Notes: generated from the sequence alone by a model not told the origin. A DNA stretch of 44,238 nt from Candidatus Xenobia bacterium (GCA_045863235.1 BTUM01000066.1:1-44238), one strand, 5' to 3'. Counted from the stretch's first letter, positions 1 through 44,238 are shown. A program made the numbers and translations.

Positions 1-499
1 TGGGGAGATGAAGCTGACCAACTGCGACGTGGTGTTCGACCCGGAGGCGGTGAAGTTTGAGTGGGAGATTCCGGGGTTTGGGCCGGTTAGCTCAGGGGCT
101 TATGGTGGGGCTCGGTTGGCGGCGGGCCTGAAGGCTGAGGATTTTTTCGATAAGCAGACCGGGCACTTCGATCTCTCGCGCGTGGATGGCCAGCGGGTGC
201 CGTTTTCATACAGGAACTCCACCTACTCCTCGCTGGAGAAGGCCGTGGCGGCACAGCGCGGCAAGCCGACTCCCTTCCGGATAAACCCGGATGGCAGCCG
301 GGGAACCCAGTACGCTTCCTGGGAAGAGTTCTTCCGCGAGGGCCAGGACCAGTACCGCTCGATGCTCTCGGTGATGGACAGGCAGTATCAGGCCACCAAA
401 TCCGAGGCAGTGCGCCGGGGCAGTTTCTCGCTCGACCTCAACCAGTTCCTGAATGCCACCGACTCGATGCGCGTCGTCTACTGGCGCGACTTCAACTAG
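1..499 (+). CDS. 3' part of a gene cut by the window edge; C-terminus of a putative beta-helix (PilX-like) surface protein with a variable segment (copy A)
   Basis: Open from the edge to TAG at 497-499. It matches 11313-11810 on the minus strand, where the reading frame extends upstream into a Gly/Val-rich beta-helix-like region. Confidence 0.75.
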   Translation, partial: GEMKLTNCDVVFDPEAVKFEWEIPGFGPVSSGAYGGARLAAGLKAEDFFDKQTGHFDLSRVDGQRVPFSYRNSTYSSLEKAVAAQRGKPTPFRINPDGSRGTQYASWEEFFREGQDQYRSMLSVMDRQYQATKSEAVRRGSFSLDLNQFLNATDSMRVVYWRDFN

Positions 500-1970
500 G
501 TCCGGTCGACTCGTGAAAGGCACCTCGATGAAAAAGCGCATGAATTTTGCCGCCGGCGCCCTACTCGGCATCCTCGGCGCAGCCTGTCTCTTCGCGCCCG
601 GGTGCGGAGGCGGCGGGACGGGAGCCGCAACCCCGCCGACCTTCGCGTTCGTGCCCGACCCTCCGCCCCCGCCCCCGCCCCCGCCTCCTCCTCCACCCCC
701 GCCTCCACCCCCGGTGCCGGTGACGAACGGCATCACGCGGCAGAGCGTGAGCTCGACCGGAGGCCAGGGCGACGCGTTCAGCGATGAGCCCGCCACCGCC
801 GGGGACGGCACTTTCATCGCTTTTCATTCGTTTGCCCTGGATCTGGTGCCCGACAAAACGACCGGCGTCAGTGACGCCTACCTGCGGAATCGAGTGACTC
901 CCAGCACCCAGCGCGTGAGCCTGGATTCGGCTGGCAATCAAAGCAACGGAGACAGCGCAAGAGCTGCTGTTTCCGCCAATGGCCTGGTTACCTTCGACTC
1001 CGACGCGACCAACCTCGTCGCCAACGACATCAACAACCAGGTCGACGTCTTCCGCCACGATCCCCAGACCGGCCAGACCATCCTGGTCAGCGTGTCCACC
1101 GGCGGCGGCCAGTCCGATGGGTTCTGCGGCCTCTCGTCCATCTCAGCAGACGGCAACCTGATCGCCTTCGAGTCCGGGGCCACCAACCTGGTGCCGGGCG
1201 GCCTCCCCGGGGTCGGTGATGTCCTGGTGCGCGATGTGGCCGCCGGCGTGACCAGCCGGGTCAGCGTCGACTCGGGAAACAACCCGGGCAACGCTATCAG
1301 CGGTGCTCCCCGCATCTCCGCCGACGGACGCTTCGTTGCCTTCTGGTCCGATGCCACCAACCTCGTTGCGGGCGATACCAATGGCGTGAAGGACGTTTTC
1401 GTCCACGACCGCCTGACCGGTCAGACCACCCGCGTGAGCATCGCCACCGACGGCGCTCAGGGCGACGGTGCCAGCGGCGGCACAGCCGTGACCGATAACA
1501 CCCTGGATATCTCCGACGACGGCCGCTTCGTCGTCTTCCAGTCCGAGGCCAGCAACCTCGTCCCCGGCGACACCAACGGCCTCTCGGACATCTTCCGCCA
1601 CGACCGCCAGACCGGCCTCACCGCCCGCCTCAGCGTGGCCACCGGGGCGGTCCAGTCCAACGGCTCGTCCGACACCCCCAAGATCTCCGGCGACGGCCGC
1701 TTCGTGGTCTTCGTCTCCCGCGCCACCAACCTCGACCCCCGCGACCAGAACGGCCTGGCGGACGTCTTCGTCCACGATGCCCAGACCGGTGAGACCCGCG
1801 CCCTCAGCCTCAATCTGGACGTGACCAACACCGGCAACGGCGGCAGCTTCTTCCCCGACATCTCCGCCGACGGGCGCATCATCGTCTTCTCCTCCGACGC
1901 CTCCGACCTGGTCGTGGACGACACGAACGACGCCCGGGACGTGTTCTCGGTGGCCAACCCGTTTCTGCCC
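1..1970 (+). repeat. Copy A of a long inverted duplication
   Basis: Near-identical to the reverse complement of 10218-11810 (position 1 pairs with 11810), apart from a divergent patch at ~80-330 and a 369-nt block missing from copy B. Confidence 0.95.
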
Positions 1971-1973
1971 TGA
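528..1973 (+). CDS. TolB-like / PD40 beta-propeller lipoprotein with a poly-Pro linker (copy A)
   Basis: GAAAGG precedes the ATG at 528. Lipoprotein-like signal (MKKRMNF...LFAPG-C), about 18 consecutive Pro, and repeated ISADGRFVAFxSxATNLVxGDTNGxxDVFVHD blades. Confidence 0.9.
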   Translation: MKKRMNFAAGALLGILGAACLFAPGCGGGGTGAATPPTFAFVPDPPPPPPPPPPPPPPPPPPVPVTNGITRQSVSSTGGQGDAFSDEPATAGDGTFIAFHSFALDLVPDKTTGVSDAYLRNRVTPSTQRVSLDSAGNQSNGDSARAAVSANGLVTFDSDATNLVANDINNQVDVFRHDPQTGQTILVSVSTGGGQSDGFCGLSSISADGNLIAFESGATNLVPGGLPGVGDVLVRDVAAGVTSRVSVDSGNNPGNAISGAPRISADGRFVAFWSDATNLVAGDTNGVKDVFVHDRLTGQTTRVSIATDGAQGDGASGGTAVTDNTLDISDDGRFVVFQSEASNLVPGDTNGLSDIFRHDRQTGLTARLSVATGAVQSNGSSDTPKISGDGRFVVFVSRATNLDPRDQNGLADVFVHDAQTGETRALSLNLDVTNTGNGGSFFPDISADGRIIVFSSDASDLVVDDTNDARDVFSVANPFLP

Positions 1974-1986
1974 AGGCTATCCTGAC

Positions 1987-2013
1987 CGGGCCTTTCGTTC
2001 GGCAGAAGGCCCG
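1987..2013 (+). terminator. Possible terminator hairpin after the TolB-like gene
   Basis: CGGGCCTTTC...GAAGGCCCG stem just downstream of the stop codon; no U-tract. Confidence 0.35.
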
Positions 2014-2117
2014 CAGGCAAGAGGTGGTGCGCGCCGGCACGCTCGGTTTCCGTTCCAAGCTGTGCCTCGTGGCAGTACCGACCATCCCCGGGCAACTAGA
2101 ATCGCCCAGAACCAGGG

Positions 2118-2472
2118 TCAGAGGAGAAAGTCAGGAAGTTTCACGCAGAGGTTCGCCAGTTCGCAGGACTCCACCAACTCAGTCACGAGGTGCAACTCCT
2201 CCACGCATACACCGATGGGTCGAATCCTGGGCACAGTAGATCACGCCCGAGCACTCGATGTCCTGTGCCGAGAGCAAGTAGGGAATTTCGAGGAAGTCCT
2301 GGTCCTGCGTAAAGAGAACCCGCCCCAATTCGGTGGCCCGCCGCAGGAGCTGAGGGTCCTCGAGGGTATCGCTGCCGTCTTCCTGGGCTGTCAGGACATC
2401 CACGTTCCGTCGGCGCAGTCCAATCGTAATAGCGAGGTGGACGTGCACGTCCATCAAGAGCCGAAGTGCCAA
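2118..2472 (-). pseudogene. DUF5615 / VapC45-like PIN toxin, frameshifted near 2220
   Basis: Starts MALRLLMDVHV...D..LLRRATELGRVLFTQDQDF. The expected tail PIGVCVEELHLV...VKLPDFLL* lies in another frame ending at 2118. Confidence 0.75.
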
Positions 2473-2796
2473 CTATCCCCGGCGAGAAGCCAGTAGCTTC
2501 CGGATCTTTCGGACCACAGGCTCATCCATCTGTTTCTGTTCGAACTCCCGCTCGATCTCTCTGGCTCGCAGGATGTCGGCGTCGATTTCGGACTGGTGAT
2601 CGTAGTAGTAAGCCAACGCACCATACACCTGGGCCAGACTGACACCCTGGAACTGCCACGCCAGTTCGTCGGCGGACCAGCCGTGGGCCAGATGGGCCCG
2701 CACCAGATCGCGGATCTTCAGGCGGGTACCCTCGATCACGGGACGATCATTCTGATCAAGAGCTACGTGCTTGTATTCACTCGTTCGCGGACTCAC
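2473..2796 (-). CDS. DUF433 antitoxin
   Basis: Contains RPVIEGTRLKIRDLV...GWSADELAWQF..VSLAQVYGALAYYYDHQSEID. The GTG at 2796 lies 7 nt after an extended -10 (TG-c-TATGAT). Confidence 0.85.
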   Translation of the reverse strand: MSPRTSEYKHVALDQNDRPVIEGTRLKIRDLVRAHLAHGWSADELAWQFQGVSLAQVYGALAYYYDHQSEIDADILRAREIEREFEQKQMDEPVVRKIRKLLASRRG

Positions 2797-2915
2797 CGCG
2801 CTTATCATAGCACGCCGCTCTGCAATAGTCACCGGCATGAGGCTCACGGGTATTCCTGCCGTCCTCCTCCTGCTGCGTCGAGGAGATCAGGAGCGACCAG
2901 AGCGCTGGGTTTCGC

Positions 2916-3069
2916 GTGACCTTGCACTCGCTCAGGCACGCGACGCATCTTCTCCAGCCGGCGCGCCCGTGCGGGTTCAGGAGCCATGCCGTGCTGCATT
3001 CCACCCAGCGATACACGCGCGTCACGTTGACGGACCTTCGCGGGATGCTCAGGCGTCACCATCCCCGCC
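2916..3069 (+). pseudogene. C-terminal remnant of a XerC/D-type tyrosine recombinase
   Basis: Translates as HSLRHA.THLLQ / GAPVR.VQE / HAVLHSTQRYTRVTLTDLRGMLRRHHPR, i.e. the H-x-x-R, H and Y catalytic box with small deletions. No N-terminal part is visible. Confidence 0.75.
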
Positions 3070-3097
3070 TGGTGGAGCGTGGCGCCGCTCCAACGAT

Positions 3098-3150
3098 CTG
3101 GTCGTGGACGACACGAACGACGCCCGGGACGTGTTCTCGGTGGCCAACCC
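3098..3150 (+). repeat. Third copy of the TolB-like gene 3' end
   Basis: 53 nt identical to 1908-1960. Confidence 0.95.
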
Positions 3151-3220
3151 CCAGGCAGACTGAGCGGACCATTTCTGCAGCCGAGCAGGGGTTCCGACCT
3201 CCCCGAGAAACCTCCAGGCT

Positions 3221-4810
3221 ATGCTCATCCCCCGCCGTCGACTGCTCCAACTCGGGCTTGGTCTCGCTGCTGCCGCCGCCGTTCCCACCTTCCCCGGCTG
3301 CAGCGGGGGAGCCCCCCCACCGCTCGAACCACCGATTGACCCGATCATCCCCCCGCAAGTGGTGGAGGCCGAGCTCAACCTCCAGATGGCGACCACCATC
3401 CTGGACGGCGTGCCCTTCACCCATCGAAGCTTCAACGGAATGCTCGGAGGGCCGGTCCTGCGGGTGAGACCGGGCGACCTGCTGCGGGTCACCTTCCGCA
3501 ACATGTTGCCGCCCAACCCGCCCCGGCCGGCCGACCTGGACATGAACATCCCGCACGACTTCAATACCTCCAACCTCCACATGCACGGGTTCCACGTCAG
3601 CCCCGAAGGCAATTCGGACAACATCTTCCTCCACGTCGAGCCGGGCGAGACCCAGGTCTACGAGTTCGCGATTCCGGCCGACCACCCGACGGGGACCTAC
3701 TTCTACCACCCCCACAAGCACGGCTCGGTCACCGTGCAGGTGTTCTCCGGCATGGCCGGCATGGTGATCATCGAGGGCGGCATCGACGAACTGCCCGAGA
3801 TCCAGGCCGCCCGAGAGGTGCTCTTCCGCCTCAACGAAGTCATGCAAAACGACCAGGGAGGCGTCCCCGACTACACCGCCAAGAACGCATTTCGCCCCGC
3901 CTGGCGCCGCATGCCGGTGAACGGGGAGATGCGGCCCACTTTCCGCATCCGGCCGGGCGAGGTCCAGCGCTGGAGGGTGGTCAACGCCGGCGTGGCCTGG
4001 ACCACGCCGCTTCGGATCGAAGGCCACAGCCAGCATTCTCTGGCCCTGGACGGCATCAACTTCCCCCAGGTCGTCGAGGTTCCCAGCCAGGTGCTGGCGC
4101 CGGGCAATCGCTACGACTTTCTGCTGGTGGGGGGCGCTCCGGGTACCTACCGCATCCTCAAGGACCCTTACCAGCAGGCCAATCCGCTCTTCGGACCGAT
4201 CGCCATGACCCCCGAGGTCGAGCTGGCCACCCTGATCGTCGAAGGGGAGCCGGTGGTGATGAGCCTGCCAACCGTTCTGCCCACTCCGGCCTCGCTGCCG
4301 GACATCACCGACGACGAGATCACCGGCAAGCGGACCATCGACTACGCCACACAGTTCGACAAAGGCGGTCCTTCGGCCGCCTTTCCCGACAACTACACCG
4401 TGGACGGCTTCCGCTTCGACGCCAACGCCCCCGGCCAGGTGGTGCCGCTCGGAGCCGTCGAGGAGTGGACCGTGCGCAGCGTCGTGGCGGATACCGAGCA
4501 CCCCTTCCACATCCACATCAACCCCTTCCAGGTGGTGGCCATCAACGGCAACCCGGTTCCGCCCCGGTGGCAGGATACCGTCATCTTGCCCATGGGCGGC
4601 AGCGTCACTCTGCGTACGCGCTTTCTGGACTTCACGGGCCGGTTCGTCCACCACTGCCACATGCTGGCCCACGAGGACCTGGGCATGATGCAGAACGTCG
4701 AGGTGGTGGCGCCGGGGGCCCGAGCCAGCGTGCAGGACATCCGCGAGATTGGCCCCCGCTACGTGCCGCCGGCTCGGCTCGAAGCGGACGATTGGTGCGG
4801 CGACCCGTGA
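3221..4810 (+). CDS. Multicopper oxidase (laccase/CueO-like) with a Tat signal
   Basis: RRRLLQ twin-Arg leader; copper motifs HMHG, HPHKHG, HPFHIH and HCHMLAHEDLGMM. Confidence 0.95.
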   Translation: MLIPRRRLLQLGLGLAAAAAVPTFPGCSGGAPPPLEPPIDPIIPPQVVEAELNLQMATTILDGVPFTHRSFNGMLGGPVLRVRPGDLLRVTFRNMLPPNPPRPADLDMNIPHDFNTSNLHMHGFHVSPEGNSDNIFLHVEPGETQVYEFAIPADHPTGTYFYHPHKHGSVTVQVFSGMAGMVIIEGGIDELPEIQAAREVLFRLNEVMQNDQGGVPDYTAKNAFRPAWRRMPVNGEMRPTFRIRPGEVQRWRVVNAGVAWTTPLRIEGHSQHSLALDGINFPQVVEVPSQVLAPGNRYDFLLVGGAPGTYRILKDPYQQANPLFGPIAMTPEVELATLIVEGEPVVMSLPTVLPTPASLPDITDDEITGKRTIDYATQFDKGGPSAAFPDNYTVDGFRFDANAPGQVVPLGAVEEWTVRSVVADTEHPFHIHINPFQVVAINGNPVPPRWQDTVILPMGGSVTLRTRFLDFTGRFVHHCHMLAHEDLGMMQNVEVVAPGARASVQDIREIGPRYVPPARLEADDWCGDP

Positions 4811-4829
4811 GCCTGCGCCTGGGGGGCGA

Positions 4830-5105
4830 TCAATCCGCCTGCTGGCGAATCCCGTAGCGGTCCAGGTCGTGGTTCTCGGCCAGGTCCTGGGCCGCCCGGC
4901 GCAGGGTGGCCTCGGACAGGTCGCTGACCAGGAGCAGATCCTCGCACACGAAGTGGGTCATCCCCTCGGCCTTCATCAGGCGCTGCACCTCGCCTGGAGT
5001 GAAGGCGGTGAAAGCGTAGGTGCGCCCGTCTTCCAGCGTGACCAGCAGATCCGTGTTGCCCTCGGCGGGGTTCTCCACCTCGCCGATCCAGAGCGAACGG
5101 ATCAT
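4830..5105 (-). CDS. Putative immunity protein
   Basis: Small acidic protein (NTDLLVTLEDGRTY..TAFTP...LM...F...DLLLV) coupled by an ATGA overlap to the upstream toxin-like gene. Confidence 0.65.
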   Translation of the reverse strand: MIRSLWIGEVENPAEGNTDLLVTLEDGRTYAFTAFTPGEVQRLMKAEGMTHFVCEDLLLVSDLSEATLRRAAQDLAENHDLDRYGIRQQAD

Positions 5106-5962
5106 CTCAGGTCGAACTCGCGGCGCAACAGGGAGATGGCCGAGTCCTCATTGGACTTGTTGCACACCACCAGCCACTGGGGCACGTCATCCTTCATCCG
5201 GTAGAAGATGCGCGTGCCCTCGCGCCCGCGCAGATAGCAGATGCCCTTGCCCAGAGTCTTGGTGCCGATGCCCGGATTGGGGTTCCCCGCGTCGAACTGG
5301 TCGATCAGCCGGGCTCCCTCCGCCTCGTGGTTCTGACCGATCTTGAAGGCCTTGAGAAATCCGGGCGAGGCCATGGCCTGATCGAGCGAGGTGAGCGGCT
5401 TGCGACTCGCCTCCTCGGCGGCCGCCGCGGCCGTCTCCAGGGCTTGCCAGTCGCCCCCCTCGGCCAGTAGCTCGCGAGCCTCGCCCTTGTTCTTGCGAGC
5501 CCAGGTGATGGTGTCCACCATCTGGTCGAGCCTGGCTCCGGCGATGGTGGGGTTGGGGATGGTCAGGGCGTCGAGCAGGGCCAGGGTTCCGTGGTTGCGC
5601 ACCTCCTCGGGCAGCTGGGGGAAACGCTGCTTGATCTCGGCCAGCGCGGGATGATCGGCCAGCGGGGTGGAGGCGGCCGACTGGAGGATCCAGCTCATCT
5701 CCTCCAGCGTGTGGGGAGCCTCCTCCATGGCCAGGGTCACCGGCACGGGAGCGGGCGGGGCGGGAGCGGGAGCCGAAGGAGAAACCGGAGCGGGAGCGAC
5801 CTCAGGAGCCGGCGCGGCAGCAACGGTGGCGCTCGGCAGGCTCAGGTCGGCCAGGTCGCCGCCGGGTGCGGCAGCTTCCGGTTGGCCCACCTTGTGAGGC
5901 TGGGCGGCGCTCTTGACCGGAGCGACGAACGGGGTGGAGCCGAGCGAGGTGAGGGGATTCAC
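5102..5962 (-). CDS. Putative polymorphic toxin: Pro/Ala-rich N-terminus plus C-terminal RelE/ParE-like nuclease domain
   Basis: The C-terminus GNPNPGIGTKTLGKGICYLRGREGTRIFYR...VVCNKSNEDSAI resembles RelE-fold toxin tips; assignment is from memory, not from a search. Confidence 0.65.
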   Translation of the reverse strand: MNPLTSLGSTPFVAPVKSAAQPHKVGQPEAAAPGGDLADLSLPSATVAAAPAPEVAPAPVSPSAPAPAPPAPVPVTLAMEEAPHTLEEMSWILQSAASTPLADHPALAEIKQRFPQLPEEVRNHGTLALLDALTIPNPTIAGARLDQMVDTITWARKNKGEARELLAEGGDWQALETAAAAAEEASRKPLTSLDQAMASPGFLKAFKIGQNHEAEGARLIDQFDAGNPNPGIGTKTLGKGICYLRGREGTRIFYRMKDDVPQWLVVCNKSNEDSAISLLRREFDLR

Positions 5963-5981
5963 TGACAGGAGAGTTCTGCTT

Positions 5982-7046
5982 TCACGGGCGCGAGTCCTGG
6001 CGCTGGCGCTGGGCCAGGAGCACGCGCCAGTAGCCCTTCACGACCCCGGGAAAGGTCTCGTAGTAGTCCGCCCGAGCCGCCTGTCCCGGGGCCGAGAGCC
6101 GGCTGGCCACGCGCTGGGCTTCGATGGGGCTGTCGCCGCGGTAGACCACGTCCACCGTCAGATAGCCCTGCAGAAAGACCGCCGGTGAGGGCGCCTGGGC
6201 CACGGGCGCCGGGGCTGGAGCCAGGTCGCGGAAGGGGCAGAAGCTGATGGGTCCGGGAAGGGGGGCGTCCGGGGCCAGCAGTTCCTGGCGCACCTGGGCC
6301 GCCGTCTGAAACCGGTCCTCCTTGCGCGTCTGCATCAGCTTGAAGATCAGCTTCTGCCAGCGCGGGTCGCTCAGCTGGCGCAGTCTCTCTTCTCCCGAGG
6401 CCAGCCGCACCGCGTCGGGAGGGGTGGAGCGGGTGATGAGGGCATACAGGGTGGCCCCCAGCGAGTAGAGGTCGCTGCGCGCGTCCGTGCCGGCGCCGTA
6501 CTGCTCGATGGGAGCGTAGCCCGACGAGCCGAATCCCCGCAAGAGCTCGGTGGTGCCCCGGCCGGGGAGGTGGGTGCGGGCGATCCCGAAGTCGATCAGC
6601 TTGAGCCGTCCCGTGGACTTCTCCAGCATCAGGTTGGCGGGCTTGAGGTCACGATAGAGCACCCGCTGGCCGTGCAGGTACTCGAGCGCGTCCACGATCT
6701 GCAGAGCCCAATCGGTGATGAGCTCGCCCGAGAGCTGGCCGGGGGCGGTATCGAGCACCGTCTGAAGGTCGCGCCCCTGGATGAAGTCGGTGACCAGGTA
6801 GGCCAGTCCGGCCTGCTCGAAGCAGTCGCGCACGCGCACCAGGCCTGGATGCTCCAGGCGAGCCAGCAAGCGCGCTTCTTGCAGCAGCACCCGGGTCATG
6901 GCCGGGCGGTCGGAGGGGCTGACGTGGCTCAGGTCGAGCTGCTTGAGAGCCACCTGCTGGCCCAGGCGGACGTCCGTGGCGCGATAGACGGTGGACATCC
7001 CACCCCGGCCCAGCACGTCCTCGATTCGATAGCGACCTGCCAGCAT
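5982..7046 (-). CDS. Hanks-type Ser/Thr protein kinase
   Basis: Motifs GRGGMSTVY, VALK, YRDLKPAN, DFG, GYAPIEQY and DLYSLG. Confidence 0.95.
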   Translation of the reverse strand: MLAGRYRIEDVLGRGGMSTVYRATDVRLGQQVALKQLDLSHVSPSDRPAMTRVLLQEARLLARLEHPGLVRVRDCFEQAGLAYLVTDFIQGRDLQTVLDTAPGQLSGELITDWALQIVDALEYLHGQRVLYRDLKPANLMLEKSTGRLKLIDFGIARTHLPGRGTTELLRGFGSSGYAPIEQYGAGTDARSDLYSLGATLYALITRSTPPDAVRLASGEERLRQLSDPRWQKLIFKLMQTRKEDRFQTAAQVRQELLAPDAPLPGPISFCPFRDLAPAPAPVAQAPSPAVFLQGYLTVDVVYRGDSPIEAQRVASRLSAPGQAARADYYETFPGVVKGYWRVLLAQRQRQDSRP

Positions 7047-7095
7047 CTAAAGCCCATGCTAGCAGCCCGAGTTTAACGTTTGCAGCGCACAAATT

Positions 7096-7138
7096 TTAAC
7101 AGACGGTTAACAGTGCCGACTGTTCGGGGGAGTAGGCT
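7096..7138 (+). promoter_or_regulatory. TTAACAG direct repeat (11-bp period) and TAGGCT -10 in a divergent intergenic region
   Basis: TTAACAG at 7096-7102 and 7107-7113; TAGGCT at 7133-7138, 7 nt before the ATG at 7146. Confidence 0.55.
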
Positions 7139-7145
7139 ACGGGCC

Positions 7146-8537
7146 ATGCAGGTCAGTCAACTCAAGAACACCCCCTATCAGCGGATCAAGAACTCTCCGC
7201 CCGGCCGCTTCGTGCGCGAGAACAAGCTGGCGACCGGTGCGGTCGCCGTGGGGGGCGCCATCGTGCTGGCCGGAGGAGCCGTGCAGTCCACGGCCGTGGC
7301 CCGGGTGGCCGAGTATGGCGTGATCCCCGCCGTGGGCGCGGGGATGGCGGTGGTCGGCTTTGCCGCCGCCCACGACGCGGTGGTCAACGACCTGGGCCGG
7401 CGTAACGGCCTGGCCGCCGCCAAGCTGACGGCCGGGACTCTGTCGGGCCTTGCCGGGGTCCAGATCGTGGGCATGAGCTACGACATCCCGGTGCTGGAAC
7501 GGGCCCTGACCGGTCCGCTGGAAGCTCTTTCCGACCATGGCCTGGCGGTGCTGGGCACGGGCGTGGCCGGGGGCGGCGTGGCCGCCGGAGTGCTGGCCGC
7601 CCGCCAGTTCCAGCAGGCCTTCGGCCCGGGCGAGAATCGCCCTCGCCACGCCGCTCTGGGCGTGGCTGCCAGCCTGGGCTCGGCCGGCGGGCTGCTGGGA
7701 GGCGCTGAGCTGATCGGTCGCCAGTATGGCATCGCCGGATTGGATCGTGCCTTCACCGGCACCGTCGAGCACCTGGCCCAGAGCCCGGCCGCGGCCGTGG
7801 GCGGAGGCGCCCTGCTGGTGGCCGGGGCCGGAGTGCTGGGAGCCGAGGCGGTGGGCAACTTCCGCAAGGGCGGCAACGACCTTTTGACCGTGGCCGAGGG
7901 GATGGGCGCGGTCAGCGCCGGCCTGGGCGGCCTGGAGCTGATCGGACATGGAGCCCGGGTGCCTGCTCTGCAGGGCCTGCTGACCCACAACGCCGATCTG
8001 GTGGGCTCGGCCGCCCTCTCGGTGGGGGGCCTGGCGGTCGGGCGGCTGGCCCTCAAGGATGCTCAGGGGAACGGACTGGGCGTGAAGAACAGCCTGGCCC
8101 TCGGAGCTGCCGCCGTGATGGTGCCGGGCGGCCTCATGGTGGGCGCTGAGAGCCTGGGCCTGATGGCCGCGGTGGACGTGTTGAGCCGGGGCACCCAGCT
8201 GGGGCTGGGGGCCGGGCTGGGCCTGACCACCGTTGCCCTGGGCAAGAACGCCGTGCAGGCGGCCCGCCAGGGCGAGGTGGGCTCGGCCCTGTTCCAGGGG
8301 GTGATGGGCGCGGGCACCGCCACCGGCAGCCTGCTGGTGACCGGGGACGCGCTGGGGATCGAGGCCATCAGCCGGCTCGGCCAGAAGCTGGCCGAAGTCA
8401 CCATCGAGCCCCTGGTCGATCACGTGCTCTGGCCCACGGCTCGCTTCCTCTTCGAGAACCCGGTGGCCGGGGCCGCCTTGCTGGCCACCGGACTGGGAGT
8501 CTACCTCTACGTCAAGCACCGCCAGTCCCAGACCTGA
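7146..8537 (+). CDS. Gly/Ala-rich multi-pass hydrophobic repeat protein
   Basis: Many hydrophobic segments and about five internal repeats; start chosen from the -10 position. Confidence 0.8.
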   Translation: MQVSQLKNTPYQRIKNSPPGRFVRENKLATGAVAVGGAIVLAGGAVQSTAVARVAEYGVIPAVGAGMAVVGFAAAHDAVVNDLGRRNGLAAAKLTAGTLSGLAGVQIVGMSYDIPVLERALTGPLEALSDHGLAVLGTGVAGGGVAAGVLAARQFQQAFGPGENRPRHAALGVAASLGSAGGLLGGAELIGRQYGIAGLDRAFTGTVEHLAQSPAAAVGGGALLVAGAGVLGAEAVGNFRKGGNDLLTVAEGMGAVSAGLGGLELIGHGARVPALQGLLTHNADLVGSAALSVGGLAVGRLALKDAQGNGLGVKNSLALGAAAVMVPGGLMVGAESLGLMAAVDVLSRGTQLGLGAGLGLTTVALGKNAVQAARQGEVGSALFQGVMGAGTATGSLLVTGDALGIEAISRLGQKLAEVTIEPLVDHVLWPTARFLFENPVAGAALLATGLGVYLYVKHRQSQT

Positions 8538-8588
8538 AGGGTCACATGACCCTGGAGTCGGGACCGGCCGACCCCCTAGCATGGGGGT

Positions 8589-9296
8589 ATGCTGCTCGAC
8601 CTCTTGCGCTGGTTTCTCAGGGTTCTGATCGGGGGCTACCTGCGTCCCCATACCCTGTTTGGTGAAGGTCTGCCTCGCCAGGGCCCGGCCCTGGTGGCGG
8701 CCAACCATCCCACCGTGCTCGACGGCGTGGTGCTGGGGTTGTGGGCCCCGCGTCGGCTGCGCTTCCTGGTCGCCGGCCACCTCTTCGACAACCCGTTCAT
8801 GGGCTGGTTCCTGCGCCTGACCGGCTGCATCCCGGTCGGCCGCCAGGGCAGCTTCGAGGCGGCCGTGCAGGCACTGGAGCAGGGCGACTGGCTGGGGATC
8901 TTTCCCGAGGGCACCATCTCGGGCTCGGAGCGGTTGCTCGAGTTCCGCACCGGGGTGGCACGCCTGGCGCTGCTCACCGGCACTCCGGTCTATCCCACCG
9001 CCATCGCCGGCACCCTGCGATTGTTCTCGCCCGAGCAACACCGGCTGCAGCCCGGACCGGTGGTGCTTTCGGCCACGCGAGCGCTTCGCTTCGAGCGCCA
9101 GAGTGAGCCGGTGGAGGAGGCGGTGCACGAGTGCCTGACGCGCATCCGGCGCGAGCTGGAGGCTCAAGCCGAGCTGGCCCGCCAGGCCCTCGACCAGGTC
9201 CGCGGGCCCGGGGGGCTGCGCACCTTTCTGACCGGCCTGCTGCTGGTGCCGCTGGCCTCGGTGCTGAGCCGCTCCGAGCCGATCCCTCAGGGCTGA
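8589..9296 (+). CDS. Lysophospholipid acyltransferase (PlsC family)
   Basis: NHPTVLD and IFPEGT motifs. Confidence 0.9.
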   Translation: MLLDLLRWFLRVLIGGYLRPHTLFGEGLPRQGPALVAANHPTVLDGVVLGLWAPRRLRFLVAGHLFDNPFMGWFLRLTGCIPVGRQGSFEAAVQALEQGDWLGIFPEGTISGSERLLEFRTGVARLALLTGTPVYPTAIAGTLRLFSPEQHRLQPGPVVLSATRALRFERQSEPVEEAVHECLTRIRRELEAQAELARQALDQVRGPGGLRTFLTGLLLVPLASVLSRSEPIPQG

Positions 9297-10217
9297 CGCA
9301 CGGCCAGCTCGAGGGCGCCCTGCAACCAGGCTGCTTCCTCCTCGGTGGCGGGGAAGTAGACCTTTTGCACCGAGCGGTCGTCCAGCACGGTCATGCCGTT
9401 TGCGTCGATGCGCACCTCCTCCACCTTGCCCAGGTCGAAGCGCTTGCGCCACGAGAGGCCGAGCAGGTGGGTGCGCACGCACAGCCCCTCCCGGGAGGCC
9501 TCGACCACCTTACCCAGGGCAGCCAGCAGCTCGCGGCCCAACATCGCCAGCACAGTCGGCAGAGCAAAGAGCGTCATCATCGCCGCGGCGACCAGAACCA
9601 CCGGAGGCTCCATCGTTCCCAGCTTGACGGGCTCGCGCAGGGGCGGGATGAAAAAGGCCAGAGCACCCGTAACGACCACCAGGGCAACCCCGAAGGCGAA
9701 CACCGTGACCAGGGGCCGGCCCAGTCCCTCGCGCGGCAGGACAATCTCCATTCGCGGGAGGCCGGACCGCATCGCCAGGCGTCCGGGAGCCGGACCCAGC
9801 GCTCGCTCGGGAGCCGGTGCCATCGTGGCCCAGGGAGTGTCCAGCTCGCGGTAGCTGCGAGTCACCTTCTGGCCCATCCCCTCGTCGCGCAGGTCGACCT
9901 CGAGTGCTCGGGCCAACCGCTCTGCGGTGAGTCGAGCAGACAGGTAGCTGCGGGGGTCATCCAGCTCGATCTCGTTTGCCTTCATCTTGAGCCGGACCGG
10001 ATAGACCGTCTTGGAGCTGTTCTCGCCGGCCCGGCGTCTTTCGCAGCGGATGCTGACCTGCTCCAGGTCGGTCAGGGGCAGGGGAGCTTGTGGTCCGCGC
10101 AGACTGACCAGTGTGAAGGTCTTAGCCTGACGATCCACGATCAGCTCATGAGGAATGCCCCGGATGCGGCCGCTCAACAGGTGGATGAAGAGCAGCGCGA
10201 AGCAGAGGACCCCGAGG
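9287..10217 (-). pseudogene. 5'-truncated membrane protein gene
   Basis: The protein-like sequence (several TM helices) begins exactly where duplication copy B ends; the predicted start lies inside the duplicated DNA. Confidence 0.55.
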
Positions 10218-11285
10218 GGGCAAGAACGGGTTGGCCAACGAGAACACATCGCGCGCGTCGTTGGTGTCGTCCACGACCAGGTCGGAGGCGTCGGAGGAGA
10301 AGACGATGATGCGCCCGTCGGCGGAGATGTCGGGGAAGAAGCTGCCGCCGTTGCCGGTGTTGGTCACGTCCAGGTTGAGGCTGAGGGCGCGGGTCTCGCC
10401 GGTCTGGGCGTCGTGGACGAAGACGTCCTTCACGCCATTGGTATCGCCCGCAACGAGGTTGGTGGCATCGGACCAGAAGGCAACGAAGCGTCCGTCGGCC
10501 GAGATGCGGGGAGCACCGCTGATGGCGTTGCCCGGGTTGTTTCCCGATTCGACGCTGACCCGGCTGGTCACGCCGGCGGCGGCATCGCGCACCAGGACGT
10601 CACCGACCCCGGGGAGGCCGCCCGGCACAAGGTTGGTGGCCCCGGACTCGAAGGCGATCAGGTTGCCGTCCGCGGAGATGGACGACAGGCCGCAGAACCC
10701 GTCCGACTGGCCGCCGCCGGTGGACACGCTCACCAGGATGGTCTGGCCGGTCTGGGGATCGTGGCGGAAGACGTCTACCTGGTTGTTGATGTCGTTGGCG
10801 ACGAGGTTGGTCGCGTCGGAGTCGAAGGTAACCAGGCCATTGGCGGAAACAGCAGCTCTTGCGCTGTCTCCGTTGCTTTGATTGCCAGCCGAATCCAGGC
10901 TCACGCGCTGGGTGCTGGGAGTCACTCGATTCCGCAGGTAGGCGTCACTGACGCCGGTCGTTTTGTCGGGCACCAGATCCAGGGCAAACGAATGAAAGGC
11001 GATGAAAATACCGTCCCCGGCGGTGGCGGGCTCATCGCTGAACGCGTCTCCCTGAACCCCGGCCGAGCTCACGCTCTGCCTCGTGATGCCGTTCGTCACC
11101 GGCACCGGGGGCGGAGGCGGTGGTGGTGGCGGCGGAGGAGGCGGGGGCGGAGGATCCGGCACGAACGCGAAAGGCGGCGGGGTTGTGGCTCCCGTCCCGC
11201 CGCCTCCGCATCCGGGCGCGAAGAGACAGGCTGCGCCGAGGATACCGAGCAGGGCGCCGGCCGCAAGATTCATGCGCTTTTTCAT
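10146..11285 (-). CDS. TolB-like lipoprotein, copy B (123-codon internal deletion, read-through tail)
   Basis: Near-identical to 528-1973. It jumps from one DVFVHD blade to a later one, and the stop after NPFLP is replaced by 23 foreign residues. Confidence 0.8.
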   Translation of the reverse strand: MKKRMNLAAGALLGILGAACLFAPGCGGGGTGATTPPPFAFVPDPPPPPPPPPPPPPPPPVPVTNGITRQSVSSAGVQGDAFSDEPATAGDGIFIAFHSFALDLVPDKTTGVSDAYLRNRVTPSTQRVSLDSAGNQSNGDSARAAVSANGLVTFDSDATNLVANDINNQVDVFRHDPQTGQTILVSVSTGGGQSDGFCGLSSISADGNLIAFESGATNLVPGGLPGVGDVLVRDAAAGVTSRVSVESGNNPGNAISGAPRISADGRFVAFWSDATNLVAGDTNGVKDVFVHDAQTGETRALSLNLDVTNTGNGGSFFPDISADGRIIVFSSDASDLVVDDTNDARDVFSLANPFLPPRGPLLRAALHPPVERPHPGHSS

Positions 11286-11810
11286 CGAGGTGCCTTTCAC
11301 GAGTCGACGGACCTAGTTGAAGTCGCGCCAGTAGACGACGCGCATCGAGTCGGTGGCATTGAGGAACTGGTTGAGGTCGAGCGAGAAACTGCCCCGGCGC
11401 ACTGCCTCGGATTTGGTGGCCTGATACTGCCTGTCCATCACCGAGAGCATCGAGCGATACTGGTCCTGACCCTCGCGAAAGAACTCTTCCCAGGAAACGT
11501 ACCGAGCGCCCCGGCTACCGTCCGGGTTTCGTCGGGTGGGAACCGGCCTGGATCCGTTCGCGGTCACGGCCTCCTCCAGCGAGGAGTAAGTTGCAGGACC
11601 ATAGGTAAAAGGTACCCTCTGCCCGTCCACACGCGAAAGGTCGAAGTGCCCGGTTTGCTTGTCGAAGAAGTCCTCAGCCTTCAGGCCCGCCGCCAACTGA
11701 GCCCCCCCTACGTTCCCCCACTGCTCTGCCCAAACCCCGGAATCTCCCACTCGAGCTTCACCGCCTCCGGGTCGAACACCACGTCGCAGTTGGTCAGCTT
11801 CATCTCCCCA
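10218..11810 (-). repeat. Copy B of the inverted duplication
   Basis: Reverse complement matches 1-1970. Confidence 0.95.
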
Positions 11811-12480
11811 CCTCCCGAGGCGGACCGGTGCACGAACGCTCCCACCAGCTTCAGATGGGACGCCTCCATCCCGGTCTCGGTATACACCAGCCCCCGAAAA
11901 TACGCCCCGCTCGAGCCGCTCAGGGTCACCTTCCCCCGCGCCACCACGGCGGCCATGTTGTTCGTGCTCAACGCACCCCCACCGGTCACCGTCACGTCCC
12001 CGGTGCAGATAATCGCCCCGCGCCCGGTCACCCCGCCGTTCACGGTCAGGTTCCCGTCCACATACAAGAGCCCGTTGCTCAAAGACAGCCCACTCACGTT
12101 CAGCATCAGGTCCCCCGAGCGGCGCGCCAGGCCGTTCACGGTCAGGCCCGGATAGGAAGCATCCAGCTGCCGCACCACCGTCGGATCGAAGCCCGGGTCG
12201 TAAGCGGCCAGCGGGATCAAGGGCAGAGCGACCGAGCTATGCCGCTCCTCCACCTGGCCCTCCACCGCGACGCCGGAACCACGAGACACAGACCCCACCG
12301 CCTTCACATCTCCAGTCACGCGGGTAGCTGGCCCGGTCAGGGCCACGTTCCCGTTCCCCGCGATATGCCCCGGCTTCAGCTCGCCCAGCGAGGACCCTTT
12401 CACCGAGTCCACCCCCGCCACCAGCATGGGCCCGGAGGCCACGATGCCCGATGACGAAGCGATGCAGTATTCGCTTCGCG
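11313..12480 (-). pseudogene. 5'-truncated, frameshifted beta-helix (PilX-like) protein gene
   Basis: ORFs 11708-12442 and 11313-11750 join if one base is added to the C5 run at 11715-11719. Contains LYVDGNLTVNGGVTGRGAIICTGDVTV-type repeats; no convincing start or N-terminal domain. Confidence 0.7.
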
Positions 12481-12716
12481 TCGCAGCGCGGTGGGCAAGC
12501 TTGGGTTGTGTGGATTCTCCGCGCTCTGAGCGGCAGAGTGGGGGAACTGCGAAACGGCCCGGAGAGCCCTTGCGGTCCGATGGGGACTGGCTCGGCGCCG
12601 ATTCAGGGCGACAGATTTTTCCTCAAACTGGCGCCCGCCAACCGCGTAGGATCGGGGTTTCTCGTATGTCCGGCACAGTCGGCTCACCGTCCTCAGCGCT
12701 TCGCTCCCGTCGTTTC

Positions 12717-13037
12717 TCACTCCCCCGCGGAGGGCGCGGCAGGCTCGGAAGCCTGCCGCAGCTTGAGTCGGCCAGCTTTGAGCGAGGCTTGCTCGTCTTG
12801 GGACAGTTGGACGGGATCTGTCGTCGAAACCGTCCAGACGCTCTTGTCTTGCCCGGGCATACGCGGATGGGATGCTTCGAGCTCTACCAGTAGAATGTCG
12901 TCGTGGAGGAGCTGCCAGCGCGAGCCCGGCTCCGCTTGGGGGTGCTCGTTCAAAGGAGCTCTCCCTGCCACGACCGTCTCTCCGGAAGAGAGATGAAAGA
13001 TGTCCTCAACCGGCCAAACCTTGTTAGAATCCACCAT
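12717..13037 (-). CDS. Putative immunity protein
   Basis: Small ORF whose ATG overlaps the end of the upstream toxin-like pseudogene. Confidence 0.55.
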   Translation of the reverse strand: MVDSNKVWPVEDIFHLSSGETVVAGRAPLNEHPQAEPGSRWQLLHDDILLVELEASHPRMPGQDKSVWTVSTTDPVQLSQDEQASLKAGRLKLRQASEPAAPSAGE

Positions 13038-13810
13038 CCAGCGCCTCCAAGTCACGTTGCCTGAGAATTTTCAAGATATCGACATCGGCTTCACCCAGAC
13101 CCACCAGTCTTTTGTGTCTGATCATGAAGTCCTTGACATGAAACTCCGCGAAGGCGCGGTCGCCCGTGCCCGAGAAAGATTCCCAGCCTCGCTTGCGTCC
13201 CGTGCAAGAACTCCTCCAGCGCGGCCGCCTTGCTCGGCTCCGGCCGCAACAGGATGCTCTGGTTCCCGGGACCACCGGCGCTGGCTTCGGCGCCGCACAT
13301 GTCCAAGAATCGCATGTCGTCCGAGCCTTCGGCAGCGATGTCCACGGTCCGGCCATGCTTGCTCATTCGCGCCAGAAGCTGAGGCGAGGCGGGCTCCACT
13401 CCGCGGAGACAGCCTCTCTCCGAGAAGAGGACCGGTGCGCTCTCGAGTTTCTGCAACCCGCGCCCGGCCGTGCCCACCTTGCCGGCTTCCCCCGCGGGCA
13501 CCGCCACCATGGCCATCTCGAAGTCGAGCCGGCCGCAGAGACGGCCGCCCTCGAAGACCGGGTTGGACCGCAGCGCCTGGAGCTTATCACTCAGCAGCTC
13601 GCGTGCGCCGTGCGCGCCCTGCCGGATGCGCTCTCCGGTCGGGTCTCCTCCCCCGAGCTTCTTCTCCACCGCGCCAGCCTGCCGGGTGAGCTGCTCAGGA
13701 GGCTGACGCCGGGAATCGGCGATTCTTCCAGGGCCTGTCCAGCCCTCTCCTTCAACTCGCCCTCGAGATAGAGGCCGGTCTGAGCGGTCTTGAGCGTGCG
13801 CGCCCCAACC
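13024..13810 (-). pseudogene. Polymorphic toxin fragment with a zincin-like metallopeptidase tip, frameshifted
   Basis: SILLRPEPSKAAALEEFLHGTQARLG (ORF 13091-13669) continues as AEFHVKDFMIRHKRLVGL..DVDIL (ORF 13024-13356). A second frame break lies near 13670. Confidence 0.6.
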
Positions 13811-13857
13811 TGTGCTGGCCAGAGGTAACGTGCAAAACCGTCAGCCGAAGACTTAAG

Positions 13858-14341
13858 TTACTCGGACGCCTGGCTCAGCACGTGGTCATAGAGGTCATCG
13901 GCAAGGTAGAAGTTGGCCGCCCGGAGTGCGTCGAGCGACGGCTTGACTACTGGAAGATGGCCGCTCAGTTTCGCCAACAGCAGCACGTCGAGGGTCCCTC
14001 GGAAAAAGACGTTCTCGTTCCTGGCCCGGCGCCGGCCGGGGCCTTCATCGATCAAGAGGTCGCACTGGAGTTCGAGCGCCAGAGAGAGCGCCTCGAGCTC
14101 TCCGGCTCGCATCTCGCCATAAGGCGGAGGGAGCAATCAGGCGCGACGGGTCTTGTTGGAGGGCCCAGCCATCGGCTATAGCGGCGCGCAACTCCCCGTC
14201 GCCAGGCCGCCCGGCCCCTCGTGTAACCACCTCCCCGTAGACCGCCGACGGAATCAGCAGAGGTGAGAAGAGCTTTTTCAGCAGCGAGAAGGACTTGATT
14301 CTGGCCAGGGCAATCAGCGGAGTGGCATCACTGACCGTCAT
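13858..14341 (-). pseudogene. DUF3368-family PIN toxin, frameshifted near 14140
   Basis: VSDATPLIALARI...IPSAVYGEV in one frame; GELEALSLALE...LLIDEGPGRRRA...GTLDVLLLAK in another. Confidence 0.8.
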
Positions 14342-14613
14342 GATTCGCTTGTCTGGCGGCCTGCCTTCCAGCGAGCTAGCGATTCCTCCGGTGACTGAAG
14401 CTCAGTAAAGAAGGGAACGCCGCGCGCGGCCATCAGATCGGCAAACTCCGTCAGGTGCATCCCAAGCAGTTCTGCGCCTGTCATGGCAGCGATCTCATGC
14501 CGTCGAACCAGGTCCAGAACAGCTGCCTCGGACATGGCCCGGTCCGCCTGATCCTTAAAGTGCTCGTGGAAAAAATCAACCACTCGATCATCGCGGAAGT
14601 TCATATTTTTCAA
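14338..14613 (-). CDS. UPF0175-family antitoxin
   Basis: Contains AVLDLVRRHEIAAMTGAELLGM...F..LM..RGV; ATGA overlap with the PIN gene. Confidence 0.75.
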   Translation of the reverse strand: MKNMNFRDDRVVDFFHEHFKDQADRAMSEAAVLDLVRRHEIAAMTGAELLGMHLTEFADLMAARGVPFFTELQSPEESLARWKAGRQTSES

Positions 14614-14964
14614 GTTTGTCTGGCCTCCAAGTTCCCTTTCGCCAGGCTCCTCAACACATCTATCCTAACACACCGCTGCCTGTGGCCACCGGCTAAGTCG
14701 TTTGGCTGGGATGGCTTTAGTATAGACTGGATTCATCAGGGTATTTCCAGTCGTTCATGACCAGGTAGGCGATGAGAGGGATGCAGAGCACTCCTCCCGC
14801 CAGCAATGCGAATCCGAGCGAGTGGGAAGCGGTTGACCGATAAATCAGTCGCTCTTGCATACACAGGATTTCTTCAAATCGCGCGATGACCCCTGGGCGG
14901 GCCAGGAACCCTGTCAGGGCCGGCGAATCCTTCGGTAGTGAGCTCCTGAGAGGAGGCGCGCCTC

Positions 14965-15486
14965 ATGGCCGGCGGCGGTGGCCAGCAGCAACAGGGCAAT
15001 CCCGTAGTCAACCTGATCGAGGGCCTCAAAGGTCTGCTACAGAACGTCCAGACCGTGGCCATGGCCTCGCAGGGAATGGCTCCCACCGAGCCTGCCGACT
15101 CGGTGGGTCCTCCTCAGGTCACCGTCAAGGACCGTCTGGACAACTTCCAGGAGGAGGGTGACGGCCAGCGCCTGATGCGACGCTATGAGGACGGCACCAC
15201 CCGCACCGAGAACGTGGCCAGCGGAGTCATCATGGAAGAGCGTCCCGACGGGTCGCTCTACGTCTCTCTGGCCGAGGGAAGGCTGATCCACCAGGCCGCC
15301 CCGGGCGAGCCCCTGCTGGCCTACGACAGCGTGAACGGAGGGCCGCCCCGGGTGGCCCAGGTCAGCAAGGTTCACTTCGAGGCCGATGCCGAGCCGACCG
15401 TGGCCCTGCACTTCGAGGACGAGCTCGGGGTCCACTTCGTGGAGTTGGATACCCTGCGCTACTTCCGGCTCACCCGACCCCGCTAG
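14965..15486 (+). CDS. Hypothetical protein
   Basis: GGAGG ribosome-binding site and GC3-biased codons. Confidence 0.75.
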   Translation: MAGGGGQQQQGNPVVNLIEGLKGLLQNVQTVAMASQGMAPTEPADSVGPPQVTVKDRLDNFQEEGDGQRLMRRYEDGTTRTENVASGVIMEERPDGSLYVSLAEGRLIHQAAPGEPLLAYDSVNGGPPRVAQVSKVHFEADAEPTVALHFEDELGVHFVELDTLRYFRLTRPR

Positions 15487-15881
15487 GGGTCGACGTAGAG
15501 CACCTGGGTGTTCTTGCCCACCCGGTTGATGGCCGGCTCGGGACGGCCCTCTTTGCGGACGATCTTGACCGTGTTGTAGTTGCCCAGCACGTTGATGGCC
15601 CTCCAGTCGCCGTCCACTACCACGGTGTTGTGGTTGCCCAGCATGTCCGTGGCGCCGCCTGAGGAAACCAGGGTCACGGTGTTGTGGTTGCCCATCAAGA
15701 CCACCGCACAACGGTCGGACTGCCCGATGGCTTTGAGACTGTTGTGGTTGCCCATGATCTGGATCTTGTCCTGACCCGTCAGGGTAACCGTCTCGCTCTG
15801 GTGGTTGCCGACGATGTCCTGTACCTCGGCCAGGGCCGGCGCTCCCAGCACCAGCGCCAGAAAGAGCATTGCTCGCAGCAT
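15483..15881 (-). CDS. Secreted DUF3060-like beta-solenoid protein
   Basis: Signal peptide followed by repeated GNHNxV units. Confidence 0.75.
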   Translation of the reverse strand: MLRAMLFLALVLGAPALAEVQDIVGNHQSETVTLTGQDKIQIMGNHNSLKAIGQSDRCAVVLMGNHNTVTLVSSGGATDMLGNHNTVVVDGDWRAINVLGNYNTVKIVRKEGRPEPAINRVGKNTQVLYVDP

Positions 15882-15935
15882 GGCTGACGAACCCCCTTTG
15901 GTTGAGTGTGCCGGTTCCTTCGACCCCGCCGGGGC

Positions 15936-17930
15936 TCAGCCTTTCTTGCGCAGGCGCACGCCGGGAAGCCTCACGCTGTCATTCTCTTCGCGCAGCCCGG
16001 TCAACCGCTCTCCCTGGTCGAGGTGGCGCACCTCGATCGCCTGGAGGGCGGCCTGGCGCACCAGGCTCAGGGTCTCCTCCAGGCTCAGCTGGCTGTGGGC
16101 CAGCCCTTCAGGATCGTAAAGATGAATGGACCGGGCCAGGCAGCGAACCAGCACCCCGCGCAAGGCGTCGGGCTCATCCCGCCGCGTCGTCAACAGCTCT
16201 CTCGCAAAGTCCACCAGGCGCAGGCCGGGGTCAGGCTCCTGGCTGGGCGGGGTGTGTTGACGCAACTGCTCGAACCAGGCCACCTGCTGCTCGGGGGAGA
16301 CCGAGGGGCACAACCGCTGCAAGAATTCGCTTTCGGGGCTGGCCAGCTGGGGCAGCGTCAGCCTTCCCACCAGGGCCCGGTCGCTCGGGCTGGCTTTGTC
16401 CAGCTGATTCCAGGCGTAGTGCAGATAGTTCTGAGCGGTCAGCTCGGGGGCGCCCGGTAGCCCGGCCAGAAACTTCGCGCGGCCGTCCGGCGAGAGGCTG
16501 GCGATCAACTCGCGCACCTCGGGAGGGACTTCCATCGACAGGCTGGCGGCGATCAGCGCCGATTGCACGACCTGCACCTTTTCATTGACCCCGGTGGTGG
16601 TGGCCAGGTCGTCCAGTCCCTGGTGGGCTGCCTGGCTGGTCTGGGCCTGGCCCTCCAGCAGGGTGAGGAATTCTCTCCCGAGAGACGATTGCTCCTCGCG
16701 CACGCCGCCGTAGTAGCGCTCGCCGGCACGGCTCAAAAAGGTGTGGGCCAGGCGCACCAGGTCGCGGGGCGTATCCAGGCCGGGTTGCTCGAGAAAGGCC
16801 CGGGCCAGGGCCACCCGGGTCTCGGTGCGCCGGCAACGGGGCCAGAGCGAGAGCACGAGCCTGGCGCCGTTCTGCAGGCCGGGACGGCGGCCCATCTCCT
16901 CCACCAGCACCCGGGCGTGCTCGTCGCCGTAAGTCTCGCTCGACAGGCACTTGCGCGCGATGAGCGAGAGGTCGCTGCTCGTTCCCACCCGGGGATGCTC
17001 CAGCACGGCGGCATAGACGGCCGCCTGAGAGCTCTCGTAGGAGGTGGCCCGGGCGGCCCGCAAGGCCAGCTCGGCGGCGGCGGCGCCCCCCGGGAGCCGG
17101 GCCAACACGCCCATCAGGGCCTCTCCTACGGCTGCGCGGGCCATCGGGCCGGCGTCTCCCAGGGTGGATTGCTGCTTCTCCAGCTCGGCCAGCACCGCCT
17201 GGCCCAGGGCCAGCTGCTGCTCGGGGGTGCGCGCATCGAGGTGCTTGAGGGCGGTCTGGTAGACCACCAGCCCGGCCGACCCCGCGTTGCGGGCCAGGTC
17301 GACCGCGCACTGGCAGGCCGGCGCCCATTCGGGGGACGCCTCGGCCAGGCGGGCCATCACCACCGGCCCGGCGCCCTCGCAGTTGAATCCCAGCATGGAG
17401 CGGGCCAACTCGGCAAGCTCGGCAGGGGTGCCCATCCGAGGTTGAACCAGGGCCGCTTTGAGGGCGATCGATTTGCCAAAGTTACCCGGGATCTCGTCGG
17501 CCGCCTGCAACGCCAGGCGGCAGGCCGGGCCGTAGTCCGGGTCGTCGGTCAGGGCCTGCATCCCCTGTCGCAGCTGCTGGACGTCCTCCTGGCGCAGCAG
17601 GCTCTTGACCTGGTCTTGCGCACTGGCGGGTTGGGAACCCTCGACCAGCGGGTCAGCTGTTTGCTCCGGCGGAGGCTGGAGGTGGGCGTGCGGTTTCTCC
17701 GCCTCGGGCGAGGCCAGGCCGACCACCGGCCACCCGAGCAGGGATCCGAGCGAGCTCCAGGCGGTGCTCAGCAGCTTGCCGGAGGTGCTCCTGCGAGGCG
17801 ACTCGGGCCCGGCGCCCCCGCTCAGCTCGAGCTGGTCGGCGGGGTCCTGGCTCTGGACCGGGCGTCCCGGGCTCGCCTGCCCCGCCGCCCGGCTCACGAC
17901 AGGAAAGAGTCGGACCTCGCCGGTGTTCAT
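15936..17930 (-). CDS. Helical-repeat hypothetical protein with the shared C-terminal motif
   Basis: Low-complexity N-terminus, about four helical repeats, ends GLREENDSVRLPGVRLRKKG. Confidence 0.8.
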   Translation of the reverse strand: MNTGEVRLFPVVSRAAGQASPGRPVQSQDPADQLELSGGAGPESPRRSTSGKLLSTAWSSLGSLLGWPVVGLASPEAEKPHAHLQPPPEQTADPLVEGSQPASAQDQVKSLLRQEDVQQLRQGMQALTDDPDYGPACRLALQAADEIPGNFGKSIALKAALVQPRMGTPAELAELARSMLGFNCEGAGPVVMARLAEASPEWAPACQCAVDLARNAGSAGLVVYQTALKHLDARTPEQQLALGQAVLAELEKQQSTLGDAGPMARAAVGEALMGVLARLPGGAAAAELALRAARATSYESSQAAVYAAVLEHPRVGTSSDLSLIARKCLSSETYGDEHARVLVEEMGRRPGLQNGARLVLSLWPRCRRTETRVALARAFLEQPGLDTPRDLVRLAHTFLSRAGERYYGGVREEQSSLGREFLTLLEGQAQTSQAAHQGLDDLATTTGVNEKVQVVQSALIAASLSMEVPPEVRELIASLSPDGRAKFLAGLPGAPELTAQNYLHYAWNQLDKASPSDRALVGRLTLPQLASPESEFLQRLCPSVSPEQQVAWFEQLRQHTPPSQEPDPGLRLVDFARELLTTRRDEPDALRGVLVRCLARSIHLYDPEGLAHSQLSLEETLSLVRQAALQAIEVRHLDQGERLTGLREENDSVRLPGVRLRKKG

Positions 17931-17955
17931 CCCGGGAGGTTCGTCGCCAGAGCGA

Positions 17956-19233
17956 TCAGCCCCTGGCCAGAGCCGTGACCAGGGCTACCAGGGCCCCGGC
18001 CAGCAACGGCACGGCCAGGGTGCGTACCAGCTTGAGCGGCTCCACCTCCGCAAGTCCGGAGGCGTAGATGACCACCGCGGAAACGGGCGAGCTGGTGCGC
18101 CCGAAGGCTCCCCCCAGGCAGGCCAGGGCGGCCAGCAGGGGCGGGTTGTGGGCGGGATCGATCCGACCCAGGAAGGTCTGGGAGAAGGTCAGGATCGGGC
18201 CTGAGCCCGAGCCCGACAAAAACGACAGCGCCCAGGGAAAGCCAAAGGCCAGGAACACGGCCAGGGTACGGTTGTCGCCCACCAGCTCGAGCAGGGCCTG
18301 GGCCAGCCCGATGGCCTTCAGGCCGGCTCCAAAGCACTGGGCCGCGATGGTCAGCGAGATGATGCTGGCGTAGGCATGGCCCATCCCCTCGAAAAAGCTC
18401 TTGCTGAGCGCGCGTAGCTCGCGCCAGGAAAGGAGGGCCGCGGCCACCACGCCGATCAGCATGGCGGTGACCACTCCCAGCCCTCCCCCAACGGTTCCCT
18501 CGGAGGCGGTCAGCAGCCAGGACAGCCCGGGGGTGCCGGCGTGGGCCAGCAGCAGCAAGGTCACCGGCAGGAGGGGCACGAAGGCCCGGATCGGGTCGAG
18601 CCGCAGGGGCTCTGCGTGCACGGCCGGGGCCGAGCGTTCGTGGCCGTGGGAGAGCTGCATGGCCAGCGCGGCCGTCACCACCCCCGCCAGGCTGGCCGGC
18701 AGGATGCGCTGGTGGATGGTCACCGCCTCGAGGCCGGTGCTGCCGGCCACGGCCTGGATGTCCTGGGCCCCCGGGTTGAGCAGGTCGCCACCGAAGGAGG
18801 CTCCCAGCACCAGCGTGGCGGCCCCCACCAGGGGCGAGAAACCGGCTCCGCGCAAGAGTGGCAGCAGCACCGGGCCCAGGGCCGCGGCGGTGCTGGCCTG
18901 GCTGGGCACGGCCAGGTTGACCAGGTAGGCCGCCAGCACGCTACCCGGCAGGAGCAGCGCGCCCGCCCGGCTCAGGGGCGCCGTCAAGGCGGCCACCAGG
19001 TGGCGGTCGCAGCCGGTGGCTGAGAGCACCGCCGCAAAACCCATGGCGGTGCAGATGGGCGCCACCACGCCGGCCACCATGGCCCGGGCGAAGGTGTCGG
19101 GGATCAAGAGCGGCTGACCGGCCAGGGCGGCCATGAGAAAGCCCGAGCCCAGCAGCACCAGGCGCACCTCGGCCCGGCGGGCCAGGAGGTAGATCGTGCC
19201 GGCCACGATCGCAAGGCCAAGCAGCAGGCTCAA
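17956..19233 (-). CDS. DcuC-family C4-dicarboxylate transporter
   Basis: About 12 TM segments; motifs EVRLVLLGSG, LLNPG, SGSG and FGRTSSPVSAVVI. Confidence 0.85.
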   Translation of the reverse strand: MSLLLGLAIVAGTIYLLARRAEVRLVLLGSGFLMAALAGQPLLIPDTFARAMVAGVVAPICTAMGFAAVLSATGCDRHLVAALTAPLSRAGALLLPGSVLAAYLVNLAVPSQASTAAALGPVLLPLLRGAGFSPLVGAATLVLGASFGGDLLNPGAQDIQAVAGSTGLEAVTIHQRILPASLAGVVTAALAMQLSHGHERSAPAVHAEPLRLDPIRAFVPLLPVTLLLLAHAGTPGLSWLLTASEGTVGGGLGVVTAMLIGVVAAALLSWRELRALSKSFFEGMGHAYASIISLTIAAQCFGAGLKAIGLAQALLELVGDNRTLAVFLAFGFPWALSFLSGSGSGPILTFSQTFLGRIDPAHNPPLLAALACLGGAFGRTSSPVSAVVIYASGLAEVEPLKLVRTLAVPLLAGALVALVTALARG

Positions 19234-20378
19234 GGCTGGAAGGGCAATCCGCAGGGGCAGTGATAGGCCCGCAAGGGCACCGGCTGGCGGCAGGCCCGGC
19301 AGCGCGCCAGGTCGAGCTCGTCAGCCTCCCAGGCGTAGAGGTGCAGGTGCTCCTTGCTCAGCTCGTAGGCCAGCGCCCGGCCCTTCCAGAGGGCTCCACG
19401 GAACACGCCGTCGCTCTCGCGCTGCTCGAGCGGGAGCAGAGCGCTCAGCTTGTGGTAGGGATGGGTGCCCACCAGTTTCCCGCCCAGGGCAACGAACTCG
19501 AGCCGGTTGGGCAATTCGCCCAGAAGCGAGAGGCAGCGCTCCACCTGTTCGTCCTGAGGCAGTCCGCCCACCAGGGCGGTAAAGGACTTGTTGGCGGCCA
19601 GATCCACCACCCACTGGGCGCGCGAGGCCAGGTAGTCTTCACCGGCATAGACCCGGGTTTCCACCACCATCTGCTGGTCTGTGCTGTGCAGCGGGGCATC
19701 CACGTGCACCGAGCTCGAGCGCGTGGGAATGAGCTTCCAGCGAGGCTGGTCCTCGAGCTTGAGCAGCAGCAGGCCGGAGACGGCGGGGCGCTGCCCTTCG
19801 AACACCCGGTAGCTGCCCAGAATGCCCTGCTCGACCAGGGCCAGCAGCTCCACCGCGGCCCGCGTGCCCGGCTTGCCGGGCAGCGGCCACTCGCCCCGGA
19901 CCTTGCCGGTGTCCGGCTCCATCCAGGTCAGCCAGTCGCCCAGCACGAGCAAGACCCCGTCGGGAAGCCAGGCGGCCGAGAGGCTGGTGTGGCCGGTCCG
20001 AGCCGGCCAGGGGGGATGGGCGAAGGTGCGGCTCCAGGTGGGCGCAAGGCTCGGCAGGCGGGTATCCAGCGGCTGGCTCAGCTCTTCGGTCCACTCCACC
20101 GTGCGCCGGTTGGGGTGGATGGTCAGCGTGTAGCGCCGGGCCGGCTTCTCGCGCTCCAGCGTCACCTCCAGCCGGTCGCCCTGGCGGGCGGCTGGAAGCG
20201 GCTTCTTGAGCCGCCGTCGCTCCTCCAGGAAAGGCTCGAGCAGATGGGCGCCGGCCGACCGGGTGAGCAGGGGCCGGTCGTCCAGAGTGAAGACCGAGTC
20301 CTTGTAGTGCAAGGCCGCGCTGCCGCCCGCCTCCACCGCCAGGGGCTGGTTCTTGCCCGCCAGGAGCTTCTTGAGCAT
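19230..20378 (-). CDS. Hypothetical protein with a C-terminal zinc ribbon
   Basis: Ends CRAC...HCPCG; overlaps the start of the dcuC-like gene. Confidence 0.7.
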   Translation of the reverse strand: MLKKLLAGKNQPLAVEAGGSAALHYKDSVFTLDDRPLLTRSAGAHLLEPFLEERRRLKKPLPAARQGDRLEVTLEREKPARRYTLTIHPNRRTVEWTEELSQPLDTRLPSLAPTWSRTFAHPPWPARTGHTSLSAAWLPDGVLLVLGDWLTWMEPDTGKVRGEWPLPGKPGTRAAVELLALVEQGILGSYRVFEGQRPAVSGLLLLKLEDQPRWKLIPTRSSSVHVDAPLHSTDQQMVVETRVYAGEDYLASRAQWVVDLAANKSFTALVGGLPQDEQVERCLSLLGELPNRLEFVALGGKLVGTHPYHKLSALLPLEQRESDGVFRGALWKGRALAYELSKEHLHLYAWEADELDLARCRACRQPVPLRAYHCPCGLPFQP

Positions 20379-20470
20379 GCCCGCCCCTTCGGCACGTCCA
20401 GGTTTCTTTCCTGACCTGGTATTGGCACTTCCCAAACAGGGATTGTGCTGAATCTTCCGAACAATCCCCT

Positions 20471-21082
20471 ATGAATGGTCTCCTGGGGGGGGCCGGCCTG
20501 CTGGTCGGATTGTTCCTGATTTTCCGGTTTGTGCTGCCGCGCATGCTTGCCAGCGCCAATGCCCAATCCCTTCTTTTTGTCTACGAAGCCAAGGCCAGTG
20601 TCCTGCGCGGCGCCGGGTTGGAGCTGCTTTCGATGGAGCCGATGGACGAGCCGCCCGAGGGCCAACTGGAGGGCCCCTGGGTCCGCCTGCGTTTGCGGGT
20701 TTCTCCCAGGGAGTGCAAGAAGGATGGCCTGCTCAAGTGGGCTCCCACCGATCTTGCGCTGATTCCGGCCGAGGAGGTCCGCGGCCGTCAACTGTCCATC
20801 GACCAGGTCGAGGAATCCACCGGTCCCCACGAAGTGTGCCTGGTCGAATGGGATCGAGAGCTGCAAGGCCCCGAGAACTCCTCCACGCGCACTTTCCGGT
20901 CCCCCAACAGCGGCGAGCAGGTCCCCGACAAGATCGTGGGCCCCGGCGTGGTCGAGATGGTGGCTCGTCTGCCGCGTCGGCACCAGAAGATGCGACTGCA
21001 TTACTGCCACGTTCTGGTCGGGTCGACTCTCGAGCTGGTGGGCGGGTCCCCTGTTCCAGAGCCTCTCGCAGCCGCCCGCTGA
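20471..21082 (+). CDS. Hypothetical membrane-anchored protein
   Basis: N-terminal TM helix and coding-like composition. Confidence 0.65.
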   Translation: MNGLLGGAGLLVGLFLIFRFVLPRMLASANAQSLLFVYEAKASVLRGAGLELLSMEPMDEPPEGQLEGPWVRLRLRVSPRECKKDGLLKWAPTDLALIPAEEVRGRQLSIDQVEESTGPHEVCLVEWDRELQGPENSSTRTFRSPNSGEQVPDKIVGPGVVEMVARLPRRHQKMRLHYCHVLVGSTLELVGGSPVPEPLAAAR

Positions 21083-21084
21083 GC

Positions 21085-22071
21085 CTATCCCAGAATCTCG
21101 CCCAGCCGCCCGCTGACCAGCACCCCCCCCAGCGCGTCGGCCACGGCCGGATGGTGGCTGTCCTCGTGGCGGTGCAAGAAGCCTTCCACGTCACTCCAGG
21201 ATTGGGGTTCCTCGGCCAGGTGCTCGGCCAGGGCCAGTACCCAGGCCTCGATGGGCACCTCGTCGCCCTTGCGGCCGTGGGGGAAGCCCGAGCCGTCGTA
21301 GCGCTCGTGATGAGCTTCCACGATGGGAGCCAGCTCGCGCAGCACCCGGCCCGAGCGGAGGAACTCGGCCCCGGCGACGGGGTGGCCCTTCTCCACGTCG
21401 CCCTCGAGCTGACCGGCCAGCACCAGCTTGCCCACGTCGTGATACAGCGCGCTGCGCCAGATCAGGTTGCGCGACTGGGCCGACAGGTCCATCAGCGTGG
21501 CCAGCTCGGTGGCCAGCCGAGCCACCCGCATCGTGTGGCCTCGCCTGCCCGGGGTCAGGCTCTCGCTGGCCCCCACCAGCAGATCCTCCACCCGCTGGGC
21601 GTAGGCCACCTGGTCTTCGGTGCGGCGGATGAACTCCCAGGCCACTCCGGCCGCCCGACCCAGGTGAAAGAGAGCCTCGGCGGTGGGTCGGTCGGGATCC
21701 TGGGGCAGGCCGACCACCACCAGCACCCCCACCAGGGCGCCGTAGAGCATCACCGGGATGCCCACGTTGACGGGGCCGGTGGTGCCCAGCCCGGGCACGG
21801 GCAGCCCGCGCCGGTCGAGGGTCAGCTCGAGATAAAGGGCCACACGGCCGGGCAGGGTCTCTTCGCCGAGAGGGATCTGGGTCTGGCTTTCCCAGGGGCG
21901 CATCAGCATGCCGACCTCGTTGCGGAAGCGGAAGAAGCGGGCCTGTCCCTGGCCGAGACACTCGACCGCCAGTTGCTCGAGATCGCGGGCAAAGGTCTCG
22001 CGGTTTCGGGCCAGCGAGAGCTGCTGCACAACCGAGAGCGGGTCGGCGCTGAGCCTGGCGGTGGTGGACAT
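21085..22071 (-). CDS. HD-GYP domain protein (cyclic-dinucleotide phosphodiesterase-like) with a GAF-like N-terminus
   Basis: Motifs GHTMRVA, YHDVGKL and HHERYDGSGFP. Confidence 0.9.
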   Translation of the reverse strand: MSTTARLSADPLSVVQQLSLARNRETFARDLEQLAVECLGQGQARFFRFRNEVGMLMRPWESQTQIPLGEETLPGRVALYLELTLDRRGLPVPGLGTTGPVNVGIPVMLYGALVGVLVVVGLPQDPDRPTAEALFHLGRAAGVAWEFIRRTEDQVAYAQRVEDLLVGASESLTPGRRGHTMRVARLATELATLMDLSAQSRNLIWRSALYHDVGKLVLAGQLEGDVEKGHPVAGAEFLRSGRVLRELAPIVEAHHERYDGSGFPHGRKGDEVPIEAWVLALAEHLAEEPQSWSDVEGFLHRHEDSHHPAVADALGGVLVSGRLGEILG

Positions 22072-22080
22072 GAGGCCTCC

Positions 22081-23319
22081 TTACATCTGGGCTTGCTGGC
22101 CGGTCGAGATGCCCAGAATGGGCAAGAGCACGCCCATCACGAACATCCCGACCACGCCGCCCACGACCACCATCATGGCCGGCTCGAGCACCGCCGTCAT
22201 GGCGGCGATCGTGGCGTCGATCTCGGCTTCGTAGTAGTCGGCCACCCTTTCGAACATCTCGGGCAGAGAGCCTGCCTCCTCCCCGATGGCCGCCATCTGC
22301 ACCATCAGGTCGGGAAAGATCTTGACCGACTCCAGCGTGTCCGAGATGCGGTCGCCATCCTGGATGCGGCTGGCCACCACCGACAGCGAGCGGGCCACCA
22401 CCAGGTTGCCGGCCGAGCCGGCCACCAGCGACAGGCTCTGCAGGAGCGGCACGCCGGATTTGAGCAGCTCGGAGAAGGCCCTGGCAAAGCGAGCCGAGGC
22501 CCCCTGCTGCACCAGGTCGTGGAAGAAGGGCACGTAGTACTTGCAGTAGTCGATCGTATAGCGTCCGGTGGGCGTCTTGCGGAAGAAGTGGAAGGCCACC
22601 CCCAGCACCAGGATCGCCACCAGCGTGAGGGCGATATTCTGGCCCGAGGAAACGAATCTGGAGGCCTGCATCAGCAGGTGGGTGAGGGGGTAATCGGCCG
22701 CGATGTTGAGCTTGGAGTCCTCGAACATGGGGGTGAAGAGGGGCATCAAGAAGGCTACCAGGGCGTAGGAAAGCACGCTGGTGAAGATCAGGATGAACAT
22801 CGGATAAGCCAGCGCCGAGGCGATCTTGCGCCGCACGGCCGCTTCCTTCTCCATCATCAAGGCCAGGCGGGCCACCGTCTCGGGCAGGTTGCCGCCCGCC
22901 TCGCCCACCCGCACCAGGTTGAGATACATCTCGTCGAACACCCGGGGGTGGTTGGCCAGGGCCTCGCTGAAGCGAGCGCCCTTTTGCAGATCCTGGCTCA
23001 CCTGGTCGAGCACCCGGCGCAGGCTCGGGCTCGAGTTGCGCCGGCGCAGCACGTGAATGATGCGCAAGAGCGAGAGGCCCGCCGCCAGGGTGGTGGCCAG
23101 CTGCCGGGTGAAGATCATCAGGACCTTTTGCGAAACGCCGAAGTCGAGGCCGAGCTGCTTCTCCTCGCTCTTGCGCGAGGCTTCCACCTCGGCCACCTCC
23201 AGCACGGTCAGGCCCTTGGCCTTCAGGTCTGCGAGCAGGGCGTGGTGGTCGTGGGCGCTGGTTTCGCCTTGCTGGGGTTTGCCCTGGGCGTCCACCGCCT
23301 TGTATTTGAATCGAGCCAT
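22081..23319 (-). CDS. pilC: Type IV pilus / type II secretion platform protein (PilC/GspF)
   Basis: Motifs FKYKAVD, FTRQLATTLAAGL, GEAGGNL, ALAYP, GEEAGSL and LEP. Confidence 0.92.
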   Translation of the reverse strand: MARFKYKAVDAQGKPQQGETSAHDHHALLADLKAKGLTVLEVAEVEASRKSEEKQLGLDFGVSQKVLMIFTRQLATTLAAGLSLLRIIHVLRRRNSSPSLRRVLDQVSQDLQKGARFSEALANHPRVFDEMYLNLVRVGEAGGNLPETVARLALMMEKEAAVRRKIASALAYPMFILIFTSVLSYALVAFLMPLFTPMFEDSKLNIAADYPLTHLLMQASRFVSSGQNIALTLVAILVLGVAFHFFRKTPTGRYTIDYCKYYVPFFHDLVQQGASARFARAFSELLKSGVPLLQSLSLVAGSAGNLVVARSLSVVASRIQDGDRISDTLESVKIFPDLMVQMAAIGEEAGSLPEMFERVADYYEAEIDATIAAMTAVLEPAMMVVVGGVVGMFVMGVLLPILGISTGQQAQM

Positions 23320-23331
23320 GACAGCTTCCCT

Positions 23332-23760
23332 TCAGCGCACGGTGTAGGTGGTGGTTGCCTGGCCGAAGGGGCCGGCTCCCTCCAGGAGGCCTTTCCAGCC
23401 GGTCGGCTCGCCCAGCTCGGGACGTTTCGTGGTCACCACCGCCTGCAGCCATTCCCGGCCGGACGGGCCCGTTTGCTCGAGCAACTGCCCGGAGTTGTCG
23501 CGTATTTGCAGAGTCTGTCCTGCATAGATCCGATCGTAGCTCGAGAACGTGCTGGGAACTGCGATCCGGGTCACACCCTCAGAATCGGTCCAGAGCAGGG
23601 TCAGATACCCGGTGATCTGGCTCTTGACCGAGATGGTCATGCGCTCGCCGATGGCGTACTCGCTCTTGTCGGTCTTCAACTTGACGGCCAGGGTGGCGCC
23701 TTCCAGGGGCAGCTGGGCCGTGGCCAGAGCGGTCAACAAGAGGCAGAGCAAAACTCTCAT
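23332..23760 (-). CDS. Secreted DUF4384-like protein
   Basis: Signal peptide; TDKSEYAIGERMTISV...GYLTL...GPSGREWLQAVVT. Confidence 0.8.
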   Translation of the reverse strand: MRVLLCLLLTALATAQLPLEGATLAVKLKTDKSEYAIGERMTISVKSQITGYLTLLWTDSEGVTRIAVPSTFSSYDRIYAGQTLQIRDNSGQLLEQTGPSGREWLQAVVTTKRPELGEPTGWKGLLEGAGPFGQATTTYTVR

Positions 23761-24863
23761 GCTTTTCGCCTGGGCAGGGCCACGGAGCCCACCACCACGC
23801 GCTCGCCGTCGGACACCACCTGGGCCGAGGAGGTGTCTGCCAGGCGAGGGGGCGTCAGGGTCAGGCGGTGGACGTTACCGCCCTCATCGGCCACCAGCGC
23901 TCCCTCCTCCAGGGCCAGGGGCGGGGCCAGACCGGGCCCTGGCTGGAAACTGGCCTGAGGCTGGCCGGCCTCGGTGGTGAGGGCGTAGACCGTGCTCTCG
24001 CTGCCCAGGAATGTGGCGCCGCTGGCGTCGCTGACCGGAGGAGTCTCCAGCTTCTCGGGGAGCTTGCGGCTCCAGACGGGCTGTCCGTCCGCGTCGAGGC
24101 GCAGCACGGTCTCCCCCGAGCGCACCACGCCCTCGGGGTTGATCTGGGGTGTGACGCTGCCGGGACGGTGGCTCCAGAGTTTCCCCCCGGTCTTCGGGTC
24201 AAGGGCCAGCACGTCTCCGAACATGCGGGGCACGAACACGGTGCCCTCGGGGCTGGTGGCCAGCTTCCCCAGGTAGTCGCCCACCGGGTAACGCCAGGGG
24301 CTCTTGCCGTCCGGCTCATAGCAGTGCAGCACGTGGTCGTTGCCGTTGAAGAAGTAGAGATTGCCCTCCGGCCCTCCCCCCAGCGGTCCGCGAATGATCA
24401 CCTGACCCATCAAGGGACGCTCGAAGCGCGAGACCCCGGTGCGGCTGTCCAGGTTCACGATCAGTCCGATCTCGTGACGACTGATCAGGCCCAGCGTGTG
24501 ATTGCCGGCCAGGATGGGGGGATCCGACAATCGTCCACGCACCTCACGCTCCCAGCGCGGGTTGCCCTCGGGGTCCAGGCTGCTCACGCGGCCCTCGCGC
24601 GCGGCCAGGTAGAGGTTGCCCTCGGGATCGACCAGGGGAGGGTGCAGCTCGCCCTCCAGCTTGCGCGTCCAGCGCAGCGTGCCGTCGCTGTGGCGCGCGG
24701 TCAAGGTTCCGTCCGGCTCCAGGGCGTAGGAGGAGCCGCCCGGTCCGGCTACCAGCGTAGCTCGGGCCGGTCCGGGATGGCTCTCGGCCGGCTCCAGGCG
24801 CGGGTAGTCCCCGCCCAGGAGGTAGTGGGCCGTTCCCTGGAAGGAGGCGCGAACAGGCAGCAT
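23757..24863 (-). CDS. PQQ-like (BamB-type) beta-propeller protein with the shared C-terminal motif
   Basis: Repeated LDPxGxxRW blades; no signal peptide; ends QVVSDGERVVVGSVALPRRKA. Confidence 0.85.
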   Translation of the reverse strand: MLPVRASFQGTAHYLLGGDYPRLEPAESHPGPARATLVAGPGGSSYALEPDGTLTARHSDGTLRWTRKLEGELHPPLVDPEGNLYLAAREGRVSSLDPEGNPRWEREVRGRLSDPPILAGNHTLGLISRHEIGLIVNLDSRTGVSRFERPLMGQVIIRGPLGGGPEGNLYFFNGNDHVLHCYEPDGKSPWRYPVGDYLGKLATSPEGTVFVPRMFGDVLALDPKTGGKLWSHRPGSVTPQINPEGVVRSGETVLRLDADGQPVWSRKLPEKLETPPVSDASGATFLGSESTVYALTTEAGQPQASFQPGPGLAPPLALEEGALVADEGGNVHRLTLTPPRLADTSSAQVVSDGERVVVGSVALPRRKA

Positions 24864-24902
24864 CCTTCTCAGGCTAGGGGGAGGGGCTGAAGGATGTCTG
24901 AA
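24864..24902 (-). promoter_or_regulatory. Shared heptamer-repeat promoter, site 1
   Basis: TTCAGAC-atcc-TTCAGCC-cctccccc-TAGCCT-gagaagg-ATG. Confidence 0.75.
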
Positions 24903-24912
24903 TGACCTGCGA

Positions 24913-24941
24913 TTGACGGAGGCAGGGGGTCATAGTACAAT
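24913..24941 (+). promoter_or_regulatory. Sigma70 promoter of the vapBC operon
   Basis: TTGACG-N17-TACAAT, 7 nt before the ATG at 24949. Confidence 0.85.
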
Positions 24942-24948
24942 TTGCACT

Positions 24949-25188
24949 ATGAAAGCCATATCGATTTCCGTATCGGAGTCGGACTACGAAGCCTTCCGTG
25001 TCTACGCAGCTCGTCATGATCGCTCGATAGCCGAGTTGATCCGGGAGGCGATGGCGTTGTACCGCAAGGAAAGGCTCACGCCTATGGAGCGGTTGGAACG
25101 AATCCCCGTGGTCCACGGGCTGAAGCCACTCGGGCCTCTCCCAACCAGAGAAGACATCTATGATGAGATCACCTCGCGGCATTTCTGA
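24949..25188 (+). CDS. RHH/CopG antitoxin (VapB-like)
   Basis: MKAISISVSESDYEAF...RSIAELIREAM; coupled to the downstream PIN gene. Confidence 0.85.
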   Translation: MKAISISVSESDYEAFRVYAARHDRSIAELIREAMALYRKERLTPMERLERIPVVHGLKPLGPLPTREDIYDEITSRHF

Positions 25189-25643
25189 TGTCCGACATCG
25201 TGGTCGACGCGAACATTCTCATCTACGCGCGGGTATCGGACTTTCCCGAGCACGAGTCGGCCCGGCGCGCGCTTGAGGCTGCGCTGGTGGATGCAACGGG
25301 GCGCGTCGTCCTGACGGTTGGTATCTTGCACGAGGTTCTGCACATCCTTACGGATGGCCGACGTTTTGGCAATCCGATGTCGATGGCAGATGGGATCGAT
25401 TTCATACGCACTTACCTTGGTCGGACCAACATTGCCGTTCTGCCCACCCAGGAAGTCGACCTGGAGAACGCCCTGTCCCTCGTGGAGCAGTTTCGCCTCG
25501 GCAGAGGACGAATCTCGGACGCCCTGCTTGCAGCCACTGCCCGCCGCTACGGAATCCGCCGTCTGATGACCCACAATGTGCGCGACTTCGCCGTCTTCCC
25601 CTTTCTGGAGGTCATCGACCCGATCGTTCCTACCGCCGGATAG
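25188..25643 (+). CDS. vapC: VapC PIN-domain toxin
   Basis: Motifs VVDANILIYA, E, DALLAATA and THNVRDF. Confidence 0.9.
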   Translation: MSDIVVDANILIYARVSDFPEHESARRALEAALVDATGRVVLTVGILHEVLHILTDGRRFGNPMSMADGIDFIRTYLGRTNIAVLPTQEVDLENALSLVEQFRLGRGRISDALLAATARRYGIRRLMTHNVRDFAVFPFLEVIDPIVPTAG

Positions 25644-25746
25644 GGCGGACGTTTCGGAAGAGACTGTAGTCTGCCGGCAACGTGCGGCCTTGCCCCCTGA
25701 CACCCCCGAGATGCAGAGGAGACCGCCCTGTGGTTGACTGCCTCGC

Positions 25747-26532
25747 ATGGACGCAATCCGCTATCGACCCTTGAACGACTGGTGGCAGTCCGACGGACGC
25801 CGCTTCGACTCCACCTCCGAACTGCTGGCGGCTGACCTGCCCGAAGGCGCTGCCGCGACCTATCACTTTCAAGACCAGCCCGACACCGATACAGCCGTCG
25901 TCCCGGGCTCTCTGAGGGAGGTTGCCGGGCACCTCTTCTTTGCCCCCGCCCAGAGCCCGGACCTGGTCGACCTTTCGCTCTACCAGGCTGCTGAGCAACC
26001 GCCCGAGCCTGAGCTCCCGCCCCGGCCGGTCTGGCAAGACCGCCTGGAGGGAGCGGCGGCCGGGGCGGCCCTTCCGGTCAGCACTCTGATTCCCATTGTC
26101 GGGGTCTTTCTGCCCGCCAGCATGGGCGCCGGTGTCGGCAAAAGGGTGGGCGGCCGGAAGGGCGGCCTGGTGGGCGCGGCCACCGGGGTCGCCGCCACGG
26201 TGGGAACGGTGGTGCTCGGTCAGGCCGGGCTGTTGGGGCTGGCCGCCGCCGGCGCCTTGAGCGCCGCCGCCGGAGCCGTGGCCGGGCCCCTGCTCGTCCC
26301 CAGGATGCGTCGCTGGTCGGCTCACGTCGAGCAGGTCAAGGACCAGTGGTGGGCCCCCTACTGCCAGGACTACGATCTCAAGCCTCCGGCCACCGACCCG
26401 ACCCGACGCCAGGTGGTGGAGATGGCCGCGGCAAGCCAGCCGGCCGGTACCGGGGTGGTGGAGGAGGAGGATCGGGTCCAGGTGGGGGGAGTCTGGATCA
26501 AGCGGCAGGCTGATGCAAAGCCGGCTGGGTAG
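25747..26532 (+). CDS. Hypothetical glycine-zipper membrane protein with the shared C-terminal motif
   Basis: Central Gly/Ala hydrophobic stretch; ends GVVEEEDRVQVGGVWIKRQADAKPAG. Confidence 0.8.
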   Translation: MDAIRYRPLNDWWQSDGRRFDSTSELLAADLPEGAAATYHFQDQPDTDTAVVPGSLREVAGHLFFAPAQSPDLVDLSLYQAAEQPPEPELPPRPVWQDRLEGAAAGAALPVSTLIPIVGVFLPASMGAGVGKRVGGRKGGLVGAATGVAATVGTVVLGQAGLLGLAAAGALSAAAGAVAGPLLVPRMRRWSAHVEQVKDQWWAPYCQDYDLKPPATDPTRRQVVEMAAASQPAGTGVVEEEDRVQVGGVWIKRQADAKPAG

Positions 26533-26610
26533 TTCACCTTCCGGTAACAACCTGGTCTCGTGGTCGTGTTTGAGTGGGGGCAAGAAACTGACCCCACAAG
26601 CGAGGATCCA

Positions 26611-26901
26611 ATGCACGAACCAATTGAGCTGGTTGCCCTGGTGGGCAGCCAGAAGGTGACCAATGTCCGCATGTCGAGCCACGGCGTGCTGGCTTCCGAC
26701 CAGGCCCGGCGGGTCTGGGGGCGCAGCGATCACAGTCTGCTTTCCGAGGAGGCTCTCTCCTCGGTCGAGGGCGGAGCCTCCCTGCAGTTCATCGAGGCTC
26801 TGCGCAGCACCCTCGGCAGCGACCTGGAGGCCCGCGGGCGCCGGCAGCGCCGGCGCACTCCCTCCTGGAGAGTTCCTCGAGACTTCAGCCGGCCATCTTG
26901 A
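26611..26901 (+). CDS. Small hypothetical protein
   Basis: GAGGA precedes the ATG; no recognisable motif. Confidence 0.4.
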   Translation: MHEPIELVALVGSQKVTNVRMSSHGVLASDQARRVWGRSDHSLLSEEALSSVEGGASLQFIEALRSTLGSDLEARGRRQRRRTPSWRVPRDFSRPS

Positions 26902-28546
26902 AGGCCAGAGCCGCGCCAGCCAGGTAAGCCTGCTCGAACTGGGCCACCAGGTCCGGACTCTCGCCCCGCAGGGCCGCCTGCCCGGCCTCGCTGGCCACCT
27001 GGGCCTGGGGGGCGGGCTCGAGCCCGCGGGCCTTCTCGAGCAGGGCGGCATTCTCGCCGGCCGGCTGCTTGAGGGTGTGCACCAGCACGGCGTCCACCGC
27101 TCCGGCCAGCATTCCGAACTGAAGAACCTGCACGGCTGTCTCCAGGCCCACCTTGCCCAGGGCCGGGGCGACTCCGGCCCGCAACTGCCCGGCCGCCTGG
27201 GAGAGCTCGCTGACCGACTGCTCGGGCGAGCCTTTGGCCTGCTTGAGCACATTGGCGAGCTGCTCGTGGGTGCCGGACAGGTGCTTCATGCCGGCCTGCT
27301 CGAGCTGGGGGTTGATCCCCCCGAGCTGCCCGGCCACCTCGGCCATCTCGGCCATCAGCTTGAAGAGCGCCGGATCCTGCGCCTGCAAGCGGTCGGGCTG
27401 CAGGTGGAAGTAGGCGAAACCCTCGGCCAGGTACTCCTTGAGGTTGGCCCGCGAGTAGTTGCTGATGGCCTGTGGGGCGGTGTGGTAGGCCCGGTCGAGC
27501 CGCGTCTTGAAGCTCTCATACCACTCGGGGGCGCGGCGGGCCAGGAAGATTTCCAGGGCGTGCCCCAATTCGTGCACCGGGGTCTTGCTGCCGGTGGCCC
27601 GATCGCGAACCGCAACCTTGTTGGCGTCGTAGAACAGCTGGCCGTTGAACTGCTCGTCCTCGGAGCTGTTGAGGTCGGTGACCCGGCCGGCGTCCTGGTG
27701 CCAGAAGAACAGGCTGCCCACATCGTGCTCGTCGAGCAGCTGCCGGTTCTCGTCGCTTCCGTAGAAGTAGAGCGCGGGAACCAGGATGGTATGCTTGAGG
27801 GGATCGATGGCCAGCTGCTCGTCTCGCTCGGGTCGCAGGCTCTCGGGCAACGCCTGACGCACTTCGTTCTGGGCTTCCTGCAGGCGCGACCCGTTGATGG
27901 CCGCCACCAGCTCGTAGAACGTCTGCTTCTCTTCCGGGGTGCGGGCTCCGTGCACGATGGCCATGCCCTCGAGGCTGACCGAGTCGCGATTGAGGGCCGA
28001 GTCGACCGGGGCCCCCGGATAGAGAGCCCGGTGGGGATGGGCGTTGTAGACCGTCAGCGGGATCTGGTTTCCGGTCAGGACCGAGGCCAGCCAGTTGCGA
28101 TTCTGGCGGCGCAGCTCAGCGGCCTGCTCGGGTTTATCGGCGCCGGCCAGCTGGCCGCGCCACTCCGAGCGCATCTCGTGCAGTGCGGCGGCCTTCTCGC
28201 TCAATTCGCCCAGCCGGGCCTGGTAGGCCTCAAGATTCTGATTGCGCAGCAGGCCCACCTCGCCCAGCTCGTCGCCCGGATGCAGGGTGACGAATTGCAG
28301 CCCCTCCTGCTGGGCCAGCCGCAGGGCTCCGGTGCCCACCTTGGAGAGCTCGCGCTCCAGGCCCACCTGGTCTTCGGGGCGAGTGGTTCTCTCGTCCAGC
28401 ATCAGCTGCACCAGCTCGCGGCGGCGGGCCCCGATGGGGTCTTGAACGGCGCTCTCGAAACGGTCGCTCGGGCTGGAGGCGGCCGCCTGGGGGCGACCCG
28501 CCAGGAGGGTGGAGACCGGGCTCAGGCTGCTGACTTGCAGGTTCAT
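26885..28546 (-). CDS. Zinc metalloprotease of the anthrax lethal factor / Pro-Pro endopeptidase type; effector-like
   Basis: HELGH followed by NYSRANLKEYLAEGFAYF; low-complexity N-terminus; start chosen from the promoter position. Confidence 0.8.
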   Translation of the reverse strand: MNLQVSSLSPVSTLLAGRPQAAASSPSDRFESAVQDPIGARRRELVQLMLDERTTRPEDQVGLERELSKVGTGALRLAQQEGLQFVTLHPGDELGEVGLLRNQNLEAYQARLGELSEKAAALHEMRSEWRGQLAGADKPEQAAELRRQNRNWLASVLTGNQIPLTVYNAHPHRALYPGAPVDSALNRDSVSLEGMAIVHGARTPEEKQTFYELVAAINGSRLQEAQNEVRQALPESLRPERDEQLAIDPLKHTILVPALYFYGSDENRQLLDEHDVGSLFFWHQDAGRVTDLNSSEDEQFNGQLFYDANKVAVRDRATGSKTPVHELGHALEIFLARRAPEWYESFKTRLDRAYHTAPQAISNYSRANLKEYLAEGFAYFHLQPDRLQAQDPALFKLMAEMAEVAGQLGGINPQLEQAGMKHLSGTHEQLANVLKQAKGSPEQSVSELSQAAGQLRAGVAPALGKVGLETAVQVLQFGMLAGAVDAVLVHTLKQPAGENAALLEKARGLEPAPQAQVASEAGQAALRGESPDLVAQFEQAYLAGAALAFKMAG

Positions 28547-28585
28547 CAGCTGAAGAATACCGCCACAGGCTGAAAAGGGGCTGAA
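28547..28585 (-). promoter_or_regulatory. Shared heptamer-repeat promoter, site 2
   Basis: TTCAGCC-cctt-TTCAGCC-tgtggcgg-TATTCT-tcagctg-ATG. Confidence 0.75.
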
Positions 28586-28662
28586 CTTCACGGGAGGCAT
28601 CCAGTGACCGGGACGAGAAAGCGAGGGAACCTCACGGCCCCAGGAAAGGAACCTTCATCCGG

Positions 28663-29928
28663 ATGAGCATTCCCAGGCTAGAGAAGCTGGTCAGCACCCG
28701 GCTGCCCATCGAGGAGGGGCAGTTTCGCCTCAGCCTCTACCGCAGCGGTCTGAACGGCTGCGACCACCTGATGCTGGTCCACGGAGAGGTGCGAGGACAG
28801 CAGGGAGTGCTCACGCGCATCCATTCCGAGTGCTTCACCGGCGATGTGTTGGGCTCGCTGCGTTGCGACTGCGGGGCCCAGCTGGAGGCTTCCCTCCAGC
28901 TCATCGCTCGGGCTGGCCGGGGGGTGCTGCTCTATCTGCGCCAGGAGGGTCGCGGCATCGGGCTGGCCGACAAGTTGCGCGCCTACAACCTGCAAGACCA
29001 GGGTTTCGACACCGTGGACGCCAACGCCGAGCTCGGTCATGAGCCGGACGCGCGCGACTACACCGACGCGGTCTTGATGCTGCGGGATCTGGGCGTCGAG
29101 TCGGTCGACCTGATCACCAACAACCCCACCAAGATCGAGGCCCTGGAAGGGATGGGCCTGCGCGTTCGCGCCCGGGTTCCCACCACGCTGGCGGTCAACC
29201 CGGAGAACCGGGCCTACCTCGATACCAAGGCCCAGCGCATGAACCACCTGCTGCAGCTGGCCCCCGAGTCGGCCGCTCCGCTGGAGGAGCTGGAAGGCTG
29301 GCTGAACGCCCACCCGATTCCCGCCGATCGACCCCACGTCACGGTGACCTACGCCCAGAGCCTGGACGGCAGCATCGCCGAGCAGCGCGCTCTTTCGGGC
29401 TACGAGTCCCAGCTGATGACCCACCGCCTGCGGGGCTGGCACGACGGCAGCCTGGTCGGTATCGGCACGGTGTTGTCGGACGATCCGCGGCCCACCGCGT
29501 CAACCCTGATCGTGGCCGACAGCCAGCTGCGCCTGCCCCTTCAGGCCCGCCTCTGGTCCAACCCCGGCGGCCTGATGGTGGCCGGCGCGGTGGGAGCCGA
29601 CCCCGAGAGACGCCGGGCCCTGCAAGAGCTGGGTGCCACGGTGCTGGAGCTGCCCAGGAACGGAGGCTACGGGGTGGATCTGGCCAGCTTGCTGCGCACT
29701 CTGCACCAGCGCGGCATCCGGCGATTGATGGTGGAGGGCGGCGCCCGGGTGCTCAACGCCTTCTTGCGCGAGCGCCTGGCCGACGCCGCCGTGGTGACCA
29801 TCGCCCCGCGCTGGGCGGGCGGCCCGGGCTGCGTCTCGCCGTCCGTGAACCGGCCGCTTCCGCAGCTGGTGGAGCCGGTCTGGCACAAGCTGGGACAGGA
29901 CATGGTGGTCTGGGCCTCGCTGGCCTGA
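28663..29928 (+). CDS. ribA: GTP cyclohydrolase II fused to a RibD C-terminal reductase domain
   Basis: RIHSECFTGDVLGSLRCDCG, QEGRGIGL and TNNP, followed by YAQSLDG, VGIGTVLSDDP and LMVEGG. Confidence 0.92.
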   Translation: MSIPRLEKLVSTRLPIEEGQFRLSLYRSGLNGCDHLMLVHGEVRGQQGVLTRIHSECFTGDVLGSLRCDCGAQLEASLQLIARAGRGVLLYLRQEGRGIGLADKLRAYNLQDQGFDTVDANAELGHEPDARDYTDAVLMLRDLGVESVDLITNNPTKIEALEGMGLRVRARVPTTLAVNPENRAYLDTKAQRMNHLLQLAPESAAPLEELEGWLNAHPIPADRPHVTVTYAQSLDGSIAEQRALSGYESQLMTHRLRGWHDGSLVGIGTVLSDDPRPTASTLIVADSQLRLPLQARLWSNPGGLMVAGAVGADPERRRALQELGATVLELPRNGGYGVDLASLLRTLHQRGIRRLMVEGGARVLNAFLRERLADAAVVTIAPRWAGGPGCVSPSVNRPLPQLVEPVWHKLGQDMVVWASLA

Positions 29929-29931
29929 GCT

Positions 29932-30372
29932 ATGTTGATTCTCTTGTTCTTGCTGCTGCTCGTCGTGCCGGTTGCGGCAGAGTCCCAGGTGATGCTGGCG
30001 GTGGACGGGGTGGTCTGCGGCTCGCAGTTTCTCGATCCTGAGGTCAATCATCCGGCCGGGGGAGAGTTCAACCGGTCCCCCCGGTCGAATGGGGGCGCTT
30101 CCTATGACGACCTGAAGACCGAGACGCATGTGGAAGTCAGTCCGGAGGAAAAGATCACGCGCGTCCGAGGAGCCGAGTTGTCCGTGGGCGGGAAGCTGCT
30201 GGTGCGCCGGGGAGAGACTCTGGCACTTTATGAGAAGCGTCTGGGCAAGCTGCTGCCGGGCCAGAAGAGCCCGTTTCAGACCCGGTTCGGCAGGGTCAAG
30301 GTGGACTTCAAGCTCGAGAAGGGGAAGGTCGTGGACATCGACCTGCGCTTCGTTCCAGGGCAGTCGCGCTGA
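29932..30372 (+). CDS. Secreted hypothetical protein
   Basis: Signal-peptide-like N-terminus. Confidence 0.65.
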   Translation: MLILLFLLLLVVPVAAESQVMLAVDGVVCGSQFLDPEVNHPAGGEFNRSPRSNGGASYDDLKTETHVEVSPEEKITRVRGAELSVGGKLLVRRGETLALYEKRLGKLLPGQKSPFQTRFGRVKVDFKLEKGKVVDIDLRFVPGQSR

Positions 30373-30494
30373 TTTTGTTGTGATTGCTCGCCCTGGTTGG
30401 GGCGCCTTATTCCGGACTCTTGAGCCAGTTGTCAGTCATCCCCGGTGACGATGACCGCGACGATGATGAAGGCGAAGACTGCCACTGAACATCC

Positions 30495-30950
30495 GTGGAG
30501 CACATCAACCGGTCCGAGCAAGACTTCTGGCGGTCCTGGTGCCGCCTTGCTCACGCTCCGGTGCGGAGGCCTCGAGCCGGGAGTCACCCCGTCATCCTCA
30601 AGCTGCACCCGAAAGATGGGGCCCGCACCGGTCCGAGGCCCCAGATACGGATTCGATCCGTGGACGGGGATGAGAGCCAGGCCCAGTTGAGGCTCAATCG
30701 TACCCTGGTGAAGCTCGATGGGATCGAGATACCCCTGGAGCAACTGGAGATCAGGGTACGCTATCGGCAGAAGCATAACAACGCCGAGGACGTCTGGATG
30801 CGCTGGCGTCCAACCGATCCGCTCCAACCGGGTCCGCACGTTCTCGAGGTGAGGCTACAGGATGGAGCGGGCAACGCCACCTCGCAGGTCAGTCGCTTCA
30901 CCTCGACAGGAACGTCGTGTCCCGGTGACGACCAGGACTGGAACTGGTAG
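30495..30950 (+). CDS. Hypothetical protein with an Ig-like C-terminal domain
   Basis: Contains PLQPGPHVLEVRLQDGAGN...SRFT. Confidence 0.55.
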   Translation: MEHINRSEQDFWRSWCRLAHAPVRRPRAGSHPVILKLHPKDGARTGPRPQIRIRSVDGDESQAQLRLNRTLVKLDGIEIPLEQLEIRVRYRQKHNNAEDVWMRWRPTDPLQPGPHVLEVRLQDGAGNATSQVSRFTSTGTSCPGDDQDWNW

Positions 30951-31025
30951 CTGCGTCGCCTGGTCTTACCGCTCATTTGGGGCTACACCCCTCGGTCGGG
31001 GTTTGCAGCCATAGTATGCAGTCTT

Positions 31026-31077
31026 GAGTTGACAGCTACTGCGTCCGCTCATGAGCAGACACCGAGCCTGTCAACTC
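31026..31077. repeat. Long intergenic inverted repeat
   Basis: GAGTTGACAG...CTGTCAACTC with an inner GCTCATGAGC palindrome. Confidence 0.7.
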
Positions 31078-31143
31078 TGGGGCACCTCCATCCACTTGGG
31101 TGCTGAATCCGGCTGACTGCGTCTCGTGCTGCTACAATCAACC

Positions 31144-34100
31144 ATGATGCACGAATTGCTCGGCAGCCCGCGATTGTCTCTGCGTTTGATGGCCCTGCGC
31201 GTCCTGAGCGAGAAGAAGGCGGTCGAGCAGCTGCTGCTCTCGCCAGTGGACCATCCCGCGCTGGCCTGGGCCCTGGCCCGCGCCGCCGAGCCCGAGGAGC
31301 TGCGCTGCTCCGGGCGCGAGATGGTGCGCCTGGCCCTCTTCCTGCGCAGCCGCGAGCTGCGCCGGGAGACGCGCGGGCCCGGCCTGGAACGCTGCCTGAA
31401 GGGCCTGCGTTCTGCGACGTTCTGCATCACCGCCTTCGCGTGGGCGGCCCGGACCATCGAGCTCCACAAAGAGCGCGCCATCTCTGGATTGATGGATGTC
31501 TTGCGGCGCCGTGAGCGCCGCCCCGAGCCGGCCGAAGCCGCCGCCTGGGCGCTTGGCAAGCTAGGGCGAGCCGTGGTCGGGGAACTGGAGGAGGCCTTCC
31601 GCCAGCCCTCGCGAGGAACGCGCTTCTGGCTCTTTCAGGTCGTCTGGTACCTCGGGCCCCAGGCACGAGCGCTGAGTCGTCAGGTGGCCCATTACCTGCC
31701 CGATCCGGTGGCTGAGGCGGCCCTCCTGGCCATGCAGGAGGCGGGATCGCTGGCCGCGGTCGAGGCGCTGGCACGGGTGCAGACACCTGTCTGGCTCGAT
31801 TCCGGCTCGTTGGCAGCGCTGGCCGAGCTGCTCTATGGCTTCGACACGCCCCTGCGGGTGCGTGCCGCTCACGCCCTGTCGGGCTTCGGGCCGGCCCGGT
31901 CTGAGGCGGTCGCGCTGCTGGCCTCCCTGGTCACCGATCCCGAGCCCGCCGTGCGCGAGGCGGTGGCCGTCTCGCTGGTCGAGCAGCGCGCCCCCGCCCG
32001 TTTGCTCCTGCCCCAGGTGCTCGACCAGGTGCCCGAGGTCGCCTCCTTTGCCCGCCACTATTGCGAGGTCCAGGGAGACCCCGAGACTCTGATTCTGGAG
32101 GAGCTCTTGCACGGTACGCCCGAGCGCCAGCGCTGCGCGGTCAGCCTGCTGAGCCCTTCCGTGCTGCGGCGCCTGCCGCTGGAGAGCTGGCTTTCCGCCC
32201 TGAAGAGCCCCGAGCCTGCGGTCCGTCTGGCCCTCGCCGGCAGGCTGGCCCAGGAACCCGGGGCGTGGCCGGCCCTGCGCCCGCTGTTGAGCGACCCCGA
32301 TCCTGAGGTCCGCCGACGGGCCGCGAACGCCCTGTCCGAGGACCCGGACCCGGAGACCCTGGCCCTCCTGCGCGGTCTGCTCGACGACCCCGACCCCGTG
32401 GTCTTCATGGCTCCGGTGCGCGCCCTGAGCCACCGGGGCACCCCCGAGGATATCGCCCGCATCTTTTCCGATCCCCACCCCGTGGTGCTGAGCTGGGTGG
32501 CCGATGTGCTGCGCCAGCTGAAGACCATGCCGGCCGCCCTGCTCGCTGGCGTTCGCAGCGGTCTGGTGCAGCATCCGAGCATTCTGGAAGTGGCCGCCGA
32601 GCTGACCGATGACCTGCCCGAGGAGGCCCTGGTCCGGCTGATCTGGTTCGGTCGTGGTCGGGAGGGAGCCCTGCGGGCCTGGTCAAAAAAGGCCAGCCAG
32701 GACAAGTTGCTCAAGCTGCTGACCCACGAGGACGAGGAGGTGCGCTTTCAGGTCGCCAGCTGGCTCGAATCCATTCTGAACCGCCGGCCCGACTATGCTG
32801 ATGGCCTGCTCTGGCTCGGGGAGTCCAGCCCCCGCGTGCGCCAGGCGCTGGAGAGCTGCCTGAGGCACATGGCCGGCGACGAGAAGCTGCCCGAGTGGCT
32901 CGCCTGCGCCGGGCCGATCGGAGTCGGCGCCGCCATGCGCGCTCTGGCTCGGCACTGGGACGAGGTCGGGCCCACCCCGGCGGCGCTTCTGGCGGTGGCC
33001 GCGGCGGTCGATCGGCTGGGTTCGGAGGTGCAGGAGGCGCTCGAGCATTTACTGGCCCATCTGCCCCCCTGGCCACTGCCTATCGAGCCGAATTCAGCAG
33101 TGAGCCACCTCCCGGCTCACCTCTGGCCGGCCGTGCGCCACTGGCTCACCCATTCCGAAGCCAGCCTGCGCCGCGAGGGCCTGCGGCTCGCCCGCCTGCT
33201 GTGGACGAACGGCCCCGGGGAGGAGATGCTTCTCGCCGTTGTCCCCGCCCTGGAGGACGCCGAGGCCGAGGTGCGCGAGGCCGCCGCGCGCTGCCTGGCG
33301 GGAGCGCCGGCTCGGGCCGCTGCGGCTCTGCGCGAGCGCCTGGATGACCCCGCTCCGCAGGTGCGTCTACGCGTGCTCGGGTCGCTGGCGGCCCTGGGCG
33401 ATTTCCCCTCGATCGAAGCATTCTGGCTCGATCCCGACCCGAACGTGCGCTCGACGGTGACCGGGCTGCTGCTGCACTACGGCCACCTGCCCGCCAACCT
33501 GGTGGATAGCCTGCGGGCCGGGCGGGAGGTGACCCGGGAGTCCTTGCTGCTGGCCCACAGCCTCTTGTCCACCGTCGAGGAGAGGGAGCTTCTGGCCAGC
33601 GCGTTCATACATTCCTCGAGCGAGTCGCGCGAGGTGCTGGTGGAGACGGTGGCCGGCTATGGGGTGATCGGCCTGGAGGCGCTGGACCTGGTCCAGGAGG
33701 ACGCAGCCCTCAGCCTGGAGGTCCGGCGGGCCGCCGAGGCAAGCCTGGCTCGGTTGGCTCGGCGCACCCCGGGTGGCCTGAGGTGGCTGCTGGCCGAGCG
33801 CCGGCAGCGATCACCCGCGCTCGACGATGCTGCCATCTGGTTGCTGGAGGCGGCGGGAACCTCTCGTCTCCAGGAGCTGGCCGGCGAGCTCGAGGGTTTG
33901 ACCGAGAACCGCAATGAGGAGCTGGCCGCGGCAGCCGCCCGGGCTTTGAGGCGACTGGGCCGTCTCGAGGCAGGCCTGGACAGCCCCCTCGCTCTCGTGC
34001 CGCGCTCCGCTCTGCGGGCCCTGACCGAGCTGTCTCTGGACCAGATCGAGCTGGGCCTGCGCCGCAAGCTGGCCGAGCTGGCCGATGGCGATCCGGACGA

Positions 34101-34641
34101 GGAGGTGCGTGAGCTGGCCCGCGAGGGGCTGCTTCAGATCGACCACAAGATCCTCGAGCATGCCCTCAATAGCGGGGACGATCTGGCCGCCTTGCGTCCG
34201 CTCATCCCCCCCGAGCACGTGGAGTCCCTGTGGAAGCAGACTCCACTGCGCCGCCTGCTCCCCGACCTGATCCAGGACGTTACGACTCAGGTCGAGTTGA
34301 TGGCCCGCGGCCTGCAAGACCCCGACCGCGAGGTACGCCTGGCCTTCGCCCGTCGCCTTTCGCGGGCGGGCAGCTTCTTGCCCGAGGTCATCCCGGTCTT
34401 GCTCGAGCAGAGTGACCATGACCTCAGTGGGCTGCTGACGACGCTGGGCGAAGCAGCATTGCCTCCCCTGCGAGATGCCCTGGAGCATTCCGACCCGGTC
34501 ATCCGCGAGCGTGCCTGCCGGGCAGTTGGCCTGGCCCGCGACCAGGCTGCGCGGCCCAGGCTGGAGGAACTGGCCAGGACTGACCCGGTCGGCGGCGTGC
34601 GCCTCGCTGCCAGCGACGCGCTGGAGAGAATTCGGCCGTAG
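31144..34641 (+). CDS. HEAT-repeat protein
   Basis: Many LxDPDPxVRxxAAxAL repeats; extended -10 TG-c-TACAAT lies just upstream (start at 31144 or 31147). Confidence 0.9.
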   Translation: MMHELLGSPRLSLRLMALRVLSEKKAVEQLLLSPVDHPALAWALARAAEPEELRCSGREMVRLALFLRSRELRRETRGPGLERCLKGLRSATFCITAFAWAARTIELHKERAISGLMDVLRRRERRPEPAEAAAWALGKLGRAVVGELEEAFRQPSRGTRFWLFQVVWYLGPQARALSRQVAHYLPDPVAEAALLAMQEAGSLAAVEALARVQTPVWLDSGSLAALAELLYGFDTPLRVRAAHALSGFGPARSEAVALLASLVTDPEPAVREAVAVSLVEQRAPARLLLPQVLDQVPEVASFARHYCEVQGDPETLILEELLHGTPERQRCAVSLLSPSVLRRLPLESWLSALKSPEPAVRLALAGRLAQEPGAWPALRPLLSDPDPEVRRRAANALSEDPDPETLALLRGLLDDPDPVVFMAPVRALSHRGTPEDIARIFSDPHPVVLSWVADVLRQLKTMPAALLAGVRSGLVQHPSILEVAAELTDDLPEEALVRLIWFGRGREGALRAWSKKASQDKLLKLLTHEDEEVRFQVASWLESILNRRPDYADGLLWLGESSPRVRQALESCLRHMAGDEKLPEWLACAGPIGVGAAMRALARHWDEVGPTPAALLAVAAAVDRLGSEVQEALEHLLAHLPPWPLPIEPNSAVSHLPAHLWPAVRHWLTHSEASLRREGLRLARLLWTNGPGEEMLLAVVPALEDAEAEVREAAARCLAGAPARAAAALRERLDDPAPQVRLRVLGSLAALGDFPSIEAFWLDPDPNVRSTVTGLLLHYGHLPANLVDSLRAGREVTRESLLLAHSLLSTVEERELLASAFIHSSSESREVLVETVAGYGVIGLEALDLVQEDAALSLEVRRAAEASLARLARRTPGGLRWLLAERRQRSPALDDAAIWLLEAAGTSRLQELAGELEGLTENRNEELAAAAARALRRLGRLEAGLDSPLALVPRSALRALTELSLDQIELGLRRKLAELADGDPDEEVRELAREGLLQIDHKILEHALNSGDDLAALRPLIPPEHVESLWKQTPLRRLLPDLIQDVTTQVELMARGLQDPDREVRLAFARRLSRAGSFLPEVIPVLLEQSDHDLSGLLTTLGEAALPPLRDALEHSDPVIRERACRAVGLARDQAARPRLEELARTDPVGGVRLAASDALERIRP

Positions 34642-34642
34642 G

Positions 34643-34680
34643 GTCAGCTTTCTTTCAGCCCCTCCCCCTAGCATGGTCTC
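34643..34680 (+). promoter_or_regulatory. Shared heptamer-repeat promoter, site 3
   Basis: GTCAGCT-ttct-TTCAGCC-cctccccc-TAGCAT-ggtctc-ATG; 19 nt are identical to site 1. Confidence 0.75.
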
Positions 34681-35265
34681 ATGCAGATCCTGCCCGCCCT
34701 GAGGCTTGCCCGCCCGACCGTTGCCACGACGCTCTCCGAGCACAGCCACGAGCTCGAGAGGCGGGAAGGGGACCTGCGCGAGCGCGAGAGCGAGCTGGAC
34801 TCGCAGGCTCGGGCTCATCGCGACCAGATGAAGGCTCTGCAGGCCAGCGGACGCAAGCTGCACAAAGGGAAGAACAAGGCGCTGCCTTTCCTCATCGGGA
34901 GCTTTGCCACGTTCGTCGGAGGCATGCTCGGGGGAATGATCACCCAGCAACCGGCGCTGATGTACGTCGGCATGGCGGGCCTGCTGGGGACGGTGGTCTC
35001 GGCTGCCTTCGTGCAGGCTTCTCAGGACCACATCGACGAGATGGGCGAGAAGTTCGCCCAGCACCAGGAGACCACTCAGGCTCTGGATGGCCAGAAGTCG
35101 GAAGTCGAGCGCCAGCTCCAGAGCACCCGCGAGAGCCTGGAGGGGAGCCGCCAGCTGGCCGCCATCGCCGAGCCTCCCGCGCCGGCCGGGCTGGCCGAAG
35201 GCAAGTCGGGCGTTACGGTGGCCGGCGTGGTGGTGCGTCGGCGCGACCCGTCAGCGGGTGCTTGA
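34681..35265 (+). CDS. Coiled-coil / two-TM hairpin protein with the shared C-terminal motif
   Basis: Coiled coil, bilobed hydrophobic hairpin, coiled coil; ends GLAEGKSGVTVAGVVVRRRDPSAGA. Confidence 0.8.
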   Translation: MQILPALRLARPTVATTLSEHSHELERREGDLRERESELDSQARAHRDQMKALQASGRKLHKGKNKALPFLIGSFATFVGGMLGGMITQQPALMYVGMAGLLGTVVSAAFVQASQDHIDEMGEKFAQHQETTQALDGQKSEVERQLQSTRESLEGSRQLAAIAEPPAPAGLAEGKSGVTVAGVVVRRRDPSAGA

Positions 35266-38200
35266 GCGCATTGTAAAGCTGGCCGGGTCGAGCTGCATGC
35301 CGGTGGCCTGCTCCACCTCAGCCTGAATGGCCCGGGCCGGGACCTTCGGATCAAACAAGAGCTCCCACAGGTGGAGTCGGTCTGAGCCTGCCGTGGCCAG
35401 CGTCTTGCCGTCCGGGCTGAGGTCCGCGAAGGCGTTGGCTCCGGCGGCGATCCAGGGGGTGAGGGGAATGCCGGTCTGGCCGTCCCACACCCGCACGAGG
35501 CCCGAGGAGTGGGCGCAGGTGACCAGCCGTCCCCCCCGCCAGGCAGCGGTGACCAGTCCCGAGGGGTGGGCCAGGGCGGGGAAGGCATCCTTGCCGGAGG
35601 GCAGCTCGAGCACGTGCACCAGCCCATCCTCGCAGCTGACGGCCAGCTGCCCGTCGGGGCTGAAGACGGGAAAATTGCCCGGTCCAGGGCCCAGTTTCCT
35701 CATCAGCACCGCCTGGCCGTCCCGGTCCCACACGCCCAGCTCGCCGTTCTCGGAAGTGCAGGCCAGCCACTTGCCGTCCGGCGAAAAACAGGGCCACAGG
35801 GCGTGGCTGGGCAGCTCCAGGATCTTCAAGAGCTGCAGGCCGTCCCCGCTCCAGACCAGCAGCTGACCCCCGGAGCGGGGGTTGGTGCGCATGGAGAGCG
35901 CCAGCCTGTCGCCCTGCGGGCTGAAGGCTCCCCACAGCGCCTCCTGGGTGCGGCTCAACTCTTTGGTTCGATGCCCTCGGTGGAGCACCGCCCCTCCCTC
36001 CAGCACCACGAAGCTGTCCGGACCGAGTATGATCGGACCGCGGGGTGATTCAAAGAGCGTCTTGCCGGCTTTCAGGCCGTAGAGCAGGCCCCAGCGCTCG
36101 GCGTTGACCGCCACCTGCTCGCCGCTTGCCTGCAGCAGGTCGAAGTCGGCCCCTTGCACTCGGGCCAGGGGACGGAGCTGCTCGCCATCAAGCTCGAGGA
36201 GGGTGCTCCGCGAGGCGGCCAGCAGGCGAGCCTCGGGGGTGAAGGTCAACCCCCGGGCCAGGTGATCCAGCTCAAGCTCCAACCGGGGAGCAAAGCGCCG
36301 CACCTCGCGCAGCTCGACTCCCGAAAGGGTGGTGAAGGCCGTCCAGCGCCCGTCGGCGCTGACGGCCAGGTCGCGCAGGCGGTCGCCGAGCTGCACTCGC
36401 GCTTCCACCATGCCGCCCGGCAGGCCGACTCGAAGCACCGTGCCGGACTCGCTACCGGCCCAGAGCGAGGCGCCGGCGAAGACCAGCCGGCTGACTTCCG
36501 ATCCGGCCTGCACCGAGGCCAGCTCGTTCCCATCCTTGCATTCATAGACCTTGAGCTGTCCGGCCTCGGCATTGATGGCCAGGTAGCGCCCATCGGGACT
36601 GAAGGTGGGGTGGCTGACCCCCAGCGAGCCCCAGGGCGGAGGGAGGGCCCGCCCGGAGGGGAGCTCGATGAAGCTCTGGCCGAGCACGGCCCGGTCGGCC
36701 CGGGGCGACACGGCCACCCAGCTGGTGTACTCGTGCTCCACGCGCCCTTGCTCGCGCCCCTCGAGGTCGAGCAGGCGCAAGCCCTGGCTGGTGATCAGGG
36801 CCACCTGGTCGCCCGCGAAGCAGGCATCGTCGCAGGGGGGAAGCTGGCGCTGCCGCCGCAGTCGGCCCTCGGGCAGCTGCCAGAAGGCCAGCCGCCCGCC
36901 TCGCTCCAGGGTCAGCAGCTCGCCCTGGCGGAAGCTCCAGGCGGCCACCTGGTCGGTGATGGGCAGCTTGACCGGCGCACCGTCCGGCAGGGCGCGCAGC
37001 TCGACTCCGTCGTCCAGGGTGAGCAGCAGCTTGCCGTCCGGGCTGAAGGCCGCCCTCTGGATCCACATCTGCAGCACGGCCAGCTCTTTGCCGCTGGAGC
37101 GCTCGAGCAGTCGGGTGCGGGAGCCCTCGTTCACCAGCAGCCGCTCCCCGTCCGGGGTGAAGAGGGCCAGACCCGGCTTGTCGGCGCTCTTTTGTCGCCA
37201 CAAGAGCCGGTCCAGCGGGTGGGTGGCCAGCAGCAGCCGCAGGCGCTGATCCGCAGGTCGCCTCACCAGGGCCTCGGCCCACCAGAGGCAGGCCTGGGAG
37301 GGGTCGCCCTGCTGCTCGGCGGTCAACCCCCGGTCGGTCATCAGCTGCACCACCAGGTCTTCCGAGCGCTGCTCGGAGACCCTGAGGGCGGCATTGCTGC
37401 GCACGATGCGCTGGTAAGACGCGCCCGCCAGACCGGTCAGAGCCAGCAAGAAGACCAGGGCTAGCGCCACGGCGGGCTTTCGCACCAGGCGCGAGAGCCG
37501 ATAGGTCAGCGACCAGGGACGGCGGCACAGGAGCGGATCGCCTCGCCGGCGCTGCTCCAGGTCTTGCAGCACCTGGGCGGCGGTGGGCGTGCGGTCTTTC
37601 GGGTCCAGGGCCAGACACGACTCGATGATGGCGGCCAGGTCGCGGTCCACGGCCGGGTTGAGGCGGCGCAGGGGAAGGAGCGGATTCTGCTCGAGGTGCT
37701 GGCGATAGGCCTGCAGCGCGGCCGCGCTGTGCAGGGTGCTCAGAGCGGTGCGCTGCTCTTCGGACAGGCGCGGACAGCGCCCGGTCAGGAGGTAGTAGAG
37801 CGTGGCTCCCAGCGCGTAGACGTCCCAGCGCGCGCCGGGGGTGGAGCCGGCCTGCTCGGAGCCGAGCAGCGCCTGCTCGGGGGCCATGAAGCCCAGCGTG
37901 CCCAGGGCTCCCCGCGCCTCGCCGCGGGCATAGGCCTGGCCGAAGTCGACCAGGCGGATGCGCCCCTGCTCGTCGAGCAGCAGGTTGGAGGGCTTGAGGT
38001 CACAGTGCAGCAGGCCCTTCTCGTGGGTGAACTGCAGGCCCTCGGCGATCTGCTCGAGCCAGGCCTCCGCCTGGCTCACCGAGGGTTGCCCGACTGCGGC
38101 CAGCGAGCCGCGCGTCAGCCAGGGCATCACGAAGAAAGGTGGATCGTGACCCAGGTCGGCATCGAGCAGGGTGATGACGTGGGGATGCTCGGACACCTCG

Positions 38201-38445
38201 CGCAACCGCTCCACTTCGCGGCGAAACCCGGTCAGGTCGAGGTGGGCGGCCTTCAGCACCTTGACGGCCACCCGCTGGCCGGTGCTCAGTTGCACTCCCG
38301 ACCAGACGGTGCCGAACGTGCCCGCTCCCAGGGGGCGCTCGAGCCGGTAGCCGGGCAGGCTGGGAGCGCCCTCCGCCTGCGACTGTTGACGCCCCTCGGC
38401 CAGGTCTTGCTCGCTCTGGGCCAGAGTCTGGTCGGCATCGGACAT
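35251..38445 (-). CDS. Ser/Thr kinase with a TM segment and WD40 propellers
   Basis: Motifs GAGTFGTVW, HCDLKPSN, DFG and GTLGFMAPE, followed by FSPDG repeats. Confidence 0.93.
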   Translation of the reverse strand: MSDADQTLAQSEQDLAEGRQQSQAEGAPSLPGYRLERPLGAGTFGTVWSGVQLSTGQRVAVKVLKAAHLDLTGFRREVERLREVSEHPHVITLLDADLGHDPPFFVMPWLTRGSLAAVGQPSVSQAEAWLEQIAEGLQFTHEKGLLHCDLKPSNLLLDEQGRIRLVDFGQAYARGEARGALGTLGFMAPEQALLGSEQAGSTPGARWDVYALGATLYYLLTGRCPRLSEEQRTALSTLHSAAALQAYRQHLEQNPLLPLRRLNPAVDRDLAAIIESCLALDPKDRTPTAAQVLQDLEQRRRGDPLLCRRPWSLTYRLSRLVRKPAVALALVFLLALTGLAGASYQRIVRSNAALRVSEQRSEDLVVQLMTDRGLTAEQQGDPSQACLWWAEALVRRPADQRLRLLLATHPLDRLLWRQKSADKPGLALFTPDGERLLVNEGSRTRLLERSSGKELAVLQMWIQRAAFSPDGKLLLTLDDGVELRALPDGAPVKLPITDQVAAWSFRQGELLTLERGGRLAFWQLPEGRLRRQRQLPPCDDACFAGDQVALITSQGLRLLDLEGREQGRVEHEYTSWVAVSPRADRAVLGQSFIELPSGRALPPPWGSLGVSHPTFSPDGRYLAINAEAGQLKVYECKDGNELASVQAGSEVSRLVFAGASLWAGSESGTVLRVGLPGGMVEARVQLGDRLRDLAVSADGRWTAFTTLSGVELREVRRFAPRLELELDHLARGLTFTPEARLLAASRSTLLELDGEQLRPLARVQGADFDLLQASGEQVAVNAERWGLLYGLKAGKTLFESPRGPIILGPDSFVVLEGGAVLHRGHRTKELSRTQEALWGAFSPQGDRLALSMRTNPRSGGQLLVWSGDGLQLLKILELPSHALWPCFSPDGKWLACTSENGELGVWDRDGQAVLMRKLGPGPGNFPVFSPDGQLAVSCEDGLVHVLELPSGKDAFPALAHPSGLVTAAWRGGRLVTCAHSSGLVRVWDGQTGIPLTPWIAAGANAFADLSPDGKTLATAGSDRLHLWELLFDPKVPARAIQAEVEQATGMQLDPASFTMRSSTR

Positions 38446-38509
38446 CTGATTTTGCGCCTTCTCGCGCCAGGGCAGGACTTCCTGGCCGGCTCGCCTAAGC
38501 GCCCCGGCC

Positions 38510-38971
38510 GTGGAGTCGAGTCAGGTTCTCAAAGGCGTTCTCAGCCAGTACGGGTTCAAGCGCGCGGCGGCCGAGCTGAAGCTGACCCAATCGCTGCTCT
38601 ACAAGTGGTGCCAGCCCCGCGACGCCGACCTGGACGCCCGGGCCGAGAACCCGCTCGAGCGGGTGCTGCAACTGGTCAAGCTGACCGGTGACCCGGCCCC
38701 TTTGCACTGGCTCTGTCAGCAATTGGACGGCTTTTACGTCAGCAATCCGATGCCGGTCAACGCGTCCTCCAGCCCGGTGCTGCTGGCCACCCAGCAGCTT
38801 CTGAAAGAGTTCTCCGAGCTGTTGCAGGCGGTCTCGGAGAGCTACACCACCGACAGCGCCATCACCCCCGAGGAGGCGGCCCGCATCCGCTCGGAGTGGG
38901 AGCAGCTCAAGACGGCCGCCGAGCGCTTCGTGGTGGGGTGTGAGCGCGGGCTCTACGAAGAGGCGGGGTGA
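38510..38971 (+). CDS. Phage regulatory CII-like HTH protein
   Basis: KRAAAELKLTQSLLYKW...NPLERV...DSAITPEEAARIRSEW. Confidence 0.7.
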   Translation: MESSQVLKGVLSQYGFKRAAAELKLTQSLLYKWCQPRDADLDARAENPLERVLQLVKLTGDPAPLHWLCQQLDGFYVSNPMPVNASSSPVLLATQQLLKEFSELLQAVSESYTTDSAITPEEAARIRSEWEQLKTAAERFVVGCERGLYEEAG

Positions 38972-39489
38972 AGCGCTACCTGGCCTTTCTGCGAGCCATC
39001 AACGTGGGCGGGCGCACCGTCAAGATGGCCGACCTGCGCCGCCACTTCGAGCAAGCCGGTCTTCGCGAGGTGGAGACCTTCATCGCCAGCGGCAACGTGC
39101 TCTTCAGCTCCCCCGAGGATGACTCCAGGCGCCTGGAGCAGCACATCGAGCAGCATCTCGAGCAGGCGCTGGGCTACCGGGTGGATACCTTTCTGCGAAC
39201 CCCGACCGAGGTGCGCTCGGTGGCCGCTCTTCTGCCCTTCGGTCTCGAGAGCTCGGCTTTCTACGTGGCCTTCCTGAAGGCGCCGCCCCCGCCGGAATTC
39301 GAGCCGCGCTTGCTCGCGCTCGAGAACGAGGTGGATCGCCTCGCTGTCAGCGGGCGCGAGGTCTACTGGCAGTGCAGCGTCAGCTCGCACCTGTCGAGTT
39401 TCTCAGGAGCGGTGCTGGAGAAGCTGCTGGGGGCGCCGGCTACCCTGCGCAACCGCAACACGGTGGTGCGCCTGGCCTCTCGCCCTTAG
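38968..39489 (+). CDS. DUF1697 family protein
   Basis: Motifs YLAFLRAINVGG, VETFIASGNV and TLRNRNTV. Confidence 0.9.
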   Translation: MKRYLAFLRAINVGGRTVKMADLRRHFEQAGLREVETFIASGNVLFSSPEDDSRRLEQHIEQHLEQALGYRVDTFLRTPTEVRSVAALLPFGLESSAFYVAFLKAPPPPEFEPRLLALENEVDRLAVSGREVYWQCSVSSHLSSFSGAVLEKLLGAPATLRNRNTVVRLASRP

Positions 39490-40331
39490 CGCTTCTTCTT
39501 GGCGGTGGGGTCAGAGCGCATCTGCCGGTAGCTCGGCGGCCGGGGCAGGCTGCGGGCAGGTTTCTCCCGGAGCGGCGGCGGCACAGGTTCTTCAGCCGCC
39601 GGAGGCTCGGGAGCTCGGGTCTGTGGTTCTCCCTGGGGAACCCGGGTCTGCGGTTCTCCTTGGGGAGGCTCGGGAGCTCGGGTCTGTGGTTCTCCTTGGG
39701 GAGGCTCGGGCTCGCGCGCTCTGGCAATCCTGCTTGGCCGCTCGACCTCGTCGACCTCGTCGCCCTCGCCCGGCTCGGCGATCTGGCCCTGGCGCGGCTC
39801 CCGGCGCGGGGTGGTGTCGCAGGGCAGGCCCAACTCCGCACCCACGTGACCGGCCAGATCGCTGGCGTACGAGGCCCGGTAGAATGGCCCGAACAGCCGG
39901 AACTCGCCCAGGCAGGTCCAGTAGCGGTCCGGCTCCTCGTGGTCGAGCGCTCTCTGGTGCGGGCGGTGCTCGCTGGTATCCATGCTGAACCGCAGCCCGC
40001 CGCCCTGGACGTTGAAGCCGGAGGGACCGAAGCTGAAGCGGATCCCGTCGGGCCGATTGGTCCAGTGATACACCCACACGCTGCCGACCTGAGCGAACGT
40101 CAGCCAGCGGTGTGCCCGCTGGCGCAGCCCGGAGCGCTTGATGATCCAGCTCACCCCGTGCAAGAGTCGCCGATCCTTGGGGAAGAGCCCCACCTCCTCC
40201 TCGTAGCGCCCGTGGTCGTCGTCGCCGACGCTCGCGATACCGAAGGAGGTGCTCGAGGCCAGCACGATGCGCCGCGCCTTCAGGCTCTGCAGGGCGCTCT
40301 CGTAGTGCTGCTTTTCTCCGAAGAAGGCCAC
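39486..40331 (-). CDS. Hypothetical protein with a Pro-rich repeat tail
   Basis: Globular N-terminus followed by PQGEPQTR repeats. Confidence 0.7.
   Translation of the reverse strand: MAFFGEKQHYESALQSLKARRIVLASSTSFGIASVGDDDHGRYEEEVGLFPKDRRLLHGVSWIIKRSGLRQRAHRWLTFAQVGSVWVYHWTNRPDGIRFSFGPSGFNVQGGGLRFSMDTSEHRPHQRALDHEEPDRYWTCLGEFRLFGPFYRASYASDLAGHVGAELGLPCDTTPRREPRQGQIAEPGEGDEVDEVERPSRIARAREPEPPQGEPQTRAPEPPQGEPQTRVPQGEPQTRAPEPPAAEEPVPPPLREKPARSLPRPPSYRQMRSDPTAKKKR
39600..39716 (-). repeat. Tandem coding repeat (PEPPQGEPQTRA)
   Basis: Three PQGEPQTR units, conserved at the DNA level. Confidence 0.85.
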
Positions 40332-40369
40332 CCGGGCTGGTTCTCGGTTCCCCCGCGATTCCCTCGGGC

Positions 40370-40396
40370 AAAGTTGACACGCCCGGAGTCAACTTT
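40370..40396. terminator. Inverted repeat (terminator or operator)
   Basis: AAAGTTGAC-N9-GTCAACTTT between two minus-strand genes. Confidence 0.5.
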
Positions 40397-40414
40397 CCGG
40401 GCGGCGGCGCCCGG

Positions 40415-41908
40415 TTAGCTGGAGCTCGACTTGCGCGTCGTGCGGGTGGTGTTCTTGGCAACGGTCGAGGTGCTGCCTCCGCCGCGTGAGCCGCCCGGCG
40501 CCCGGGTCCCACGGGTGGTGGAGCTGGCCGAGTTGCCTGAGCCTGAGCTGGTGGCCGGTCGCGGCCCCTGCTCGCCAGTGGCCCCTCCGCTGGTGGCCGG
40601 CCGCGGACGCTCGCCCACGTAGCCGCGCCACTCCTGGCGGGACAGTCCAGGCACCTGGCCGCTCTCGCCCGGACGCGGGTTCACGTCGCGGATGATCAGG
40701 GCACGCGTGGCCGGGCCGGTGTTCTGTCCGTTGGAGATGACGTTGCCGTTGTAGGGCTGGCGGCGGCCATCCGGGCCTCTGGGTATGCGCCCGTGGTCGT
40801 CCTGGTAGAGCTGGCCGCGGGGCCCTCGCATCACGTTGGCGGCATGCTCGCCGTTGTAGACGATGCCGTAGCCGTGGCCGTCGAGCGTGCGCGGATCGAC
40901 GCTCTGAGCTGCCACGCCGAAGTAGCGCGCGATCTCATCGGGGTACTGGCGCGTGTTGATGTGCTGCAGGGCCTGCTCGTAAGAGACCCCGTTCTCCTGA
41001 GCGTAGCGCTGGGCGGCGGCGGCGTTCATGCGGGCCGCTTGCTCCACGGCCGCGGGGTCGCGGCCGCTGTAGTCGGAGGCCTCACGGGCCTGGCGGATCT
41101 GCTCGGGCGTCAGCACGGCCGAGTAGCCGTCACGCATGGTGACGCGCACGTTGCCGTCAGGCATCGTCTCCATCTGCATGGCCTCGGCGCCCCACTGGTG
41201 CTGCATGGCCTTGATGATGGCCGTGGCGCTGCAGTTCTCAGGGGTGCCCTGGGCCACCCGGTCGTGCACTCGCTCGACCGCGGCCGCGTCGGGATTTTCG
41301 GGGGTGCTCGGTGTGGTGGAGTTGGTATTGCGTGGACCACTGCTGGGGCTGTTCTCCCGGGTGCCGTTCCCATTGCCGGTCTGGCGGGCTCCGCCCGAGT
41401 TGCGGCCGCCTCCCCGGTTGGTCGAGGCTCCTCCGGTGTTGCCGCTGGGCGAGGCTCCTCCCGAGTTGCCACCGCCGCCGTTGCCCACCGGAGCGGCGCC
41501 CTGGGCCTCGGGTGTGCCCCCGCCGGCCTGAGGCTGCTGCTGGCCTCCCTGCACCATCTCCAGGGCCTTCTTGATCAGCTCCTCGGTCTCAGGGGAGATT
41601 GTCGCCCCGGTCTCGCGTGCCTTCTGGTAATCCTTCATCAGCTGCTCGGCCAGGCTCTGCGTATTGGCCGTGCCCGAGCTGGCAGCCACCATCAGTTGCT
41701 GGGCCTGTGCCCGCAGGATGCCGTCAAAGTGCGACCCGGCGATGCCCTGGGCGAGCATGGCCGCCCCCATCTGCCCCTGTCGGTCGAGCAGATCTTGCGA
41801 GGGGCGAAACCCGTCGGCTCCGTTCTGGTTCAAGAGACCGGCCGGGGAGCTGACCGTGCGGTGCTGGCTCAGGGGACTTTGCGGGAGGGCCGGGCTGATG
41901 GTCATCAT
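40415..41908 (-). CDS. Effector-like protein with a putative papain-like Cys protease domain between disordered regions
   Basis: QGTPENC...NGEHA...YQDD core; Gly/Asn/Ser-rich linkers; TAAGCT 8 nt before the ATG at 41908. Confidence 0.65.
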   Translation of the reverse strand: MMTISPALPQSPLSQHRTVSSPAGLLNQNGADGFRPSQDLLDRQGQMGAAMLAQGIAGSHFDGILRAQAQQLMVAASSGTANTQSLAEQLMKDYQKARETGATISPETEELIKKALEMVQGGQQQPQAGGGTPEAQGAAPVGNGGGGNSGGASPSGNTGGASTNRGGGRNSGGARQTGNGNGTRENSPSSGPRNTNSTTPSTPENPDAAAVERVHDRVAQGTPENCSATAIIKAMQHQWGAEAMQMETMPDGNVRVTMRDGYSAVLTPEQIRQAREASDYSGRDPAAVEQAARMNAAAAQRYAQENGVSYEQALQHINTRQYPDEIARYFGVAAQSVDPRTLDGHGYGIVYNGEHAANVMRGPRGQLYQDDHGRIPRGPDGRRQPYNGNVISNGQNTGPATRALIIRDVNPRPGESGQVPGLSRQEWRGYVGERPRPATSGGATGEQGPRPATSSGSGNSASSTTRGTRAPGGSRGGGSTSTVAKNTTRTTRKSSSS

Positions 41909-42056
41909 CTGATTCGAGCTTACCTGCCAGCCGGCTCGGGCACAGCCCTGGCAGTTATGACAGAGTCTGGAAAGTTGTGAACATTCCGTACCTGAAGATG
42001 AAGTTTGTGTATCTATCTGCGGAGGACCGGGAGGTGGGCGCGCGAAGCGCAGATCT

Positions 42057-44156
42057 GTGAGACGACGCACTTTTCTCTTCGCTCTGGGAGGCGCCAGCCT
42101 GGCCCTGGCGGCCGGCCCGCCCGCGATGGCTACCGCTGACCCGGCCATGCTGACCCCCTGGACCGGCCCCTACGGGGGCATTCCCCCCTTCGACAAGGTG
42201 AAGGTGGCCGAGTTTCCGGCCGCCTTCACCGCTGCCATGGCCGCCTACCGCAAGGACATCCAGGCCATCGCCGACAACCCCGAGCCCCCGACCTTCGCCA
42301 ACACCCTGGCCGCCCTGGAGGGCTCGGGGCGCACCTTTACCCGGGTCAGCCTGATGTTCGGGGTCTACACCTCGACCATGAACACGCCCGAGGTGCAGGC
42401 TATCGAGCGCGAGTGGTCGCCGCGATTTGCCGCCCTGGTCGACGAGATCGTGCAAAACGACAAGCTCTTTGCCCGCATCGAGGCGGTCTACAACGCGCCC
42501 GACAAATCCAGCTGGACCAGCGAGCAGCAGCGCCTGGCCTGGGTCCACCACACCAACTTCGTGCTGGCCGGGGCCCGCCTCTCGCCGGCCCAGAAGAAAG
42601 AGATGGCCGAGATCAACCAGCGCTTGGCCCAGCTCTACACCCGCTTCAGTCAGAACGCCCTGGCCGAGGAAGAGAACGAGATGCTGGTGCTGGGCAAACC
42701 CGAGGACCTGGCCGGCCTTCCCGAGTCGCTGCGCGATGCCGCCGCCACCACCGCCAAAGAGAAAGGCCAGGCGGGCAAGTGGGTGGTCCTCAACACCCGC
42801 TCGGCCATGGAGTCGTTCCTCACTTACTCGGATCGTCGGGACCTTCGCGAGAAGGGCTTCAAGATGTGGATCCGCCGTGGCGACGGCGGGGGCGAGCACG
42901 ACAACAACGCCGTGGTCACCGAGATCCTGCAGTTGCGAGCTCGCAAGGCCAAACTGCTGGGCTATGAGACCTTCGCCCACTGGCGCCTGCAGAACACCAT
43001 GGCCAAGACTCCTGAGAATGCCATGAAGCTGATGATGCAGGTCTGGCCGGCGGCCGTGGCCCGGGTCAAGGAAGAGGTGGCCGCCATGCAAGAGCTGGCC
43101 GGCCACCCGATCGAGCCGTGGGACTATCGCTACTACGCCGAGAAGGTGCGCAAGGCGAAGTACGACCTGGACGAGGGCGAGATCAAACCCTACCTGCAGC
43201 TCGACAACATGCGCGAGGCCATCTTCTGGGCCTCGGGGCAGCTCTACGGCTTCACCTATCGCAAGGTGGAGGGCCTGCCCACGGTGCACGCCGACATCAC
43301 CGTCTACGAGGTGCTCGGCCCGGATGGCAAGCACAAAGGCCTGTGGTACTTCGACCCCTACGCCAAGACCGGCAAGCAGTCGGGCGCCTGGATGAACGAG
43401 TACCGCACCCAGGAGGCCTTCCAGAAGCCCATCACACCCATCGTCTCCAACAACTCCAACTTCCTCAAGGCGCCTGCCGGTCAGGCGGTGCTGCTCAGCT
43501 GGGACGACGCCGACACCATGTTTCACGAGTTCGGCCACGCCCTGCACGGGCTGGCCTCCCAGGTCAGCTACCCCACCCTGGCGGGCACCAACGTTGCTCG
43601 CGACTTTGTCGAGTTCCCCTCGCAGATCAACGAGCGCTGGCTGTCCACCCCCGAGGTGCTGGGCAAGTTCGCCCTGCACGAGAAGACCGGCAAGCCCATG
43701 CCCCCCGAGCTGGTGGCCAAGATCAAGCGCGCCGACACCTTCAACCAGGGGTTCTCCACCGTGGAGGCGCTGGCTTCGGCCATCCTGGACATGAAGCTGC
43801 ACCTGGCGGGCGAGGTGAAGATCGACCCGCGCGAGTTCGAGAAGGTGGCCCTGGCCGAACTGGGCATGCCCAAAGAGATCGTGATGCGTCACCGCATCCC
43901 CCACTTCGGGCACGTGTTCTCGAGCGACGGCTACGCGGCTGGATACTACAGCTACATCTGGTCAGACGTGCTCACCCAGGACGCCTGGGAGGCCTTCAGT
44001 GAGGCCGGCGGCCCCTGGGACAAGAAGACAGCGAATCGCTTTTACGAGTGCATCTTGCAGGTGGGCAACACCCTCGACCTGGCTCAGGCCTATCGCAACT
44101 TCCGGGGACGCGACCCGTCGGTGAGCGCGCTGCTCAAGTCGCGCGGCTTCCTGTAG
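42057..44156 (+). CDS. dcp: M3 metallopeptidase (peptidyl-dipeptidase Dcp-like) with a Tat signal
   Basis: RRRTFL leader; motifs FHEFGHALH, DFVEFPSQ and YAAGYYSY. Confidence 0.92.
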   Translation: MRRRTFLFALGGASLALAAGPPAMATADPAMLTPWTGPYGGIPPFDKVKVAEFPAAFTAAMAAYRKDIQAIADNPEPPTFANTLAALEGSGRTFTRVSLMFGVYTSTMNTPEVQAIEREWSPRFAALVDEIVQNDKLFARIEAVYNAPDKSSWTSEQQRLAWVHHTNFVLAGARLSPAQKKEMAEINQRLAQLYTRFSQNALAEEENEMLVLGKPEDLAGLPESLRDAAATTAKEKGQAGKWVVLNTRSAMESFLTYSDRRDLREKGFKMWIRRGDGGGEHDNNAVVTEILQLRARKAKLLGYETFAHWRLQNTMAKTPENAMKLMMQVWPAAVARVKEEVAAMQELAGHPIEPWDYRYYAEKVRKAKYDLDEGEIKPYLQLDNMREAIFWASGQLYGFTYRKVEGLPTVHADITVYEVLGPDGKHKGLWYFDPYAKTGKQSGAWMNEYRTQEAFQKPITPIVSNNSNFLKAPAGQAVLLSWDDADTMFHEFGHALHGLASQVSYPTLAGTNVARDFVEFPSQINERWLSTPEVLGKFALHEKTGKPMPPELVAKIKRADTFNQGFSTVEALASAILDMKLHLAGEVKIDPREFEKVALAELGMPKEIVMRHRIPHFGHVFSSDGYAAGYYSYIWSDVLTQDAWEAFSEAGGPWDKKTANRFYECILQVGNTLDLAQAYRNFRGRDPSVSALLKSRGFL

Positions 44157-44238
44157 GCGCCGGAATGGAGGCGGTACCGGGCAAAGCTCCGGGTATTCCG
44201 ACAGACCGGCTGAGCTGATCCACCACGGGGCGGTGGTA

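Follow-up and report, generated by a model that had tools for sequence, protein, structure and literature searches.

A TTCAG direct-repeat promoter class with SARP-type geometry in Xenobia and its candidate activator

Direct-repeat promoter boxes mark type III effector genes genome-wide in the PIP box/HrpX and hrpII box/HrpB systems. Those systems rely on activators of the AraC family, and their boxes have a 20-bp repeat period and lie much farther from the −10 element than the promoter box described here from the class Xenobia. The SARP boxes described for actinobacteria end 8 bp from the −10 element, with the upstream repeat of afsS, TTCAGC, at −38 to −33 (PMC10936776), and the consensus given for PapR2 is GTCAGSS (PMC7040171); one review calls SARPs exclusive to actinobacteria (PMC10972967). 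The tts box, reported as GTCAG-N5-CG-N2-AG-N10-TA (PMC4990936), shares the register of the Xenobia box and, in the cited accounts, drives type III effectors and a pilin (PMC4990936, PMC12442349, PMC3973906). In Lysobacter enzymogenes OH11, flagellin-less flagellar export genes are described as secreting enzymes toxic to other microbes (PMC7688988). In the open-access literature, we found no description of the motif, regulon or secretion system in Xenobia.

The window, a 44,238-nt stretch of DNA from a Candidatus Xenobia bacterium, contains three promoters whose positions, strands and spacings had been noted in a sequence-only reading and were confirmed here; they lie 7, 7 and 6 nt before an ATG, respectively. 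Promoter 1 (24864..24902, minus strand, 28.2 bits) has TTCAG repeats at 24902-24898 and 24891-24887 and the −10 element TAGCCT at 24876-24871, followed after a 7-nt gap by the ATG at 24863 of a predicted leaderless gene. This gene (23757..24863, minus strand) encodes a 368-aa PQQ-type β-propeller protein (Pfam PQQ_2, E 1e-19) with a C-terminal tag at 23763-23798 (tag HMM, 25.4 bits), which family clustering places in an 18-member paralogue family within the regulon. It is followed on the same strand, with gaps of at most 40 nt, by genes that are probably co-transcribed with it (21085..23760, minus strand), encoding a 142-aa exported protein (23332-23760), a PilC/GspF protein (22081-23319; Pfam T2SSF) and an HD-domain protein (21085-22071; Pfam HD).

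Promoter 2 (28547..28585, minus strand, 30.8 bits) has TTCAG repeats at 28585-28581 and 28574-28570 and the −10 element TATTCT at 28559-28554, 7 nt before the ATG at 28546. Its gene (26885..28546, minus strand) encodes a 553-aa predicted zinc metallopeptidase with HExxH at residue 325 (27560-27574) and an E-containing motif at residue 371. Previously described as a lethal-factor-like protease, it does carry the HExxH motif, but its match to Pfam ATLF (E 2.9e-5) reaches 24.3 bits against a curated cut-off of 27.4, and that to Peptidase_M90 (E 3e-4) is also under the cut-off. It has no tag and possesses a type III-like N-terminus (N-terminal score 0.88). Promoter 3 (34643..34680, plus strand, 30.1 bits) consists of GTCAG at 34643-34647, TTCAG at 34654-34658 and the −10 element TAGCAT at 34669-34674, with a 6-nt gap to the ATG at 34681. 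The downstream 194-aa protein (34681..35265, plus strand; N-terminal score 0.81) is predicted to comprise a coiled coil, a hydrophobic hairpin, a second coiled coil and a C-terminal tag (35212-35244, plus strand; tag HMM, 29.2 bits), and residues 3-194 gave no Pfam family. Apart from these promoters, the window holds no exact match to KTCAGMY-N4-TTCAGCC and no site of at least 14 bits; allowing up to two mismatches, the window has 8 matches compared to 2.45 expected, a count reached in none of 100 shuffles.

The three promoters are clearly members of a genome-wide class, TTCAG-N6-TTCAG-N10-TANNNT, with about 379 sites in the genome G000 (Vulcanimicrobiota, class Xenobia), in which a purpose-made codon model called 7,173 genes. 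At a threshold of 17 bits, 379 sites were found in the genome versus 14 in the reversed genome, and 362 of the 394 sites of at least 16 bits are intergenic. The spacing is strict: TCAG-N6-TTCAG-N10-TANNNT occurs 69 times, compared to 0-3 times at each of 41 other spacer pairs tested, and a third TTCAG repeat is found at only 1, 4 and 0 of 379 sites at −11, −22 and +22, respectively. The conserved unit is the pentamer TTCAG rather than the heptamer first proposed, as positions 6-7 carry only 0.04-0.18 bits and exact TTCAGCC occupies repeat 2 at only 64 of 379 sites. For this reason, the search pattern built on the heptamer catches only 8 of the 379 sites. Instead of a handful of genes, the regulon comprises about 364 targets.

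Promoters 1 and 3 share 19 identical nucleotides, as had been pointed out, an identity seen in only one other of the 71,631 site pairs; since the spacers differ in orthologous promoters, this identity is not a conserved feature. It might be taken as a sign that the sites are what is left of a small repeat or mobile element, or match the pattern by chance. Nevertheless, at least 18 nt are shared in only 4 of the 71,631 pairs, and in the relatives G001-G003 the repeats and −10 element are kept in all seven orthologous promoters found while the spacers drift. Promoters 1 and 3 are conserved in all three of these relatives, with altered spacers at promoter 1, and promoter 2 is conserved in G002. 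Together with the locking of sites to start codons in strand and distance, the spacer-pair counts and orthologue conservation refute the remnant or chance reading, whose probability is practically nil.

In most targets, the −10 element sits 6-8 nt before the start codon without a Shine-Dalgarno sequence, consistent with the leaderless starts predicted earlier, and 250 of 364 target genes are leaderless by prediction. As the codon-model gene caller slightly favours starts that lie behind a −10 element, the claim rests on a caller-independent count, in which the distance to ATG peaks at 6-7 nt after the −10 element (150 of 394 sites). Shine-Dalgarno sequences precede 15 of 250 leaderless versus 65 of 85 leadered targets, and a purine is present at the predicted +1 of 89 of 114 leadered targets. 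Four RNA runs are assembled contigs with near-even cover and give no start sites.

The motif occurs across the class Xenobia. One-mismatch sites number 15-167 in all 22 genomes of f1, f2 and f4, versus 0-4 for controls. Among 30 loci fetched at sites in distant genomes, 8 of 10 targets with a G000 homologue match a regulon gene, as do 5 of 10 among 25 loci of f3, against a base rate of about 5% in both cases. None of the conclusions drawn here depends on the unpublished genome G122.

The arrangement of the Xenobia box resembles that of the AfsR afs box and the PapR2 site, which likewise place a pair of direct repeats, with an 11-bp period, over the −35 region. The 3′ heptamer ends 8 bp before the −10 element and the repeats overlap −35, as in SARP promoters, and the upstream repeat stands 26 nt before the −10 element, the offset of TTCAGC in the afs box. 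However, Streptomyces SARPs serve one gene cluster, whereas the Xenobia targets are dispersed and mostly leaderless. The rhizobial tts box has the same register, so geometry by itself cannot tell a SARP from an OmpR-type activator. Compared to the tts box, the Xenobia box has TTCAG as its second repeat; the strict tts consensus has no match in G000, and on the Xenobia matrix three NGR234 tts boxes reach 13.7, 2.1 and 1.7 bits. The regulons also differ: 11 active tts boxes are reported for 35 ORFs in HH103, compared to about 379 sites in G000; no conserved TtsI orthologue was found, and the export machine is of flagellar type, not Rhc. In addition, tts boxes are reported to drive apparatus operons, whereas the Xenobia box does not.

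It is very probable that the motif is bound by a winged-helix activator. A single region 4 of a sigma factor reads one element, whereas two equal repeats one helical turn apart, together with an ordinary TANNNT −10 element, match solved activator complexes. Accordingly, it is very improbable that an alternative sigma factor or an adaptor without a winged helix reads the motif, with TTCAG as a shifted −35 element, despite the fixed distance to the −10 element, the lack of a third repeat and a regulon as large as that of a sigma factor. Of the single activator proposed earlier, the shared activator-type promoter with SARP geometry holds, but its regulon reaches about 364 genes and, outside this genus, is not defined by the C-terminal tag.

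The regulator had been expected outside the window, and a SARP-domain candidate was found elsewhere in the genome. This single-copy protein, C19 (G000:C19:72632-75097), is one of 22 SARP-domain proteins in G000, 21 besides itself, and has a modular structure in which a REC domain, a degenerate HD-GYP domain and a TPR region precede a C-terminal SARP domain. It differs from Streptomyces SARPs in this C-terminal position and in belonging to a non-actinobacterial phylum. The SARP domain is 69-78% identical across the order and 58% in the other order; the recognition helix is nearly invariant, with 16 of 16 residues identical in G030 and G009. The predicted model resembles AfsR, with a Z-score of 20.8 and an RMSD of 3.5 over 240 residues (next non-SARP Z-score, 12.5), and also matches EmbR (ODB+BTAD fold). 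In alignment register, C19 keeps W74, P79, S91, R94 and K95 of AfsR and acidic residues at 71, 76 and 246, whereas the base-contact residues T88 and R92 are replaced by Ala and His, which touches kinship to the AfsR readout, not the fold.

Judged from sequence, the distribution of C19 mostly tracks the motif, though some distant genomes disagree. C19 is found in 16 of 16 f2, 5 of 5 g8/g9 and 1 of 1 f4 genomes, and the two cases in f1 where it is missing are due to assembly gaps; the 14 small genomes that lack it also lack the motif, but small genomes lose many regulators, which confounds the presence/absence profile. In motif-bearing f12, four of five genomes have one SARP match, grouping with C19. 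The motif-bearing G030 has only two SARP proteins and four strong OmpR regulators that we could find, three of the latter with orthologues in motif-free genomes. On the other hand, g8/g9 genomes keep C19 at 75-77% yet have only 2-7 one-mismatch sites. Outside the class, G045, G059 and G063 have 15, 13 and 25 sites versus 2, 0 and 4 for controls, but none of the candidates scored there (up to 17 in each genome) was a C19-like match at 1e-25; G091 carries an orthologue at 49% identity but only 3 sites versus 1. No motif site lies upstream of C19, and none of 29 OmpR/SARP genes checked for autoregulation has a site of at least 12 bits directly upstream. Taken together, C19 is probably the activator.

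It is unlikely that another winged-helix activator takes this role, whether an OmpR-type protein similar to TtsI, a second SARP clade (C31:52020, C101:267) or several paralogues. The tts box has nearly the same letters as the Xenobia box besides its register, but the best G000 match of TtsI, C27:33169 (36%), has no close match in G007, G030 and G040 (39-44%), and TtsI was rejected as having no conserved orthologue. C31:52020 follows a regulon gene at a distance of 14 bp, and the helix of its clade is conserved; against this, the C31/C101 clade was not found in four of six motif-bearing g4 genomes (G007, G017, G031 and G035, with 82-99 sites), nor in f3. The DNA-binding domain of the response regulator C4:205130 is 85-95% identical across the class, but this protein can be accounted for by a second abundant 11-bp repeat and, like C14:98130, persists in all four motif-free genomes checked. 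Likewise, C4:32828 is present in three of these four.

As expected from the sequence-only reading, the box is enriched upstream of tagged genes: 125 of 190 tagged proteins belong to the regulon (odds ratio 51). The tag is mostly confined to this genus, in contrast to the class-wide motif, and we rejected it as a definition of the regulon elsewhere; it is missing from f2, whose regulon is large. No Pfam family was found in 26 tagged members, and the Atlas gave no usable match. Sec-like hydrophobic N-termini are rare among targets (19 of 364, versus 1011 of 3790), and the target N-termini are low-complexity, rich in P, S, Q and N, and type III-like. An N-terminal classifier, trained on the regulon itself rather than on proven substrates, reached an AUC of 0.87 versus 0.68 for an internal control; 769 proteins score high, only 221 of them in the regulon. 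Of 79 sampled targets, 28 have a Pfam family and 51 have none; those matched include peptidases, SLT, NlpC/P60, a nuclease and a phosphodiesterase. Acyltransferases are also among the targets, and certain targets, among them MFS and nucleoside transporters and a helicase, are clearly not cargo for export, though some of these may be wrong assignments by the purpose-made gene caller.

The candidate exit route is a flagellum-derived machine. The export gate FlhA was matched in all 41 genomes searched, 36 of them full-length, whereas flagellin and MotA are both missing from 33 of 41, including G000 (97.6% complete), and occur only in the same 8. The G000 cluster has complete flagellar export and basal-body genes, FliK included. 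Flagellar models of FlhA, FlhB, FliP, FliR, FliI and FliF outscore the Sct models and rod genes are present; against the Sct-type core that defines injectisomes, the cluster scores as flagellar. In the TXSSCAN sheet of PMC9259500, the T3SS/flagellar matches among the rows listed are "no_decision". Adjoining the cluster is an 81-aa protein, modelled as one long helix, whose HrpA/HrpE-pilin-like Atlas feature scores are 0.91, 0.90 and 0.88; the first two are clusters with HrpA in 23-24% of members, and the third is HrpE-like. Its gene has three tandem copies, one with the motif. Synteny with stand-alone FlhA C-terminal genes was uninformative. Compared to OH11, the Xenobia system is class-wide (gate gene in 41 of 41 genomes), lacks MotA and has a Hrp-pilin-like gene family, and a separate true flagellum coexists in 8 genomes.

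We rejected the idea that the box controls the export machine, as far as the core operon and the pilin genes in relatives are concerned. None of 38 loci has a convincing site (the best, at 17.0 bits, falls in an AT-rich stretch), and the machine's own operon has a different 11-bp repeat of GTTAACA type. Since the machine operon lacks the motif, the type III link might be incidental, and the box might serve a SARP-driven life-stage programme (attack, attachment, starvation) whose proteins stay inside the cell or leave by another route. The gate gene and pilin kept in small genomes without the regulon, the transporters and acyltransferases among targets, and the absence of the tag from f2 fit this reading. 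It nevertheless appears rather unlikely, given extracellular-type enzymes (SLT, NlpC/P60, nuclease, peptidases) in a set without Sec signals, the low-complexity N-terminus shared by targets, and the one pilin copy with its own box. Most targets are probably exported through the type III machine.

On balance, we favor a promoter class bound by an activator, probably C19, and serving largely predicted export cargo. A tandem pair of winged-helix activators on the repeats would switch on the roughly 364 genes: two SARP domains, arranged head to tail, would occupy the 11-bp repeats at the −35 region and bring in the housekeeping sigma holoenzyme in the manner of AfsR. RNA synthesis would begin about 7 nt downstream of the −10 element, which for two thirds of targets puts the start at the AUG or directly beside it. 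The switch would be gated by the receiver domain of C19, probably through phosphorylation by the histidine kinase that is found next to C19 orthologues in four relatives. Regulation would have two tiers, with machine genes under the regulator of the GTTAACA-type repeat, and cargo and one extra pilin copy under the TTCAG box.

The TCAG-repeat register common to AfsR, TtsI and the Xenobia box suggests a recurring winged-helix solution for attack programmes. We tentatively raise the possibility that in Xenobia an injectisome arose from a flagellar basal body, separately from the known non-flagellar systems and with its own Hrp-like pilus, and that a class-wide REC-HD-TPR-SARP master activator fires several hundred mostly leaderless effectors via a tts-box-like promoter. 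If so, a SARP-type master regulon would take up about 5% of a genome outside actinobacteria, and the effectors of this uncultured, probably predatory class could readily be listed by means of the box; a related family has been proposed as predatory from genome features, in the account of PMC9259500. A secretion system derived from flagella but lacking filament and motor, if present throughout a class, would bear on how often injectisomes arose from flagella. The box and C19 form a regulator-site pair that can be put to the test in a class for which hardly any regulatory biology exists, and the box unites several hundred orphan proteins in a single co-regulated set, which probably represents the weaponry of a suspected predator.

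The three window promoters proposed by the sequence-only reading (24864-24902, minus strand; 28547-28585, minus strand; 34643-34680, plus strand) were all found with the claimed coordinates and spacings, and they are the only exact matches to the KTCAGMY-N4-TTCAGCC part of its pattern within the window; allowing up to two mismatches gives eight window matches, compared to 2.45 expected. Across the genome (G000; 8.36 Mb, 66% GC), of which the window is contig C66, the proposed heptamer pattern matches eight times; the motif is real, but its relaxed form, TCAG-N6-TTCAG-N10-TANNNT (the TTCAG box), is far commoner, with 69 matches against 0-3 for each of 41 alternative spacer pairs. The information content is concentrated in both TTCAG copies and the -10 element, and no third repeat is present around the sites. 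An iterated matrix at 17 bits or more yielded 379 sites, compared to 14 in the reversed genome, whereas shifted-spacer matrices, which retain part of each true site, yielded 43-162. The three window sites rank 119, 49 and 71 among the 379. At 16 bits or more there are 394 sites, 362 of them intergenic, with an ATG 6 nt (91 sites) or 7 nt (59) after the -10 element, or a GTG at 6 nt (38). Three congeneric genomes yielded seven orthologous promoters, every one of which keeps the two repeats and the -10 element with altered spacers. The 19-nt identity between the first and third window sites does exist, but is incidental or recent, since the orthologous promoters changed their spacers. The TTCAG box is almost certainly a real promoter class.

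Altogether 364 genes were assigned to the regulon, 250 predicted to be leaderless and 114 leadered, and 11 sites have no assigned gene. A Shine-Dalgarno motif precedes 15 of the 250 leaderless genes, compared to 65 of 85 leadered genes with leaders of 15-80 nt, and the predicted +1 is a purine in 89 of the 114 leadered genes.

The promoter architecture itself is known in kind. In the afsS promoter, TTCAGC spans -38 to -33, and repeats bound by SARP activators (winged helix plus BTAD) stop 8 bp short of the -10 element (PMC10936776); the PapR2 site is GTCAGSS, and its TCA core is common to PhoP boxes (PMC7040171). Published SARP sites thus share both register and letters with the TTCAG box, in agreement with the SARP-type geometry proposed from the window. 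However, the tts box of rhizobial type III promoters lies in the same register (PMC4990936, PMC12442349), so that geometry alone leaves the activator family unfixed.

The distribution of the motif was counted with one mismatch allowed, each count against a control. Family group f1 (5 genomes) has 74-167 sites, f2 (16 genomes) 15-162 and f4 27. In f3, five genomes of 3.7-4.7 Mb have 2-7 sites (controls 0), and 14 small genomes have 0-3 (controls 0-2). The f3 sites are kept between genomes, and in four cases the gene behind the site is the orthologue of C87:4268, a regulon gene. Among targets with a G000 homologue, 5 of 10 in f3 (25 loci) and 8 of 10 in three further genomes (G007, G013 and G040; 30 of 67 exact sites retrieved) match a regulon gene. 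Across 151 genomes sampled from the phylum, motif counts exceed their controls in f12 (15-27 vs 1-6), G045, G059 and G097, and stay at background level in 82 f14 genomes.

A survey of G000 regulators gave 14 strong OmpR-type matches and 22 SARP-domain proteins. Three OmpR regulators are retained in small genomes without the motif, a conserved counterpart of TtsI, the tts-box activator, was not found, and four motif-rich genomes gave no match to the SARP clade of contigs C31 and C101. The search for a SARP/OmpR-type regulator outside the window led to a SARP candidate, C19 (G000:C19:72632-75097), an 821-residue protein with REC, HD, TPR, winged-helix and BTAD domains. It is single-copy, its SARP domain is 69-78% identical order-wide (58% in f4), and its recognition helix and wing are nearly invariant. 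The predicted model (pLDDT 92.8) resembles AfsR (Z 20.8, RMSD 3.5 over 240 aligned residues) and EmbR (Z 19.7), with TPR proteins well below (Z 12.5); AfsR residues T88 and R92 are not kept. Among 41 genomes, C19 occurs in every motif-bearing one except G001, which lacks the whole 18-kb region, and G003, whose contig ends ~0.9 kb before the gene. It was found in none of the 14 small genomes, but these drop many genes, which counts against the co-distribution as evidence. In G030 two SARP proteins were found, one being the C19 orthologue. In f12, four of five genomes have a single match, which groups with C19 (SH-aLRT 96, quick tree) and has 10 of 16 helix residues in common with it. No C19-like match at 1e-25 was found in motif-bearing G045, G059 and G063, and G091 and G066 have few motif sites despite C19 relatives. 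C19 autoregulation is not visible. Orthologues of a histidine kinase (G000:C117:16979-19573) adjoin those of C19 in G007, G009, G013 and G040, and this gene order makes the kinase its likely partner. The gene immediately upstream of the kinase belongs to the regulon, its site scoring 29 bits, a possible feedback loop. About a dozen REC-containing G000 proteins have a C-terminal SARP domain. An ATPase-TPR-SARP gene (L050:2023-4737; G000:C31:52020-54737) sits 14 bp behind a regulon gene, and may therefore be a second-tier regulator.

Many regulon proteins carry a C-terminal tag, V-x-V-G-G-V-x-hydrophobic followed by basic residues, which has no Pfam or Atlas match and is common solely in the genus of G000. 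Its profile matches 190 G000 proteins with zero internal control matches; 125 of the 190 belong to the regulon (odds ratio 51), bearing out the expected motif enrichment ahead of tagged genes, and 119 of the 125 come from leaderless genes. Two more tagged window genes, 25747-26532 (+) and 15936-17930 (-), fall outside the regulon. The tag is abundant in f1 and scarce in genus groups g8/g9 and in f4 (1-19 matches), and the profile search gave no convincing detection in motif-bearing f2 (0-4 matches, E above 0.08), so tag and promoter are separable.

The window targets are a tagged PQQ propeller, a tagged 194-aa orphan and an HExxH protein; the last had been read as a lethal-factor-like protease, and the HExxH motif is there, but ATLF and M90 matches are sub-threshold. 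Among 79 of the 364 targets, drawn from the densest regions and surveyed against Pfam (cut-off 1e-6), 51 have no family. The other 28 include seven PQQ propellers, three acyltransferases, M48, C1 and InhA-type peptidase domains, SLT, NlpC/P60, an endonuclease, a phosphodiesterase, a phosphatase, two transporters and a helicase. Sec-like N-termini occur in 19 of 364 targets, compared to 1011 of 3790 in the comparison set. Target N-termini are rich in P, S, Q and N and poor in charge (classifier AUC 0.87 vs 0.68 for an internal control).

A flagellar-type cluster with complete export and basal-body genes (L001/L002; G000:C27:54348-79219) runs flgB, flgC, fliE, fliF, fliG, fliH, fliI, fliJ, a lytic transglycosylase, fliK, one rod/hook gene, fliM, fliN, fliO, fliP, two fliQ-like genes (named by size and position alone), fliR, flhB and flhA. 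The export gate, FlhA, is class-wide: all 41 genomes gave a match to its family, a full-length one in 36 of them. Flagellin and MotA were detected together in the same 8 of 41 only, and neither was found in G000. A flagellin-less flagellar exporter in Lysobacter is a precedent (PMC7688988). Paoli et al. proposed a related family to be predatory and termed it motile from automatic annotation (PMC9259500). Judged by their composition and the absence of another signal, the regulon targets would be substrates of the C27 machine. Directly after the cluster, three tandem genes encode an identical 81-aa protein, kept class-wide and predicted as a single long helix. Language-model features liken it to HrpA/HrpE pilins, a lead only, because fewer than a quarter of the matched clusters' members carry HrpA. 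Each copy has its own, different promoter, with a TTCAG box at the third copy only and none at the pilin genes of relatives. A gene for a 473-aa protein that ends in a pilin-like helix also follows the cluster, and at least three close pilin paralogues lie elsewhere in G000. Each genome has several genes that encode the FlhA C-terminal domain by itself (C80:28012-29436, C3:26973-28175 and C1:377670-378254 in G000), and their products could be substrate-sorting adaptors; one gene is class-wide and at most checked loci adjoins a gene with an N-terminal helix-turn-helix and coiled coil (C80:30060).

The flgB operon and the first pilin-like copy have a different 11-bp direct repeat (GTTAACA/TTTACA type), the second abundant G000 motif, near ~290 gene starts; the window loci concerned are 7146-8537 (+), 5982-7046 (-) and 26611-26901 (+). 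A likely candidate for its reader is C4:205130 (L203:5133-5825), an OmpR regulator with 81-95% identity in the DNA-binding domain throughout the class. A third class, GG ~18-20 nt before CGAA(C/T) and 13-17 nt ahead of the start codon, was found at ~269 genes, most of them ordinary, and at 10 tagged genes (window 15936-17930 (-) and 20471-21082 (+)); it resembles an ECF-type sigma promoter whose starts are leaderless. The window also contains an inverted near-duplicate gene pair, 2-1973 (+) and 10146-12442 (-), comprising a Pro-rich β-propeller lipoprotein and its upstream gene, the second copy with internal deletions or frameshifts. A ~55-nt stretch (31025-31080), matched many times at 81-94% in both G001 and G003, is probably a REP-like intergenic repeat. 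The alignments to G001 and G002 lack most or all of the HEAT-repeat gene (31126-34641) that lies between the second promoter's region and the third, so this gene resembles a variable insertion immediately upstream of the third promoter.

From the observed motif, conservation, gene content and predicted fold, we infer a route of signalling, binding, transcription start and export. A signal would activate C19, probably via the C117:16979 kinase; two SARP domains, arranged head to tail across the -35 region, would occupy the repeats and bring in housekeeping RNA polymerase, giving hundreds of mostly leaderless mRNAs. Many products would have an N-terminal signal that routes them to the motor-less type III machine. 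In the genus of G000, products of 119 of the 250 leaderless genes, roughly half, bear the C-terminal tag. We found no prior description of this use in Vulcanimicrobiota in the open-access literature; as far as that literature shows, the TTCAG box as a master regulon covering ~5% of a Vulcanimicrobiota genome, the proposed pairing of regulator and site, and the connection with a flagellin-less export system that is class-wide, are new.
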